Positions 1 through 64,000 are shown, counted from the stretch's first letter. The stretch is DNA of 64,000 nucleotides from an uncultured archaeon (GCA_964619365.1 CAZUDQ010000001.1:118503-182502); one strand, 5' to 3'. Numbers and translations: made by a program. The notes: generated by a model not told the origin, from the letters alone.

Positions 1-625
1 TACGCCCGTCACAATCATTGTCAAGTCCGTCAGTACAGTTTTCATCTAAACCAGGATTTACTCGGGTCTCATTATCGTCACAGTCCCAGTCACCTGCGCA
101 GTCCTCAGCTACAAGCCATCCTTCTTCTGCCACATAATCGATTTTAACGTTAGTCATATTACAATAGCCATCACGGTCATAATCGCGGAATATATCTATT
201 AATGGCAGACAGTCTATGTAATCATTTAAATCCGTCTTGTTGTCACAGTCATTGTCAAGTCCGTCAGTACATTTTTCCGCCACTGGAAAATTGATTGGTT
301 TGCAAGGGCCGATAAAAAGTGAGGGTGTGCAGCGCCTCTCCCCCTCTGCGCAAATTCCAAAAAGTCCTGTATCACATTCAAAAGTCTCGCCGGGCGAACA
401 TTCTCTAAGGTTTGGGTTTATATGGCAAGTAGTGTTGCAAAGCACCACATTGTCCGAACGATAGGCCTGATCAATCTGGCATTTTGAACAGTCCACATTT
501 TGTGATGAAATATTTTTTGCTTCTTCGCTCCCAGTTTGAACAAAAACAAAGACTGCTGTCACAACCGCTATTGCTACAACGATTATTAATAGGTACTCAA
601 GAGCAGTCTGAGCTTTTTGTTTCAT
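1..625 (-). CDS. Window-truncated paralog of the giant surface adhesin: class III (type IV pilin-like) signal peptide plus Cys-rich module with DGLDNDCD repeats; rest of gene lies beyond position 1
   Basis: Minus-strand ATG at 623-625 gives MKQKAQTALEYLLIIVVAIAVVTAVFVF..CSKCQ..CSPGETFECDTGLFGICAEGE..DGLDNDCDN. This is ~75% identical to the N-terminus of the 675-5567 protein. The frame stays open to the window edge. The ORF track does not list it because it is edge-truncated. Confidence 0.6.
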   Translation of the reverse strand, partial: MKQKAQTALEYLLIIVVAIAVVTAVFVFVQTGSEEAKNISSQNVDCSKCQIDQAYRSDNVVLCNTTCHINPNLRECSPGETFECDTGLFGICAEGERRCTPSLFIGPCKPINFPVAEKCTDGLDNDCDNKTDLNDYIDCLPLIDIFRDYDRDGYCNMTNVKIDYVAEEGWLVAEDCAGDWDCDDNETRVNPGLDENCTDGLDNDCDGR

Positions 626-674
626 TCTAAGATTAATTACTAGGGATAAATTAAAAAGGAGTGAATGTCGTGGA

Positions 675-3600
675 TTAGTTACATACAACTTTTAAATCAA
701 AGTCATCATCGTGATTAACATCTCCGACAAAGTCCGTGAGGAGTGGGGTGTCATCAAAGTTAACACAATCCCACGGGGCGGTGTCTCGGCCGTTTACATC
801 GGCATAACGACGGCATAGCTGGCAGTCATTTTGCATTTGAGGTGAGACACAACTGACTTTTAAGTCAAAGTCGTCGTCATAATTAACATCTCCGACAAAG
901 TCCGTGAGGAGTGGGGTGTCATCAAAGTTAACACAGGACCACGGGGCGGTGTCTCGGCCGTTTACATCGGCATAACGACGGCATAATTGGCAGTCATTTT
1001 GCATTTGAGGTGAGACGCAACTGACTTTTAAGTCAAAGTCGTCGTCACCATTAACATTACCTGCAAAATTCGTAAGGAGGCTTATATTATTAAAGTTAAC
1101 ACAGGACCACGGGGCGGTGTCTCGGCCGTTTACATCGGCATAACGACGGCATAATTGGCAGTCATAGGAAGAATCCATGCACTCCCCGTAAAGGTCTTTT
1201 ATATCATCTTCTGAAAGCTCATAGTTGTATATTTTTAATTCGTCAATTGCGCCATTAAAATATTGAGTATTGTCCCGGAAATCGTTTCCAATGACAAAAT
1301 CGTTAGGTGAGTATGAACAATCTTTACTTGCAGTCACCGTTCCATCCGAATTTCCATCAAGATAATAAGTTCCTTCTTGTCCATTCTTTACAAAGCATAC
1401 ATAATGCCAGTTCCCATCATCTAAGGCTGTGTTTGAGGTTTGTGTAAACCCAAATCCATATGCATTATCATAATCCCAAAAATTCAATCTATGGTTATAG
1501 ACTCTAAACACATACTCTGAGTTTGCGTCCCCTGGTGACCTTCCTTGTTGTACAATTACTCCATTTGATGTGGTCTTTACCCACGAACATATACCCAGCT
1601 TAGACGAGGGGACACTATTGAAAGTGTCTTTGTGTATATAATCACTCCCATCAAATTCTCTTGCATAATCACATACCCCTTCTGTTGCTGTCGTACCCTG
1701 GTTTGTAAATGTTCCGGCAAGATTATCTGGGATAACCCCTTCATTAAGGTCATCTGGATCGTTAAACGGAAGGTATGCGACTAGATTGTCTGAAGCGCCG
1801 TACCTGCACTCCTCATAAAGCTCGTCTATCTCAGATTCTGAAAGCTCATAATCATATACTCTTACTTCATCAATCATGCCTTCAAAAAAGGTCCTGTCTT
1901 CTGTTATAGACTCAAAGAGATTCCAGTATAACTCTGCACCTATCGAATTCAGTTTTCCAGTTATGTCCCCATTGATATTCCCTGTATTCGTGTCTTCTAA
2001 ACTGCCGTCAATAAACAATTTAACAACGCTATTTTTCAAATCAACAATCCCCACAATATGATGCCAAAGACCGTCATTAATGTCAAATGATGAAGAAGCG
2101 CCGAATTCCTGAGCAAGTTCATTATCATCCCCCCTTACAAGTATGCCTATTTTGTTTGGAGGAGTACTTGCCCCACTGCCATCAAATCCTATTCCGATAT
2201 CCAGTACAGTCCTGCCATTATCGCCATCTCTAAAAGAAATCAAAGTGCCGTCTGACTCCCCACTATCGGCTTTCATCCATAATGAGATAGACGCCGCCCC
2301 TTCTTTTGAAAAAGTGAATTCGTTTTCTAGTTCAATGTAATTGTCAACTCCGTTAAACTCGCGCCCATAACTGCATGTCCCGTATGCTGAACTTGACCAG
2401 TGATTTGAAACAGCTCCTGCAAGAGCACTTGGTATGACTCCGGTGCGCACATTATCAGGATTATTAAATGGAAGGTAGATAACTGTATTCTTTGAAGCGC
2501 TGTCTTTACATTCATCATAAAGCTCATCTATTTCAGATGTAGTTAACGCCTTATTCCAAAATCTCATTTCATCAATCACGCCATTAAAAAACTCTGCAAG
2601 ATTGCCACTCGCGTGGTGTGGATCCCTTCCGATAAATAGATTAGATTCAGAATTGATATTTCCAACCGAAGCAAAAGACGCTGTCTCAATAGCATCTAAG
2701 TATGCATTGGCTACCTCATTTTCCCTAACAAAACATAGATGATACCATCTATTTGTGTTTATTTCAACATCAGCGTCCGTGCGAGGTATAATATCATTCA
2801 TATCATTGCCCGCTAGGAATGTTAGAACTCCATTATATATTTGTGCTTCGAAGTTTCCTGCATTCTCATCCCGCTTACTGAGGAGTTGGGCCACCTGGTC
2901 TGTTGTTGATGCCATCTGGTTAAACCAGAAACAATAGCTAAAGTTGCCCGTACCAAAATCGAACTCATCGGTATTTGATATTTCAATATAATCACTACCC
3001 CCATCAAACGCTCGTGCGTAGCTACACGTTCCGTCTGTTGAGATTGTGCCGTAGTCTGTAATATCTCCCTCAAAATCACTTGGAACGGAATCTCCCTTGA
3101 TATCGTCGGGGTCGTTAAATGGTAAATAAAGAACCTGATTCTTTGATAAACTGTCTTTACATTCATAATAAAGTTCGTCTATTTCAGTTTCTGAAAGCAC
3201 ACGATTGTAAACCCGCAGTTCATCAAGTGCCCCAGTGAAATAATATTCACCCATTCGGCGACCAATTTCCAGTGAATTGCCTATTGCACCTGCCCGTGGG
3301 GCTGAAAATGCAAACTCGTTGTCAACATAGATAAAAGCATCTGAGCCGTCATACCCATAAACAACATGATGCCATGTGTTAGCTGAATATGTATCTGGAG
3401 TGTCAATCCAATTGCTTTGTGCGGTTTGCAATCGATATGCGCCGGTGGAAAGGACTTGTAAGTCCATGGCGTAGTTATTCTCAAAAGTTACAAATGAGGC
3501 TACTGCAGGCAACGCTTCGGTTTTCACCCAGACAGAAGCTGTCCAGACAGAAGGCTGGCTAAATGATTTACTTAGGTAACTGCTACCGTCAAACTCTCTT

Positions 3601-5567
3601 GCGTAGCTACACATCCCATCTGTTGATGTAGTACCATGGTCCGTTACTCCCTCGCCCGGGTTTGACGGGTCGTCAAACGGCAAATAAAGGACTAATCCAT
3701 CTTCTAAAGTCAACGGCTGCACTGGCGCGCCACATATACCTATTTTATATATATAAGGGCCTCCTGCAGGGTCATTTATCGATAGTCCCCCACCGATTGC
3801 ATTAACACTACCGCGGCATTGCAAGCGCGAGAATGAGGTCATACTAAGTATCGGGATATCATATTGCATGTTATATGGGTTAACATAAGACTCTTTCACA
3901 CCGTCAATGTATATGGCTCCCCTATACGCAGCTGGGCAACCACCATGTGCGCCTATGCGGTCTTTATCATGATGAGCTATTGTCAATTTGCCATCATTCA
4001 TCAGGATAGAATCATGTCCGTCAACACACGCCTCAAAGACAAAACATTCATCATCACCAACTGGAGTCACTGGCGTACATGAGTCTCCCTGCCAGAGTAG
4101 CCTTGGGTACTCCTGCTCGTTGCACGATGCGTCCCATGGCGGGAAAGACCAGCTGTTGATTGGGTAATACGCGTAGTTCTTAAACACACTTGTCGTTGTC
4201 ATCTTGTGGCATCCCTCGTTCCCCCCATTATAGCAGTCATTTGGGGCATTTGTGTCAATATCCAACCAGTATGAATCCGCAATTGTCGTTCCAGCGTCTT
4301 TATTATAAGCTATACCTCCGGCCTTGAATGTACAAATAGTCGAACTGAACCTATTTTGGAATGTGGGTATTGCAAATGAACCCCGTATGCTCGAACCGCT
4401 CGCATCATATATCAGACCACCTACCCTGCATCCTTCTACAGTCCCTGTCACATAAGAGTTAATTACTGAGGAAGACTCATCTTCATAGATAAGGCCACCT
4501 GAATTCCAGCCAGTAACCTCCCCTGAGAAGTATGAGTTGGATATCGTTGAGCTGTAAGACTTATCGATAAATCCACCTGCATTGCTTGGACCGGTCACTG
4601 TCCCTGAAAAGTATGAGTCAGAAATCTGTGAGCTATGAGCCTCACCGATAATACCTCCAGTCTCTTCACCACTGACTGTTCCAGAATATGAGGATTCATA
4701 TATTGTAGAGCTGCTGTCATAACCAAAGAAGCCACCTATTATCGTTGCACTTGCAGAACTGCTTGTAGACCCAGAAATCAAAACAGACGTTATGCTCGCG
4801 CCATTTGCGTTTCCGGCAAGGGCGCCGACGTATTCTTCTCCCTTAACTGATACGCTTTCTAAGAGAATATCTTTTACCTCGCCCTCCAAGAAAGCAAAGA
4901 GTCCGGCATTGTTGCCTGCTATATCCACATTCAAGTTAGTTATAGAATTTCCATCCCCATCAAGAACTCCCTGGAACGGGTCAGCTTCTGTGCATAACGG
5001 CTGCCATGAAATTCCTGTAAGGTCAATGTCCTGTATTATTAAATATGAGAAATTGGAAACTTCACAAATTGCTTGCAAATCTGTTGGCGTTTCTACTAAA
5101 CAGGGTTCTGCGTACGTTCCATGACCATCCATTCCTGCCGGGCAGGCTGTTGCACAATCATCGTCATCATAGTCTGTTAAATTGTCGCAATCGTTGTCAA
5201 GGCCGTCATCACATATCTCTACTACCGGAAAATTGATTGGTTCGCATGGGCCAACAAAAAGAGAGGTTGTGCATTTCTCTTCGCCTTGTGCACAAATTCC
5301 AAAAAGTCCAGTGTCACACTCAAAAGTTTCGCCAGGCGAACATTCCCTGCGGCTTGAATCTATGTGACAAGTCGTGTTGCATAGTCCCAAGTTTTCTGTC
5401 CGGTAAGCCTTATCAACTTGGCATTTTGAACAGTCTATATTCTCAGATGAGATGTTTTTTGCTTCTTCGCTTGAACTTTGGATGAATACAAAGACTGCTG
5501 TTATGACCCCGAGGACAACGACAATTATGAGCAGGTACTCCAGTGATGTTTGAGCTTTATCTTTCAT
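675..5567 (-). CDS. Giant (1630 aa) secreted/surface adhesin-like protein: class III pilin-type signal peptide, Cys-rich module, GLUG-like repeats, beta-helix-like region, 4x LamG-like (concanavalin-type lectin) domains, 3x dockerin-like Ca-binding repeats
   Basis: The N-terminus MKDKA|QTSLEYLLIIVVVLGVITAVFVF has the charged-K/A-Q-hydrophobic pattern of archaeal prepilin (class III) signals. There is a DGLDNDCDNLTDYDDDDC metal-binding-type Cys motif. Repeated G[GL]xIG...NSY[FV][ST]G segments occur at aa ~245-400. Four ~215-aa repeats each start L(V)YLPF(N/D)DP and end EIDELYxEC. The C-terminus is three 56-aa repeats, CQLCRRYADVNGRDTAPW..DVNYDDDFDLK. Confidence 0.8.
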   Translation of the reverse strand: MKDKAQTSLEYLLIIVVVLGVITAVFVFIQSSSEEAKNISSENIDCSKCQVDKAYRTENLGLCNTTCHIDSSRRECSPGETFECDTGLFGICAQGEEKCTTSLFVGPCEPINFPVVEICDDGLDNDCDNLTDYDDDDCATACPAGMDGHGTYAEPCLVETPTDLQAICEVSNFSYLIIQDIDLTGISWQPLCTEADPFQGVLDGDGNSITNLNVDIAGNNAGLFAFLEGEVKDILLESVSVKGEEYVGALAGNANGASITSVLISGSTSSSASATIIGGFFGYDSSSTIYESSYSGTVSGEETGGIIGEAHSSQISDSYFSGTVTGPSNAGGFIDKSYSSTISNSYFSGEVTGWNSGGLIYEDESSSVINSYVTGTVEGCRVGGLIYDASGSSIRGSFAIPTFQNRFSSTICTFKAGGIAYNKDAGTTIADSYWLDIDTNAPNDCYNGGNEGCHKMTTTSVFKNYAYYPINSWSFPPWDASCNEQEYPRLLWQGDSCTPVTPVGDDECFVFEACVDGHDSILMNDGKLTIAHHDKDRIGAHGGCPAAYRGAIYIDGVKESYVNPYNMQYDIPILSMTSFSRLQCRGSVNAIGGGLSINDPAGGPYIYKIGICGAPVQPLTLEDGLVLYLPFDDPSNPGEGVTDHGTTSTDGMCSYAREFDGSSYLSKSFSQPSVWTASVWVKTEALPAVASFVTFENNYAMDLQVLSTGAYRLQTAQSNWIDTPDTYSANTWHHVVYGYDGSDAFIYVDNEFAFSAPRAGAIGNSLEIGRRMGEYYFTGALDELRVYNRVLSETEIDELYYECKDSLSKNQVLYLPFNDPDDIKGDSVPSDFEGDITDYGTISTDGTCSYARAFDGGSDYIEISNTDEFDFGTGNFSYCFWFNQMASTTDQVAQLLSKRDENAGNFEAQIYNGVLTFLAGNDMNDIIPRTDADVEINTNRWYHLCFVRENEVANAYLDAIETASFASVGNINSESNLFIGRDPHHASGNLAEFFNGVIDEMRFWNKALTTSEIDELYDECKDSASKNTVIYLPFNNPDNVRTGVIPSALAGAVSNHWSSSAYGTCSYGREFNGVDNYIELENEFTFSKEGAASISLWMKADSGESDGTLISFRDGDNGRTVLDIGIGFDGSGASTPPNKIGILVRGDDNELAQEFGASSSFDINDGLWHHIVGIVDLKNSVVKLFIDGSLEDTNTGNINGDITGKLNSIGAELYWNLFESITEDRTFFEGMIDEVRVYDYELSESEIDELYEECRYGASDNLVAYLPFNDPDDLNEGVIPDNLAGTFTNQGTTATEGVCDYAREFDGSDYIHKDTFNSVPSSKLGICSWVKTTSNGVIVQQGRSPGDANSEYVFRVYNHRLNFWDYDNAYGFGFTQTSNTALDDGNWHYVCFVKNGQEGTYYLDGNSDGTVTASKDCSYSPNDFVIGNDFRDNTQYFNGAIDELKIYNYELSEDDIKDLYGECMDSSYDCQLCRRYADVNGRDTAPWSCVNFNNISLLTNFAGNVNGDDDFDLKVSCVSPQMQNDCQLCRRYADVNGRDTAPWSCVNFDDTPLLTDFVGDVNYDDDFDLKVSCVSPQMQNDCQLCRRYADVNGRDTAPWDCVNFDDTPLLTDFVGDVNHDDDFDLKVVCN
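678..1160. repeat. Three near-identical 168-bp tandem repeats (encode the 56-aa dockerin-like repeats of the giant adhesin C-terminus)
   Basis: Direct reading shows units such as acgacggcataattggcagtcattttgcatttgaggtgagac...gacttttaagtcaaagtcgtcgtca...acggggcggtgtctcggccgtttacatcggcata recurring at a 168-bp period with a few substitutions. Confidence 0.85.
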
Positions 5568-5586
5568 TTATTTTTCGTTATGGCAT

Positions 5587-5904
5587 TTAGGGCATAGGAA
5601 CTTCCCAATTACCGCTATCTCCGTCGCAATTTAGGATTATTTCTTCTCCTGAATGGATTATTGTCTTTGTGTCGCCACTCTCACAAATTCCAGCATCGTT
5701 TGGGTCAAGGTCGCATTCGTATAACTCACCTGGCGTACATTTTTCCGGGCTTGTCTGGCAGGATATGCACGATTTTGAGCTTATTGCCTGCTGAGATATT
5801 TGCTTTGTTGAGCCCTGCTGGAAAGTGAGAATTGCAATAACGACAATTAGCGCGATTACAGAAACTAGCATATATTCTAGTGCAGTCTGACCTTTTTGGT
5901 TCAT
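5587..5904 (-). CDS. Small pilin-like protein (105 aa) with class III signal peptide and the same Cys-rich module as the giant adhesins
   Basis: MNQKG|QTALEYMLVSVIALIVVIAILTF is a prepilin-type signal. CISCQ...CTPGELYECD...GICESGD parallels CSKCQ...CSPGETFECDTGLFGICAQGE in the 1630-aa protein. Confidence 0.65.
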   Translation of the reverse strand: MNQKGQTALEYMLVSVIALIVVIAILTFQQGSTKQISQQAISSKSCISCQTSPEKCTPGELYECDLDPNDAGICESGDTKTIIHSGEEIILNCDGDSGNWEVPMP

Positions 5905-5942
5905 AATTTAATGATTAATTAATACCCTAATGTTAAAAAGAT
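5905..5942. promoter_or_regulatory. AT-rich divergent promoter region between the pilin-like gene (-) and thpR (+), with TATA-like ttaattaata
   Basis: 38-bp spacer, aatttaatgattaattaataccctaatgttaaaaag. Archaeal TATA boxes are A/T octamers ~25 nt upstream of the transcription start. Confidence 0.3.
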
Positions 5943-6473
5943 ATGAGGCTTTTTGTAGCAATTAGTATTCCGGATGAGATAAGAAAGAGACTTTGCACGA
6001 TTGAACTACCCCGTTCTGGCAGTATAAAGCCTGTTTCAGAGGAAAATCTGCATCTGACTCTTAAATTCCTTGGTGAATACGACGCATCTACAGTAAAGAA
6101 ACAAATATCGGATGTCCGAGGGGTGGCACCATTTAAGGTGAAAATAGAGGGTCTGGGGCTTTTTCCGAATATTTCACGGGCAAGGGTGCTTTGGGCAGGA
6201 ATCTCAGACGGGGAGACCGAAATAATGGGTTTGCACGACAAAATCGAAGAAACCCTCCGCGATTTTCCGGGGGATGATAAATTCTCGTCACATGCGACAA
6301 TTGCAAGGATGAAATGCCCTCCTGAAAAAGAGCTTCTTGATGACTTGTTGGGGCGTTATGAGAAAACTATTTTTGGCGAGTTTGAAGTATCTTCCTTTGA
6401 ACTCATGGCAAGCGAGCTTTCCGCTTCAGGTCCAAAATACTCGGTTGTAAAGTCTTATGATTTAATAAAATAG
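5943..6473 (+). CDS. thpR: RNA 2',3'-cyclic phosphodiesterase / 2'-5' RNA ligase family (2H phosphoesterase)
   Basis: Two H-x-T-x motifs (HLTLKF and HATIAR) about 80 aa apart, ~176 aa, typical LigT/ThpR layout. Confidence 0.65.
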   Translation: MRLFVAISIPDEIRKRLCTIELPRSGSIKPVSEENLHLTLKFLGEYDASTVKKQISDVRGVAPFKVKIEGLGLFPNISRARVLWAGISDGETEIMGLHDKIEETLRDFPGDDKFSSHATIARMKCPPEKELLDDLLGRYEKTIFGEFEVSSFELMASELSASGPKYSVVKSYDLIK

Positions 6474-6499
6474 CCCGGCAAAGTCTTGCGGTTAATAAA

Positions 6500-7597
6500 A
6501 TGTTTGGGGGACTAAAAAAGCTCTTTAAGAAGGCTGAGGATGAAGCCTTAGAAAAAGTAGAAGAGAAGATAGAGGAACTTCCAGAGGAAGAAATTGTTGA
6601 GGAAGAGTTAGAAGTAGAAACTCCCCTTCCTGAAAAAGAGCCTGAAGACCTCGCCTTGCGAAAAAGTATTGATGCGACAGAGGAATTCACGCGTGATGCC
6701 GATTCGCGCGTTGAAAAGAAAGTCAAAATCGGATTTAGGTCCAAACTCAAAACAAGCCTTGGCGCAAGCGCAAAGCTCTCAGAGTCAGAAATTGAAGATA
6801 TCACGTGGAACCTTCAGATGGGACTTCTTTCAAGCGACGTTGCATTGGAAGTCGCTGAGGTGATAACAGAAAGGCTAAAAGAAAGGCTTGGAAGCGAGTC
6901 TTTCAAAGATCCAAAAGGTCAGATTAGGCAGATATTTAAGGAGACTCTTGTTGAGATACTTGAATCTGGGGGCAAACTTGACTTTATGGATTTTATCAAA
7001 TCACAGGATAAGCCTGTAAAGATAGTATTTTTCGGAATAAACGGTTCTGGAAAGACGACAACTATTTCAAAAATCATAAAGATGCTTCAGGATTCGGGAA
7101 TGAGTGTTGTTGTTGCGGCAGGCGATACTTTCCGAGCCGGCGCGCAAGAGCAGCTTGGCGAGCACGCAAAAAGGCATGATGTAAAAATGATTCACCATCA
7201 GCGCGGGGGCGACGCCGCGGCCGTTGTCTTTGATGCAATAGAGCACGCAAAAGCCCAGGGAATTGACGTGATGCTTGCCGACACGTCAGGTAGAATGCAA
7301 TCAGATTCAGACCTTATGGGGGAAATGGAAAAGATAGTAAGAGTCAACCAGCCAGACTTAAAAGTGTTTGTGGGTGATGCCCTTTGTGGAAATGATGCTG
7401 TTGACCAAGGTCGTGAATTTTCAGATAAGATTGGAATTGATGCCTGCATACTCACAAAGTGTGATGCTTCTAGGGGTGGAGCTGCGCTGTCTGTAAGCTA
7501 TATAACAAAAAAACCCATAATATTTCTGGGAATGGGGCAGGGTTATGACGACCTTGAGATTTTTGATGCAAAATCCTTTGTTGACAGAGTAATCTAG
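6500..7597 (+). CDS. ftsY: Signal recognition particle receptor FtsY
   Basis: Acidic E-rich N-terminal region followed by the SRP-GTPase NG domain with FFGINGSGKTTTISK (G1), DTFRAGA, DTSGR and TKCD motifs. Confidence 0.9.
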   Translation: MFGGLKKLFKKAEDEALEKVEEKIEELPEEEIVEEELEVETPLPEKEPEDLALRKSIDATEEFTRDADSRVEKKVKIGFRSKLKTSLGASAKLSESEIEDITWNLQMGLLSSDVALEVAEVITERLKERLGSESFKDPKGQIRQIFKETLVEILESGGKLDFMDFIKSQDKPVKIVFFGINGSGKTTTISKIIKMLQDSGMSVVVAAGDTFRAGAQEQLGEHAKRHDVKMIHHQRGGDAAAVVFDAIEHAKAQGIDVMLADTSGRMQSDSDLMGEMEKIVRVNQPDLKVFVGDALCGNDAVDQGREFSDKIGIDACILTKCDASRGGAALSVSYITKKPIIFLGMGQGYDDLEIFDAKSFVDRVI

Positions 7598-7663
7598 AAT
7601 TTTGCCGGTTTTAAGGGCAAAAACAAGAGACCTTTTTATATTACACTACTCAAATTACCCGCA

Positions 7664-7834
7664 ATGACTGAAGCTCCAGAACAAAGGAAGCCAAGAAAGA
7701 CGCACGGGCACAAAGTCTGTGCACGCTGTGGCGAGAAGAGTTATCATGTCGGCAAGAAGAAATGCGCTTCTTGCGGATACGGACAAACTTCACGGAGGAA
7801 TGACACCTCCCCAAGATGCAAGCGAAAGAGCTAG
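7664..7834 (+). CDS. rpl37e: 50S ribosomal protein L37e (56 aa, C4 zinc ribbon); below the ORF-track size cutoff
   Basis: Translation MTEAPEQRKPRKTHGHKVCARCGEKSYHVGKKKCASCGYGQTSRRNDTSPRCKRKS. The KTH..C-RCG-SYH..K..C..CGY pattern is the L37e signature. Confidence 0.7.
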   Translation: MTEAPEQRKPRKTHGHKVCARCGEKSYHVGKKKCASCGYGQTSRRNDTSPRCKRKS

Positions 7835-7919
7835 GCTTTTACTTCTAAGTTCTTACAAGGAGAAATTCTCCAGGCACCCGCTTATAAGTATAAGTAGCAA
7901 TAGCTGTATAATTTAAGAT

Positions 7920-8555
7920 ATGGAAAGAGCGCCCGTACCCATGCCAAAAGTCAGTCCGCAAAGGCCGCAGACCCTCCGAAGACCCAGCCCTTGGAAATAT
8001 CCACAGGAAGAACCCACGATATCCTTTAGCTATGTTGAAATAGCATCTGTTCTTATCTCAATACTAACTGTAATATTCGCTTTTTCAGTATTTGGAATAA
8101 GCGACTCTGGCCTAATCCTTGGAGTTGCCCTTGGTTTTGCTGTGCATGAAATTGCCCACAAGCTTGTTGCCCAAAAGATGGGCTTTAAGTCTACATATAA
8201 AATCTGGCTGATTGGTCTTGTCCTTGTTCTTGCTATGGCACTGATAACAAAGGGGAAATTCATATTTGCGGCGCCGGGTTATGTTGTTACTTACGGTCCA
8301 GCCACAGTCGCTGACATCGGCAAGATATCTCTTGCGGCACCTCTTGCAAACCTTGCCCTTGCAGGAGTGTTTATATTGCTTGGAGGTTCCTTTTGGCTTG
8401 CGGGGGCCTATATCAACATACTTCTTGCAGTATTCAATTTGCTCCCTATTCCCCCACTTGACGGAAAGAAAGTAATAGACTGGAGTAAAGGTGCCTGGGG
8501 CGCGTCGTTCTTATGCTCGGTTCTAGCGGGCCTTTATCTTTTCTCGCTTGTTTAA
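7920..8555 (+). CDS. Site-2 protease family (M50) intramembrane zinc metalloprotease
   Basis: Polytopic membrane protein with HEIAH (HExxH) in a TM helix and a downstream LLPIPPLDG (LDG) motif. The Pro/Arg-rich N-terminal ~35 aa may be upstream of the true start. Confidence 0.6.
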
Positions 8556-9094
8556 GCCATAAGACCCGAAAAGAACTTGTTTAGTTCACGTACTCTTTTT
8601 GCAGGCTCGCTTCTTTTTCCGTGTTTTTTCTCAAAATCTACCTGAGCCCAAGACGCATCCATCAAAGTATCATCATCGACAAGATTGTCTGAATAAGCTA
8701 TTATTTTCTCTTCTATTGTTTTTGGAACATATCGCCCCGGAGGAAGTCCCATTTTTTCAGCTTCTTGTTCTGATATTCCTGCGCCAAGATGCCTTTCGCA
8801 TATTCTTGCTATCTTCTCAAAATTAACGTCATCTGGACCTCCATTTTTCATTGAGCGCATTATTTCGGCACCCACGATACCGTGGTCTATGCCATGGGAC
8901 TTAGCTCTTCCAATATCATGGAGGAGCGCGCCAGCTTTAACTAGTGTCAGATTGATTTTGAGGCTGGGATTTGTCTTCTTTATCTTTGAGACGGTCTTTA
9001 GACAGGATTTCAAAACTGCCTCCGAATGTGCCATGACTTCTGGGCAGGCTCCTTGCTCCAAAAGAAGTTTTCTGCCTGATTTTTCATCAAGCAT
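8552..9094 (-). CDS. HD-domain metal-dependent phosphohydrolase
   Basis: H...HDIGR...D motif set ([16 protein letters not shown]) in a ~180 aa protein. Confidence 0.55.
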
Positions 9095-9617
9095 TTTGAA
9101 GGCGAGAAGGTAAAGGGCCTATCAGCTCAAGCATTGCTTTTATTTCCTCCATCTCTTTTTTTATCTCGCGCCCTTCTGCTATCGGATCTACAGGTTTAAG
9201 CATGGCATTGCATTTCTGGCAGCGGAAATTGTTGTCGTATGCTTCAGTAAATGTTATCCTCTCACACTCATTCTCACACTTGAAGAAAGTAGAATCGGAT
9301 ATCTCCTGGAGCTCGCGCCTGAGGCGCATGAGTTTAGATGTTGCATGGTTTATGGTGCTTGGATGTATGTGCTCTTCGCAAAGAACCCATGTGTATTTGA
9401 ACCAGCCTTTTTCTGCATCGCGGTCTGAGTCATAAGAAACGATGTTGTGTTTATGGAGTAAATTTAATGTGGCGCGCACGCGGGTTATCGGAATTTGTGT
9501 TCGTTCCTGAATCATAAGATCTGTTGAAGGTGCTGAAAGGGATCTAATCACCTTTATTCCTTCATTGCCCACCATCTCATAAAGTATGAGAGAGATGGTT
9601 TCGTCTCTTGCCCCCAT
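9087..9617 (-). CDS. tfe: Transcription factor E (TFE, TFIIE-alpha homolog): winged helix plus zinc ribbon
   Basis: MGARDETISLILYEMVGNEGIKVIRSL is a winged-helix N-terminus. CENECERITF...CQKCNAML is a C4 zinc ribbon. The ORF-track start at 9734 adds 39 unlikely residues; the internal Met at 9617 fits. Confidence 0.7.
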   Translation of the reverse strand: MGARDETISLILYEMVGNEGIKVIRSLSAPSTDLMIQERTQIPITRVRATLNLLHKHNIVSYDSDRDAEKGWFKYTWVLCEEHIHPSTINHATSKLMRLRRELQEISDSTFFKCENECERITFTEAYDNNFRCQKCNAMLKPVDPIAEGREIKKEMEEIKAMLELIGPLPSRLQNA

Positions 9618-9700
9618 AGTGTTATTAGTTTGAAGGACACTACTTAAAAATAGGGGAAGTGGGGCTATTATTTTTCTATTCCTCTTTTTAGAAAATAAGC

Positions 9701-10237
9701 CTACGGTGTGAGTATATCCTTGCCTTGTTGGCAAGGCTTTATTGCAATTTTAGCGTCCGGGAAATCCTTGTCAAATTCCAAACCGTTTTGGAGCCTGTCA
9801 AGAAAGACTGCAAGTGCCGAAATCTCAGAATGCGGTTGTGATGTGACGGCAACATTAAAGTCAGAGGATTCATACACTTCAAAGGGCACTTTTTCGCCCC
9901 CGACAACGATTAAAACCTTGCCGTCTGGACCCGCCTTTTTTGCGACTTTTGGGGCGGTTTCCCGCACTGGCATGCCATACATTGTCAGGTGGGCAATAAC
10001 CCATCCGTTTTCTTTATATTCCTTTAATGTAGAGCGCCAAGACTTGACAAACTCTGCTGAAAAATCCCCACCCCATCGTTCTACAATTTTCATTAAAGAT
10101 TCTGCAAGGTGGGGGTCACGCTGCCCTCCAATAAGTATTTTTTCTGCGCCAAATGCACGACCCACGAGACCTAGATGTGTTGTCACGCGCTTGTCGCGCT
10201 CTGCTCGGTGCGAAAGACGCAATATATGAATTTCCAT
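9701..10237 (-). CDS. trm56: tRNA (cytidine56-2'-O)-methyltransferase aTrm56 (SPOUT family)
   Basis: ILRLSHRAERDKRVTTHLGLVGRAFGAEKILIGG...WGGDF...HLTMYG...VGGEKVP...YNVAVTSQPHSEISALAVFLDR matches aTrm56 end to end. Confidence 0.8.
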   Translation of the reverse strand: MEIHILRLSHRAERDKRVTTHLGLVGRAFGAEKILIGGQRDPHLAESLMKIVERWGGDFSAEFVKSWRSTLKEYKENGWVIAHLTMYGMPVRETAPKVAKKAGPDGKVLIVVGGEKVPFEVYESSDFNVAVTSQPHSEISALAVFLDRLQNGLEFDKDFPDAKIAIKPCQQGKDILTP

Positions 10238-10330
10238 TATGTCCGGGATTTATTCCTGTTTAGCTTCCTTTTTTGTGCTTTTATAATAAAAACGGCAATA
10301 TAAGAGGCTTTTAGGGGTCAAGATAAAGAA

Positions 10331-11557
10331 ATGGCACGAATTGTAGTAAAATTCGGAGGCACGTCCGTTGGAAACGGAGAGAAGGTGCGAAATGCTGCGC
10401 GAAGCATTGTTAAGGAAGCAGAGCGCGGAAATGAACTTATCGTTGTAACATCAGCCATGGGTAAGACCACTAACGGTCTTCTCGAGGCTCTTACCCTTTC
10501 TACTGAAGGAAAGTTCACAGCACAACAGAAAGACGAGGTGGCTGCAATGGGGGAGCGCACGGCAGTGCGCGTTCTTGCATCATCAATAGAGTCGCTTGGA
10601 AAGAAGGCGAAGTTCATAGACCCCTCCTCAGACGAGTGGCCAACAAGGACAGATTCAAAATTCACAAACGCAAATATCGATATTGACGCAACAAAAGCGG
10701 TATGTAAAGAGAAGATTGAGCCGCTGATTAAGGAAGGAATAATCCCTGTAGTTTGTGGCTTCCTTGGCACTGATGATGAAGGTAACATAACTACAATAGG
10801 ACGCGGAGGCAGTGATACAACGGCAGTAATGCTTGGGAACTGTCTTGATGCTGATGTAGTCATAATAGTTACTGATGTTGATGGAGTCTATTCAGGCGAC
10901 CCGCGTGTCGTTGACGACGCCGAGCTTGTGCCAGAAATCGATGTCTCGGTCCTTTGGGATCTTGCGATTGCAGGAGCAAAGGTAATGAAATGGGACTCTC
11001 TTCTCTACAAGGGAGACAAATGCACTCTAAAAATTGTTAACAACCGCCATATGGACCTTTCGGCCGATGGTACGGAGATAAAAGGAGAATTTATGGAAGT
11101 ATCTGTTTCAAAAATGGAAAAAGCTCTTGGCAGTGTTACTGTTGCGGGCAAGGAAATAATAGATTACCCCGGGCTTCTTGCAAAGACTAGCGAGATACTT
11201 GGCGACCTTGGAATAAACATCTGGGGGATAACTGTGGCTCCCGACTCAATGAGCTATTTCATTCTTGAAGACAAGATTGAAGAAGCGACAAAGGAGCTTC
11301 ATGAGTTTGTCCTAAAGGATGAGCATGCAATCTCAGTAGCTGGCGCAAAAGAAATTGGCTTGGCTTATGTTACAAGCCCCGATTTTCTTGACGAGCCTGG
11401 CGCCCTTGGAGAAATCACGGGAGCAATTGCTGAGGCTGGAATAAACATCAAGGAGATAACGACGTCAAAAAGCCAGATTATGGTATTTGTCGACTACGCT
11501 AACCTTGATGCAGTCTATGAGATTCTCAAGCTTATGTTTGAGAAAAGTAAAAAATAA
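10331..11557 (+). CDS. lysC: Aspartate kinase with C-terminal ACT domains
   Basis: VVKFGGTSVG N-terminus, amino-acid kinase fold motifs, two ACT-like repeats at the C-terminus. Confidence 0.9.
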   Translation: MARIVVKFGGTSVGNGEKVRNAARSIVKEAERGNELIVVTSAMGKTTNGLLEALTLSTEGKFTAQQKDEVAAMGERTAVRVLASSIESLGKKAKFIDPSSDEWPTRTDSKFTNANIDIDATKAVCKEKIEPLIKEGIIPVVCGFLGTDDEGNITTIGRGGSDTTAVMLGNCLDADVVIIVTDVDGVYSGDPRVVDDAELVPEIDVSVLWDLAIAGAKVMKWDSLLYKGDKCTLKIVNNRHMDLSADGTEIKGEFMEVSVSKMEKALGSVTVAGKEIIDYPGLLAKTSEILGDLGINIWGITVAPDSMSYFILEDKIEEATKELHEFVLKDEHAISVAGAKEIGLAYVTSPDFLDEPGALGEITGAIAEAGINIKEITTSKSQIMVFVDYANLDAVYEILKLMFEKSKK

Positions 11558-11562
11558 TTTAT

Positions 11563-11582
11563 TTTCTTTTTTTATGATTTGG
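11563..11582 (+). terminator. Oligo-T tract after lysC (archaeal intrinsic terminator-like)
   Basis: tttattttctttttttatg follows immediately after the lysC stop. Confidence 0.35.
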
Positions 11583-11623
11583 GTATTTCCCTAAAATCAA
11601 TAAAAATTAGCTAAAACGCCAAA

Positions 11624-12691
11624 ATGGATAAGTTAAAAGTCGGTGTCCTCGCGGGGACTGGAATGGTAGGTCAGAAGTATATAACTTTGCTTCAGGACCA
11701 CCCCTGGTTTGAGGTCACATTCGTCTCCGCGAGCCCCAGAAGTGCGGGGAAAAAATACGCGGAGGCCGTTTCCGGTCGCTGGCATATGCAAGAAGACATC
11801 CCTGAAAATGTCAGGGACATTGTAGTAGAAGATGCAGCAGACCTAGCCAAAGCTAAAGATTGCGATTTTCTCTTCTCTGCCCTTGGTTCGGGGCCTGCTA
11901 AAGAGCTTGAGCACAAATACGCAGAGATGGGAATCCCTGTTGTATCAAACGCGAGTGCGCACAGGCACACTCCAGATGTTCCTATGATAATCCCTGAAGT
12001 AAATCCAGAACATGCAGACATCATTCCGATTCAGCAGAAGAACCGCGGCTGGGATAATGGCTTTATTGCAGTTAAGCCAAACTGCTCGCTTCAAAGTTAC
12101 ATGACCCCACTTTTTGCCTTGGGCAAGGAATTTGGGTTAAAGAAGGTCATCATAACTACCCTTCAGGCAGTTTCAGGTGCAGGTTACCCTGGTGTTGCCT
12201 CGTGGGACGCAATTGATAACATAGTTCCTTACATCGGTGGCGAAGAGGAAAAAAGCGAGCGTGAACCGCTAAAGATACTCGGTAAGGTTGATGGGGATAA
12301 AATCTCATATGCACAAGGTATTGATATTTCTGCTCACTGTAACCGTGTTCCTGTCCTTGACGGGCACACGGCGTGCGTTTCAGTTGAGTTTGAGAACTCG
12401 CCTTCAAAAGAAGAGATACTTTCAATCTGGAAGGGTTTTAGGGGAGAACCGCAGAACTTAAAGCTTCCGTTTGCGCCAAGCCAGCCGATAATCTATCGCG
12501 AGGAAGAAAACAGGCCTCAGCCGCGCCTTGACCGTGATACTGATAAGGGTATGGCAGTAACTGTCGGACGCCTGCGCGAGTGTAATGTCTTTGACTGGCG
12601 CTTTGTGGGCCTTTCCCACAACATAATTAGAGGTGCTGCTGGCGGAGGAATTCTTAACGCAGAGCTTCTAAAGGCAAAGGGTTACCTCTAA
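11624..12691 (+). CDS. asd: Aspartate-semialdehyde dehydrogenase
   Basis: GxxGxVG NAD(P) fold (VLAGTGMVGQ), catalytic Cys context (KPNCSLQS), archaeal-type Asd length. Confidence 0.9.
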   Translation: MDKLKVGVLAGTGMVGQKYITLLQDHPWFEVTFVSASPRSAGKKYAEAVSGRWHMQEDIPENVRDIVVEDAADLAKAKDCDFLFSALGSGPAKELEHKYAEMGIPVVSNASAHRHTPDVPMIIPEVNPEHADIIPIQQKNRGWDNGFIAVKPNCSLQSYMTPLFALGKEFGLKKVIITTLQAVSGAGYPGVASWDAIDNIVPYIGGEEEKSEREPLKILGKVDGDKISYAQGIDISAHCNRVPVLDGHTACVSVEFENSPSKEEILSIWKGFRGEPQNLKLPFAPSQPIIYREEENRPQPRLDRDTDKGMAVTVGRLRECNVFDWRFVGLSHNIIRGAAGGGILNAELLKAKGYL

Positions 12692-12725
12692 GCCTTCTTT
12701 TCTTTATTTTTACTTTTTTATAAAA

Positions 12726-14378
12726 ATGGAAACCCCTAAAGGAATTTCAAAGGCATGTGAAAAAGAAGCCAGTGATGCTCTTTTTTGGGCGGACAAATAC
12801 GCAAGCGAAATAATAAACCGCAAGACTTACCTGTATTCGGATAAGGAATATGTGCTTCCAAAACATCCGACTGTAAAAACATCATCTTCACTTTCTGGAG
12901 TTCTTCATATCGGGCGACTTACTGATATCATACGGGGTGAAGCCGTACACCGTGCCCTTCAAAAGCAGGGTATTGATTCGACACTCATCTATGTCGCAGA
13001 AGATATGGACCCCTTGCGGAAGATTCCAAAGGGCGTCCCTGAAAGCTACCGTGAGTATATTGGAATGCCTGTTACTGATATACCAGATCCATTCGGATGC
13101 CATAAAACATATGCTGAACATCACGTTCAGGAATTCTTTAATATCTTCTCGGATTTTGTGGAGGAAGAGCCTACAAAATATTCCATGCGGGAAGAATATA
13201 TCAAGGGAAATTTTGACGATTCTATAAAAAACGTCCTTGACAATACTGCACATGTGCGTGAGATAATAAACGGCTTTAAGAGTGAGCCACTTGCCCCAGA
13301 CTGGACGCCTTATCAGGTAGTCTGTGAGAACTGCGGCAAGATAATGACGACAAAAGTGACTGGCTATAATCCTGAGACTGGAAAGGTTGCCTATAAGTGC
13401 GTCGATTATGATTTTAAGAAGGAAAAGGCCCTTGGCTGCGGTTATGAGGGTGAAGTTGAACCCAAAGGCAAGAACGGAAAGCTTGTCTGGAAAAGCGAGT
13501 GGGCATGCCAGTGGAAGAGATGGGATGTTGTAGCAGAGGGTGCGGGGAAGGAATACATTGTTCCAAATAGCGCATTTTTTGTTAACGCCCACATCTGCGA
13601 GGATGTTGTCGGCTACCCTGCAATAACCCCGATATTCTATGAATACATAACAATCGGTGGGGGCGATAAGATGAGTGCGTCAGTTGGAAACGTCGTTTAT
13701 CCAAAGGACTGGTTAAGAATTGCTCCACCTGAAGCATTGCGTCTTCTTTTCCTAAAAAGGATTACAAAGACACGCGACTTTAAGTGGGACGACGTCCCCC
13801 GACTATTAGATGAGCTTGATGAGATTGAACGTGTCTACTATGGACTTAAAGACGGTGGCAGCGCTACAGAGCATATAAAATGCCTTTATGAGGCGGCACT
13901 ACCGCACGCGCCTGCAAAAGAATACCTAGCAAGGGCGCCTTACTCTATCTGCTCTCTTGCTTGGCAGGTTGGAGGGGGAAACTTAGAGCACGCAAACGAA
14001 GTACTTTTGCGACTTGGATACACGCCAAATGAACGGACTGATGCCCTATTGCCACTTGCAGGAACCTGGGGCAAAGAACATGGGGACGCAATAACAATTC
14101 AAAAGGAGATTCCAAAGGAGGCTTTTGCTTTATCCCCCAGTCAGAAAAAAGCTCTCGAAGATATTGCAGGTCTTCTTGGTCAAAAGAACTCATGGGAAGC
14201 AAAGGAATTTGCCAAGGGAATGTTTGGGATAGCTAAGGAAAACGACCTAAAGCCGCCTGAACTCTTTAAATCCGTCTATATCACACTTCTTGGAAAAGAT
14301 CGCGGACCAAAAGCGGCGGCATTCATTCTTTCACTTGAACCGGAATTTGCAAAAAACCGGCTTTTGCTTAAGGAATAA
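12726..14378 (+). CDS. lysK: Lysyl-tRNA synthetase, class I (archaeal LysK type)
   Basis: HIGRLTD (HIGH-type) and GGDKMSASVGN (KMSKS-type) class I motifs, internal Cys-rich zinc knuckle, 550 aa. Confidence 0.85.
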   Translation: METPKGISKACEKEASDALFWADKYASEIINRKTYLYSDKEYVLPKHPTVKTSSSLSGVLHIGRLTDIIRGEAVHRALQKQGIDSTLIYVAEDMDPLRKIPKGVPESYREYIGMPVTDIPDPFGCHKTYAEHHVQEFFNIFSDFVEEEPTKYSMREEYIKGNFDDSIKNVLDNTAHVREIINGFKSEPLAPDWTPYQVVCENCGKIMTTKVTGYNPETGKVAYKCVDYDFKKEKALGCGYEGEVEPKGKNGKLVWKSEWACQWKRWDVVAEGAGKEYIVPNSAFFVNAHICEDVVGYPAITPIFYEYITIGGGDKMSASVGNVVYPKDWLRIAPPEALRLLFLKRITKTRDFKWDDVPRLLDELDEIERVYYGLKDGGSATEHIKCLYEAALPHAPAKEYLARAPYSICSLAWQVGGGNLEHANEVLLRLGYTPNERTDALLPLAGTWGKEHGDAITIQKEIPKEAFALSPSQKKALEDIAGLLGQKNSWEAKEFAKGMFGIAKENDLKPPELFKSVYITLLGKDRGPKAAAFILSLEPEFAKNRLLLKE

Positions 14379-14524
14379 CTGACATACGCGTTTCATTAAA
14401 TCAGGATTCGGTTTCAGGAATTTTTAGCTGGTGACAAGAAAACTGTTATCCTGTTTCGGACAAAATAAGAATAGGTTAGAGTGTAGTCTGCTTTTAACCC
14501 GAAAAATTAAAAAATAACAAAACA

Positions 14525-14884
14525 ATGACAATAATAGGAAACCTTATAAACGTTGGAGCAGAGCAAATTGAGGTGGTATCCAAAGCTGTGATGGGCTCGC
14601 AACGCAATGGCGGTGAATTCTTGTTCATCGGTAGAGGGGGCCCAACTCCTTATGCAATACTCATAATACAACTGATAATAATTGTGGCGGCAGTCGTGGT
14701 TCTTTGGTGGATATTCAAAAAACAAGAAGCTTCCTCAAAATTGCACCGCGGGGAAAGCCCTCTTGACATACTCAATAAGAGATATGCGACAGGGGGAATC
14801 TCAAAGGCACAGTTTGAAGAGATAAAAAAGGATATAGGAACTTCTGTAAAAACAACGGAGAAGAAAATAAAAAAAGATTCATAA
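14525..14884 (+). CDS. Small membrane protein with C-terminal SHOCT-like domain
   Basis: One TM helix (LIIIVAAVVVLWWIF) followed by LDILNKRYATGGISKAQFEEIKKDI, the SHOCT short C-terminal domain pattern. Confidence 0.4.
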   Translation: MTIIGNLINVGAEQIEVVSKAVMGSQRNGGEFLFIGRGGPTPYAILIIQLIIIVAAVVVLWWIFKKQEASSKLHRGESPLDILNKRYATGGISKAQFEEIKKDIGTSVKTTEKKIKKDS

Positions 14885-14891
14885 ATCATAA

Positions 14892-15305
14892 ATGGAGATA
14901 TCTGAAAAAAAACTTGCAATAGGGATTGCAACGCTTCTCGGGCTTGCTATAATCTTTGCTTGGATAAGCGGGAGTTATAGTGTAGAGACTGGAGAAGAGC
15001 TCTCATTTGAGGTATACTTAATAACAATTGTCGCATTTGTTGCGGGGGCTTTTGTCGCAATACTTTTCCAGTCTTCAAGAGGTAAAGCAGAGCTTGAGCG
15101 TGTGCTTAAGGTTCTCCCCGGAGACGAACGCACAGTCATAAAGATACTCCTTGAAAACAACGGTAAAATCGAACAGAACTATCTTGTCGTGCTTTCAGGT
15201 TTTAATAAAGTCAAGGTATCAAGAATAGTTGCAAAACTTGAAGAACGGGGCGTTATTGACAAAAAATTCCTCGGAAACACAAACTACCTCATCTTAAAAG
15301 TCTAG
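14892..15305 (+). CDS. Membrane-anchored winged-helix (MarR/ArsR-like) putative transcription regulator
   Basis: Two N-terminal TM helices, then VIKILLENNGKIEQNYLVVLSGFNKVKVSRIVAKLEERGVI (HTH plus wing). Confidence 0.4.
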   Translation: MEISEKKLAIGIATLLGLAIIFAWISGSYSVETGEELSFEVYLITIVAFVAGAFVAILFQSSRGKAELERVLKVLPGDERTVIKILLENNGKIEQNYLVVLSGFNKVKVSRIVAKLEERGVIDKKFLGNTNYLILKV

Positions 15306-15314
15306 AAGCTTTAT

Positions 15315-15620
15315 TCAATCTTTGACAGGACTTGTACTGCCACACCAAAAACAAAGAAGTTTAGCTCCGGTTTTTGAAACGGGCGCGTGGACATCTGTTG
15401 TGTTGTTTATGAAAAAATCGCCTTTTTTATGTTTTCCTTTTTCATCTTCGAGTTCGCCCTCTAAGACATACACCCATTCGATATCATCATGGTAATGTGG
15501 CTTGTCGGATAGGTTCGGGGCAATCTCGATTATATCCAGTTGCATCTTCTTTTCCTCGTATCTGGCAAGAGGCTTTCTGCGAACGCCGTCTCTAACCTGA
15601 ATCCACTCATCTTCTGTCAT
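15315..15620 (-). CDS. Cupin-domain protein
   Basis: ~100 aa with HYHDDIEWVYVLEGELE...H, a cupin two-His/Glu metal motif pair. Confidence 0.5.
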   Translation of the reverse strand: MTEDEWIQVRDGVRRKPLARYEEKKMQLDIIEIAPNLSDKPHYHDDIEWVYVLEGELEDEKGKHKKGDFFINNTTDVHAPVSKTGAKLLCFWCGSTSPVKD

Positions 15621-16138
15621 TCTGTTAAACTGCTTGCTATCTTTTGGCCGAATGCTTTTGCCGCACCCGGGCCATTTGCCGTGATTATCTTGCCATCTGC
15701 TTCTAGCTCAGTTCCCGTCCAAATGGCTCCATGCTCTTTTAGTGAGCCTTCTTGGGACGGCCATGCAGTCGCTTTTATGCCATCTAAGACTCCTGCGTTT
15801 GCAAGAGTTGTTGGGGCGATACATATCGCGGCAAGAATCTTTCCTTTTTCCTTAGCATCCCTTGCAATCGACCAGGCGTTTTGGTCTTTAAAAAATACTG
15901 AAGATCCCCCGCCTCCGATAAAGGCGATAGCTGCGTAATCATCAACATTAAGTTCTGGAAGAGTGATACTTGCCTCAGCGCGACCCCCAAGAACTCCCGT
16001 TAGCTCTCCTTTTTTTGTACTTGCGCTAACTACTTTTATTCCTTTCTTTTCCAGTTCCTCTTTTGTGTCGAAATATTCTTCGTCCCTGAAATCACTCGGG
16101 GCAACTATCAATAAAACTTTCATTTTCCAGTCCGTCAT
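15617..16138 (-). CDS. DJ-1/PfpI family protein (class I glutamine amidotransferase-like / intracellular protease)
   Basis: KVLLIVAPSDFRDEEY...AAICIAP nucleophile-elbow Cys, ~170 aa. Confidence 0.7.
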   Translation of the reverse strand: MTDWKMKVLLIVAPSDFRDEEYFDTKEELEKKGIKVVSASTKKGELTGVLGGRAEASITLPELNVDDYAAIAFIGGGGSSVFFKDQNAWSIARDAKEKGKILAAICIAPTTLANAGVLDGIKATAWPSQEGSLKEHGAIWTGTELEADGKIITANGPGAAKAFGQKIASSLTE

Positions 16139-16793
16139 TCGTTATTTTAAAGATACATGATGCGCCCTCTTTTTTTGTCGGGTGGCGAGTTAGGGTTGCT
16201 CGGCGCGATGTCCCTTCCTTTTCAAGTTTTATTGTTGTTTTTGTCCAGTATTTTAGTACGTCGCGGCCAACCGGAACGACTTCGCTTTTATTGTCTTTGG
16301 AGTCGCCTTTTGTAAATGAAGAATATACTTGATTGGTAACAATTACTGGAATCTTATACTTTCTTGCAATCTTAGAGAGAAGGGCGAGCTGGCGGGAAAG
16401 CTCCCTGTTTGTCCTGTATGCGTCTTCTCCTGATGACATTTCAAGGCGATAAAGTGAAACTAGTGAATCCACTATGACAAGACCGACGTTGCCATCTATG
16501 CATAAATCCTGAATTTTCCCTATTGCAATCTTTTGCTCGTCAAAATCAGCCGGTTCTGCAATCAATATTGATTTTAGAAGCTCCTGGGTATCGCTTTTTG
16601 TCAGTTGTTTAAAGCGTTCTGTTGAAAATGAGCCTTCGCTGTCAATGAAAACTGCGCGCTTGCCAGATTTTGCGCACTCTATTGCCGCAAGCATGCAGAT
16701 ATTTGTCTTGCCTGATGCCGCTTCCCCATATATCTGGGAAATTGTCTTTGGCAAAAAGTTTGTTAGTTCCTTGACTGAAAGTCCCTCATCCAT
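16092..16793 (-). CDS. radB: RadB-type recombinase paralog (RecA/RadA superfamily, no N-terminal HhH domain)
   Basis: Walker A GEAASGKTNICMLAA, Walker B LVIVDSL, ~230 aa. Confidence 0.7.
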   Translation of the reverse strand: MDEGLSVKELTNFLPKTISQIYGEAASGKTNICMLAAIECAKSGKRAVFIDSEGSFSTERFKQLTKSDTQELLKSILIAEPADFDEQKIAIGKIQDLCIDGNVGLVIVDSLVSLYRLEMSSGEDAYRTNRELSRQLALLSKIARKYKIPVIVTNQVYSSFTKGDSKDNKSEVVPVGRDVLKYWTKTTIKLEKEGTSRRATLTRHPTKKEGASCIFKITNDGLENESFIDSCPE

Positions 16794-16880
16794 TTCTCTT
16801 TAATTTTGGGGCTTGAAGGTAAAAAGATTGTTGGGCTATTGTTTTTTAGTCTTATGTCTGAATAATAATACAAGAGACAA

Positions 16881-19037
16881 ATGGTTTTTAAACTAAAGGT
16901 AGCAGAGGCTTTCAGAACTGATGTCGGGCGCGGTATCGTGCGTATCAGCGGCGATGTTATGGAGTCCCTTGGAATCGCAAGTGGGGGTGTTGTCGAGGTT
17001 CTCGGTAAAAGAAGGACTACTGCCGTTGCCTGGCGAGGTCATCCACAGGATGATGGACTTGATGTTGTTCGTATGGACGGTTTTGTCAGACACAATTGCG
17101 GCGTTTCGATGGGTGATAGCATTCTCATCAAGCGTGCAAATCCCCAGGAGGCTGAAAGCGTTGAATTTGCTCCTGTAGAAAAAGTCAAAATATCTGGCAA
17201 TTTTACCCAATACTTAAAACACAGGCTTCAGGGGAGAGCTCTTGTTGAAGGCGACAGAATAGTTGTCGGGGTTCTTGGCTCCACAATACCTTTTGTTGTT
17301 ACAAAAACTGTTCCTTCAGGAATTGTAAGTATAACAGAAAGGACAAAGGTTGGGAGTAGTGCTTTTGGCTCTGGCTCAAAAGAAGAGCGTCCCATGCCAA
17401 AAATAACTTATGAGGATATAGGCAGTCTTGATTCGGAGATAAAAAAGATCAGGGAAATGGTTGAGCTTCCCATGAAGCATCCTGAAATCTTTAAAAAACT
17501 TGGTATTGAACCACCAAAAGGTGTTCTTTTATATGGGCCACCGGGAACTGGAAAGACGCTTCTTGCAAAGGCTGTAGCTTCAGAGATTGATGTTAACTTT
17601 GTCGTACTCAATGGTCCTGAAATAGTATCAAAGTGGTATGGGCAATCAGAACAGAATCTAAGGAAAGTCTTTAAGGATGCAGAAGAGAGTGCACCGTCGG
17701 TGATATTCATTGATGAGATTGATGCCATTGCACCAAAACGCTCAGAAGTCCAGGGTGAAGTCGAAAAAAGAATAGTCGCTCAGCTTCTAACTCTTCTTGA
17801 CGGTCTTGAAAGCCGTGGGAATGTTATGGTTATAGGCGCAACAAACAGGGAAAGCGTATTAGATCCCGCCCTTAGACGCCCTGGGCGATTTGACCGTGAG
17901 ATATCACTCGGAGTTCCTGACAAAGCAGGAAGACGCGAGATACTTGAGATTCATACTCGCAGCATGCCTCTTGCAAAGAATGTAAAAATCGATGCGATTG
18001 CGGCAACTACCCATGGTTTTGTCGGGGCAGACCTTTCAGCACTTTGTAAGGAAGCCGCATTTGGCGTCCTCAGGCGACTCCTTCCCGAAATGGACCTTGA
18101 GAAGGGAGAGATTCCAGATGATGTGCTTGAGAAGCTCATAGTTACAAAAAACGACTTTGATGAAGCATTAAAGAATATAGAGCCTTCTGCAATGCGCGAG
18201 GTTCTTGTTGAGACGCCCTCTTGTTCCTGGAAAGATATTGGTGGCTTAAAACACGTAAAAAATAATCTTACTCGGGTTGTCGAAAAACCGATACGCGAGC
18301 CTGAAACTTTCAAAAAATATGGTATAAAACCGGCGCGCGGTGTGCTTTTATATGGACCCCCAGGATGTGGAAAGACGCTTCTTGCAAGAGCTGTTGCCGG
18401 GGAGAGTGAAGCTAATTTCATCTCAGTAAAGGGACCTGAAGTTCTTAGTATGTGGCTTGGGGAGAGTGAAAAGGCCATACGAAACATCTTTAAGAAAGCA
18501 AGACAGGTGGCGCCGTGTGTAATCTTTTTTGATGAGATTGATGCCTTGGCAGGAAAGCGTGGATTTGACAATAGCCGCGCTGGCGACCGCGTATTAAACC
18601 AGCTTTTAACAGAGATGGATGGGATAGAAGAACTGGAAAATGTAATAGTCCTTGCCGCGACAAACAGACCGGATCTTGTTGACGGGGCGCTTATGCGACC
18701 TGGAAGATTTGATCAGCTTGTTCTCGTGGGATCTCCTGATAAAGAGGCACGCCTTAATATCTTTAAAGTCCATACAAGGGAGATGCCCGTCCAGAAAGTC
18801 AATTTTTCAGAACTTACTGAACTTACTGAAGGATACAGCGGAGCAGATATTGAAGCGGTATGTAGAGAGGCTGCGTATGCGGCAATGGATGAAAAAAGTG
18901 AAAAGGTCACAAACAAACATTTCCTGTCTGCTCTTGGAAAAGTCAGGCCGTCAATAAACGAATCTGAAATACGGGCTTATATTGACTACTCAAGGAAGTC
19001 AGGAGAGGGACCTTTAAACGAAGCTAGTTATGCTTAG
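16881..19037 (+). CDS. cdc48: CDC48/VCP-like AAA+ ATPase (two AAA domains plus N domain)
   Basis: N-terminal double-psi barrel region, then two AAA modules each with GPPGTGKT / GPPGCGKT Walker A and DEID Walker B plus SRH. Confidence 0.9.
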   Translation: MVFKLKVAEAFRTDVGRGIVRISGDVMESLGIASGGVVEVLGKRRTTAVAWRGHPQDDGLDVVRMDGFVRHNCGVSMGDSILIKRANPQEAESVEFAPVEKVKISGNFTQYLKHRLQGRALVEGDRIVVGVLGSTIPFVVTKTVPSGIVSITERTKVGSSAFGSGSKEERPMPKITYEDIGSLDSEIKKIREMVELPMKHPEIFKKLGIEPPKGVLLYGPPGTGKTLLAKAVASEIDVNFVVLNGPEIVSKWYGQSEQNLRKVFKDAEESAPSVIFIDEIDAIAPKRSEVQGEVEKRIVAQLLTLLDGLESRGNVMVIGATNRESVLDPALRRPGRFDREISLGVPDKAGRREILEIHTRSMPLAKNVKIDAIAATTHGFVGADLSALCKEAAFGVLRRLLPEMDLEKGEIPDDVLEKLIVTKNDFDEALKNIEPSAMREVLVETPSCSWKDIGGLKHVKNNLTRVVEKPIREPETFKKYGIKPARGVLLYGPPGCGKTLLARAVAGESEANFISVKGPEVLSMWLGESEKAIRNIFKKARQVAPCVIFFDEIDALAGKRGFDNSRAGDRVLNQLLTEMDGIEELENVIVLAATNRPDLVDGALMRPGRFDQLVLVGSPDKEARLNIFKVHTREMPVQKVNFSELTELTEGYSGADIEAVCREAAYAAMDEKSEKVTNKHFLSALGKVRPSINESEIRAYIDYSRKSGEGPLNEASYA

Positions 19038-19086
19038 ACTGCATAAAGGATTAGTTCTGTTATAGGCCCAAGCTTTTAATCCACTG

Positions 19087-20481
19087 TTGGATAAATATAC
19101 ACCCAAACCAAGTTTATCCATTAATATGAGTCCTTGCTCCAAAATAGCGGTTTTTGGAATCGGTGGCGCAGGCTGTAAGATTGCAGGCAACTTAGCTGAG
19201 ATGGCACCGGAAGGTCTTGAGATAGGTGTTATAGACAAAGATGAGCGCGACTTTGCAGGTCTTCCAGAAAGTGTAAAAAGGATAGATATCGGACAGGCTG
19301 TGGCTTGCAAGAATGGAAAGCCTTCTGAAGTAAAAGAAGCTGTTTCGCGCGATATCAAAAAAATAGAAGATGCACTTGAGGGGGCTGATATTGCAATAAT
19401 CATTGCGAGCCTTGGCGGGAAAACTGGTGCTTGTCTTGCCGAATTTGTTTCAGAAGCATGTGAAAACATGGGTGTGACAACAATATTTGTCCCAATATAC
19501 CCCGCATCAAATATGGGTATGGGAACAGACTTTGCAGACTCGGTAATAAAACGCATGAGGAAAAAGGCAGACGCCGTTTTAATCATTGATAATAATTTGA
19601 AACTACGAAGTTCGGGAAAGCCCATGCTTTATGTTTTCAGAGAAGTAAACAGGCTTGTTGTCGAACTGGTTCTATTAATCTCCCATTCGGTTATGGGTCT
19701 TGGTGATACAAGTCTTGGCGAAGATGGTGTTCGCAGATTCTTTTGTGGCGAAAAGCAGTTCATTGTGACTTCTGGAAGAGAAGTCAGCCTTAAACGTGCT
19801 ATTGAAGGGGCAATAAACGAGGCTGGAATGTATGCTGAAAAACCTATGATAAAAAGGGCGCTTGCCCTAGTATCAAGCCCTCGCGAACTTGACATTCTTG
19901 AGATGCGGGAGCTTAACACTTCAATGAGAAGAGAACTTAATATTGACGATATTGAATGGTCATGTAGCTATGTTGGGGATGGCTATAACTCTTTTATTCT
20001 TGTTGCAGAAGTCGGAGAACTGCCGCTTGTAGACGGTGTTGAACTCCCGGCTGAGATTGAGCCCGAAGGGCCTGTTTCAATAAAGGAGGAAACCCCATAT
20101 CCCAAAGGAGAGTTTGAGGTACTTGAAAAGACTGCTAATGTAATAGATAAGAGCAACAATGACTTATTTGGCGGCATCATGCCTAAGGTTGAAACCGGAA
20201 AAGATATGCCTGGTCTTAATGTTAATCCATTGCCAGAGTGGAAGGGCGGTTCTGCAAGGGGCAGATTCAAGCGACAGGCTTTGATTGGTATAAACCGAGA
20301 AAAACCTAGGGACGCGCCAAAAGTAAAAGAAGAACCTGTTGTAGTTCCAGCCAAGGGCGAAGCGCGCCCTCCTGATGATGTATGGACTGCAGCATGTGAA
20401 CTTTCGGGTCATCCCCCGACACCAAAGCCAAAAGAGAAGGAAAAGCCAAAGAAGGACAACTTTGGTATAGAATATATCTAA
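19087..20481 (+). CDS. Divergent FtsZ/tubulin-superfamily GTPase with a long Pro/Lys-rich C-terminal extension
   Basis: IAVFGIGGAGCKIAGNL (T1 loop), SLGGKTGAC in place of canonical GGGTGTG (T4), and LIIDNNL matching the FtsZ NxDxxE region. The C-terminal ~130 aa are low complexity and end FGIEYI. Confidence 0.5.
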   Translation: MDKYTPKPSLSINMSPCSKIAVFGIGGAGCKIAGNLAEMAPEGLEIGVIDKDERDFAGLPESVKRIDIGQAVACKNGKPSEVKEAVSRDIKKIEDALEGADIAIIIASLGGKTGACLAEFVSEACENMGVTTIFVPIYPASNMGMGTDFADSVIKRMRKKADAVLIIDNNLKLRSSGKPMLYVFREVNRLVVELVLLISHSVMGLGDTSLGEDGVRRFFCGEKQFIVTSGREVSLKRAIEGAINEAGMYAEKPMIKRALALVSSPRELDILEMRELNTSMRRELNIDDIEWSCSYVGDGYNSFILVAEVGELPLVDGVELPAEIEPEGPVSIKEETPYPKGEFEVLEKTANVIDKSNNDLFGGIMPKVETGKDMPGLNVNPLPEWKGGSARGRFKRQALIGINREKPRDAPKVKEEPVVVPAKGEARPPDDVWTAACELSGHPPTPKPKEKEKPKKDNFGIEYI

Positions 20482-20500
20482 GATTGTCAGTGATTATAAA

Positions 20501-21724
20501 ATGAATGAACAAAAAGTTTTGATGATTTCTTGTGTTTTTGTATTGCTTTTTAGTGCCATTTGCCTCGGGGATGTCAGTATTACAGATGAAGGTGATGTCG
20601 GTGTCAACGGGAAAAACGTCGCAAGAATAGAAGTGAAAAACGAGTGCGATGGCGCAGCAAGCGTCTCTGCAAGCGTTGAGTGTTCAAGCCCGATAAGCTG
20701 CAGTGTTTCACCGACTAGCGCGACAATAGCTGAGAATGCTACAAAAAAGTTCACAGTAACGCTGACAGGAAGACTTTGGACGCAAACTTCCACAGTCACT
20801 TTTGAGATATCAGGTTCTTGTGAGGACGGTTCTGAGTTTACTGAATCAACATCATTTGACGCAACGCCTCCTGATTATGACCTGGAAATCATCAGTCCAA
20901 AAAAGAAGATATCCATTGTGGAAAAAGAGGGGATAAGCACAAGTTTTGATGCTGTTGTAAGAAACACTGGTGAGGGTGACTTAGAGGGTGTGGAAATAAC
21001 CATAAAAAGTGTTTATAACACAACAAACTGTGACTGGGATACCTCTCCAAATTCACTCAAGCCCGGAGAATCAGCAAGGTATAAGGTTACATGTCAAAAC
21101 CTCACATTTAGCGGTCGTGACATAAGTATAGAAGCCAGCGAATCCCATGATGTCGCATTTGACAGTGAGCTTTTGCGAATAAATGTTGTTGGAGCCATAA
21201 AGAACCCGGGTCTTGAAATTCTTGCCCCGCTTGAAAACGAGCTATTCGAATTTACAGAACTGCCGGGCAAAGTCACTCTTGAGATAAATAATACAGGAAA
21301 TGTTGATTTCTCGGACCTAAGTTTCCTTGTAGAAGGCATGGAATCGTCATCAGACTCATTTAATCTTGCTGTAAACGAAGCACTAAACGTGACTGTTTTC
21401 CTTATGGCCCCCACAGGAAACGGGTATGCACGAATAGCCATTCTTACTCCAGGTTCAAATTCAGCACTTGCTGAAGTCACTGTAAGGAGTTTTGTCGCAG
21501 AGTCCATTGAGATAACAGAACCTGTCTTAAATGAGACTCTAAATGAAACTGTCAATGAAACGATTGTTGAGAATAACACGACAAAAAGCGATGAAGAACT
21601 TCCTTTCTGGCTTGCAAGCAACATAATAAAGGGCATTCCTGATCTTGCTCTCTTTGTGGCAATTATCCTTGTTGTAGCAATAATTGTTTATATCGGATAT
21701 AGGGAAGGTCCGGTAGCCAACTAA
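20501..21724 (+). CDS. Secreted, C-terminally membrane-anchored surface protein with a dense cluster of N-glycosylation sequons
   Basis: Signal peptide MNEQKVLMISCVFVLLFSAICLG, C-terminal TM LALFVAIILVVAIIVYIGY, and NETLNETVNETIVENNTT just before the anchor. Confidence 0.55.
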   Translation: MNEQKVLMISCVFVLLFSAICLGDVSITDEGDVGVNGKNVARIEVKNECDGAASVSASVECSSPISCSVSPTSATIAENATKKFTVTLTGRLWTQTSTVTFEISGSCEDGSEFTESTSFDATPPDYDLEIISPKKKISIVEKEGISTSFDAVVRNTGEGDLEGVEITIKSVYNTTNCDWDTSPNSLKPGESARYKVTCQNLTFSGRDISIEASESHDVAFDSELLRINVVGAIKNPGLEILAPLENELFEFTELPGKVTLEINNTGNVDFSDLSFLVEGMESSSDSFNLAVNEALNVTVFLMAPTGNGYARIAILTPGSNSALAEVTVRSFVAESIEITEPVLNETLNETVNETIVENNTTKSDEELPFWLASNIIKGIPDLALFVAIILVVAIIVYIGYREGPVAN

Positions 21725-21730
21725 AGAAAA

Positions 21731-22363
21731 CTAGATACTTGTATCCGCGTGACGGGTTGCATAAATTATTCTTTGGATTGCGGTTAGGTTTGTAAGAACT
21801 GCGGTAAGTGCCAGAATGTATACCAAAAACGCTGGGTCAAAGTATCCAAGTATCATCGCAGCATAGACCAAAATAAGTCTTTCGGCGCGCTCAATAAATC
21901 CACCCATCGCCTTTAGTTTCTTTTCGTCTGTTATTACACTTTTGTGGTCGGCATAGGCTTTAACAAATGTTGTCATAAATGCACCGAATATCAGTAGTGC
22001 AACCCATATGCTGTTTGGAATTCCAAGGATTTCTGTTGGGACAAGTGTCACATACGTGTAGATTAAGATACCCATGTAGAGCAGTATTTCAATGTATCTA
22101 TCCACCACTCCGTCAAGAAACGCGCCAAAGTTTGTTGCCCTTCCCGTCGCACGGGCAACAGCGCCGTCTATCATATCCATTGCGCCTGCAAGAATAAAGA
22201 ATGCAGCGCCAATAAGAAGCTTTCCGTAACAAAGCGCGATAAGGCCTCCGAATGCTGGCAATATGGAGATAAGTGTCCACATGTTAGGTGACAAACCAAG
22301 TTTTGCAAATGCGATTCCGACTTTTATTGAAAAGCCGTTTGCAGTACCAGTATTCTTTAGCAT
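21731..22363 (-). CDS. CDP-alcohol phosphatidyltransferase family (probable archaetidylinositol-phosphate synthase)
   Basis: DGAVARATGRATNFGAFLDGVVDRY is the D-G-x2-A-R-x8-G-x3-D-x3-D signature. Multi-TM. Adjacent to IPS. Confidence 0.75.
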   Translation of the reverse strand: MLKNTGTANGFSIKVGIAFAKLGLSPNMWTLISILPAFGGLIALCYGKLLIGAAFFILAGAMDMIDGAVARATGRATNFGAFLDGVVDRYIEILLYMGILIYTYVTLVPTEILGIPNSIWVALLIFGAFMTTFVKAYADHKSVITDEKKLKAMGGFIERAERLILVYAAMILGYFDPAFLVYILALTAVLTNLTAIQRIIYATRHADTSI

Positions 22364-22380
22364 TTTGTTTTTGTCTTATT

Positions 22381-23469
22381 TTATCTTTCGCGCTCGCCTC
22401 TTATAAATTCCTCGACCATCTCTTTTGCAAGAGAATCCGGGTATTGTATGGGGGGCGACTTCATGAAATACGCTGACGGAGAAAGTAACATTCCGCCGAC
22501 ACCACGATCAAGACCAAGCTTTGCGCAGCGTATGGCATCAACTATTACTCCCGCCGAGTTTGGAGAGTCTTCGACTGAAAGGCGCATCTCAAGGTTCATT
22601 GGAACGTCGCCAAACTGCTTGCCTTCCATCCTGATAAAACAGACCTTATTGTCCTTAAGCCACGGTACCCAGTCAGACGGGCCAACATAGATATCTTCAT
22701 CGGGAAGCCTTTGTGGGAGCTGGCTTTGGACCGCATTTGTCTTTGAAATCCTTTTGCTCTTTAGCCGTGAGCGCATAAGCATATTCTTAAAATCTGTGTT
22801 GCCACCCACATTAAGCTGGTAAGTATGTGCTAGTGGCTCACCGCGGTCTACAAAGAGTTTTGTTAAGACACGATGAACTATTGTTGCTCCAACCTGACTT
22901 TTGATATCGCTTCCGATAACCGGAAGCTTCTTTTTCTCAAATTCAGCGATAAGCTCTTTTTCATCCTGGATAAATACCGGGATTGCGTTTACAAAAGCAA
23001 CGCCTGCTTCCATGCACTGGCGCGCATACCAACGAATGCCGTCTTCAGAGCCAACTGGAAGGTAGGCAACGGCGACTTCTGCCCCCGTTTCTTTAAGAAC
23101 TTTTTTAACGTCAACAGGGTTTTGCTTCGGGTCGACAAGGAATGAATCCTGTACTGTTTCACCTATTCCATCAAGAACCGGACCTTTCTGGACAGTAATT
23201 CCCCAGTTTGGGACGTCTGAAAACTTTGTTGTGCAGTTCGAGCCTGAAAAAACTGCTTCAGATAGGTCTTTTCCTACCTTTCTCTTGTCAACATCAAAGG
23301 CCGCGACAAACTCTATGTCTGATATCTTGTATCCGCCAAGCACGTTATGCATAAGGCCAGGTACTCTCTCATCACTATCTCCAACATCCTTGTAATACTC
23401 GACACCCTGCACAAGAGAACTCGCACAGTTGCCAATACCAATAAGTGCTACTTTTATTTTTCCGGGCAT
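22381..23469 (-). CDS. myo-Inositol-1-phosphate synthase (archaeal short type)
   Basis: N-terminal Rossmann [17 protein letters not shown], internal [10 protein letters not shown], ~360 aa. Confidence 0.75.
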
Positions 23470-23575
23470 TTTCTTAATCGTTTGTTTTACGTAAGTAAAT
23501 TTTACGGTTGTAAAATATAAGGGTAAATTAAGGCTTATAAAATAAAAATGAAAAAATCCGAAAATATGGGAAAAC

Positions 23576-24808
23576 TTAGTATATTTGCCCTTCTAAAAGT
23601 GCTTCATACGGCGCCCGCGCACGAATAAGGCGCGCCTTGCCTCCTGAAACCATGACTTCTGCTGGTTTGAGGAAGGAATTGTAGTTTGAGGCCATTGAAA
23701 ATCCGTAGGCGCCTGCGTTTTCTATTGCAATTATATCGCCTTCTTCTGCGTGCTCAACCTTTCTGTCCTTTGCAAAGAAGTCGCCAGTCTCACAGATATT
23801 GCCCACAACATCAACCGTTTCAAGAGGGCCGTTTTGACATTCCATATTAGATGCATTTTCTATGTGGTGGTATGCCCCGTACATTGAAGGGCGCACTAAG
23901 TGAGCCATATTGGCATCAAGACCTATAAAGGTCTTTTGAGGGTTCTTTTTTATCGTGTTGACTTTACCGAGAAGAACTCCTGCACTACACACCGAGTAGC
24001 GTCCGGGTTCAATCCTATACTCGACTTTTTTGCCATATGCCTTTGAGAAGGCTTCCATCTTTTCAGTCGCAAAGCGTCCAAACTCCTTTATGTCGACTTC
24101 TGGCTCGCCCGGCTTGTACTGAACTCCAATTCCACCGCCAAAATCTACAAAATCAAGGTCGGAAAATTCTTTTGCCGCGCTAAGGACAAGATTCATTGTC
24201 TCCTTAAAGGGGACGAGATCCATTATTGTTGTTCCGATATGTGCATGTATGCCCACTATCTTTAAATCGTACTTTGAAGCTATCTCGCGAATTTTTGGCG
24301 CTTCGCCAATCCAGATGCCAAACTTTGAGTCAAGGCCGCCGGTTTTAAGGTGAGGATGAACATCGGGGTTTACATCCGGGCAGACGCGCACGCAGACATC
24401 ACTTCCTGGGAATGCTTTCCCATATTTTTCAAGGCGCGAAAGGGAACCGATATTAAGAAGCACTCCTTTTTTATGTACCCATTCCATCTCAGAATCAGAC
24501 ATATTGTTGCCTGTAAAAAGAATATCTTCTTTTGGAAAGCCCGCTTCGAGGGCAAGGAAAACTTCTCCTGGTGAAACTGCATCAACCCCCCAGTTCTCAC
24601 TTAAAATCACCTTAAGGACAGCAAGGCTTGAATTTGCCTTGCATGCAAAAAGGAGCTTTTTTGGGTTATATGCTATCGCGTCTGAAAGAAGCTTGCACTT
24701 TTCCCTAATGATATCTTCTTCATAAACATAAAGCGGCGTACCAAATTCTTCTGCGAGTTCTTCAGCAGAAACTCCCCCAAGATTCATCTTACCCTCGCGG
24801 ATTTCCAT
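23576..24808 (-). CDS. lysA: Diaminopimelate decarboxylase
   Basis: Fold-III PLP decarboxylase: [13 protein letters not shown] with the PLP-Lys, GGGIG, CESGD-like [14 protein letters not shown]. Confidence 0.9.
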
Positions 24809-24816
24809 TTTTGATA

Positions 24817-25650
24817 TTAAATGTTGTTTAGTGTGCCTTCAAATACTGTTGTTGCAGGGCCTGTCATAAATATATGGTTTGTTTCTTTGTCCCATACTAC
24901 TTCAAGCGTTCCTCCAATCAGGTTTACTCGTATATTTCTTTTTGTCTTGCCATTTAGTGAACACGCAACAGCACTCGCGCAGGCTCCTGTCCCGCAAGCA
25001 AGGGTCTCGCCGCATCCGCGCTCCCATACGCGCATATTGATTTCCTCGTCTGAAAGTATTTCAACAAACTCCACATTTGTCTTTTTCGGAAAAAGCTTGT
25101 GAGTTTCTACTACAGTTCCTATTTCCTCGACGGGGTGCGATTCTGTTGAAGAAACAAAAGTCACCGCATGTGGGTTTCCCATGGAAACTGCAGTTATGTT
25201 TATGGTTTCGCCGTCTATTTCTATACCTTCGTTTATGACTTTCTCGCCATCTGGGCCGTTCATTGGAATCTCTTCGCGCAATAGACGTGGTTCTCCCATG
25301 TCAACTCGCACGCGCCCGTCTGCAAGTAACTCTGGCTTGATAACTCCTGCCAATGTTTCTACGCTAAGTTCTGTCTTCTCGGTTATTCCCTTCTCATAAA
25401 GGAATTTTGCAAAGCAGCGAATGCCGTTTCCGCACATTTCGGCTTCTGAGCCGTCGGCATTTATTATCTGCATGCGAAAATCGCAGGTTTCTGAAGGCAA
25501 TACCAGAATAAGCCCATCGGCACCCACACCAAACTTTCTCTCACAAAGCTTTCGTGTGGTTCCTTCTAAATCTGAAATATCTAAACTGCGTGCATCAACA
25601 AGGATAAAATCGTTTCCTGTGCCATGCATCTTTGTGAAATTTAGCTCCAT
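24817..25650 (-). CDS. dapF: Diaminopimelate epimerase
   Basis: FTKMHGTGNDFILVD N-terminus; two catalytic Cys contexts (MCGNGIRC and CGTGACA). Confidence 0.9.
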   Translation of the reverse strand: MELNFTKMHGTGNDFILVDARSLDISDLEGTTRKLCERKFGVGADGLILVLPSETCDFRMQIINADGSEAEMCGNGIRCFAKFLYEKGITEKTELSVETLAGVIKPELLADGRVRVDMGEPRLLREEIPMNGPDGEKVINEGIEIDGETINITAVSMGNPHAVTFVSSTESHPVEEIGTVVETHKLFPKKTNVEFVEILSDEEINMRVWERGCGETLACGTGACASAVACSLNGKTKRNIRVNLIGGTLEVVWDKETNHIFMTGPATTVFEGTLNNI

Positions 25651-25657
25651 CTTTATC

Positions 25658-26818
25658 TTATTTTAAGTTGCGTATTCTTTCGGCTGCCTCAATTATCCTT
25701 TCTGAGGGTGAAGTTATTGACGCCCTGAAGTATCCTTCCCCGTATTCACCAAATGCAGTTCCTGGGGTGAGTACGACATTTGCCGCCTCCATTACCTTAT
25801 TTACAAAAGAAGCTGAGGTTTCCCCTGCCGGGACTTTTGCCCATAAGTAAAAGGTTGCCGGGGGCTTTTTTGCTTCAATCCCGATATCGTTAAATGCTGC
25901 AACTAAGGTATCCATCCTTTTATTATACTCGTCAAGAGCTGGCGCCTCAGGATAATTCGTAAGTGCATATATCCCTGCCATTTGCACTGCCTCAAATACT
26001 CCTGAATCAATATTCTCTTTTACTTTTGAAAGGGCCGCAACAATCTCTGGGTTTCCATACGCGCTTCCAAGTCTCCAGCCTGTCATATTGTAAGTCTTTG
26101 AGAATGAATGAAGTTCTATTCCAACATCCATTGCCCCAGGCACCTCAAGGAATGAGATTGGCTTATTCTTCTTATCAAAGTATATCTCAGAATAGGGTAA
26201 ATCAGAGACTATGATTACCTCATTTTCTTCTGCAAAATCAACTACATCACTGTAAAATGCCTTGTCTGCAACGGCTCCTGTGGGGTTATTCGGGTAATTG
26301 ATATACATTAGTTTTGCGTCCTTAGCATCAGAGGCGTTTATTGCAGATAAGTCCGGTAAGTATCCATTCTCTTCAAGAAGTGGCATCTTTACTGGAATGC
26401 CGCCACTAAGTAAGCAAGCACCGTTTGCATAGCCCGGGTATCCTGGGTCCGGCACAAGTACCTTGTCCCCCGGGTTGACAAATGCACGGGCAAGATTGCA
26501 AAGACCTTCTTTTGAGCCAAGTGTCGCCTGAACATCAGAGGCGCTTATGCTTATACCAAATCTTTTTTTGCACCAATCAGCCCATGCCTGCCTAAAGTCC
26601 GGACGCCCGGCATCCATAGGGTATCTGTGAGTAGAGCTATCATTTATAGCATCAGACATTGCTGAGACTATTCCTTTTGGTGTTGGAAGGTCAGGATCCC
26701 CAATTCCTAAATCAACAAGATCCTTGCCCTTTTCACGAAGTGCTTTTTTCTTTCTTGAAATTTCAGCAAAAGCGTATGGAGGTATGCTTTTTAGATTATT
26801 TGAATATTCTATCTTCAT
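25658..26818 (-). CDS. dapL: PLP aminotransferase class I; within the dap operon, likely LL-diaminopimelate aminotransferase
   Basis: Fold-type I aminotransferase with SFSKTYNMTGWRLG (PLP-Lys). Sits between dapB and dapF on the same strand. No dapD/dapE genes are visible in this window. Confidence 0.7.
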   Translation of the reverse strand: MKIEYSNNLKSIPPYAFAEISRKKKALREKGKDLVDLGIGDPDLPTPKGIVSAMSDAINDSSTHRYPMDAGRPDFRQAWADWCKKRFGISISASDVQATLGSKEGLCNLARAFVNPGDKVLVPDPGYPGYANGACLLSGGIPVKMPLLEENGYLPDLSAINASDAKDAKLMYINYPNNPTGAVADKAFYSDVVDFAEENEVIIVSDLPYSEIYFDKKNKPISFLEVPGAMDVGIELHSFSKTYNMTGWRLGSAYGNPEIVAALSKVKENIDSGVFEAVQMAGIYALTNYPEAPALDEYNKRMDTLVAAFNDIGIEAKKPPATFYLWAKVPAGETSASFVNKVMEAANVVLTPGTAFGEYGEGYFRASITSPSERIIEAAERIRNLK

Positions 26819-26888
26819 TTCAATTTTTACCTTTATTCTAGCGCCTAATTTGAAGCTGACTCTAAAAATAGTTTAAATTGCGTGATAA

Positions 26889-27710
26889 TTAGTCTTTTAG
26901 GCCAATTACATCCCACATATCATAAAGGCCTGACTCTTTTCCCGCAAGCCATTTTGTAGCAAGTACGCATCCGCTTGCAAAGCAGTCGCGTGAGTGTGCT
27001 TGGTGACGAATTTCTATTCTCTCGCCAAGCGCCCCAAAAAGAAGAGTGTGGTCTCCTACAATATCTCCTGCGCGAATGGCGTGTATGCCAATCTCCTCGG
27101 GAGTCCTCTCTCCGACCATACCTTCTCGACCATAGACTGCAACATCGTCAAGATTGCGGCCTCTTGCTTCGGCAACTATCTTTGCTAGAGTCTTTGCTGT
27201 GCCTGAGGGTGCATCTTTTTTGAACCTGTGATGCGCTTCAATTAACTCAATGTCAAAGCCTTTTAATCCTTTTGCGGCATCTTCTGCGAGCTTGAAAAAT
27301 ACATTTACACCGACTGAAAAGTTTGATGCAATGATTCCTGCAATGCCTGAATCTGTAATTATCTTCTCAAGCTCTTTTAATTCTTCGCCTGCAAAGCCTG
27401 TTGTACCTATGATTACCTTGACATTATTTGCCGCGGCTATCTCTGCAGTTTTAATAGATACTTTGGGCGTGGTAAAGTCTATTAGAATATCGGGCTTTTT
27501 CTCTTTTATCTCTGAATCGATAGTGTCGCCTGAGACTACAAAAACACCAATATTCCCAATACCAAGAACATCTCCTATATCCTTTCCTATGCTTGGCGAA
27601 TTTGGGGCATCTATTGCTGAAACTACCTCAAGATTATCATCGTTTTGTGCATGAGACAAGACCATTCCTGCCATACGCCCACATGCGCCGTTTATTGCTA
27701 TCCTTGTCAT
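26889..27710 (-). CDS. dapB: 4-hydroxy-tetrahydrodipicolinate reductase
   Basis: MTRIAINGACGRMAG NAD-binding N-terminus and E(A)HHRFKKDAPSGTA signature. Confidence 0.85.
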   Translation of the reverse strand: MTRIAINGACGRMAGMVLSHAQNDDNLEVVSAIDAPNSPSIGKDIGDVLGIGNIGVFVVSGDTIDSEIKEKKPDILIDFTTPKVSIKTAEIAAANNVKVIIGTTGFAGEELKELEKIITDSGIAGIIASNFSVGVNVFFKLAEDAAKGLKGFDIELIEAHHRFKKDAPSGTAKTLAKIVAEARGRNLDDVAVYGREGMVGERTPEEIGIHAIRAGDIVGDHTLLFGALGERIEIRHQAHSRDCFASGCVLATKWLAGKESGLYDMWDVIGLKD

Positions 27711-27711
27711 C

Positions 27712-28587
27712 TTAAATGAGGTCTAAGGAAGAAAGGACTACGTCCATCTTTGCCTTATTTTCATTTGTCATCTCGACAAGAGGGAGTCGTGGTGCTCCAG
27801 CTGCAAAGCCCATCTTATCTAAAGCATATTTGACCGGGCACGGATTTGTGTCTACAAATACCACCTTAAAGAGATCAAGAAGCTCGTAATGAATGGCCTT
27901 TGAAGTTTCTAATTTACCGTCAAAAAATTCATGAACCATGTTTGCGACTTTTGCGGGAGCTATGTTTGATGCCACTGAAATAACACCGTGGCCACCAAGT
28001 GCCATCATAGGGTAAGTCCAGCTGTCCTCGCCTGAAAGGACTATGAAGTCTTCAGGCGCATCGCGCAAGATTCTCATTATCTGCTCAAGATTACATGAGG
28101 CTTCCTTTACGGCAACGATATTTGGAATCTTTGAAAGTCTGAGTGTCGTTTCTGCTTCAAGATTCTTTCCCGTCCTGCTGGGGACATTGTAAAGGACAAT
28201 AGGTATATCCACAGCCTCTGCTATCGCTTTATAGTGCTGGTATAAGCCTTCCTGGCTTGGCTTATTATAATAAGGGACAACGATAAGTGCCGCGTCGGCA
28301 CCAGCATCCTTTGCATGCTGAGTATACCTGATGGCCTCTTTTGTTGAATTTGAACCGGACCCTGCTATAACTTTACATTTGCCTTTTGCCTCTTCAACGG
28401 CAATGTCGATTACTCGCTCGTGTTCTTCCGGACTGAGCACTGGACATTCTCCTGTCGTTCCGACAGGCACAACTCCATCCATTCCCTGCTCAATCTGGAA
28501 GCGTATGTTTTTTCGCAAACCCTCTTCGTCGAGGGCCTCGCCTGAAAAAGGCGTTACAATTGCAGTATAGGCTCCAGATAGGTCCAT
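27712..28587 (-). CDS. dapA: 4-hydroxy-tetrahydrodipicolinate synthase
   Basis: DGVVPVGTTGE and the Schiff-base Lys context (IVAVKEAS), 291 aa. Confidence 0.9.
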   Translation of the reverse strand: MDLSGAYTAIVTPFSGEALDEEGLRKNIRFQIEQGMDGVVPVGTTGECPVLSPEEHERVIDIAVEEAKGKCKVIAGSGSNSTKEAIRYTQHAKDAGADAALIVVPYYNKPSQEGLYQHYKAIAEAVDIPIVLYNVPSRTGKNLEAETTLRLSKIPNIVAVKEASCNLEQIMRILRDAPEDFIVLSGEDSWTYPMMALGGHGVISVASNIAPAKVANMVHEFFDGKLETSKAIHYELLDLFKVVFVDTNPCPVKYALDKMGFAAGAPRLPLVEMTNENKAKMDVVLSSLDLI

Positions 28588-28595
28588 TTTTAGTC

Positions 28596-29240
28596 TTAAC
28601 GGCGCCTGTTATGTCCGCGCCTGTTATTTCTTTCTTCGTCTTCTTTGCCAAAATCGGGCACAAACAGCCTGTGATCAAGCTCCTTACCTTCGATTTCCTC
28701 AAGCACGCGCTCTGTTACAAGTTCTTTGGCATCCGGCATGCCTTTTACGCGCGCGTTGATATCTTTAAAACTCTTAAAAGGTTCAATCTCCCGTTCATCA
28801 AGAATACTTATAAGATGCTTCTTTCCTATTTTTGGCAGGAGCTCAAGCTGGTGATGCTTAAGGCTTATTGCCCTTGACTTGTTGTAAAAGTCCACGAATC
28901 TTTGCTCTTGGGTTTCGATAATCTGCTCTATTGCTTCTTCGAGTTCCTTTTTGGATGTATTTGAAAGCTCGTCATATCGAACGCGGCGTCTTATGGTCTT
29001 TACCTTTGGGCGCTCGCCATCCCCCACATAAACCCTTTCATGAAGATCGAATGTGGCCTCGTCTTTTGGACTGACTTCGAGTAACACAAAATAATGCTCG
29101 CCGACTGTCTGTGCTACAGGAACGCGCTTGTACATAGGCATAGAACCACTCCCATTCGGGAGATAATCTAAGACTACGGCATATTCTTCACGAATCTTTT
29201 CAGCCCTGCGGCCTCCATCTACCTTTGTGTCTTCGTCCAT
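28596..29240 (-). CDS. DUF655/COG1491-type RNA-binding protein (HhH), conserved partner of rpoF/L21e
   Basis: Conserved archaeal L21e-RpoF-COG1491 gene order. A helix-hairpin-helix-like segment (GKKHLISILDERE...). Confidence 0.5.
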   Translation of the reverse strand: MDEDTKVDGGRRAEKIREEYAVVLDYLPNGSGSMPMYKRVPVAQTVGEHYFVLLEVSPKDEATFDLHERVYVGDGERPKVKTIRRRVRYDELSNTSKKELEEAIEQIIETQEQRFVDFYNKSRAISLKHHQLELLPKIGKKHLISILDEREIEPFKSFKDINARVKGMPDAKELVTERVLEEIEGKELDHRLFVPDFGKEDEERNNRRGHNRRR

Positions 29241-29280
29241 TCTTTTAAAATCAGGGGGAACTTGACAATCGCTTTTTCCC

Positions 29281-29616
29281 TTATTTACGTTTTGCGATTA
29301 TCTCAAGTACCTTATCAACCATCTCTGTTTCAGGAGGTTTTCGTTCTTTTGCAAAAAAAGCGCGTAACTCGTCCCGTGTGTCGGGCATGCAATTTATTAT
29401 TTCAATTGCCTTTTCTTTATTTAGTCCGAGCTCTGTCATCTCTTTTTTCATTGCCTGAGCGTCTTTTACAGATACTTTTGCTGCATGCTGGGCATGCTCT
29501 AAAGCCTTCTTCTGCACGTATTCGAGCTCTTCTTTCTCCTTTGAGATATCTGTCAGAAGCTTTTTAACTTCGGCTACTGAAACAGGGTCCTCGGAATAGA
29601 ATTCCTTTGAGTTCAT
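29281..29616 (-). CDS. rpoF: DNA-directed RNA polymerase subunit F (Rpo4/RpoF)
   Basis: 111-aa acidic helical protein immediately downstream of L21e on the same strand, the conserved archaeal arrangement. HRDC-like C-terminal helices. Confidence 0.6.
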   Translation of the reverse strand: MNSKEFYSEDPVSVAEVKKLLTDISKEKEELEYVQKKALEHAQHAAKVSVKDAQAMKKEMTELGLNKEKAIEIINCMPDTRDELRAFFAKERKPPETEMVDKVLEIIAKRK

Positions 29617-29629
29617 CTTATTATAAAGA

Positions 29630-29923
29630 TTAGTTTACCTTTGCCCTCTTAAGGTGTGCTGAAGAGGTCACAGATGTCTTTTTCTTACCGCCGTCCTTTA
29701 TCTCGACTTCATAACAATCACCACGGATAACCTTGACTTCGCCCTCTTTACCCTGCCATCTTGGGTGGGGCATTGCATCCTGCGTGCTTGAATCTATGTC
29801 GATTATGACGCGGTCGCCAACTTCGAAAGTCTCAAGAAGCTGGTTTACTGTTGTCCTCTCCCTGTGCCTGGAGAGCTTGTTGCGGTTGTGGCGTCCACCT
29901 TTACCGCTGTTTCTGCTTACCAT
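29630..29923 (-). CDS. rpl21e: 50S ribosomal protein L21e
   Basis: MVSRNSGKGGRHNRNKLSRHRERTTVNQLLETFEVGDRV... is typical L21e. The ORF-track start at 30118 adds 65 implausible residues; the internal Met at 29923 fits. Confidence 0.8.
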   Translation of the reverse strand: MVSRNSGKGGRHNRNKLSRHRERTTVNQLLETFEVGDRVIIDIDSSTQDAMPHPRWQGKEGEVKVIRGDCYEVEIKDGGKKKTSVTSSAHLKRAKVN

Positions 29924-30076
29924 TTTTAATATTTTTAATCTAAGAACGATTATCCCCGACAAAGCGGTAAATCGCAAATAAACTCCTGTAAGTTTGCGTA
30001 TATTTTGAAGAGAGTCGTACAAAAAGGCAACTATTTGCCTCAAAATCAAAGTCCAGCGATAAAAATAGCGTATAAG

Positions 30077-30152
30077 AAGGCGCCCGAGAAAATAGAATTG
30101 CTGTGTTGGGGGGTCCAATCAAGAGACTTTTTCGTGATAGGACGGGCGCCTT
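30077..30152. promoter_or_regulatory. 10-bp perfect inverted repeat (aaggcgcccg ... cgggcgcctt) flanking 56 nt in the 285-bp rpl21e / P-type ATPase divergent intergenic region; candidate structured RNA or regulatory palindrome
   Basis: Read directly from the sequence. This is the longest non-coding gap in the window and lies upstream of the cation pump gene. Confidence 0.3.
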
Positions 30153-30249
30153 TTAGAGGGATTAACTTGTATTTCAATGGGAGATATTATAAAAATGCAG
30201 TTATATCTTTGTGATTATTCTTATATTGCTATTTGTAATCTATAAGAGT

Positions 30250-32952
30250 ATGCCTCCTTATTATTCAGTTGACGGAAAAGACGCGATAAAATCCCTAAAT
30301 AGTTCAGAAAAGGGTTTAACTGGAGGCGAAGCCACAAAAAGGCTTGAAAAATACGGTCCAAACGAACTGAAAAAAGAGGGTGGCATCCCTATCTGGAAGC
30401 TCTTTTTAGCGCAGTTTAAAAGCATACTCATTATAGTCCTTATAATAGCTGCTGTCGTCTCTTTTATAATTGATTTAGAAGAAGGAAAAGAGCCTATAGA
30501 CACAATAGTCATAACAATAATTGTGGTACTAAACGCCGTAATCGGCTTTGTGCAGGAATATAAGGCCGAAAAAAGCCTTGACGCCCTTAAGGCGCTTGTC
30601 AGCGCTCAGGCAAAAGTAATGCGCGAGGGGCACGAGATAAAAGTCTCTACAAGCGAGCTTGTTCCCGGCGACATAATACTTCTTGAGGCTGGTGACAAAG
30701 TTCCTTCCGACGGAAGAATCATAAGCGCACTTGACTTAAGGGTTGATGAAGCGGCCTTGACTGGAGAATCCCTTCCTGTTGAAAAAAGCACAAAAAAGTT
30801 TCCTATAAAGACAGTTCTTGCAGACAGGCTCTCCATGGTTTATTCCGGGACAGTAATCGTATATGGCAAGGCAACAGTCCTTGTCACGGCAACGGGAATG
30901 GAAACCGAACTTGGAAAGATAGCAAGTCTTGTTCAGGAAACAAGTGTTGAAGAAACCCCGCTTCAGGCAAGACTCGACAAAGTCGGAAAACAGCTTGCAG
31001 TAATGGTCCTTATTGTCTGTGTCGTTGTCTTTGCAACAGAAGTCCTAAAGAACGGAAGTGGTGAGATCATGGAGTTTTTCCTTGTTGCTGTTGCCCTGGC
31101 CGTTGCCGCAATCCCTGAAGGCCTGCCCGCAGTTGTCACAATGGCTCTTGCCCTTGGAACGCAGCGCATGGTCAAAAGAAAGGCGATAATAAGGAAGCTT
31201 CCGGCAGTTGAGACGCTTGGCTCCTGTGATGTTATCTGCAGTGATAAGACCGGGACATTTACTAAAAACGAGATGACCGTGCGAAAAATAGCGTACAATA
31301 ATCGTGAAATAAATGTTTCTGGCTCAGGATATGAACCAAAAGGGGACTTCAGTGAAAATGGAAAGCTTATTGATGTTTCGCGTGACGCGACCCTAATGTC
31401 CCTTCTTCGTGGAAGTGTGCTTTGCAACAACGCAAGCCTTGAGTCCGGAGGCATTGGAGACCCAACAGAAATCGCTCTTATAACCCTTGGAGGAAAAGCT
31501 GGAATTATTCAGGAAAGCGCAACGTCTGAATTCCCGCGGGAAAAAGAGGTTCAATTCGATTCTGAAAGAAAGCGCATGTCAACAGTAAACAAGATAGACG
31601 GCAAGGAAATGGTATATTGTAAAGGCGCAACAGAAATCATTTTGGATTTGTGTGACAGCGTCTTTGCCCGGGGCAAGAAAATAAAACTTGACGCGGCTGG
31701 GAAAAGAAAGCTCTTGGAAAAGAATGATGTCATGGCAAGTGATGCCCTCCGCGTCCTTGGAATAGCTACAAAGGAGCTAAAAAAGAAGGGTGAGGCTATT
31801 GAAACGGGTTTAACTTTCCTTGGAATGATTGGAATGATTGACCCGCCGCGCGAAGAAGTGAAGGGCGCAATATCATTATGTAAAGAGGCTGGAATCGCAG
31901 TTAAGATGATAACGGGAGACCACGCGATAACAGCAAGTGCCATTGCCCGCGAGATTGGTCTGCCAAAGGGTGAAACTGTTACCGGGACTGAACTGGAGTC
32001 TATGAGTGAGCCTGAGCTTGAAAAAAGAGTCGAATCAATAACAGTATTTGCAAGAGTGAACCCGGAGCATAAACTTAGAATTGTTGCGGCTCTAAAAAAG
32101 AACGGACATATTGTTGCAATGACGGGAGATGGAGTAAATGACGCTCCGGCCCTAAAGAAAGCTGATATCGGGATTGCGATGGGGATAAGCGGGACTGAAG
32201 TAACTAAGGAAGCTGCTGCAATGGTTCTTGCTGATGACAATTTTGCAACGATAGTCTCTGCTGTTGAAGAAGGGCGCGGTATTTATGACAACATCAAAAA
32301 ATTCATCTGTTTCTTACTCTCATCAAATTCCGGAGAGGTAATGTCTCTTTTCTTTGGAATATTGCTTTTCCCTCTTGTAGGCCCGTTTATCTCGGCAATA
32401 CAAATTCTTTGGATAAACTTGATAACAGACGGCGCGCCGGCTCTTGCCCTGGGTGTCGACCCAAAACCAAAAGACCTTATGAAAAGAGCCCCACGGAATC
32501 CAAAGGAGAGCATATTCTCAGGCATCATGCTGCGGACAATACTTTTGACGGGAATCGTACTTGCAGTGGGTACTCTTGGAGTCTATTATGCTTATAACCC
32601 TCTTTTTGTAGGTGAAGGCGAGATTGCACTTAAGGCGTCAACCATGGCATTTAGCGTGCTTGTAATGTTCCAGCTAGTCAATGTCTTTAACTGCAAGACT
32701 GAAAAAGAATCTTTGTTTTCTTCCCACCCCTTTAACAACAAGTGGCTCATCCTTGCAGTTATTGTCGGAATTGTACTTCAATGCCTCATAATCTACGTGC
32801 CGTTTTTGGCTGAAGCATTTGGAACGGTGCCACTCTCAGTTTTTGACTGGGGAGTCATTTTTGGGGTGGCACTTAGCGTACTTGTTGTAATTGAGATTTA
32901 TAAGGCCTTTGAGAGATGGCATGATAAGAACCTACATGCAACTTGCCGCTAA
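30250..32952 (+). CDS. Cation-transporting P-type ATPase (type II, SERCA/PMCA-like Ca2+ or cation pump)
   Basis: CSDKTGTFT phosphorylation motif, TGES, PEGLP, MITGD, GDGVNDAPALKKADIGIAMG. The more likely start is MPPYYSV... at 30250. Confidence 0.85.
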   Translation: MPPYYSVDGKDAIKSLNSSEKGLTGGEATKRLEKYGPNELKKEGGIPIWKLFLAQFKSILIIVLIIAAVVSFIIDLEEGKEPIDTIVITIIVVLNAVIGFVQEYKAEKSLDALKALVSAQAKVMREGHEIKVSTSELVPGDIILLEAGDKVPSDGRIISALDLRVDEAALTGESLPVEKSTKKFPIKTVLADRLSMVYSGTVIVYGKATVLVTATGMETELGKIASLVQETSVEETPLQARLDKVGKQLAVMVLIVCVVVFATEVLKNGSGEIMEFFLVAVALAVAAIPEGLPAVVTMALALGTQRMVKRKAIIRKLPAVETLGSCDVICSDKTGTFTKNEMTVRKIAYNNREINVSGSGYEPKGDFSENGKLIDVSRDATLMSLLRGSVLCNNASLESGGIGDPTEIALITLGGKAGIIQESATSEFPREKEVQFDSERKRMSTVNKIDGKEMVYCKGATEIILDLCDSVFARGKKIKLDAAGKRKLLEKNDVMASDALRVLGIATKELKKKGEAIETGLTFLGMIGMIDPPREEVKGAISLCKEAGIAVKMITGDHAITASAIAREIGLPKGETVTGTELESMSEPELEKRVESITVFARVNPEHKLRIVAALKKNGHIVAMTGDGVNDAPALKKADIGIAMGISGTEVTKEAAAMVLADDNFATIVSAVEEGRGIYDNIKKFICFLLSSNSGEVMSLFFGILLFPLVGPFISAIQILWINLITDGAPALALGVDPKPKDLMKRAPRNPKESIFSGIMLRTILLTGIVLAVGTLGVYYAYNPLFVGEGEIALKASTMAFSVLVMFQLVNVFNCKTEKESLFSSHPFNNKWLILAVIVGIVLQCLIIYVPFLAEAFGTVPLSVFDWGVIFGVALSVLVVIEIYKAFERWHDKNLHATCR

Positions 32953-32998
32953 AGCTTAGCTTAAGAAACCTAGAATTAAACAAAAGAAATAAATGAGT

Positions 32999-33550
32999 TT
33001 ATGAGACGTCTGTGTCGTCTTCTGTTGGTTCTTTTAAAACCACAGTTTCAATTGTGCACTTGCCTGGAAGCTTAGCGTTTGCCTTCCTTAAGGCTTCTCT
33101 TGCCACAGCTTCTTTTTCGCGCGGGATTTCAACTGAAAACACCGCTTGACCTACGTTAACGCGCGCAGCTTTGCCAACAGGTTTTCCAAATGACTCACGC
33201 ATACCGCTCTGAACACGGTCTGCCCCGGCTCCTGTTGCCATTTTGTTCTCCCTCATTACGTGGTGAGGGTAAACGTGAAGCTTGAAATGGAAACTGTTCT
33301 TACCTAATGCTTTTTCCAGACAACGAACAGCTGTCTGACGTGCTGCTTCAAGAGCGTTGTGGCGCATTTGAATCCGTTCTATACAAACAAGCTCTACGCG
33401 AATATCCCAGTCGCCGTTAAGCTCGCCCATGTCGAATTTTGTTATCTTGATACCAGGAATACCTGTGATAAACGAAGTTGATGGATTTTTTGAAACCCTT
33501 GTATATGGCTGACTGTCCCAATGGTAACAGTGAGCTCGTCTAAGACCCAT
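32999..33550 (-). CDS. rpl10e: 50S ribosomal protein L10e (uL16)
   Basis: MGLRRAHCYHWDSQPYTRVS...GDWDIRVELV, a full-length L10e match. Confidence 0.85.
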   Translation of the reverse strand: MGLRRAHCYHWDSQPYTRVSKNPSTSFITGIPGIKITKFDMGELNGDWDIRVELVCIERIQMRHNALEAARQTAVRCLEKALGKNSFHFKLHVYPHHVMRENKMATGAGADRVQSGMRESFGKPVGKAARVNVGQAVFSVEIPREKEAVAREALRKANAKLPGKCTIETVVLKEPTEDDTDVS

Positions 33551-33694
33551 TTTATAGATTTATTAATATTACAAGTAAAAATTGTGCCTTTTTAGAACTT
33601 GATAGTATAAAAAGGTTTGGGAATGTCTTTTCCCTAAGTAGTTTTTGTTTAGAAATATATAAAATTAAGAGGAGCTTTTTTTCAAGGGAAGAAT

Positions 33695-34765
33695 ATGATA
33701 CCTATTGCAAAACCACTTATTGGCCAGGAGGAAAAATCAGCCGTAAATGATGTCCTAAATTCCGGCATGATTGCAGAAGGGCCAAGGGTAAAAGAATTTG
33801 AAGAGAATTTCGCGGAGTTCTGTGGGACAAAACACGCAGTTGCGGTTAATTCGGGGACTGCTGCACTTCATGTAGCGCTCATGGCAGCGGGAATAAAGCC
33901 AGGTGATGAAGTCATAACAACACCGTTTAGCTTCATTGCAACAGGGAATTCTATTCTTATGGCGGGCGCAAAACCCGTCTTTTGCGATATTGATTCAAAA
34001 ACCTTCAACATCAGCCCAGAAAGCATTAAAGAGGCCATAAGCGACAAAACCAGGGCAATAATGCCTGTGCATCTTTTTGGGCAGTGTGCTGACATGAGTG
34101 CAATTAATGAAATCGCGCAAGACTCGGGTGTGCGAGTCATCGAAGACGCCTGTCAAGCACACGCTGCGGAGTGGAAAGGAGTAAAAGCGGGCGCTCTTGG
34201 AGATGTTGCCGGCTTCTCATTTTACCCGACAAAGAATATGACGACTTCAGAAGGTGGTATGGTTACGACAAACGATGATAAAATAGCCAAGATGTCAAGA
34301 ATATACCGCAATCACGGAATGGCACGCAGGTATTACCACGATTACATGGGCTTTAACTACCGGATGACAGATATCTGCGCTGCAATCGGTCTTGCTCAAC
34401 TAAGAAAGCTTGACGGCTTTACAAAAAAGCGCCGCGATAATGCAAATTATCTTGATAATAATCTAAACGGTGTTGTAACTCCATATGTCTCGCCTGATGC
34501 AAAGCATGTTTACCACCAGTACACAATAATGGTGGAGAATCGCGATACTGTTATCGAAAAACTAAAGGAAGCCGAAATCGGTTGCGGGGTGTATTATCCT
34601 GTTCCGATAAACGAGCAGACTTATTACAAAGAACTTGGATATTCTACACAAAGCACGCCAAACTCAAATGATGTCGCAAAAAAGGTTCTTTCACTTCCAG
34701 TTCATCCGTCTGTTACAGAAGACAATCTTAAGCTAATTGCAAATACGCTAAATAATATAGCATAA
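33695..34765 (+). CDS. wbpE: DegT/DnrJ/EryC1 PLP-dependent sugar aminotransferase (WbpE-like, UDP-2-acetamido-3-amino-uronate forming)
   Basis: DegT-family motifs (FCGTKHAVAVNSGTAALH, PLP-Lys context SFYPTKNMTTSEGG). Sits in an operon with WbpB/WbpA/WbpD homologs. Confidence 0.8.
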   Translation: MIPIAKPLIGQEEKSAVNDVLNSGMIAEGPRVKEFEENFAEFCGTKHAVAVNSGTAALHVALMAAGIKPGDEVITTPFSFIATGNSILMAGAKPVFCDIDSKTFNISPESIKEAISDKTRAIMPVHLFGQCADMSAINEIAQDSGVRVIEDACQAHAAEWKGVKAGALGDVAGFSFYPTKNMTTSEGGMVTTNDDKIAKMSRIYRNHGMARRYYHDYMGFNYRMTDICAAIGLAQLRKLDGFTKKRRDNANYLDNNLNGVVTPYVSPDAKHVYHQYTIMVENRDTVIEKLKEAEIGCGVYYPVPINEQTYYKELGYSTQSTPNSNDVAKKVLSLPVHPSVTEDNLKLIANTLNNIA

Positions 34766-34766
34766 A

Positions 34767-35390
34767 ATGAGGATATTATTACTTTCGCCACACACTGATG
34801 ATGTAGAACTTGGAGCTGGGGCAAGTGTCTCGCGTTTTGTCCGTGAGGGTCATGAGATAAAATGGATTGCATTCTCAAGTTGCGAGTCTTCACTACCTTC
34901 AGGTTTTGCTAAAGGTCAATTGAGGGGTGAGTTCGAAGAATCTGCAAAGGTTTTGGGCATTAAAGATATTACTTGTATGGACTTTTCTAACAGGACGTTT
35001 TTGGGTGGGCGCCAAAAGATACTCGATAAATTAATCGAAGTAAAAAAGGACTTTTCTCCGGAACTTATACTCTGCCCTTCGCGTTCTGATTTACATCAGG
35101 ATCACCAAGTTGTCTTTGAGGAAGCTTTTCGCGCATTTAAAAAAAGTTCGAGCATACTCGGGTATGAGGAGCCCTGGAATAATCTTGAATTCAAACCTTC
35201 TTTTTTCCAAAAGGTGACTGAAGAGGACATGAACAAAAAGTTGCTTGCATTATCAAAATACGAGACGCAAGGGACTCTCTCTCGCAATTACTTCGACGAA
35301 GATTTCATAAAGGGTCTTGGGCGCGTTCGTGGCGTACAGTGTAATTCACTATTTGCAGAGGCCTTTGAAGTATATAGATGGATTCAATAA
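34767..35390 (+). CDS. PIG-L/LmbE family N-acetylglucosaminyl deacetylase
   Basis: LSPHTDDVELGAG (HxDD-type zinc motif) and downstream HQDH. Confidence 0.7.
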   Translation: MRILLLSPHTDDVELGAGASVSRFVREGHEIKWIAFSSCESSLPSGFAKGQLRGEFEESAKVLGIKDITCMDFSNRTFLGGRQKILDKLIEVKKDFSPELILCPSRSDLHQDHQVVFEEAFRAFKKSSSILGYEEPWNNLEFKPSFFQKVTEEDMNKKLLALSKYETQGTLSRNYFDEDFIKGLGRVRGVQCNSLFAEAFEVYRWIQ

Positions 35391-36442
35391 CAGTTCTTGT
35401 AACAGGGGCGGGAGCGCCGGGCATTGCCGGGACGATATACTCACTTAAGAACAACCCTGACAACCGCAGTATCCGCATAGTAGGTGTTGATATGAAAGAA
35501 GACGTTGTTGGAAAATACCTCTGCGACGCTTTTTTTAAGATTCCTGCACCTTCTGAACGAGGTTATCTGGACACAGTTATACGAATCTGTGACAATGAAG
35601 GTGTTGATGTCATTTTACCTCAGACTACAAACGAACTTTATCCTCTTTCACAAGGAAAAGAGGCTCTGGAAAAAGCTGGAATAAAACTTGCTCTTTCAAA
35701 CGCGGATGCAATCGAAAAAAGTAACGATAAATACGAGCTTTTTAAGCTCTGTGAAAAGCTTGGCGTGCCTGTGCCAAAATACGCTCTTGTAAGTGATTTT
35801 GAGTCTCTCATGTCTTTTGCAGGCAAGCTAGGCTTTCCAAATAAGCCTTTTGTCATAAAACCGCCTGTTGCAAGCGGTATGCGGGGCCTTAGGATTGTGG
35901 ACGATGAAAAATCGCTTAAAGAAATGTTTTATGATGAAAAGCCAAATGGCGCGTATTGCAGAAGCGAACAACTGCGAACAACACTTGGCGAAAAGTTCCC
36001 GCCGCTTCTTGTTATGGAATACCTTCCTGGTGATGAGTACTCTGTTGACTGCTTTAGGGGAGAAAGCAAGAATGTTGCTATTCCACGAAAACGGGATCTC
36101 ATAAGAACGGGAATCACATTTAACGGAACGCTTGAAGAAAGAAAAGATATCATTGAGTGGTCCACTAAACTCGCTGAAGAAATTGGTCTTGAGTACTGCT
36201 TTGGGTTTCAGTATAAGCTTGACGAAAAGGGAGTGCCAAAGATGCTTGAAAGCAATCCACGAGTCCAGGGGACTATGGTTGCCGCAACAATTGGTGGGGC
36301 AAATGTCATATACGCTTCAATACTTCTTGGGCTGGGTGAAAGAGCACCGGAGTTTAACATAAAGTGGGGTGCGAGGATAATGAGATATTGGGGAGGTATT
36401 GGCAGCCTTGATGACAAACGAATAGCCGACATTCTAGTATGA
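35378..36442 (+). CDS. ATP-grasp domain ligase (carboxylate-amine ligase type)
   Basis: FVIKPPVASGMRGLRIV, EYLPGDEYSVDCF and the general ATP-grasp B/C-domain layout. Confidence 0.7.
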   Translation: MDSITVLVTGAGAPGIAGTIYSLKNNPDNRSIRIVGVDMKEDVVGKYLCDAFFKIPAPSERGYLDTVIRICDNEGVDVILPQTTNELYPLSQGKEALEKAGIKLALSNADAIEKSNDKYELFKLCEKLGVPVPKYALVSDFESLMSFAGKLGFPNKPFVIKPPVASGMRGLRIVDDEKSLKEMFYDEKPNGAYCRSEQLRTTLGEKFPPLLVMEYLPGDEYSVDCFRGESKNVAIPRKRDLIRTGITFNGTLEERKDIIEWSTKLAEEIGLEYCFGFQYKLDEKGVPKMLESNPRVQGTMVAATIGGANVIYASILLGLGERAPEFNIKWGARIMRYWGGIGSLDDKRIADILV

Positions 36443-37050
36443 AATCTTGGGAAAAATATCAGGGCCTTCTAATGACGGGAAACTGGCACGTCCACAGCAA
36501 TTATACTGATGGGCAGGATTCTGTGCTTCGTATGTGCGATGCTGCAGTTGGCGCCAGGCTCCCACTTCTTGCGTTTACAGAACACGTAAGAAAAGAACTC
36601 TCTTATGATTTTGACGCTTTTTTGTCTGATCTAAAATCAGTAAGAGCCGCGTTCCCGGAAATTGTTATTTTAAGTGGGTGTGAAGCAAAAATTCTTCCTG
36701 GGGGGGACATAGATGCTCCACCGGAACTGATAAAAACTGTTGATTATCCCATAGTTTCTTTCCATTCTTTTGAGGGTGGTCGGGACGAGTATCTTGAAGC
36801 CCTAAAAAAGGCAGTAAACGTTCCTGAGGTATGTGCATGGGGGCATCCTGGGGCTCTAGCAGAAAAAAGAGCTTTTGAGTTTTCTGATGAAGAATTAAAT
36901 GAAGTTTTTGGTATTATGGCAAAAAACAAGGTTCTTTTAGAATCAAACGAAAAATATGGGGTGCCAAAAAAGGACTGGGAAGACCTTGCTGTAAATGCGG
37001 GAGTCAGCTTGGTTCGGGGCCGCGATTCCCATTCTACAGGAGACATTTAG
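36439..37050 (+). CDS. PHP-domain phosphoesterase
   Basis: [13 protein letters not shown]...FTEHV metal-binding His/Asp pattern of PHP (polymerase/histidinol-phosphatase) domains. Confidence 0.5.
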
Positions 37051-37055
37051 AAAAG

Positions 37056-37553
37056 ATGGTAAAAATCCATGAGAGTGCAGAAGTCTCAGAAAAGGCGAAA
37101 ATCGGTGAAGGAACAAGTATATGGCATCAAGCTCAAGTTCGTGAGAATGCAGTAATCGGAAAGGACTGTAATATTGGAAAGGGCGTCTATATAGACTCTG
37201 GTGTAAAAATCGGGGACGCCTGCAAAATCCAGAATTATGTTTCAGTCTATCACGGTGTTGAGATAGAAGATGACGTATTTGTCGGACCGTCGGCAACATT
37301 CACAAACGACTTTAGGCCTCGCGCATTCATCTGGAATGAAGAAAAGGTTGGGAAGACACTTGTCAAAAAAGGCGCATCAATCGGAGCGAATTCCACAATA
37401 GTCTGTGGTGTTGAGATTGGAGAATATGCTATGGTCGGTGCGGGAAGCGTTGTTACAAAAGACGTTCCACCTTTTGGGCTTGTCTATGGAAACCCTGCAA
37501 AGCTGTGCGGGAAGGTAAATAAAGAAGGTGAAGTAATTGAAAGATATGATTAA
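37056..37553 (+). CDS. wbpD: Hexapeptide-repeat (LbH) sugar N-acetyltransferase (WbpD-like)
   Basis: Repeated [LIV]G-x4 hexapeptides ([25 protein letters not shown]...). Adjacent to WbpB/WbpA homologs. Confidence 0.75.
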
Positions 37554-38484
37554 AGCGGCAGTTATCGGTGTCGGTAACATGGGTAAGCATCACGCCCGAG
37601 TTTATTCAGAATTAAAGGACTGCGCGCTTGTAGCAGTTGTTGATAAGAACGAAAAAGCGGCAAAGGAAGTCGCAACACAATTTGACTGTGATTATTATAC
37701 TGATGTATCAGACATTATTGGAAAGGTAGACTGCGCGAGTGTTGTAGTACCAACCTTCCTGCACAGGGATGTCGCAATCACTCTTCTTGAAAACGGGATT
37801 GATGTGCTTCTTGAAAAGCCTATTGCAATGTCAACAGGGGAAGCTGATGAAATAATACGTTGCGCCGAGGAAAACGGGAGAATACTACAAATTGGACATA
37901 TAGAGCGCTTCAACCCGGCAATAATTGCAGCAAGAGACGAAATTAACGATAACCCGATAGCTCTTGAAGCAAATCGTATTGGACCTTCTGGAGGTCGCAT
38001 ATCTGATTGTGGCGTTATCTTAGACCTTATGATCCATGACGTGGATTTGATTTTAAGTCTTGTCGATTCGGCGGTCAAAGATGTTTATGCGAGCTCAAAA
38101 ACAATGTCGGGAAAGCATGAAGATTACGCAAAGGCTCTCCTCACTTTTGAAAACGGGACTATTGCAAGTGTTTGTGCCAGCAGGATAAGCCAAAAGAGGG
38201 AAAGAACGCTTAACATCACACTTCCGGATAAGTATTTATGTGTTGACTGCATGTCAAAATCACTTTCCATACACAAACAAGGCAAATACGAAAAGGAAGA
38301 TGGCGTCACCAGTTTCAGTGACATTGTAGAACGTCCACTTATCAGGCAAAGTGAACCCTTAAAGCTTGAACTTGAAAGTTTCTTGTCATGTGTCAGAGAA
38401 AGGACCGTGCCTGTTGTGACGGGTGCCCAGGGAAAACTAGCACTTGAGATTGTAGAAGGGATTTTAGAGGCGGCAAATGGGTGA
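37537..38484 (+). CDS. wbpB: Gfo/Idh/MocA family oxidoreductase (WbpB-like UDP-GlcNAcA 3-dehydrogenase)
   Basis: N-terminal Rossmann [15 protein letters not shown] motif (LLEKPIAMS), ~315 aa. Confidence 0.8.
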
Positions 38485-39739
38485 AGTTATAGCAGTCTAC
38501 GGCCAGGGGAAGATGGGACTACCTCTAGCACAAGTCTTAGCAAAATATTTTAAGGTTTATGGTGTTGACATCAATAAATCCCTGATTGATGCACTTTCCC
38601 GCGGGGAAGACGTTCTCCCAGAAGAGCCTGGGGTTGGCGAACTCATAAAGAAGAACTCTGAATCTGGAAGTTATGTTGCAACAACAGATTTTAGTCTGGC
38701 ATCAAAAAACGCAACTATCCACATTATCCTTGTTCCAACCCTTATCAAAGAAAATAAGGTTGATTTATCGATTGCAAAAAGCGTTGCGCGTGAGATATCA
38801 AAGAGATTAAAAAAAGGAGATATTGTTATTACAGAATGTACTATGCCTCCGGGCTCAACAAAATTACTACTACCTATTCTTGAGGAGTCTGGACTTAAGC
38901 TTGGCGATTTTTCAATCGCGCATGCCCCTGAAAGAACGTACTCTGGCCATGCTATTCGTGATATTGAAGGCGAGTATCCAAAGATACTTGGAACAAGCGA
39001 CGCGCGTTCCTTAGACAGGCTAAAAAAGGTCTATGAAACGATAAATTCAAAGGGCGTCATTACTATGCCAGGCGTCAAAGAGGCTGAGCTTGTAAAAGTC
39101 TTTGAAGGCTGCTACCGTGACCTTAATATCGCTCTTGCAAACGAGCTTTCCTATGTCTGTGAAAGAGAAGGAGTCGATGCCGCAAGCGTCTTTTCGGCAG
39201 CAAATACTCAAAAGTATTGCAAAATACATAATCCAGGTTATGTTGGAGGGCACTGCATCCCATATTACCCATGGTTTGTGATTGATGAGAAAACAAAACT
39301 CATGAAAACTGGGAGGGGAATAAACGAAGCAGTAATAGAACGCCTGATATCTAAATGCGATGGGGGACTAAAAGATGTTGGGATAATTCCAAAGGATGCA
39401 AAAATAGTCGTTTTGGGACTTACTTTTAGGGGTGGCGTGCGCGAGTTTGAGCATAGCGCTGCGTTTCCGTTTGTCAAAAGGGCAAAAGAAGAGTTTGAGG
39501 AGGTACTTGCTTATGACCCACTATGTTCTAAGGAGGATTATGCCCGTTTTGGAGTAGAGAAAATAGAGCTGCCATGCGAGGCTGATTGTGCAATAGTACT
39601 TGCAGACCATGATGAGTTCTTGGGGACTGGGGTTTTGAAATCATGCCCAACAATCAAGGTTCTAATTGACGGCAGGGGTATCTGTGACCTTAATGAGCTG
39701 CGCAAGAGAGGAATTATCTGCGGAGGTCTTGGTAAATGA
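38477..39739 (+). CDS. wbpA: UDP-N-acetyl-D-glucosamine/mannosamine 6-dehydrogenase (UDP-glucose/GDP-mannose dehydrogenase family; WbpA/WecC-like)
   Basis: Three-domain UDPGDH architecture with catalytic Cys context (GGHCIPYYP), 420 aa. Confidence 0.85.
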   Translation: MGEVIAVYGQGKMGLPLAQVLAKYFKVYGVDINKSLIDALSRGEDVLPEEPGVGELIKKNSESGSYVATTDFSLASKNATIHIILVPTLIKENKVDLSIAKSVAREISKRLKKGDIVITECTMPPGSTKLLLPILEESGLKLGDFSIAHAPERTYSGHAIRDIEGEYPKILGTSDARSLDRLKKVYETINSKGVITMPGVKEAELVKVFEGCYRDLNIALANELSYVCEREGVDAASVFSAANTQKYCKIHNPGYVGGHCIPYYPWFVIDEKTKLMKTGRGINEAVIERLISKCDGGLKDVGIIPKDAKIVVLGLTFRGGVREFEHSAAFPFVKRAKEEFEEVLAYDPLCSKEDYARFGVEKIELPCEADCAIVLADHDEFLGTGVLKSCPTIKVLIDGRGICDLNELRKRGIICGGLGK

Positions 39740-41004
39740 ATATCTTAATCATGTGTCGCTGGTATTACCCACATTGCGGTGGGGCGACAGTGCGTGTTCA
39801 TAACTTCGCAAAATACTTGACAAAGGCCGGACATAATGTCCACATTCTGACACACAATCCAAAAAGTATCGAACAGTGCAACAAAGATGATGTGGCGCCC
39901 TTATTTGAAGAAAGTGCAGAAGGGTTTAAGATAACTCGCCTGCCTTACCGTAGTTTTTTGGGGTTGAAAGGCAACTGGGGAACATCAATCCCTGAAATGG
40001 CAGTTCTTGCAACAAAGATAATTGAGAAGGAAAATATCGATATAATCATGTCGCATAACCCACCTTATCTTGTCGGAGCTTCAAGCTACAAAGCCTCATT
40101 TGCAACAGGCGTTCCGTTTGTGACTATTGTCCATGACATTTGGGGGGCATCACACTACGGCGCTTTAGAAAACGCAGTCGGAAAGACTCTTGAAGCATTC
40201 GTACTTAAGAAATCAAAGAAAATCATTGTTCCTGTCGAAGGAATAGGAAAAGAGCTTTCAGAAACTTATGGCATCCCAAAAGAAAGGTTTGCAACAGCAA
40301 AAACAGGCGTTGATTCAAATGAATTTAGGCCTATTGCAATCGGTCTTAAGGAGAAAGCCATTTTAAGGGAAAAGCTTCTTGAAAATGGAGCGCCTAAGGA
40401 AAAGATTAATGACTGCCTTTCTGCAAAATCAAGACCTATTCTTTTCTTGGGAAACCTTGCACCATGGAAAGGTGGGATGTTTTTCTTGCGTGCTGCAAAA
40501 GAGATTCTGAAGGAAGAACCTAGTGCGTTTTTTGTTCTTGTTGGCCACGGCGCGCAGTTTGAGGAGCTTATAAGTGAAACAAAGAAACTGGGTATATCGG
40601 ACCGCGTTCTTTTTGCAGGCGTCCTTAGGCACGAAGACTTGCCACTCATAATAAACCTTGCAAAAGTCTGTGTTTCAACATTCCCAAAGCCAAGCTCTGT
40701 GGGGAGGAAAGCTAACATGCAGGCAAGGCCTGTTTCAACATTAGAGTTTCTATCCTGCGGAAGGCCTGTTGTCGTAAGTGACGTTCCGGGAATCCGCGAC
40801 ATAATAATAAAGGATGGAGAAAGTGGTATTTTATTCGAGCCAGAGAACATCGGCGAACTGACAAAAGGAGTTCTTTTGTTACTGAAAAAGAAGGGTAAAG
40901 CAGAATCCCTTGGACGGGAAGCAAGAAAGAATATTAAGGACGAAACTTGGGAAGTGACTGCAAAAGTCGTTGAAATGGTATTAAACGAAGTTCTAAAAGA
41001 TTAA
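39736..41004 (+). CDS. Glycosyltransferase family 4 (GT-B, retaining)
   Basis: E-x7-E motif region STLEFLSCGRPVVVSDVPGIRD, typical GT4 N-terminal acceptor domain. Confidence 0.8.
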   Translation: MNILIMCRWYYPHCGGATVRVHNFAKYLTKAGHNVHILTHNPKSIEQCNKDDVAPLFEESAEGFKITRLPYRSFLGLKGNWGTSIPEMAVLATKIIEKENIDIIMSHNPPYLVGASSYKASFATGVPFVTIVHDIWGASHYGALENAVGKTLEAFVLKKSKKIIVPVEGIGKELSETYGIPKERFATAKTGVDSNEFRPIAIGLKEKAILREKLLENGAPKEKINDCLSAKSRPILFLGNLAPWKGGMFFLRAAKEILKEEPSAFFVLVGHGAQFEELISETKKLGISDRVLFAGVLRHEDLPLIINLAKVCVSTFPKPSSVGRKANMQARPVSTLEFLSCGRPVVVSDVPGIRDIIIKDGESGILFEPENIGELTKGVLLLLKKKGKAESLGREARKNIKDETWEVTAKVVEMVLNEVLKD

Positions 41005-41010
41005 CTGATT

Positions 41011-42159
41011 ATGGATGTATTAATGCTTCTTGCCAATGGTTTTCCACCAGACATCAGAGTTTATAAGGAAGCAAAGACTCTAACTGAAAACGGAAAAGAT
41101 GTGGAGATTTTTTGCTGGGATCGGCTTGGGGAATTTAAAGCTGATGATAAGCTAGATGACATTAAAGTTACGCGCGTAGGACCCAAATCAAGTTATGGCA
41201 ACACTAATGAAAACATGCTTATGATGCCTTTTTTTTGGAAAAAGTGTTTCTTTAAATGTTTAAATAGTGGTGCAAAAGTCATACATTGTCATGATTTTGA
41301 TACACTTATCCCTGGATTTTTAGCGGCAAAACTTTCGGGTAAGAAAATAGTATATGATTCGCATGAGAATTATACTGCAAGCATAAAAAATAAAGTACCA
41401 TCCCCCATATGTAAGATAATATCCATAACCGAAAAATTTATGTCAAAAAGATGTGATTATGTCATAACAATTAATCAACTTATTGGAGATATATTTGAGT
41501 CTAATGGCGCAAAAGTTTTAATCATTATGAACGCACAGGATTCACGTCAGTATGATATAGAATATCTTCAACTAGAAAAAATACGAGAAAAGTTTGCAGG
41601 TAAAGATAAGTTTGTCATATGTTATATCGGTGGATTGCGCAAAGAACGATGTTTAGGTGAGTTATTGGAATCAATAGATTATCTAAGTAAAACAGAAAAA
41701 AATAAGGTAAAAATACTCATTATAGGTAGAGGTCCAGACAAGGAAGAATTAGAAAAGACTATAAATACAAAATATAACAAAAATGCGTGCATCAAAGACT
41801 TTATAGATCCTTTTTTAGTTCCAGCATATACTCTTGCAAGTGATGGAGTTTATTGTGTCGGAAATCCTAAACTTTATAAAAATGTAGAATATGCCGCATC
41901 AAATAAGCTTTTTGAGTCAATATGTGCCCATAAACCAATAATCGTAAATGATGTTGGCATAATGGGGGATGTAATCTCAGAAAATAGAATTGGGGCTATA
42001 GTTAAGAATACTCCACAAAGCATAGCAGGGGGTATACGCAAAATAATGCAAATGTCCAAATCAAAAGAATTTTACCAGAAGTCAAAGAAAGCGGAGATAA
42101 AATATAATTGGGAATCTGAGAGTAAAAAACTTCTTAATATGTATTCAAAAATAATTTGA
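41011..42159 (+). CDS. Glycosyltransferase, GT4-like (GT-B fold)
   Basis: N-terminal GT4-like domain (IHCHDFDTLIPGFLAAKLSGKKIVYDSHE) and C-terminal Rossmann-like half. AT-rich gene. Confidence 0.65.
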   Translation: MDVLMLLANGFPPDIRVYKEAKTLTENGKDVEIFCWDRLGEFKADDKLDDIKVTRVGPKSSYGNTNENMLMMPFFWKKCFFKCLNSGAKVIHCHDFDTLIPGFLAAKLSGKKIVYDSHENYTASIKNKVPSPICKIISITEKFMSKRCDYVITINQLIGDIFESNGAKVLIIMNAQDSRQYDIEYLQLEKIREKFAGKDKFVICYIGGLRKERCLGELLESIDYLSKTEKNKVKILIIGRGPDKEELEKTINTKYNKNACIKDFIDPFLVPAYTLASDGVYCVGNPKLYKNVEYAASNKLFESICAHKPIIVNDVGIMGDVISENRIGAIVKNTPQSIAGGIRKIMQMSKSKEFYQKSKKAEIKYNWESESKKLLNMYSKII

Positions 42160-42361
42160 ACTAACCCATAAAAAACTAAAATGATACACAAGAAAAAGGA
42201 ATTAAAAGAATGGTGTGAGGAATCCGCAATAGAATTTGGTAATATCAATGTGGAATTAGGAAAAGTTATTGTTGAATATGATAGATTGCTTAACCAAGGT
42301 AATAAAATTTGAATGGTCCTTATAAAACGTGTTTTAGTAAAAAACAATCCAAATAATAGCG

Positions 42362-43126
42362 ATGAAAACTGTCATTCTTGCTGGTGGTTTGGGAACCAGG
42401 TTAAGTGAGGAAACCGAGGTGCGCCCAAAACCTATGGTCGAAATCGGTGGAAAGCCGATACTTTGGCATATAATGAAAACATATTCACATTGTGGTTTTA
42501 ATGATTTTGTTATATGTCTTGGATATAAGGGATATATGATAAAGGAATGGTTCTCTCATTATTCCCTTCACAATTCTGATCTCTCAATAGACCTTAAGAA
42601 AAACAATATAGAAATCCTTAACAATAAGACTGAGGACTGGAAAGTTACTCTTGTTGATACTGGAAAAGACACTATGACTGGGGGGCGTTTAAAACGCGTA
42701 AAAGAGTATCTTGATGATGAGACCTTCATGATGACTTATGGTGATGGGGTTGGAGATATTGATATAAAATCACTTGTCAATTTCCATAAATCCCATAGAA
42801 AACTCGCAACAGTTACTGCGTGCAACCCAGAAGGCCGCTTTGGGGTAATAAAACTAGGTGGTGAGAAAGCAACGAGCTTCGGTGAAAAAAAGGATACTGA
42901 TGAATGGATTAATGCTGGTTTTTTTGTTCTTGAACCAAATGTATTGGATTACATATCAGGGGACGCTATGCCTTGGGAAAAAGACCCACTTGAGAATCTC
43001 TCAAAAGATGGAGAACTAATGGTTAATCGCCACACGGGCTTTTGGAAACCGATGGATAAATATAGTGATAAATTAGAGCTTGAAAGGATTTGGGGGACTG
43101 GAAAGGCTCCTTGGAAAACATGGTAA
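42362..43126 (+). CDS. rfbF: Glucose-1-phosphate cytidylyltransferase
   Basis: MKTVILAGGLGTRLSEETEVRPKPMVEIGGKPILWHIMK..., a full-length match to RfbF/DdhA. Confidence 0.9.
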   Translation: MKTVILAGGLGTRLSEETEVRPKPMVEIGGKPILWHIMKTYSHCGFNDFVICLGYKGYMIKEWFSHYSLHNSDLSIDLKKNNIEILNNKTEDWKVTLVDTGKDTMTGGRLKRVKEYLDDETFMMTYGDGVGDIDIKSLVNFHKSHRKLATVTACNPEGRFGVIKLGGEKATSFGEKKDTDEWINAGFFVLEPNVLDYISGDAMPWEKDPLENLSKDGELMVNRHTGFWKPMDKYSDKLELERIWGTGKAPWKTW

Positions 43127-43127
43127 A

Positions 43128-43961
43128 ATGGATTGGAAAGAAAAAAACGTGCTTGTGACGGGAGGTAATGGTCTTGTGGGCTCTCATTTAGTAAAAAATT
43201 TATGTGAAAAGGGGGCAAATGTCATATGTTTAAGCCGTTCACATAATCCAAATAGTTATTTTGCAAGCGAGAAGCTAGAAACCCTCTGTGCTGAAGAATA
43301 TGGCGACTTAAAGGACTTTGCTCGTATTCTTGATGTGGTATGTAAAAATGAGGTTGATTATATATTCCATCTCGGTGCTCAGGCAATTGTTAAAACGGGT
43401 ATAAAAAATCCACTTGAAACTTTTGATAGTAATATCATGGGCACAGCAAATATATTAGAAGCTGCAAGGTTATACGGAGAAGTGGAAGGCATTGTTGTTG
43501 CATCTTCAGACAAAGCTTATGGGAGTTCTGAAAAATTGCCATATACTGAAGATATGCCACTGCATGGCGATTATCCATATGATGTTTCTAAATCCTGCAC
43601 AGATCTTATCTCACAAAGTTATTCCAAAAGTTATGGTCTTCCCGTTTGTGTGGCAAGGTTTGGAAATATTTATGGGGAAGGGGATCTTAATTTCAATCGT
43701 ATAATACCCGGATGCATACGTGCAGGTATTCTTAACGAATGTCTGAACATCAGGAGTAATGGAAAGCTTATACGTGAATATGTTTATGTAGGAGATGTAG
43801 TGTCAGGTTATTTATCATTATCGGAAAACATGAAAAAGACCTGTGGGGAAGCATTTAATCTTTCAAGTGGTGAGGAACTAACTGTACTTGATGTCGTAAA
43901 ACAAGTTTCCAGCGTACTTGGTAAAAATGTAAAATACTTGATAATTCACCCTGTGAAATAA
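43128..43961 (+). pseudogene. rfbG: CDP-glucose 4,6-dehydratase with a frameshift near the 3' end; the C-terminal ~45 aa are encoded in another frame at 43925-44080
   Basis: VLVTGGNGLVGSHL Rossmann and SDKAYG / Y..SK catalytic region in frame 0 up to a stop at 43959-61. The conserved C-terminus CEIRKQTLSSKKVKEKLGWEPKFSFADGMKRTVSWY reads in the -1 frame up to the stop at 44078-80. Confidence 0.75.
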
Positions 43962-44090
43962 GAAAACAGACACTTTCGTCAAAAAAGGTAAAAGAAAAAT
44001 TGGGTTGGGAACCAAAATTTAGTTTCGCAGACGGTATGAAAAGGACTGTTAGTTGGTATACAGACTTCTTCTTCAAATAAACTATTAACA

Positions 44091-45017
44091 ATGCCGTTTA
44101 AAGGAGAGCGTGTAGTAGTCACCGGGGCCTCTGGTTTTATTGGTAAGCATCTAACCGAAAGGCTTGCTTTAGAAGATTGTAAAGTTTATAGCTTCTGCCA
44201 CGAATGTCCAGTTACCAAGCAGGAGAAATCCACCACAATAAATGTAGATATCGCAAAAGATACGGAGAAACTTAAGGCCACACTTAATGAAATAGAACCT
44301 GAAATAATATTCCATTTAGCTGCGAAAGTTGATAGATCGCGCGATTTAGGAATTTTAGGTGAAATAGTAAAAAATAATATTTTGGGTACAACAAATCTTC
44401 TGAGCGCTCTTGATAACACTGATTTTTTACATTTTATAAATACAGGTTCTTCTGAAGAATATGGGGTGGGAGTCGTACCTTTGAGTGAGGACCAAGAGCC
44501 AAATCCATTATCTCCGTATTCTGCTGCAAAAGCATCAACAACGTTAATATGCCAAATGCTTGCAAACAACATGGGGCTTCCAATAACAACACTTAGGCCT
44601 TTTTTGACTTACGGGCCCGGCCAAGGGCCAAAAATGTTCATACCCTCACTAATAATCTCAGCAATTAAACTCCAAGATTTTAACATGACTGACGGAATGC
44701 AATCCCGTGAGTTCAACTATGTTGAAGATATAGTGGAGGGGTACGTATCAACCGCCCTGAATAAGAAGACTTTTGGCGAGGTTATAAACCTTGGTAGTGG
44801 GAAAGAATATCTTGTTAGGGATGTAGCTAAAATGATAAATGATTTTTTGGATAATCCAATAGAACTAAACTTTGGCGCAATCGCTCGCCGAGAAGGAGAA
44901 CCCGCCCGTCATTATTGTTCTAATAAGAAGGCGCGAGATCTTCTTGGGTGGGAACCAAAGGTCGATTTGGAAACCGGCCTTAAACAAACTATCTCTTGGT
45001 ATAAGGAGAATTGTTAG
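44091..45017 (+). CDS. NAD-dependent epimerase/dehydratase (SDR) family; probable CDP-4-keto-6-deoxyglucose reductase/epimerase
   Basis: VVVTGASGFIGKHL, YSAAK catalytic dyad, C-terminal LGWEPKVDLETGLKQTISWY. Directly follows rfbF-rfbG. Confidence 0.7.
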   Translation: MPFKGERVVVTGASGFIGKHLTERLALEDCKVYSFCHECPVTKQEKSTTINVDIAKDTEKLKATLNEIEPEIIFHLAAKVDRSRDLGILGEIVKNNILGTTNLLSALDNTDFLHFINTGSSEEYGVGVVPLSEDQEPNPLSPYSAAKASTTLICQMLANNMGLPITTLRPFLTYGPGQGPKMFIPSLIISAIKLQDFNMTDGMQSREFNYVEDIVEGYVSTALNKKTFGEVINLGSGKEYLVRDVAKMINDFLDNPIELNFGAIARREGEPARHYCSNKKARDLLGWEPKVDLETGLKQTISWYKENC

Positions 45018-46115
45018 ATGAATATCAAGAGCGATAAAGGGGGGGCTAAAGGGAAAACATTATCCATTTGTATACCTACTTGGAATAGAAAGGACGACCT
45101 ACTCAAGAACCTTGATATTATAAATCTTCGTGCAAAAGAGGCTTCGTGTAATGATGAAATTGAAATTTGTATTTCAGATAACGCCTCACACGATGGGACA
45201 TGGGAGGCAGTACTAAATTATTCTAAAAATAGTAAAGTAAACATTCAATACCAAAGGAATAATGAAAACCTTGGACATGATAGAAACATACTAAAGGTAG
45301 CCAATCTCGCAACTGGTAAATATATTTGGTTTTTGGGTGATGATGATTTTATAGGGGTGGGTTCCCTTAAGTTTTTATTCGATATTATGGGGACTAGCAA
45401 TGAGATTAATGTCATAAATTTGATAAACAATGAAAGCTTGAAAAAAGACGTGCATTTTGAGATAATAAAGTCGCCCTGGACAACTGCAATATCTTATAAT
45501 TTTTTAGATGGTTACACCATCTCTAATGTTATATGCAATAGGGAAATGCTATCTCAAGTTATGAAACGTCACGGGGATATCATTGAGGAGGGCATTGGTT
45601 GTCTATATATACATCGATTCTTGTACAGTTTAATACTTTTGGAAAATTCAAACAGTACACATTACTTCCTCAGAGGCAAAGTTATGGAATTTGGGCAAAA
45701 GCGCCATATGTTTGGTATTAAAAATGAGATGAAAGTTCGTCTTGGACGCAACAAAATATCGACAATACTTAGAAAATACTTCCCAGAATATTCAAATATT
45801 TTGAAAACTAACTCGAGGTGGGAGATGATATTTGCAATTGAAGTTTTTGAGCGAAGTTGTTACGGGGCAGTATGCCCAAAGGAAATAACTAACTCCTTAA
45901 TTGACTACATTTGGGATAATATGAGTATAAACGGCGCACTTTTAAACACACTGTCCTTATTGAAAATAAAGTTTACGCCTGAAGATTTGAGGTATGTCTT
46001 TATGGAAATGATATTCAAAACTACTATACTAAAAAACAAACAGGGTATTATACAAAGGATTAGGGCTGAGCGCAAAAAACGTGGTGAAAGCTTCATTTCG
46101 CCAAGGGAATATTGA
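45018..46115 (+). CDS. Glycosyltransferase family 2 (GT-A)
   Basis: LSICIPTWNRKDDL...ICISDNASHDGT...FLGDDDF (DxD). Confidence 0.7.
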   Translation: MNIKSDKGGAKGKTLSICIPTWNRKDDLLKNLDIINLRAKEASCNDEIEICISDNASHDGTWEAVLNYSKNSKVNIQYQRNNENLGHDRNILKVANLATGKYIWFLGDDDFIGVGSLKFLFDIMGTSNEINVINLINNESLKKDVHFEIIKSPWTTAISYNFLDGYTISNVICNREMLSQVMKRHGDIIEEGIGCLYIHRFLYSLILLENSNSTHYFLRGKVMEFGQKRHMFGIKNEMKVRLGRNKISTILRKYFPEYSNILKTNSRWEMIFAIEVFERSCYGAVCPKEITNSLIDYIWDNMSINGALLNTLSLLKIKFTPEDLRYVFMEMIFKTTILKNKQGIIQRIRAERKKRGESFISPREY

Positions 46116-47950
46116 TGGGTGCAGTTATATTTGGTAGTTGTGGGGATAGTAAAAAACTAGAAAATCCAGGTGAAGATTTTGATTTCTATACCAAAGGTGA
46201 GATCAATATCTGGAGAAAATGCTCGCCATTCTTCTTCTCAGGCAAAATGCCAATTTTAAACAATGATGAAGATGTGGGTATAATAATACAGGGTTATGTA
46301 ATTCTAAATGAAGATATACAGGATTCTACTAAGAATTGGAAGGAAACGGCTAGTAGGCTTATTGCGGAATATGAACGAGGGGGCACCGAATCTATTTTAA
46401 ATTCTATAAAAACTGGAGCATTCAATATCATTTTATTTGATTTTAGAACGAATCTGATGTTTGTTATAAATGATAGATTTGGGTTATTCCCACTTTTTTA
46501 TCATCAAGATAAATACAATCTGGTATTTGGTACAAGGACCAAAGAAATTTTAAATATAAAAAAATTTGAACCAGATTGGACATCTATAGCAGAGTTCTTA
46601 GAATATGGGTATGTTCTCGGGGATAGAACATACTTCGAGGGGGTCAGGCTTATGGGGCCTGGATCAGTATTAAGTTACAATCTTGGTGACAAGACAATTA
46701 AAATAGAAAGTTATTGGGAAATTAATTATGATAAAAATATATCAGAAAAAGATATGGCGAGTGAAGCTCTAAGATTATTTAAAACTTCGTGCAAGCGCTT
46801 ATATACAAAAGATTATGGATACATTATACCGTTAAGCGGTGGACTTGATTCAAGGCTAAATGCGTATGGATTTTCCAATGTGGGCAAGATTACTACACTT
46901 ACCTTCGACCGGAGCAAAAGTGGCAAGGAGTATAAGATAGCAAAAAAGATTTCAGATAAAATTGGGTGTAATCATATTTTTAAAAGTATAGAATCCAAAG
47001 GTATACTTGACTCGCCAAATAATTTTTTAAGGATAACTGAGGGGTATGAAGACATGTCACTTAATTTTCTAAAGTTATACCAAGAGTTCGAGGGCAAAGT
47101 TATTGTGGATGGTTACCTTGGTGATGTAGTTTTAGGTGGAACGTATTATAGTAAATTAAAAAAGAGGCCTGGAGATATCCTAAACCAGTTTTTAGGGAAG
47201 TCTAAGGTGACCGATGGGTGTAATGGATTAAAAAAGGAACTAAATGTTTCTTTTTTCACAGAAAAGGAATTAGAAAACCTGTTTTCTAATGAAATATCTA
47301 AAAAAATAAAGGATGGGATTAATGCCCATAATGATTTCTTAACAAAAGAAATGGAAATTCTATCCAATAAATTTAAGTATAAGGAAGAGATGATTGAGTT
47401 TTTTAAGATAAATAATCGGGGCCGACGTTTTATAAATCTGGGGGGGCATTGGCAGGAGGATAAAAATGAACGCATAGTACCTTTCTTTGACTATGATTTC
47501 TTTGATTTTTGTATGAATATTCCTATTGAAGAGCGAGCCTTTCACAAAGTATATTATAAACTTCTGTCAAAAATGGATGATTTGGGTAAAATAGTTTATA
47601 ACCACAGCGGTATAAGCGCAAACTCGCCATATAAATTACAACTTATGACTGAATATTTAAATGAGATATGGCTTAAACAAAAGAAGTTTATAAATCGTCT
47701 TACAAAAGGCAGATATTGTAAACCCGATACCTATGCCCCAATAGCTGAGTGGGTTAGAGACTCTGAGAACGAAAAAACTATAATGGATTCAATGAATTGG
47801 ACTCTTATAAACAAGAGCGAAGTTGAAAGATTATTCAATGAACACAAGAATTTTACGGGGGATAATAGTAAAAAGATAGTCAGACTTTTCTCATTTTCAC
47901 TTTGGTGGGATAAAATCTATTTGAAACATTTAGAAGAACATCAAACATGA
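46112..47950 (+). CDS. Asparagine synthetase (AsnB)-like amidotransferase lacking the N-terminal Cys nucleophile
   Basis: PP-loop synthetase domain IPLSGGLDSRLNAY is conserved. The N-terminus is MMGAVIFG rather than MCGI, so the glutaminase Cys2 is absent. 612 aa. Confidence 0.7.
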   Translation: MMGAVIFGSCGDSKKLENPGEDFDFYTKGEINIWRKCSPFFFSGKMPILNNDEDVGIIIQGYVILNEDIQDSTKNWKETASRLIAEYERGGTESILNSIKTGAFNIILFDFRTNLMFVINDRFGLFPLFYHQDKYNLVFGTRTKEILNIKKFEPDWTSIAEFLEYGYVLGDRTYFEGVRLMGPGSVLSYNLGDKTIKIESYWEINYDKNISEKDMASEALRLFKTSCKRLYTKDYGYIIPLSGGLDSRLNAYGFSNVGKITTLTFDRSKSGKEYKIAKKISDKIGCNHIFKSIESKGILDSPNNFLRITEGYEDMSLNFLKLYQEFEGKVIVDGYLGDVVLGGTYYSKLKKRPGDILNQFLGKSKVTDGCNGLKKELNVSFFTEKELENLFSNEISKKIKDGINAHNDFLTKEMEILSNKFKYKEEMIEFFKINNRGRRFINLGGHWQEDKNERIVPFFDYDFFDFCMNIPIEERAFHKVYYKLLSKMDDLGKIVYNHSGISANSPYKLQLMTEYLNEIWLKQKKFINRLTKGRYCKPDTYAPIAEWVRDSENEKTIMDSMNWTLINKSEVERLFNEHKNFTGDNSKKIVRLFSFSLWWDKIYLKHLEEHQT

Positions 47951-47973
47951 TATATCCTAGCCTCTAATCAAGA

Positions 47974-49467
47974 CTATATTGAATTCGCATCAGCTTCTCC
48001 AAAGAACTTATCTTCAAGCTTAAGGAAAGAAAGGAAAAATCGCATCTCTTTTTCGCTAAATGCCTTAAGAACTCCCATGAGTGCAAAATAAAAGAGTGCT
48101 CCAATGCCACATACGAGGATTATCTCTATCCAGCCTGAAGGGGAAAACGCTAAGACAATAAATGCCATTGCAATTGACGAGATAACTGCCTTTAGAAGGA
48201 ATGGCGCACTTACTTCAAGTTTTACAAACTTCTTTGAGATTATTTGTGAGCTTATGTAAAGTCCGACAAAGGCAATAAATGTTGAAATGGCAGCACCAAT
48301 CAGTCCAAGTGTTGGTACAAGGAATAGGTTAAGTGCTATATTGAGTATTCCAAAGGCTGCAAGTAAAATAGCGTTCCAATAAACTTTTTTCTCTATGAAA
48401 AACACTGTTGAATTTATTGTAAAAAGAGATAGGAATATTGTCGAAATGGCAACAATCGGTGTCACCCACGCAGCACCTGCCAAAAACTCGTTTGTTGCCA
48501 TAGATCTTGTGAACTCAGTTGCAAGGATACTAAGACCAAATGCTGCAGGTATTGCAAGAAGCATGAAATATCGGAAACTGTAGCTTAGGTATTTCATGAC
48601 ATCTTTGCTTCTTGCCTCATCATGGGCGCGCGTGAGTGGGACAAGAAGGTTTATACGTATGGGGTTAAGAAGGATGGAGACTGATGCCCCTATTGTATAG
48701 GCTACAGAATAGACACCAACGGCTGAGGCCCCCAGGAAAAAACCTATGACGTACCTATCGCCAAGATTAAGGAGGTTTGATGAAAAGCTTCCTGCAACCA
48801 TTGGAAAACCAAACTTGACATACTCAAGAGACTGTCTGATGCTTGGTACGGAAGGACCAAAGGTCTTACATACTGCAAGTACACAAAAAATCAGAACTGA
48901 AAGTTGGACTACAATAAAGGACATTACAACCTCATATAAACCCATTCCAAAAAGCAAGAAAATTGATGCCAGTAAAAGAGGACCAAGACTATAGATTATA
49001 AGAAGCGTCGAATAACTGCCCATGCGGCGTTTTATGCGGAATGACTCAAGGAAAGGAGTTAATGGTGCTTGAACTATGAGTAGAATCGCTCCAAGTTGTA
49101 TCACTGCCGTTGCGTCTGGTGCTCCAAAGACCGTATTTGCCAAAAAACTAGCTGAAAAAAATAATACAAGAGCTCCAATAAAAGACATCAATAATGAAAA
49201 GGTTCCGGCAGAGAATATCCCCTTTGAAATCTTCTTTTTGTCATTTTCAGATGACAGCATGCGTATAACACCATAGTTGGAACCCAGATTTATAAATGGC
49301 TGGATAAACGCCAAGGTTACAATAAGGGTTGAATAAACGCCGTACCCTGCCACGCCAAGATAAAGAGTAAGTATCGGAAGAAAGATTATTGGCCTAAGGC
49401 GCATTACTGCCTCTGATATCGCGACTATTCCGACATCCTTTGTAAATTTCTTATATTTGTCACTCAT
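47974..49467 (-). CDS. Wzx/AglR-type oligosaccharide flippase (MOP superfamily, Polysacc_synt)
   Basis: 497 aa with ~14 predicted TM helices. Polysaccharide-biosynthesis flippase-like N-terminus. Located in the glycan locus. Confidence 0.75.
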   Translation of the reverse strand: MSDKYKKFTKDVGIVAISEAVMRLRPIIFLPILTLYLGVAGYGVYSTLIVTLAFIQPFINLGSNYGVIRMLSSENDKKKISKGIFSAGTFSLLMSFIGALVLFFSASFLANTVFGAPDATAVIQLGAILLIVQAPLTPFLESFRIKRRMGSYSTLLIIYSLGPLLLASIFLLFGMGLYEVVMSFIVVQLSVLIFCVLAVCKTFGPSVPSIRQSLEYVKFGFPMVAGSFSSNLLNLGDRYVIGFFLGASAVGVYSVAYTIGASVSILLNPIRINLLVPLTRAHDEARSKDVMKYLSYSFRYFMLLAIPAAFGLSILATEFTRSMATNEFLAGAAWVTPIVAISTIFLSLFTINSTVFFIEKKVYWNAILLAAFGILNIALNLFLVPTLGLIGAAISTFIAFVGLYISSQIISKKFVKLEVSAPFLLKAVISSIAMAFIVLAFSPSGWIEIILVCGIGALFYFALMGVLKAFSEKEMRFFLSFLKLEDKFFGEADANSI

Positions 49468-50369
49468 TGTCTACAGAGTTCCTTAATACCCAGTTCCAGT
49501 GGGGTTTTTGGTTCCCATAAAAGTTCTTTTTTCGCTTTTGAAATATCTGCATGTGAATGCAATATATCTCCTAGTCTAGGCGGCTCAAATGTTATTTTTG
49601 AATTTGATTCACGAGCTAGGACTATTATTTCGGCAAGCTCAAGAACACTTATAGGCGTTCCAGAGGCTATGTTATAAACTCCGGTTTTTCCGACTGCGGC
49701 TACGTTCGCGCGCGCGACATCGCGCGCGTTGACAAAATCGCGCGTTGCCGTGCCATCACCATATATCACGAGAGGCTCTTTTGTTTTTGCGCGTTCTATG
49801 AATTTTGGAATGACTGCGGCATAATCTGATTTTGGATTCTGACGCGCACCATAAACATTAAAATATCTTAGAGAGACACAATTAATACCATAAAGGGAGG
49901 AATATTCCTGCATTAATTCTTCGCCATCAAGCTTGCTCTGTGCATATGGACTCATGGGAAAGGTCTTTGAATCCTCTTTTTTAGGAAGTCCTGGCAAGTC
50001 GCCATAAACAGCTGAGGACGATGCGAAAACTACGTTTTTTGTTCCTGAAGAACGCGCGGCCTCAAGAACGTTTTTTGTGCCTTCAACATTTATCTTATAG
50101 CAAAGATCAGGTTCTGCAATGCTTTGGGGTACACTTGCCATTGCCGCTTCATGGAATACCGTTTCAATGCCCCTAAAAGAGTCTAAAAGGTTTTGCTTGT
50201 CGGTTATATCGCCTTTTACTAGTTCGATGCCCAATGTTTGGAGGAATTGCTTTGAGGGGTTGCCGGGCGCGCTAAGATTATCGAGCACCCTTACTTCCTT
50301 AGAGTCAGAAACCAAGTGTTCTGCTATATGGCTTCCAATAAAGCCCGCACCACCAGTTACAAGATACAT
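49464..50369 (-). CDS. NAD-dependent nucleotide-sugar epimerase (UDP-Glc/GlcNAc 4-epimerase-like SDR)
   Basis: MYLVTGGAGFIGSHIAEHL, YAQSK catalytic motif, 301 aa. Confidence 0.8.
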   Translation of the reverse strand: MYLVTGGAGFIGSHIAEHLVSDSKEVRVLDNLSAPGNPSKQFLQTLGIELVKGDITDKQNLLDSFRGIETVFHEAAMASVPQSIAEPDLCYKINVEGTKNVLEAARSSGTKNVVFASSSAVYGDLPGLPKKEDSKTFPMSPYAQSKLDGEELMQEYSSLYGINCVSLRYFNVYGARQNPKSDYAAVIPKFIERAKTKEPLVIYGDGTATRDFVNARDVARANVAAVGKTGVYNIASGTPISVLELAEIIVLARESNSKITFEPPRLGDILHSHADISKAKKELLWEPKTPLELGIKELCRQ

Positions 50370-50428
50370 TTCCCTTTATTTTTAGTGCCTAGACAAATAA
50401 ACCCGCCAGTCTGTGCTTATTAAAAAGG

Positions 50429-51385
50429 TCAGAATGGGGCGTAAAGAAGAATCGCCAGAAGGACAAACGGTATTTCCATAAGTCCGAAATACTCAACAAG
50501 ACGCTTTTCTGAGATTGGTCCAAACTTTTTTATCATGATTTGTGCAAGACCTACTGGTTTTCCTGGACATGTAAGCTTGCCCCCCTTTGGCGTGCCCCAC
50601 CAGCCTGTTGTTGGAAAGCCGTTTTTTGCCTTTATGACAAAATCCACTATGTATGGAATCATCACGACGACAAGAGCAATCTCAAAGTGTCCTAAGATGC
50701 CCGCACATGCGATTGTAGCGCCAATCATGAGTGTTCCTACATCTCCCATAAAGACTCGCGCTGGATGCTTGTTAAAGCACATAAAGGCTATAAGTGCGCC
50801 AGAGAGCGCAAGGAGTAGTGCTATTGATGCTAAACTGCCTGACCATATCGCAAGAGGTAAGAGTCCAAAAGAGATTATTATCCCTAGACCCGCCTCCATT
50901 CCATTAAAGCCTGCAAACATGTTTGTGAGATTTGCCATTACAGTAACGCCAAGCGGGACAAGAACCAAAGGATAGATTATCGGTAAAGAAACAATACCCA
51001 CAAAGGGCACAAGAAACTCTGGTGAGGATATCGCAAAAAGCGCTATTGGTATTGCTGCAATGACTGGAAGAACCGTCTTTACAGAGTGTCTTATTGAAAA
51101 AAGGTCGTCAATAAGGCCGATAAAGGAAGCAAGAATTGCAGTAAGCGCCCCCGCAATCAATCCAGAATAAAGTCCTGCCGGCGCAACAAAAACAAAAAAA
51201 GCTATTGCGAGGGCAAATCCAAATACAATAGAAAGTCCGCCTATCTCGGCAAGCTCTGGGTGGCCTTCTTTGTTTACATCTTTTCCTACGCGCCCTGCTG
51301 CCTTTAAACGTGGTATTATAAGTGGCAGTAAGGCAAATGTGCCCACAAAGGCTACTAGAAAGGTTCCAAATAGAAGAACTGACAT
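50429..51385 (-). CDS. aglH: UDP-GlcNAc:dolichyl-phosphate GlcNAc-1-phosphate transferase (AglH / GPT / MraY-WecA superfamily)
   Basis: Polytopic membrane protein with NMFAGFNG and FMGDVGTLMIGA signatures of polyprenyl-phosphate HexNAc-1-P transferases. Confidence 0.8.
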   Translation of the reverse strand: MSVLLFGTFLVAFVGTFALLPLIIPRLKAAGRVGKDVNKEGHPELAEIGGLSIVFGFALAIAFFVFVAPAGLYSGLIAGALTAILASFIGLIDDLFSIRHSVKTVLPVIAAIPIALFAISSPEFLVPFVGIVSLPIIYPLVLVPLGVTVMANLTNMFAGFNGMEAGLGIIISFGLLPLAIWSGSLASIALLLALSGALIAFMCFNKHPARVFMGDVGTLMIGATIACAGILGHFEIALVVVMIPYIVDFVIKAKNGFPTTGWWGTPKGGKLTCPGKPVGLAQIMIKKFGPISEKRLVEYFGLMEIPFVLLAILLYAPF

Positions 51386-51399
51386 TTTAGTCTTATTTC

Positions 51400-54300
51400 T
51401 TATTGTATGCGGCTTTTACAGAACTCATCTGTTCCAACACAATAGAAAGTCACATCAACCAGACCTGCAAGATCAGATTTTAACTGCTCGACAATCTCCC
51501 TTTGGATTTCGCAGCTCGCATCACATTCTTCCGTGTAGAAAGCTTCGATTACGGTTTTGCCATCACTTAAGCAGGACTCGCTATCTAACATCTTAAGTGC
51601 CGCAACGTATTCTTCGAGTTCCTTATTTAGTGTGAGTTTTTCTGTTTTGTTGTCATGGGCCACCCCTATTGTCGAACAAAGCTCTTTTGGCTCGCCGTTT
51701 GTTGCAATACATGTGAACGCAGCAAGGACGCCACCTTCGGGCCCTACGATGCCTTCTTTTGCAAAGCGACAGTCCCAGACTACTGCAGGGAAGGTAGAAA
51801 GGTTGTATTCTTTGGCCTTTGCATTGCCGTTGGCATCAAACTTCATCTCAAGCTCCTCCTTATAAGCGTCTGCGACCTTGTCACCTATTGAAACTAGCGT
51901 TACTTCAAAATGAAGTGTTTCATTCTGGAGCGGGTGTCCTTCTGATGCACCATAAGCTTCTTCTGGCGGGAGCGTTAGGTTCTTTGTCTCACCAAGCTTC
52001 ATGTCATTTACTCCAGCGTCAAACCCTGCAATCATCTGTCCGGCACCGATAGTAAACTCAAGAGGTGACCCCCCTATTGAAGACTCAAAGACTGTACCGT
52101 CATCAAGAGTACCTGTGTAATGCACCTTTACTAAAGAGCCTTCTCTTGCAAGGTTCGGGTCAACTGAAAAAAGCCCTTCTTCTGAAACTAGAGGCTCTGA
52201 AATATCTTCTGAACCTGGGACAGGGACCTTATCCGGATAATTTATCCTAAATATTTTAACATTTGGGTACGCGCCGTTTACTGCATCTGCATCAGTCACA
52301 AGTTCGTAATACTCAAGGTCTCTTGCATCTTTGACATAAAGCTCAAAGAACATGGAGTCGCTCCAGCGCTCTGGAGCATGTATGAGTAACTGCGAATCAA
52401 GCCGTGCTAGTTCATCTTTGCCTAAAGAAAGAACGTCGTTTAAGGGAACGCGCTCGCAGTTCTCAGATATCAGGAACTCTCCTGTTGAGCCGTCTGCATA
52501 TTCAAATAGGAGTATGCCACCATAGGCATTTCCATCAGCAAAAGGAAGTCCTCCCGAATTTATCGCGTAAAGCTGGCTTTGTGTTATTGTCTTTCTTTCT
52601 CCATTTTCGACAAGGAATGTCGTCTTAGATGAAGTTGTATATTCCGGGCGGCATATATATTGCCCTTCTTTTGCAAGAGAATATTGGTTAAAGACAGGAT
52701 ATCCTGCTGAGCGGGTAACATGCCCTGTGCCGTTTTCCTCGCGGGCAACGTGCCAGTCAAGAGTCATGTCGCAACATTCTGTTGGCTGCTCTTGGCAACA
52801 CTTTTTGTCAACAACTTTAGTCAAAGCATCGCGCAGGCAGACAATTCCGGAGTCGCATGAGTAAGTTCCATCCTCACTCTTCTTTGCACGCTCTCCTGTT
52901 TCTATATTCTGGCAGACAAACCCTTGGTCGCATGTGCCATTGGAATTTGTCATAAAGCCATTTTGATACTCATAGAAGTTTGTGCCGAGGAACGTGAGTG
53001 CTCCTGCTTTTCCAACAAGTGAATAGTCAAGGATTATATATTTTGTCTTTAAGTCCTTGTTCCAGGGCTGCTCCATTAGCCACTTTGTCGCGGCGTCTTC
53101 GCCACTTTCATTATAGAAGAACCTTGCCGTGCGCATTATGTATTCTTCATTTGCCTGCGTAGGCTCGGTGATTACAGTCGTGTCTGAAAGCGCAGTTATA
53201 ATGTGGCCGTAATCCCACCATGTAAAGACATAATCCCCCGGAACATACGTTCCGTCAATAAACTGGCCGTTTTCTACATTATTTGAAAGCCACTCTATAC
53301 CTGTGACCCATGCCGGGTCGATTGAAGGCGTTCTTGCCGCATAGCCCCAGGAATATGCCGGAGACATCGGCGCGAAGACAAAAATTGCAATAAGTGGGAT
53401 TATTACTATTGGAAGAATAACATTTATCTTTGAAAATTCTGTTCTGTCCTTGGGGAAGAATATTCCGACTAAGGAACCTAAGAGAAGGAAACCAAGTGAC
53501 TGAGAGAATCCAAGTCTTGCCTCACCCCATACAAAGACCATAGCAACTATAAAGAACATAAGGGTTATACAGTAGGCAAGAAGATAGTTATAAAATTTCT
53601 CTTTTTCCTGTTTAAGAAACCAGTAGATTAGCGTTACTGGAAGTAGTATTAGCATAAAGAGTGAAAGACCTTCTGCGATGCCGTAATAATCAAGACCTAC
53701 ATTAAGCTTCTGAGCTATTGAACCTGACGCAAGAGCACCCTGCTCTGAAATAGTCTTTTCGACAAGGAAATTTCTTGTGCCTTCTCCAGCTATGTTGCTG
53801 TAAAGAGAAGATACTGAATTGACTATGTTTGATGGGCCATAATAAACAAGAGCCCCTATTGCCACAACCAGTATGACAACAAAAAGAGGCAACAAGAACT
53901 TCTTTTCAATCGGTTTTTTGGAGTCTTCTTTTTCCTTAAAGAAGTATACTCTTGATACTTCAGAAAGTACTGCAAAAAGAGCGAAGAACCCGAATGAGCC
54001 TATATAGAATATTGAAGGTAAGCCTCCTCCGATTGCAGTTATCCCGCAAAGCGAGACTATTCCTGCGATAAGTCCTGCGCGCGTTATTTTCCACATGTCA
54101 TAACGTCCGATTATTGTAAAGACTGCGAATATGCCAAGTGCGACAAACGGGACTGCATATAAGAACTGTGCACCCCCTGACCAGGTTATGGCAAGCATCA
54201 TAAGTGTGATTCCAGACAATGCGGCAAAAATGACTGAATCACGCGTGCGCTCAACCTTAAATGACTTGGTAAGAAGATAGAAGGCAAAAACTGCTATTGC

Positions 54301-55098
54301 CATACCCATTATATCTTCTTCTATGGCGCCAGCCGTTGACTTTGTAAGAATCATTGGCATTGTTGCAAAGAGGAAGCCTGCTATAACGCCTGTCTTCCAG
54401 TCGCCTGAAAGCTCTTTCATAAAGAAATAAATCATAATTGCGGCAAACGCTGAAATCAAAAGCGGATACAAGATTATTGCCTGCTCAATTCCGATTCCTG
54501 AAGTAAATGCCAGGAACGCATTGTAATAATAAGGCAGGAGTTGACTACCCACTAACCCATAGGGTGGGTTTACGCGGTAATCGGTCGCCAGAATTTCGCC
54601 GTTTTGGTAAAGATCGTGGGTGAATTTATAGTGGTAATACGGGTCGTCCATAGAAATCGGATTTCCAGCCATCGTTCCTTCCATTGCAGGATATGCTCTG
54701 AAACAAACGGCTGTTGCGACAAGAAAGATTATGATTGTCATCTGCAAGCCCAGCTTCTTTGAGACAAGAAGGAGCGCAAGGAGAGTATATACTGCAAAAA
54801 GGAGTATCAAAAGAGGGTTAGCTCCCGTAAACACCGCAATTGCGGCAAGAATTGCTGTTAAGAATATAATGAGATTTGAAAGGTCGCCTTCATAGGGGCC
54901 AATGTTTGTGACTGTCAATATAAGTCCCGCGACAGCAATGACTGCGCAGACTAGGCCCAGAATGATTTGAAATGGTGCAAAAATCGCCCATATGACAAGG
55001 CAGGCAAGAAGCCCCGCAGCAAACAAATAGTGTATAGGCATCCCAGATATACTTGAGATATCTAGAGTCTTTGCCGTTGTTTCGTTTTTTGAGACCAT
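51400..55098 (-). CDS. aglB: AglB/STT3 oligosaccharyltransferase fused to a C-terminal FKBP-type peptidyl-prolyl isomerase domain and a terminal 8-Cys domain (1232 aa)
   Basis: About 17 TM helices, then the WWDYGH catalytic motif (DNA ~53207-53224). Downstream is an FKBP domain VKVHYTGTLDDGTVFESSIGGSPLEFTIGAGQMIAGFDAGVNDMKLGE...LHFEVTLVSI (DNA ~51880-52150). After that comes a ~150-aa domain with 8 Cys. Confidence 0.85.
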   Translation of the reverse strand: MVSKNETTAKTLDISSISGMPIHYLFAAGLLACLVIWAIFAPFQIILGLVCAVIAVAGLILTVTNIGPYEGDLSNLIIFLTAILAAIAVFTGANPLLILLFAVYTLLALLLVSKKLGLQMTIIIFLVATAVCFRAYPAMEGTMAGNPISMDDPYYHYKFTHDLYQNGEILATDYRVNPPYGLVGSQLLPYYYNAFLAFTSGIGIEQAIILYPLLISAFAAIMIYFFMKELSGDWKTGVIAGFLFATMPMILTKSTAGAIEEDIMGMAIAVFAFYLLTKSFKVERTRDSVIFAALSGITLMMLAITWSGGAQFLYAVPFVALGIFAVFTIIGRYDMWKITRAGLIAGIVSLCGITAIGGGLPSIFYIGSFGFFALFAVLSEVSRVYFFKEKEDSKKPIEKKFLLPLFVVILVVAIGALVYYGPSNIVNSVSSLYSNIAGEGTRNFLVEKTISEQGALASGSIAQKLNVGLDYYGIAEGLSLFMLILLPVTLIYWFLKQEKEKFYNYLLAYCITLMFFIVAMVFVWGEARLGFSQSLGFLLLGSLVGIFFPKDRTEFSKINVILPIVIIPLIAIFVFAPMSPAYSWGYAARTPSIDPAWVTGIEWLSNNVENGQFIDGTYVPGDYVFTWWDYGHIITALSDTTVITEPTQANEEYIMRTARFFYNESGEDAATKWLMEQPWNKDLKTKYIILDYSLVGKAGALTFLGTNFYEYQNGFMTNSNGTCDQGFVCQNIETGERAKKSEDGTYSCDSGIVCLRDALTKVVDKKCCQEQPTECCDMTLDWHVAREENGTGHVTRSAGYPVFNQYSLAKEGQYICRPEYTTSSKTTFLVENGERKTITQSQLYAINSGGLPFADGNAYGGILLFEYADGSTGEFLISENCERVPLNDVLSLGKDELARLDSQLLIHAPERWSDSMFFELYVKDARDLEYYELVTDADAVNGAYPNVKIFRINYPDKVPVPGSEDISEPLVSEEGLFSVDPNLAREGSLVKVHYTGTLDDGTVFESSIGGSPLEFTIGAGQMIAGFDAGVNDMKLGETKNLTLPPEEAYGASEGHPLQNETLHFEVTLVSIGDKVADAYKEELEMKFDANGNAKAKEYNLSTFPAVVWDCRFAKEGIVGPEGGVLAAFTCIATNGEPKELCSTIGVAHDNKTEKLTLNKELEEYVAALKMLDSESCLSDGKTVIEAFYTEECDASCEIQREIVEQLKSDLAGLVDVTFYCVGTDEFCKSRIQ

Positions 55099-55119
55099 TT
55101 TATTAAGCTTAAGTTCTTT

Positions 55120-55746
55120 TTACAATAGTTCTGAGAGGTCGAAAATCACTTCGTCTGGATCAGCCTCTTTTGCCACGTCATTGCGCCCGTTAAGCTTAAG
55201 CACTGTATGGCATCCGGCAGCCCTGCCTGCGATTATATCGTACTCTGTATCGCCGATAAATATTGCCTCTTCTGGTTTTACACCAAGCACGGACAATGCT
55301 TTTTCGACTGGTTCTTTGTGTGGTTTTTTGAACTCTGCGTCCTCTTCCCCCACAATTGCGTCAAAAAAGTGCAGGATACCGACTTCGGCTAAGGTCTTTT
55401 CAATCACCCCTCTTGGAGACGTTGAAACGACTGCGAGTTTGCAGTTCCTGTCTTTTAACGACTGTAATGTTTCTGTTATGTTCTTAAAAATCTTAATCTG
55501 CGGTATACCCTCTATCCATACCTCTTTAAAGTCTTCTCTTATCTTTTCTTTTTCGGGGTCTGAAAGGCCGCCAACAAGACGAGGAAGGGTCTCATCTACG
55601 GATTTTCCGAAAAGCTCGCGGGAGAATTCATCTTCAGAGAGTTCCCTTTTGCCATTTAACCTTAATGCAGCGTTAAATGACTCGTGAATATTTTGAAAGG
55701 TGTCGACAAGTGTGCCGTCCATATCAAAAAGAAAAGCTTTATACAT
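55120..55746 (-). CDS. HAD-superfamily hydrolase (phosphoglycolate phosphatase / beta-PGM-like subfamily IA)
   Basis: FLFDMDGTLVDT motif I, STS motif II, GDTEYDI motif IV. Confidence 0.7.
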   Translation of the reverse strand: MYKAFLFDMDGTLVDTFQNIHESFNAALRLNGKRELSEDEFSRELFGKSVDETLPRLVGGLSDPEKEKIREDFKEVWIEGIPQIKIFKNITETLQSLKDRNCKLAVVSTSPRGVIEKTLAEVGILHFFDAIVGEEDAEFKKPHKEPVEKALSVLGVKPEEAIFIGDTEYDIIAGRAAGCHTVLKLNGRNDVAKEADPDEVIFDLSELL

Positions 55747-55805
55747 ATTGCCTCACAAATTTAGCGGCTTATTAGAAGACGTTATTATAAAAGTCAAAGA
55801 ATACC

Positions 55806-57566
55806 ATGAGAATCGCTGTTATTGACAGGGAAAAGTGCAGGAAAGACATCTGTGGGTTTTTGTGTCAGCGTATGTGTCCACGCGTTAGAAGCGGGGATGA
55901 GACGATAATTGCTGATGAAGAGGACGAAACGGGTCGCCCCCTTATAATCGAAAGCCTTTGTGTTGGCTGTGGGATATGTGTCAATAAATGCCCGTTTGGC
56001 GCAATAACTATAACAAATACGCCTGAAGCAGCTGGCGTCCTCACACACCAGTATGGACAAAATGGATTCAGGCTTTTTGGATTGCCAGGTCCACGAGAGG
56101 GAAGTGTTGTTGGTATTCTTGGTGTTAATGGAATAGGTAAATCTACTGCCATAAAGATTCTGTCAAGGCAAGAAGACGCCAATATGGGAAATCTTGAAAA
56201 GACTCCCGAGTGGAGAGAGATTATCGAAGCCTTCCGTGGAAATGAAGTGCAGGCATATCTTGAAAAACTCGCTTCAGGCGCTGCAAAAACTGCATATAAG
56301 CCACAGTATGTTGATATTCTGACAAAGATGCCAGGAACCGTTAAAGACGCCCTTTCAAAGGTATCTAAGGACTATTTGATTGTCGCAAAGGAGCTTGAGC
56401 TTGAAAATATTCTTAGTCGGAAGTTAAAGAATTTATCGGGGGGGGAGCTTCAGCGCGTTGCGATTGCCGTTGCAATGCTTAGGGACGTTGACCTTTACTT
56501 CTTTGACGAGCCAACCTCGTTTCTTGACATATCTCAAAGGCTAAAAGTCGCAAAGAGGATTCGGGCTCTAGCTAAAACCGGAAAAAGTGTTGTTGCCGTA
56601 GAGCACGATTTGATTATCCTTGACTACCTATCCGACTACATCAATATCGCTTTTGGTGAGAAAGGTGCTTTTGGAGTCCTCTCAAAATTAAAAAACACCC
56701 GCGTCGGGATAAACGAATTCTTATCAGGAAAACTTCGCACAGAAAACGTCAGGATTAGGGACTACCCCATACACTATGAGGTAACTGGTGCCAATAAGTT
56801 TTCCGGGGGTGAACTCATGTGTAAGTTCCCAAAGGTCGTTAAGGACTTTGGGGAATTCTCTTTTGAAGCAGAAGCCGGGGAGATACATGCTGGAACAATA
56901 ACTGGCATCCTGGGTCCAAATGCGACTGGAAAGACTACCTTCATGAAGATTCTTACTGGCGCACTGAAAAATGACGGGGAGGATATTGATTTGACTCTTG
57001 ATATTTCATACAAACCTCAATATATCGAGGCCACGCCAGGTACTGTACGGGATGTCCTTAAAGCGGCAACACCCGACCTTTATAAGTCTCATTACAAAAC
57101 TGAAGTTCTTGAACCTATGGGCCTTGAACCGTTCCTTGACCGGGAATTAGGAGAACTCTCTGGAGGAGAGCTTCAGCGTGTAGCGATTGCCGAATGTATC
57201 TCCAGAGATGCTGACATCTATTTCCTTGACGAGCCTTCAGCATACCTTGATGTTGAACAAAGGCTTATTGCGGCGCGTATGATAAGACGCAGAATGGAAA
57301 ACTCACGTAAAAGTGCTATTGTAATCGACCACGACATAGGCTTTATAGATTACATATCAGACAGGATAATGGTCTTTTCCGGAGAGCCAGGAATGCGCGG
57401 CTTTGCAAGTACGCCCAAAGGAATGCGCGCCGGGATGAATGAGTTCCTTAAGCTTATGGAAATAACTTTCAGGCGGGATGAAGAAACAAAACGCCCGAGG
57501 GCAAATAAGCTGGACAGCCAGAAGGACAAAGAACAACGCGCCAAAGGCGAATATTATTATAATTAG
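55806..57566 (+). CDS. abcE1: ABCE1 (RNase L inhibitor / ribosome recycling ATPase): N-terminal 4Fe-4S ferredoxin domains plus twin ABC cassettes
   Basis: CVGCGICVNKCPFGAI Fe-S motif. Two Walker A (GVNGIGKST, GPNATGKTT) and two LSGGELQRVAIA signatures. Confidence 0.9.
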   Translation: MRIAVIDREKCRKDICGFLCQRMCPRVRSGDETIIADEEDETGRPLIIESLCVGCGICVNKCPFGAITITNTPEAAGVLTHQYGQNGFRLFGLPGPREGSVVGILGVNGIGKSTAIKILSRQEDANMGNLEKTPEWREIIEAFRGNEVQAYLEKLASGAAKTAYKPQYVDILTKMPGTVKDALSKVSKDYLIVAKELELENILSRKLKNLSGGELQRVAIAVAMLRDVDLYFFDEPTSFLDISQRLKVAKRIRALAKTGKSVVAVEHDLIILDYLSDYINIAFGEKGAFGVLSKLKNTRVGINEFLSGKLRTENVRIRDYPIHYEVTGANKFSGGELMCKFPKVVKDFGEFSFEAEAGEIHAGTITGILGPNATGKTTFMKILTGALKNDGEDIDLTLDISYKPQYIEATPGTVRDVLKAATPDLYKSHYKTEVLEPMGLEPFLDRELGELSGGELQRVAIAECISRDADIYFLDEPSAYLDVEQRLIAARMIRRRMENSRKSAIVIDHDIGFIDYISDRIMVFSGEPGMRGFASTPKGMRAGMNEFLKLMEITFRRDEETKRPRANKLDSQKDKEQRAKGEYYYN

Positions 57567-57570
57567 TTCA

Positions 57571-57590
57571 ACCCTCGGATGTGCGAGGGT
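57571..57590. terminator. Perfect 7-bp stem / 6-nt loop hairpin between convergent abcE1 and rps27ae
   Basis: accctcg-gatgtg-cgagggt lies 5 nt after the ABCE1 stop and ~37 nt before the S27ae stop on the opposite strand. Confidence 0.4.
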
Positions 57591-57626
57591 CGTACTTAAA
57601 ATCTGTTTATAAATTTCCTTAGAAGA

Positions 57627-57824
57627 TTATTCCTTCTTTGGTATGGATTTTTTCTCCATATACCCGCAGCGTCCGCAGGCTATACGGTCTTTATGTTCTG
57701 CAAGGAATACACCAGGTCCACACTTAGGACAAAACTTGTTTTTCTTTTTGATAGCGTCTCCCTCAATCTCATAGACTTTCCACTTCTGTGAAACTTTCTT
57801 TTTCTTTGTTTCTTTTGCTGCCAT
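57627..57824 (-). CDS. rps27ae: 30S ribosomal protein S27ae (eS31)
   Basis: C4 zinc finger CPKCGPGVFLAEHKDRIACGRCGY in a 65-aa basic protein. Confidence 0.8.
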   Translation of the reverse strand: MAAKETKKKKVSQKWKVYEIEGDAIKKKNKFCPKCGPGVFLAEHKDRIACGRCGYMEKKSIPKKE

Positions 57825-57834
57825 TTTATTCTTA

Positions 57835-58368
57835 TTATTCTGCCTTTGGCTCTTCTACTGGAGCTTCAGGGGCTACTGCTTCTGGAGCGGGAGTTGGTGC
57901 AGGGGTTTCTTCTTTTGGAGCTTCCTGTGCAGGCTCTTTTGGAGCGGCTTCTGCAGGGGATTTTGCTGCTGGCTCTTCTACTGGAGCTTCAGGGGCTGCT
58001 GCCTCTGGCGCTGGTGCTTCTGGCGCTGGTGCGGGAGATTCTTCTTTTGGAGCAGGAGTTGGTGCAGGGGTTTCTTCTTTTGGGGCTTCTGGCTCTTTTG
58101 TGCGCTTAGCATGATATCCAAGTTCTATTTTGTCCATTATCTCCTTAGACTCATAAATTCTAGCCGTTCCTTTTGTCAGGTTAGACCCTGTTTGCTGGTC
58201 CACCTTAGTGATTACGGTTAGTTCCGGCTTTCCTTTTGCGGCCTTTGCAACGGCGTCTTTTATTACCGTGCGCGCTGGCGTTACTTTTTCTACTACTGAG
58301 AATTCAATCTCTTTCCTGCCAAAACAGGGATTGGTCTCATTTTTGATTATCTCGATATTCATTTTCAA
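57835..58368 (-). CDS. rps24e: 30S ribosomal protein S24e with a ~80-aa Pro/Ala/Glu-rich C-terminal extension
   Basis: The N-terminal ~100 aa (MKMNIEIIKNETNPCFGRKEIEFSV...YHAKRTK) match S24e. The tail is PEAPKEETPAPTPAPKEESPAPAPEAPAPEAAAPEAPVEEP... with internal DNA duplications. Confidence 0.75.
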   Translation of the reverse strand: MKMNIEIIKNETNPCFGRKEIEFSVVEKVTPARTVIKDAVAKAAKGKPELTVITKVDQQTGSNLTKGTARIYESKEIMDKIELGYHAKRTKEPEAPKEETPAPTPAPKEESPAPAPEAPAPEAAAPEAPVEEPAAKSPAEAAPKEPAQEAPKEETPAPTPAPEAVAPEAPVEEPKAE

Positions 58369-58373
58369 GTTTT

Positions 58374-58898
58374 TTAAAGTGATTCAAGGCGTGAAGCTAT
58401 GTCTTCGAAGACAGACTTTATTTTTCGATTGACAAGTATTAAAATCGCGCCGTTGCCCGGGGGGTGCCCATATACTATCCAGCTTCCTTCCGGAGCCGCG
58501 ATGACAGCGGGTATTGTCAGGAGGTCTTCTTCGCCTGTTACTTTAAGGCTTATAGGACCTTTTGACGATGCTGCGGCGATGACTGCATTATATGCCTCAC
58601 GCGTTATTATTCCCGCAGGATTTGTTATTACCCTTGGCTCTGCATAACTGCTAAGGCGTTCGATTCGCACGTCATGGCATGGCGCGCGCCGGGTTTGTCC
58701 GTCCCAGATTATAAGACTTGGAGAAATACCGCGCTTAATGAGTGCAGAAGACACATAGTCTCCTATAGTTATAACGTTGGACTCGTCGTCCCGCAAGCGG
58801 TTTGCGATTTCCTCGCATTCAAGAACGGGGCCATAGGGCTGCGCAAGTTCTGCCCTCATTTCTTCAGGCAGGCGAAACCCATTGGCATGATTTGCCAT
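58374..58898 (-). CDS. DUF359 / GTP-dependent dephospho-CoA kinase (archaeal CoA biosynthesis)
   Basis: VITIGDYVSSALIKRGISPSLIIWDGQTRR and the downstream GhPPG-like segment match the COG1909 family. Confidence 0.65.
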   Translation of the reverse strand: MANHANGFRLPEEMRAELAQPYGPVLECEEIANRLRDDESNVITIGDYVSSALIKRGISPSLIIWDGQTRRAPCHDVRIERLSSYAEPRVITNPAGIITREAYNAVIAAASSKGPISLKVTGEEDLLTIPAVIAAPEGSWIVYGHPPGNGAILILVNRKIKSVFEDIASRLESL

Positions 58899-58926
58899 AA
58901 AATAATTTCTAAGGTTCTTTTCGAGC

Positions 58927-59106
58927 TTAGATTTTTAAGGCGTAGACTCCTTTTTCGGGGATATCCATCTCCTTTGCAATCTTGCTCTTCTCTGGATCTA
59001 CGACTGCAGCCTTTCCACTCCAGTCGCGCGTTAAAGGAACATTACAGTGTGGGCATATTTGCGCTTCTCCGTACACCCGTCCGCATTTGTGGCATGCAAG
59101 GTCCAT
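58927..59106 (-). CDS. spt4: Transcription elongation factor Spt4 (RpoE'' zinc-ribbon subunit), 59 aa; below the ORF-track cutoff
   Basis: Minus-strand translation MDLACHKCGRVYGEAQICPHCNVPLTRDWSGKAAVVDPEKSKIAKEMDIPEKGVYALKI (C4 zinc ribbon). Its ATG directly abuts the Rpo7 stop, the conserved rpoE-spt4 pairing. Coordinates +/-1 nt. Confidence 0.65.
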   Translation of the reverse strand: MDLACHKCGRVYGEAQICPHCNVPLTRDWSGKAAVVDPEKSKIAKEMDIPEKGVYALKI

Positions 59107-59235
59107 TTACTTTTTAGCCTCCTTTTTGGGTGCTCCCTTTCCTTTGGGTGCTTCCTTTCCTTTGGGAGCTTCCTTTCCTTTGGGAGCTTCTTTTCCTTTG
59201 AGTGCTTCCTTTTCTTTGGGAGCTTCCTTTCCGGG
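59107..59235. repeat. 18-bp tandem repeats (tcctttgggagcttcctt x ~6) encoding the Rpo7 KGKEAP tail
   Basis: Visible periodicity cctttcctttgggtgcttcctttcctttgggagcttcctttcctttgggagc... Confidence 0.8.
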
Positions 59236-59778
59236 TTTTTTTGCCTCTTGATCTAGCCAGTCAAGGGCACCAAGACCTGGTTGGCGCATCGTAAGGCCGA
59301 TTTTTGTGTCAAGGAGTGTTGACTTCTTGCTTATTGTAACAACACGCGTTCGCACGACATCACCAAGTTTTAGGGTGTGGTTTGACTCTTTGCCGTTAAA
59401 TTGCTGTTCTTTCTCATTATAGCTGACAAAGTCTTCCATTATCTGGGAAACGTGAACAAGTCCGTCAATCGGACCCATTGAAATAAAGGCTCCAAACTCT
59501 GCAATCTCTTTAAACTCACCGTCGACAATCTCCTGAAGCTTCGGGCGATATGTCAGCATTGTAAACTTCGTATCATAATATGCACCGCCATCGCCCTGTA
59601 TGATTTCACTTTCTCCAATCTCCTGAACGTCAATTGCGGCAACTATTACCCCCATCTCGGGGTCCATCCTTCCAACGTACTCTTTATCGAGAATCTCCTT
59701 CATGCTCTTGACAGGGTCAAGACCAAACATTTTGGGAGGTACTCTCACAGAGTCTCTAAGCTCTACTTTGTAATACAT
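59107..59778 (-). CDS. rpoE: DNA-directed RNA polymerase subunit E' (Rpo7) with S1 domain and a C-terminal KGKEAP-repeat tail
   Basis: MYYKVELRDSVRVPPKMFG...GRMDPEMGVIV (Rpb7 N domain), then an S1 fold (GDVVRTRVVTISK). The tail is KGKEAPKGKEAPKGKEAPKGKGAPKKEAKK, encoded by 18-bp tandem DNA repeats. Confidence 0.85.
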   Translation of the reverse strand: MYYKVELRDSVRVPPKMFGLDPVKSMKEILDKEYVGRMDPEMGVIVAAIDVQEIGESEIIQGDGGAYYDTKFTMLTYRPKLQEIVDGEFKEIAEFGAFISMGPIDGLVHVSQIMEDFVSYNEKEQQFNGKESNHTLKLGDVVRTRVVTISKKSTLLDTKIGLTMRQPGLGALDWLDQEAKKPGKEAPKEKEALKGKEAPKGKEAPKGKEAPKGKGAPKKEAKK

Positions 59779-59860
59779 TTTTAGATAGCTCAGTCTAAGT
59801 AGAATTAAGCGTTTATTTAGAAAAGGGCGGTTTAAAAATAAAAGGGTGCCCGCGCGAGTA

Positions 59861-60178
59861 TTAAAACTCGGGCGGATTTATCCCAACAAGGGTTATTTCA
59901 AAGATTAGAGTCTTGCCTGCCATGGGGTGCGGTCCGCTTGTCCCGTAGGCTTTTTCGGGGGGCAATTCTGCAGTCTTTGACTCGCCAAGTCCCATGCCAA
60001 GAACAGCTTCTTCAAAACCAGGTATCATCTGCCCTGCGCCAAGCTCGAAAACAAGAGGGTCACGCCCCTGGCTTGAATCAAATACTTCACCGTCAGTAAA
60101 CTTACCTGTGTAGTCGACCTCAACAATATCACCTTTCTTTGCGATTTCGTCCATTTTATTTGTTGGCGATATTTCCAA
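59861..60178 (-). CDS. FKBP-type peptidyl-prolyl cis-trans isomerase (short SlyD/FKBP12-like, 105 aa)
   Basis: VDYTGKFTDGEVFDSS...FELGAGQMIPGFEEAVLGM...LIFEITLVGI. Confidence 0.8.
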   Translation of the reverse strand: MEISPTNKMDEIAKKGDIVEVDYTGKFTDGEVFDSSQGRDPLVFELGAGQMIPGFEEAVLGMGLGESKTAELPPEKAYGTSGPHPMAGKTLIFEITLVGINPPEF

Positions 60179-60198
60179 AAAAGACTATAAAAATCAAA

Positions 60199-62319
60199 TT
60201 AAAGAGGTATGCCATGAATCATGATTACAACACCTGCAAATACTATCGAAATCATGGACATCAATTTTATGAGGATATCGATGCTGGGGCCTGCCGTATC
60301 CTTAAATGGGTCACCGATGGTGTCGCCAATCACTGATGCCTTGTGGCTGTCACTGCCTTTACCTCCATAGTTGCCATCTTCGATGAACTTTTTGGCATTA
60401 TCCCAGGCGCCGCCTGAATTCGCCATGAATATTGCCATGACAATCCCTGTGACAAGAGCTCCGGCAAGAAGTGCGACAACAGCTGATGGCCCCAGTAAGA
60501 TTCCTATGACAAGAGGGGATGCAAGGGCGACAATTGCAGGAGGTATCATTTCTTTTTCTGCGGCTTTTGTTGATATTTCGACGCAACGGGCATAATCAGG
60601 TTCGGCTTTGCCTTCCATAAGGCCTTTTATCTCCTTGAACTGACGCCTGACTTCCTCAACTATGCCGCCTGCAGCCTTTCCAACTGATTTCATGAGCATT
60701 GACGAAAAGAAAAAGGGAAGTGCGCCGCCTATGAACAGGCATATCATGATAATAGGGTTTGAAAGGCTTAAGTCCATTGGAACAGAAACTGCCATCTCAC
60801 CTGAGACTACACTTATGTGTGAAGTATATGCGGCAAGAAGCGCCATTGCAGTTAACGCCGCAGAACCTATGGCAAAGCCTTTTCCAGTAGCCGCAGTCGT
60901 ATTTCCAAGCGCGTCAAGAGCATCAGTCCTCTTTCTGACTATTGGCAGCTGCTTAGTCATCTCGGCAATCCCTCCTGCGTTATCTGCAACCGGGCCATAT
61001 GCGTCTGTTGCAAGGGTTATTCCAAGTGTTGAAAGCATTCCGACTGCCGCAATACCAATACCATAAAGCCCCATCATCGGGTTTTCTGCGCCGCCTGAAA
61101 GGGTATAAGAAACAAAGATTGCAAGAGCAAGGACTATCACAACAGAAAATGTTGATTCCATGCCAGTTGCAAGACCGCTTATGATAACTGTTGCAGGACC
61201 TGTTTTGGCGTGTTCTGCAATCTTTTGAGTCGGGCCGTATTTATGCGAGGTGAAATATTCACTTATTATTCCAATAAAGATTCCCGCCGCAAGACCCGCA
61301 AGGACTGCAGCATATATCCCAAACCAATAAACTGGACCCATTATGAAATAGATTACTGGTGCCGAGAATATCGCAATAAGTATTGCTGCAACATATATAC
61401 CCCTCCTTAGCGCCCAAAGAAGGCTGTGCTGGGTTGCGTCCTCTTTTGCCTTTATGAAAAATGCGCCGATTATTGAAGCGAATGCGCCGATTGCCGCTAT
61501 TACAAGAGGTACTGAAAGGGCTTCTAAGGAAAGACCCGCTACGGCAAAAGCAGTTGTTCCAAGAGCCATTGCAGCAACAAGAGAACCAATATAGGATTCA
61601 AAAAGGTCGGCTCCGAGTCCTGCTACATCACCTACATTATCCCCGACGTTGTCTGCTATTACTGCAGGGTTTCTCGGGTCGTCTTCAGGGATGCCGCACT
61701 CGACTTTTCCAACAAGGTCTGCTCCGACATCTGCTGCCTTTGTATATATCCCGCCGCCGACTCTTGCAAAAAGCGCCATGGCCGAAGCACCCATACCAAA
61801 AGTAAGCATGGTTGTTGTAAGGGCTTCAAGGCTGGCAGGATCCGTTGCCCCCCCGCCAAGTGCCATTAAAAGATAGTACCAGATGGATAAGTCTAGAAGA
61901 GCAAAGCCAACAACACAAAGACCCATAACAGCACCTGATGAAAAGGCTACGTTAAGACCGTCATTAAGGCTTTTTGTGCAAGCATGAGTAGTCCTGACAT
62001 TTGCCTTTGTCGCAACACGCATGCCGACATATCCTGCGAGCGCCGAAAAGAACCCACCTGTAAGGAATGCGAAAGGCACATAGATTGTTACAGCATTTGC
62101 AAAAGAGAGTAGTATTAGGACTATAAACATCAGAAAGAAGAAGACGCCGACTGTCTTATACTGCTGGCGTATGTATGTTCTTGCACCGAGTTTTATCGCA
62201 TCTGAGATATGCACCATCTCATCTGTGCCTTTTTCTTCCTTAACCACGCGCAAATAGAAATAAAGTGCGAAAAGAAGGGAAACAACTGAACCTACTGGAG
62301 CAAGCCATAAGATATCCAT
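60199..62319 (-). CDS. hppA: Membrane-bound H+/Na+-translocating pyrophosphatase
   Basis: 706 aa and ~16 TM helices, with [29 protein letters not shown] and [11 protein letters not shown] signatures. Confidence 0.9.
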
Positions 62320-62519
62320 TTAACACCATTTTCGAGCCAAATAATCGGAAAAACTGGCAAAGGTTACCTCTAAGGGTCATTATGATATTTCCCCGGGTTA
62401 GGCGCCTTTGTCGCTTTTTGTTCTGACTCATAACGCCGAATGACGGCTGTTTTGTAGAAATTTAATGTCAGCCTTAATAAAAATACATAGGGTACATGGG
62501 TGTATACCTAAGTACTAGT

Positions 62520-62927
62520 CTACTCTATTGCGAGCTTGCATCTACCCCTTACAAAGATAGTTTTTACCCCTTCCTTTCGTGCTTCCTTCCTTAGACGGGA
62601 ATCGTTTGTCGCAATTATTGCGTAGGGTCTTTCGCGGGCATAAGCGATTATGGCTTCATCAGCCCTTCCATCGGCTCGGCCGGGGGCATCGATTATTTTG
62701 ACGTTTTGGGCCATCTGGAGAGCTAGCTTTGCCTGAACCTTTTGCTCGCCTTTGCCGCGGGTACTAAGGCGCTCAAGCTCGCTGACAACGGGAGTAAGCG
62801 TCACAATTTCAGAAGGGCCGTCAACAAGGAGTCTGCTTTCGGTTATGATATCAAGCCGCAACTGAAATGGGGTAAAGAAGAAATTCGTGTCAAAGATTAT
62901 CTGTTTTGTTTTCTTTCCCTCGTCCAT
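62520..62927 (-). CDS. PIN-domain protein (Fcf1/NOB1-like putative ribonuclease)
   Basis: IIFDTNFF...DEAIIAYAR...ATNDSRL acidic residues in PIN spacing. The ORF-track extension to 63110 overlaps trmI and is probably not translated. Confidence 0.55.
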   Translation of the reverse strand: MDEGKKTKQIIFDTNFFFTPFQLRLDIITESRLLVDGPSEIVTLTPVVSELERLSTRGKGEQKVQAKLALQMAQNVKIIDAPGRADGRADEAIIAYARERPYAIIATNDSRLRKEARKEGVKTIFVRGRCKLAIE

Positions 62928-62938
62928 ATTCACTTTTC

Positions 62939-63760
62939 TTATTCTTTGGTACTTGTCTTTTGTGCAGGTTCTTCTGTAGGCTGCTCGCCAAGCTTCCTTG
63001 TGATTGGTTCTTCTGTAGGCTGCTCGCCAAGCTTCCTTGTGATTGTTACAAAGCCTGTGTGCCCAACCATTCTTGTCTTTGGACGCACCCTTTGTTCTGA
63101 GACTTCCCATTCCCTAAGGAGAATTTCAATTGTTTCAGTCTGCCAGAATCCTTGCGGGAGTCCTGTGACAAACTTTTTTACCTGTTCGATTGAAGGGGAA
63201 TACGCGACAAGATGCCCTCCGAATTTAAGCTTTTTGTATGCGTCTTCTGAAACCATCCATGGTTCGGGGAGGTCAAGAATTACTGCGTCAAGGTCGTCTT
63301 CTTCTATACCGTCATAGACGCTCTTGTTATGCATTGTAACACAATCCATTAAATCTGCTTCTTCAATGTGCGACTTAGATTCTTTAAAATGGTCTTCGCG
63401 AATCTCGTAAGTGTATATCTTTCCTTCGGGAGATACCGTGTTTGCTAGCATCATTGTCATTCCGGCAACACCAGTTCCCGCCTCAACAACACGCGAACCT
63501 GAGCGAAGACCACATAAGCCTATTATAATGGCCGAATCTTTTGGATATATTATCTGGGCGCTTTTTTGCATCTTTTCTATGAAGTCGACAACAGTCGGAG
63601 ATACTATGTTAAACGGAGCTCCTGTGTGGCTTCTTACATATCCACCATAATCGATTGCTTCAAGATCTTTTTGAGAAATTACACCGTAGTGTGTGTGCAG
63701 GTCTTTTCCTTCTTCAACAAGCTGGCGCTTGCCTTTTTTGTCAATCAAAAGTTTTTTCAT
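62939..63760 (-). CDS. trmI: tRNA (adenine57/58-N1)-methyltransferase TrmI (Gcd14 family) with a duplicated acidic C-terminal tail
   Basis: SAM-binding VVEAGTGVAGMTMMLA and TrmI catalytic-core pattern. The tail ..TRKLGEQPTEEPITRKLGEQPTEEPAQ comes from a 39-bp perfect tandem duplication. Confidence 0.8.
   Translation of the reverse strand: MKKLLIDKKGKRQLVEEGKDLHTHYGVISQKDLEAIDYGGYVRSHTGAPFNIVSPTVVDFIEKMQKSAQIIYPKDSAIIIGLCGLRSGSRVVEAGTGVAGMTMMLANTVSPEGKIYTYEIREDHFKESKSHIEEADLMDCVTMHNKSVYDGIEEDDLDAVILDLPEPWMVSEDAYKKLKFGGHLVAYSPSIEQVKKFVTGLPQGFWQTETIEILLREWEVSEQRVRPKTRMVGHTGFVTITRKLGEQPTEEPITRKLGEQPTEEPAQKTSTKE
62969..63046. repeat. Perfect 39-bp tandem duplication inside the trmI 3' end
   Basis: ttcttctgtaggctgctcgccaagcttccttgtgattg occurs twice back to back. 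Confidence 0.85.
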
Positions 63761-63793
63761 TGTGGGCTTATTTCCATAGTCGAAGTATTAAAC

Positions 63794-63976
63794 CTACCAT
63801 CTCTTTTCAACGCCAAGCTCGCGGTCAATTTCTGCTGCGACTTTCCTCATCCTCTCAAAACAGCGCTGTGCATCTCGCATCATTTCTGAAACTGTATCTT
63901 CAAGGCAAGTATCACGAAGAACGTACTTTCGCCCTTCTCCCTGGCGCACAAGACCTGATGCGCTGAATTTCTTCAT
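63794..63976 (-). CDS. Hypothetical small protein (60 aa)
   Basis: Only an open frame at the window edge (MKKFSASGLVRQGEGRKYVLRDTCLEDTV...). No recognizable motif. Confidence 0.25.
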   Translation of the reverse strand: MKKFSASGLVRQGEGRKYVLRDTCLEDTVSEMMRDAQRCFERMRKVAAEIDRELGVEKRW

Positions 63977-64000
63977 GTGAAAAAGTACAGCCCCGCGAGT

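What the first reader, a model, noticed from the sequence alone, without database searches (positions are those of the whole stretch)
51400..55098. AglB oligosaccharyltransferase fused to an extracytoplasmic FKBP prolyl isomerase and an 8-Cys C-terminal domain
The 1232-aa protein has the STT3/AglB polytopic core with WWDYG. In the same reading frame, after the usual external domain, it has a complete FKBP-type PPIase domain with the conserved Y/F/D/I/W/Y/F pocket pattern, then a ~150-aa domain containing 8 cysteines (CRF..., FTCIATNGEPKELC, SESCLSDG, EECDASCE, FYCVGTDEFC). Because the AglB C-terminal domain is outside the membrane, this would place a folding catalyst and a probable disulfide-bonded or redox module at the site of N-glycosylation. 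That is functionally reminiscent of the thioredoxin-like Ost3/Ost6 (TUSC3/MagT1) subunits of eukaryotic OST, which hold substrates in a glycosylation-competent state. I do not know of a characterized AglB with a fused PPIase.
Basis: partly seen in the sequence, partly recalled or inferred. Interest (0 to 1): 0.8.

Follow-up and report, generated by a model that had tools for sequence, protein, structure and literature searches.

The report
Archaeal glycosylation enzyme with built-in folding helpers
One archaeal gene encodes the enzyme that attaches sugars to secreted proteins, joined on its outer side to a proline-isomerase domain and a rearranged thioredoxin/DsbA-like domain; this resembles the separate helper subunits of the eukaryotic enzyme, but nobody has yet tested what these domains do.

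Summary
Window 51400..55098 (-) is one 1232-aa ORF. It contains an STT3/AglB core (WWDYG 627-631, TIxE 449-452), a complete FKBP domain (984-1069, Pfam E 2e-25) and a 148-aa tail with 8 invariant cysteines. No hydrophobic segment follows TM13 (558-576), so about 650 residues lie on the catalytic (outer) side.

The fusion is not an assembly artefact. Two other metagenome assemblies carry the same ORF at 99.3-99.5% nucleotide identity. At least 13 orthologues (38-45% identical, syntenic, probably Altiarchaeota) share the architecture.

New findings:
- The tail has the cis-Pro loop (P1104) and an active-site pair at the start of helix alpha-1. This pair is CxxC in 12 of 14 orthologues but CxxxC (CDASC) in this window.
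- The thioredoxin-like (Trx-like) tail is universal in the clade. FKBP is missing in two lineages and degenerate in one.
- A further 10 invariant cysteines sit in an insertion in the external domain.
- Ca. Altarchaeum AglBs also carry DsbA-like tails.

Function is inferred, not shown. I found no publication describing this. I rate it a new variant of a known kind.

The parts
51400..55098 (-). Whole gene: AglB-FKBP-permuted thioredoxin-like fusion, 1232 aa plus stop codon
   Evidence: ORF. Domains. Orthologues with the same order. Two independent assemblies.
54739..55098 (-). N-terminal extension (residues 1-120) with extra hydrophobic helices ahead of the STT3 core
   Evidence: Hydropathy segments at 45-63 and 95-113. 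Poorly conserved in alignment A1. The Pfam STT3 match starts at residue 149.
53371..54738 (-). STT3/AglB membrane core (residues 121-576), TM1-TM13 with external loops EL1 and EL5
   Evidence: PF02516 at 149-523. Hydropathy and positive-inside pattern. The invariant motifs SMDDPYYHYK 149-158, E260 and KTISEQ 448-453.
54625..54654 (-). EL1 acidic motif SMDDPYYHYK (residues 149-158)
   Evidence: Invariant in 6 of 6 sequences. Its correspondence to the first acidic catalytic motif of STT3 is from my own knowledge.
53740..53757 (-). EL5 motif KTISEQ (residues 448-453), containing TIxE
   Evidence: Invariant in 6 of 6 sequences.
53206..53220 (-). WWDYG catalytic motif (residues 627-631)
   Evidence: invariant. 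STT3-PglB_core PF21436 matches 621-658 at E 3e-4.
52954..53370 (-). External central core (residues 577-715), including the DK-like segment ILDYSLVGKAGAL (D691...K697)
   Evidence: Alignment A1. Local HMM 'WWDYGcore'.
52408..52953 (-). Cysteine-rich insertion in the external domain (residues 716-897): 10 invariant Cys, arranged Cx5C, Cx5C, CCx6CC and two more
   Evidence: No Pfam hit. The AF2 model is unreliable here, with pLDDT 24-31. Other Altiarchaeota AglBs have a median of 4 Cys after WWDYG.
52219..52407 (-). Return to the AglB external core (residues 898-960, ...HAPERW..MF.ELY..DA..L.Y...YP.VKI..I.YP)
   Evidence: This is the only part of the 716-960 region that also matches ordinary Altiarchaeota AglBs: L027, L034 and L053 at HMM positions 183-250.
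51892..52149 (-). FKBP-type PPIase domain (residues 984-1069), short FKBP12-like form without an insert-in-flap domain
   Evidence: PF00254 at E 2.1e-25. PDB FKBPs at E 1e-29 to 1e-12. 38% identical to human FKBP12. Pocket table.
51403..51846 (-). Circularly permuted thioredoxin/DsbA-like domain (residues 1085-1232) with 8 invariant Cys
51787..51789 (-). P1104, in the position of the thioredoxin-fold cis-proline (FPAVVW, just before strand beta-3)
   Evidence: Invariant in all members that hold this half. Aligned to the Pro of 'AVPTIVING' in 1fo5. A strand starts right after it in the model.
51511..51525 (-). C1192-D-A-S-C1196: active-site position at the N-terminus of helix alpha-1. It is CxxxC here and CxxC in 12 of 14 orthologues.
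   Evidence: The helix at domain residues 106-125 starts at this motif, after the strand at 97-104.
59861..60154 (-). Stand-alone 97-aa FKBP paralogue with no signal peptide or TM, probably the source lineage of the fused domain
   Evidence: 54% identical to the fused copy. It is 62-69% identical to the fused FKBPs of other species. A stand-alone FKBP sits at the same syntenic position in L003 and L082.
50429..51385 (-). Family-4 glycosyltransferase (AglH-like polyprenyl-phosphate HexNAc-1-P transferase), 14 nt downstream of aglB
   Evidence: PF00953 at E 1e-32. Conserved next to aglB in L001-L006, L080-L083.
55120..55746 (-). HAD-family hydrolase, 21 nt upstream of aglB on the same strand
   Evidence: PF13419 at E 1e-43. 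Conserved synteny.

Best explanation
This is the N-glycosylation oligosaccharyltransferase (OST), AglB, of an uncultivated archaeon that is probably related to Altiarchaeota. The external C-terminal region of the enzyme has been extended within the same polypeptide. The extension comprises a 10-Cys insertion, an FKBP-type prolyl isomerase domain, and a naturally circularly permuted thioredoxin/DsbA-like domain. All of them sit on the outer face of the cytoplasmic membrane, beside the WWDYG catalytic site. Proposed mechanism: OSTs can only modify sequons in unfolded, flexible polypeptide. The tethered modules would bind newly exported, still unfolded and cysteine-rich surface proteins. The thioredoxin-like module would act through its cysteine pair by transient mixed disulfides or by disulfide formation or reshuffling. 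The FKBP would bind chains and isomerise prolines. Together they would keep acceptor sites accessible and couple glycosylation to folding, as the separate Ost3/Ost6 (TUSC3/MagT1) subunits do in eukaryotic OST. What is shown here: the single ORF, the identity of each domain, the permutation, conservation of the pocket and cysteine residues, the lack of any TM after residue 576, and conservation across lineages. What is inferred: the outside location (from STT3 topology), catalytic activity of either module, and any action on OST substrates.
Against: There is no functional evidence of any kind. This window's own motif is CDASC (CxxxC), as in L005, which is not a standard thioredoxin active site. 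The dipeptide inside CxxC varies freely among orthologues (CPVC, CSGC, CPEC, CEQC, CADC and others), unlike tightly tuned oxidoreductase families. FKBP was lost in two lineages and has decayed in P0012, so it is dispensable. No Pfam thioredoxin family reaches its threshold on the domain. Foldseek against PDB found nothing significant. I found no re-oxidising or reducing partner (DsbB, VKOR, CcdA) among the window ORFs I scanned. I had no model coordinates, so I could not check whether the modules face the catalytic site. The organism is probably an anaerobe (my own knowledge of Altiarchaeota), where extracellular disulfide chemistry is less expected.
Confidence: 0.5

Rival explanations
1. AglB serves only as a membrane anchor. 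The FKBP and thioredoxin-like domains are general extracytoplasmic folding catalysts, like bacterial FkpA, PrsA and DsbA. They are fused to an abundant membrane protein for convenience and have no functional link to glycosylation.
For: The same permuted domain occurs in many proteins that have only a single N-terminal TM anchor and no OST: P0014-P0029, P0035, P0041 and others. A membrane tether of any kind therefore seems sufficient. FKBP is facultative.
Against: The fusion to AglB specifically is kept in all 14 members of the clade. Ca. Altarchaeum AglBs reach a similar arrangement with a differently built DsbA-like tail. Recurrent association with the OST argues for functional coupling. The co-acquired 10-Cys insertion in the OST domain also points to an integrated unit.
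Confidence: 0.2
2. The modules serve the enzyme itself. They would act as intramolecular chaperones or stabilisers that fold and maintain the unusually cysteine-rich external domain of this AglB (18 Cys), or simply as rigid disulfide-bonded structural domains.
For: Exactly 18 Cys lie after WWDYG in 12 of 14 members, against a median of 4 in other Altiarchaeota AglBs. The Cys-rich insertion and the thioredoxin-like tail therefore appeared together. Six of the eight tail cysteines behave as structural, being kept even when the CxxC is lost. The CxxxC in the window suggests the redox role is relaxed.
Against: FKBP pocket residues and both active-site cysteines remain under purifying selection in nearly all fused copies, which is not needed for a purely structural role. 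Dedicated single-turnover intramolecular foldases of this size are unusual.
Confidence: 0.15
3. The thioredoxin-like domain is redox-inert and works as a recognition or holding module for unfolded polypeptide, like the non-catalytic thioredoxin-like domains of UGGT or the b domains of PDI. FKBP would likewise act as a binding module.
Against: All 14 AglB-fused copies keep both cysteines even though relatives show that the fold tolerates their loss. This reading overlaps with the main explanation, since holding substrates is part of it.
Confidence: 0.12
4. The long ORF is an assembly or frameshift artefact that joins aglB to neighbouring FKBP and Cys-protein genes.
For: None was found. The window does hold a separate FKBP gene 5 kb away.
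Against: Three independent assemblies give the same ORF. Thirteen orthologues at about 40% identity keep the same order in one frame.
Confidence: 0.01

Closest known systems
Archaeal AglB / STT3 oligosaccharyltransferase (solved examples: Archaeoglobus fulgidus and Pyrococcus furiosus AglB; these are from my own knowledge and were not retrieved here)
   Same: It has a polytopic STT3 core (PF02516), WWDYG, TIxE in EL5, an acidic EL1 motif and an external C-terminal globular region. The gene sits in an agl-type glycan cluster next to a GT4 initiating transferase.
   Different: About 600 residues follow WWDYG, against about 300 in its nearest Altiarchaeota relatives. The external domain carries a 10-Cys insertion, an FKBP domain and a permuted thioredoxin-like domain. 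It scores far below the TIGR04154 archaeosortase-associated subfamily cut-off, 94.8 against 450 bits.
Ost3/Ost6 (yeast) and TUSC3/MagT1 (mammals): thioredoxin-fold subunits of eukaryotic OST
   Same: A thioredoxin-fold domain with a cysteine pair is held on the lumenal or external side, next to the STT3 catalytic subunit. The proposed role is to keep cysteine-containing acceptor segments glycosylation-competent (PMC4137057 for MagT1).
   Different: Here the domain is fused to the catalytic subunit rather than being a separate 4-TM subunit. It has circularly permuted strand order and six extra cysteines. There is no PF04756 match. The window copy has CxxxC. It is most simply read as convergent, not orthologous.
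DsbA and small archaeal thioredoxins (Mj0307, PDB 1fo5; Mt0807, 1nho); engineered circularly permuted DsbA (PDB 1un2)
   Different: The order is naturally permuted, with the cis-Pro half first. It has three presumed extra disulfides. It falls below every Pfam thioredoxin-family threshold. It is attached to an OST.
Extracytoplasmic FKBPs of bacteria (FkpA, Mip) and ER FKBPs (FKBP2/FKBP13)
   Same: It is an FKBP12-like catalytic domain outside the cytoplasm. The best NCBIfam FKBP match is the FkpA-type model PRK10902. ER FKBP2 (2pbc) is among the PDB hits.
   Different: It has no dimerisation or N-terminal chaperone domain. It is embedded between two other domains of an OST. It is most similar (54-69%) to the organism's own small cytoplasmic FKBP, from which it probably arose by duplication.
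AglBs of Ca. Altarchaeum spp. (L044, L048, L049), found here
   Same: They are Altiarchaeota AglBs with long cysteine-rich external tails that end in a thioredoxin/DsbA-like domain with CxxC. L048 and L049 show the DSBA C-part before the Thioredoxin_4 N-part.
   Different: They have no FKBP. They carry Dickkopf_N-like cysteine repeats and 24-28 Cys. The tails are not alignable with the window's tail by my HMM. L044 has the canonical order.

Membership tests
STT3/AglB oligosaccharyltransferase | Match to the STT3 family profile above the curated threshold | tested here: met
   PF02516 scores 51.2 bits against a cut-off of 24.5, at residues 149-523.
STT3/AglB oligosaccharyltransferase | WWDYG motif at the start of the external domain | tested here: met
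   W627-G631, invariant in A1.
STT3/AglB oligosaccharyltransferase | Acidic catalytic motifs in EL1 and EL2, and TIxE in EL5 | tested here: met
   D151-D152 in SMDDPYYHYK, E260 (AIEED) and T449-I-S-E452 are all invariant. Assigning them to the catalytic motifs is by analogy from my own knowledge.
STT3/AglB oligosaccharyltransferase | 13-TM core with the C-terminal domain on the non-cytoplasmic side | tested here: met
   Hydropathy and K/R distribution fit TM1-13, with long EL1 (134-207) and EL5 (420-476). Nothing after 576 is hydrophobic enough to span the membrane. This is a prediction only.
STT3/AglB oligosaccharyltransferase | DK or MI motif (DxxK...) in the external core | tested here: inconclusive
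   D691 and K697 in ILDYSLVGKAGAL are invariant, but the spacing is DxxxxxK, not the canonical DxxK that I recall.
STT3/AglB oligosaccharyltransferase | Transfers lipid-linked glycan to Asn-X-Ser/Thr | not testable with these tools
   Only the gene context supports this: GT4, flippase, glycosyltransferases and sugar-modifying enzymes.
TIGR04154 archaeo_STT3 (archaeosortase A-associated subfamily) | Score at or above the subfamily cut-off | tested here: not met
   94.8 bits against a cut-off of 450.
FKBP-type PPIase | FKBP_C domain profile match | tested here: met
   PF00254 scores 89.3 bits against 21.1 and covers profile positions 5-94 of 94. PDB FKBPs match at E 1e-29.
FKBP-type PPIase | Hydrophobic pocket residues (FKBP12 Y26, F36, D37, I56, W59, Y82, F99) | tested here: met
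   Y994, F1004, E1005, I1023, F1026, Y1049 and F1064. D to E and W to F are conservative changes, and F59 occurs in FKBP12.6 (my own knowledge). The pocket is conserved in 11 of 12 aligned fused copies (P0013 has F36Q).
FKBP-type PPIase | Prolyl isomerase activity or FK506 binding | not testable with these tools
   Needs a biochemical assay.
Thioredoxin-fold thiol-disulfide oxidoreductase (DsbA / thioredoxin-like) | Thioredoxin fold | tested here: met
Thioredoxin-fold thiol-disulfide oxidoreductase (DsbA / thioredoxin-like) | Canonical order: beta1, CxxC, alpha1, beta2, then cis-Pro, beta3, beta4, alpha3 | tested here: not met
   The two halves are in swapped order, a natural circular permutation. 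Canonical-order relatives exist in the same sequence family.
Thioredoxin-fold thiol-disulfide oxidoreductase (DsbA / thioredoxin-like) | CxxC at the N-terminus of helix alpha-1 | tested here: not met
   The window has C1192-DAS-C1196, a CxxxC. Twelve of 14 AglB-fused orthologues have CxxC, and L005 also has CxxxC. The position at the helix start is right.
Thioredoxin-fold thiol-disulfide oxidoreductase (DsbA / thioredoxin-like) | Conserved cis-proline loop before beta-3 | tested here: met
   P1104 is invariant and aligned with the loop proline of 1fo5. The cis conformation itself could not be tested.
Thioredoxin-fold thiol-disulfide oxidoreductase (DsbA / thioredoxin-like) | Match to a curated thioredoxin or DsbA family profile above threshold | tested here: not met
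   There is no Pfam hit on the native domain. After de-permutation the best single-sequence E-value is 0.009, below threshold.
Thioredoxin-fold thiol-disulfide oxidoreductase (DsbA / thioredoxin-like) | Redox activity of the cysteine pair | not testable with these tools
   Needs redox-potential measurement, an insulin-reduction assay and mixed-disulfide trapping.
OST3/OST6 (TUSC3/MagT1) family | PF04756 profile match, with an N-terminal thioredoxin domain followed by four TM helices | tested here: not met
   PF04756 is not among the hits for the whole protein at E up to 0.01. No TM follows the domain. The resemblance is functional analogy only.

The most novel reading that the evidence does not exclude
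A single-polypeptide 'mini OST complex': in one archaeal phylum with a double membrane, the catalytic STT3 homologue has repeatedly captured a DsbA-like oxidoreductase, and here also a PPIase. Its cysteine pair would form transient mixed disulfides with incoming cysteine-rich surface proteins, to keep cysteine-proximal sequons accessible. That would be a convergent, in-cis counterpart of eukaryotic Ost3/Ost6/MagT1, built on a naturally circularly permuted thioredoxin fold.
Probability: 0.33. Interest if true: 0.85.

Novelty: new variant of a known kind. Interest (0 to 1): 0.7.

Why it matters
Archaeal and bacterial OSTs are treated as single-subunit enzymes with no folding accessories. Coupling glycosylation to oxidative folding through a thioredoxin-like partner is regarded as a feature of the eukaryotic multi-subunit OST. 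Here the catalytic subunit carries an equivalent module, plus a prolyl isomerase, in the same chain. The arrangement is conserved over at least 14 divergent lineages. Other Altiarchaeota AglBs show a similar arrangement with differently built DsbA-like tails. If the modules act on acceptor proteins, this would be an independent evolutionary answer to the same problem, namely glycosylating sequons before the substrate folds or oxidises. It would also be a compact, genetically simple system for testing that coupling. It further defines a natural circular permutation of the thioredoxin/DsbA fold with canonical and permuted forms in one family, a sizeable unannotated family of membrane-anchored archaeal proteins, and evidence for extracytoplasmic thiol chemistry in a phylum known for a periplasm-like compartment (PMC6098224). 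Practically, a self-contained OST with a built-in chaperone could be useful for glyco-engineering.

Tried and rejected
1. The search for homologous proteins with the 11-sequence tail alignment returned nothing. This looks like a limit of its word index, because the exhaustive HMMER search with a 6-sequence profile then found 118 relatives.
3. Looking up the window protein by exact sequence failed. The recorded protein differs by S848W. The look-up with P0001 worked.
4. AF2 on residues 577-975 (the external core plus the 10-Cys insertion) gave pLDDT 49.9, and 24-31 over the insertion. It is too poor for a fold search, so the fold of the insertion stays unknown.
5. Foldseek of the tail model against PDB gave no hit below E 0.06. 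I attribute this to the permutation, since sequence-order-dependent aligners are penalised by it, but it remains a negative result.
6. The afdb50 library was not available.
7. Pfam on the native tail and on the 716-960 region gave only noise. De-permuted tails gave only sub-threshold thioredoxin-family hits.
8. Rfam found nothing in the window.
9. Seven literature searches found no description of an AglB fused to FKBP or to a thioredoxin/DsbA domain, or of a permuted archaeal thioredoxin. The library is incomplete, so this is not proof of absence.
10. I considered a misassembled gene fusion and rejected it (and the orthologues).
11. I considered all eight Cys forming a metal or Fe-S site. This is unlikely, because relatives lose the CxxC pair while keeping the other six Cys.
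12. I considered membership of Ost3/Ost6 and rejected it, as there is no PF04756 match.
13. The organism could not be named. The best clue is that one orthologous MAG is labelled Ca. Altiarchaeota, and that the next-closest AglBs are almost all from Altiarchaeota.

Full report

Yes. One search lists one ATG-started ORF at 51400..55098 on the minus strand. Pfam finds STT3 (PF02516, residues 149-523, 51.2 bits against a cut-off of 24.5). It also finds a sub-threshold STT3/PglB core match over WWDYG (621-658) and a full-length FKBP_C domain (PF00254, 984-1069, profile 5-94 of 94, E 2.1e-25). PDB FKBPs match at E 1e-29 to 1e-12. Cysteines after residue 1085 are at 1110, 1130, 1141, 1176, 1192, 1196, 1220 and 1227.

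The single frame is not an assembly accident. Two independent metagenome assemblies are 99.3-99.5% identical to window 49474-58071. They are ENA ERZ27315536 contig k141_439977 and JGI 3300005915 Ga0075122_10005893. Both encode the same 1232-aa product apart from S848W. Five database proteins at 38-43% identity have the same domain order in one frame, as do six MAG loci at 40-45% and three further full-length proteins.

**2. Corrections to the description**

- Aligned to human FKBP12, the pocket of this copy is Y994, F1004, E1005, I1023, F1026, Y1049, H1055, F1064. D37 is therefore E and W59 is F. Most orthologues have D at 37, and all have F at 59.
- 'EECDASCE' is CxxxC. Twelve of 14 orthologues have CxxC at that place.

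**3. AglB identity and topology**

The motifs SMDDPYYHYK (149-158), E260, KTISEQ (448-453, containing TIxE) and WWDYG (627-631) are invariant in the six-sequence alignment.

Hydropathy gives helices that fit the 13-TM STT3 core:
- long, K/R-poor loops at 134-207 (EL1) and 420-476 (EL5);
- short, K/R-rich loops at 277-287, 331-341, 388-400, 496-505 and 548-557;
- a last helix at 558-576.

After residue 600 the highest 19-residue hydropathy is 1.19, which is not a membrane span. Established STT3/PglB/AglB structures (my own knowledge) place EL1, EL5 and WWDYG on the non-cytoplasmic face. On that basis, all of residues 577-1232 lie outside.

An independent hint comes from sequons. Two positions inside the FKBP domain are conserved in 5 of 6 fused copies: about residue 1000 (NGT) and 1059 (N[KE]T). 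The small stand-alone FKBP paralogues read DGE and GKT at these positions.

The gene lies in a tight minus-strand run of HAD hydrolase, aglB, GT4 (AglH-like), epimerase and Wzx-like flippase. This run ends a sugar-biosynthesis cluster at about 33.7-50.4 kb. The cluster encodes a DegT aminotransferase, PIG-L deacetylase, ATP-grasp, acetyltransferase, UDP-sugar dehydrogenase, two GT1, a nucleotidyltransferase, epimerases, GT2 and an AsnB-like amidotransferase. The protein scores far below the TIGR04154 subfamily cut-off.

**4. What the 8-Cys domain is**

Pfam finds nothing on it. An AF2 model built from six orthologues is confident (pLDDT 83.6, pTM 0.78). In domain numbering (protein residue minus 1084) it shows:
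- helix 7-13, then P20, then strands 21-24 and 28-31, then helix 38-48;
- later, strand 97-104, the cysteine pair (108/112) at the start of a long helix 106-125, strand 130-136 and helix 140-147.

These are the two halves of a thioredoxin fold in reversed order. Four lines of evidence agree.

- **Profile against PDB sequences.** An 11-sequence profile hits M. jannaschii thioredoxin 1fo5 at E 5.6e-5, in two stretches. Query 100-138 aligns to chain 3-41 (strand, CxxC, helix, strand). Query 7-37 aligns to chain 45-75 (the cis-Pro loop 'AVPTIVING'). When I swapped the halves in silico, the two stretches became collinear.
- **Exhaustive HMMER search.** It found 118 relatives. Some are ordinary-order proteins of about 170-250 aa, in which the CxxC half precedes the cis-Pro half (P0036, P0039, P0044 and others). 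Others are TM-anchored proteins with the same permuted order as here (P0035, P0041 and others). The two groups share near-identical motifs, for example GKVKVIVFHSPTCPYCEAQ...YACT...DDILC against GKVKLYVFHSPTCPFCEQQ...YVCT...DDVRLC.
- **Pfam on relatives.** In P0041 the DSBA C-terminal part lies at 50-106, ahead of the Thioredoxin_2/Thioredoxin_4 N-terminal part at 162-188.

Foldseek against PDB found nothing significant. I attribute this to the permutation, but record it as negative evidence.

The pattern of cysteine retention separates two classes. Stand-alone relatives can have CxxC, CxxS, SxxC or SxxS while still keeping the other six cysteines. The six are therefore probably three structural disulfides, and the pair is a separable functional site. 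All 14 AglB-fused copies keep both cysteines of the pair. P1104 is invariant wherever that half is present.

**5. Distribution and evolution**

The genome-collection scan found full-length relatives in only six species-level MAGs. One is labelled Ca. Altiarchaeota and the rest 'uncultured archaeon'. The next-best AglBs (22-27% identity, matching only up to about residue 750) are almost all Altiarchaeota. Gene order around aglB is conserved with L001, L003, L006 and L082. It runs H+-PPase, small FKBP, RpoE, DUF359, S24e, RLI, HAD, aglB and GT4.

Local HMMs show the Cys-rich insertion and the thioredoxin-like tail in all six MAG loci. L004 and L005 lack FKBP, which is replaced by an acidic or polar linker of about 45 aa. 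In P0012 the FKBP has lost the I56 segment and the AYG motif. A rough NJ tree of the core places FKBP-containing forms on both basal branches. That suggests one gain followed by losses, but the tree is only indicative.

The window holds a stand-alone 97-aa FKBP (59861-60154, minus strand) with no signal or TM. It is 54% identical to the fused copy and 62-69% identical to the fused FKBPs of other species. The fused domain therefore probably arose by duplication of this neighbour.

Members of the clade have about 540-640 residues after WWDYG. Twelve of 14 have exactly 18 cysteines there. Other Altiarchaeota AglBs have about 300 residues and a median of 4 cysteines.

The AglBs of Ca. Altarchaeum (L044, L048, L049) also have long tails, with 24-28 Cys. 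These tails carry Dickkopf-like cysteine repeats and end in thioredoxin/DsbA-like domains. L048 scores 29.9 bits on Thioredoxin_4 (above threshold) and L049 scores 27.9 bits on DSBA, again with the DSBA C-part first. L044 has a canonical-order TCPHC...GIPQF domain. An OST-plus-thioredoxin-fold fusion is therefore a recurring theme in this phylum and has been built more than once.

**6. How it most likely works**

Shown:
- the domain identities and the domain order;
- the conserved pocket and cysteine residues;
- the absence of any TM after residue 576;
- the recurrence of the fusion.

Inferred: the tail modules lie outside the membrane, next to the catalytic site, and act on the polypeptides that AglB glycosylates. 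OSTs need an unfolded, flexible sequon. A tethered PPIase or holdase, together with a thiol-disulfide module, could keep exported cysteine-rich proteins open and then pass them on to folding. One possible client is encoded in this window: a 1630-aa LamG-repeat protein with a pilin-like signal peptide and 52 Cys. This would parallel MagT1/TUSC3 and Ost3/Ost6 in eukaryotes (PMC4137057). Ca. Altiarchaeum has two membranes and a periplasm-like space (PMC6098224), which would give such chemistry a compartment.

Weak points:
- there are no functional data;
- the window copy has CxxxC;
- the CxxC dipeptide is not conserved;
- FKBP is dispensable in some lineages;
- no redox partner was identified;
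- I could not inspect how the domains pack.

Rivals:
- the modules are general folding catalysts that merely use AglB as an anchor;
- they fold or stabilise the enzyme's own 18-Cys external region;
- they are redox-inert recognition modules, like those of UGGT.

**7. Comparison with known systems, and novelty**

It is a member of STT3/AglB and contains a bona fide FKBP_C domain. The tail has a thioredoxin fold but fails three membership features of classical DsbA or thioredoxin families: canonical order, CxxC in this copy, and curated profile thresholds. It is not an Ost3/Ost6 family member, so the resemblance is functional analogy.

Databases already hold these proteins with automatic STT3 and FKBP_C domain labels, and one is named 'Stt3' by JGI. 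None of the seven literature searches found a description of the fusion, the permuted domain or the Altiarchaeum DsbA-like tails.

I rate it a new variant of a known kind, interest 0.7.

Noticed in passing
window 52408-52953 (-), protein residues 716-897: There is a 10-cysteine insertion (Cx5C, Cx5C, CCx6CC and two more) in the AglB external domain. It is invariant across the clade, has no Pfam match and has no reliable AF2 model. It appears together with the thioredoxin-like tail; ordinary Altiarchaeota AglBs have a median of 4 Cys after WWDYG.
   Followed up: partly
window 59861-60154 (-): This is a stand-alone 97-aa FKBP with no signal peptide or TM. It is 54% identical to the fused FKBP and 62-69% identical to the fused FKBPs of other species, and a stand-alone FKBP occupies a conserved syntenic position (between H+-PPase and RpoE) in L003 and L082. 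It is the likely donor lineage of the fused domain.
   Followed up: yes
L048:7983-11963 (+), L049:7653-11618 (+), L044:7992-11702 (+): The AglBs of Ca. Altarchaeum spp. have tails of 480-570 aa after WWDYG with 24-28 Cys. The tails hold Dickkopf_N-like cysteine repeats followed by DSBA/Thioredoxin_4-type domains with CPGC or CPHC. L048 and L049 show the permuted order; L044 shows the canonical order. This looks like a separate build of an OST-thioredoxin-fold fusion.
   Followed up: partly
proteins P0014-P0029 (350-470 aa) and P0035, P0041, P0047, P0058 and others (200-250 aa): This is a sizeable unannotated family of proteins with one N-terminal TM anchor and the same permuted 8-Cys thioredoxin-like domain at the C-terminus. 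The longer ones carry an extra domain of about 200 aa with no Pfam match. Some have CxxS or SxxS instead of CxxC. I did not determine their taxonomy or gene context.
   Followed up: partly
window 51892-52149 (-), residues about 1000 and 1059; alignment A1 columns 1186 and 1245: N-glycosylation sequons inside the FKBP domain (NGT, N[KE]T) are conserved in most fused copies but absent from the stand-alone cytoplasmic paralogues (DGE, GKT). A sequon N[MI][TS] also opens the thioredoxin-like domain in 5 of 6 orthologues, though not in the window copy. This suggests the enzyme glycosylates its own tail.
   Followed up: partly
window 675-5567 (-): This 1630-aa protein has four Laminin_G_3 (ConA-like) domains, an N-terminus resembling an archaeal class III (pilin-like) signal peptide (MKDKAQTSLEYLLIIVVVLG...) and 52 cysteines. 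It is a candidate disulfide-rich surface client.
   Followed up: partly
window about 33700-50400, both strands: A large glycan-biosynthesis cluster leads up to aglB. It includes a DegT aminotransferase, PIG-L deacetylase, ATP-grasp, PHP, hexapeptide acetyltransferase, GFO oxidoreductase, UDP-sugar dehydrogenase, two GT1, a nucleotidyltransferase, two epimerases, GT2, an AsnB-like amidotransferase and a Wzx-like flippase. The 40-48 kb part has markedly lower GC (33-37% against about 44%), which may reflect horizontal exchange of the glycan-specific genes.
   Followed up: partly
L039:16464-17813 (+): About 6 kb downstream of a non-fused Altiarchaeota-type AglB lies a 450-aa protein. It has a signal peptide, a thioredoxin-like domain (SSSCPHC) and a C-terminal multi-TM region with a 'DGFNPCAF' motif that resembles CcdA/DsbD-type thiol transporters. 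It could be a redox partner system in related archaea.
   Followed up: no
window residue 848 of the AglB (nt 52555-52557): The window encodes Ser here, whereas the database protein P0001 (two other assemblies) has Trp. This is the only amino-acid difference in 1232 residues.
   Followed up: no
window 19087-20481 (+): A 464-aa protein has only a modest Tubulin/FtsZ-family GTPase match (E 6e-17). It may be a divergent FtsZ or tubulin-like paralogue.
   Followed up: no
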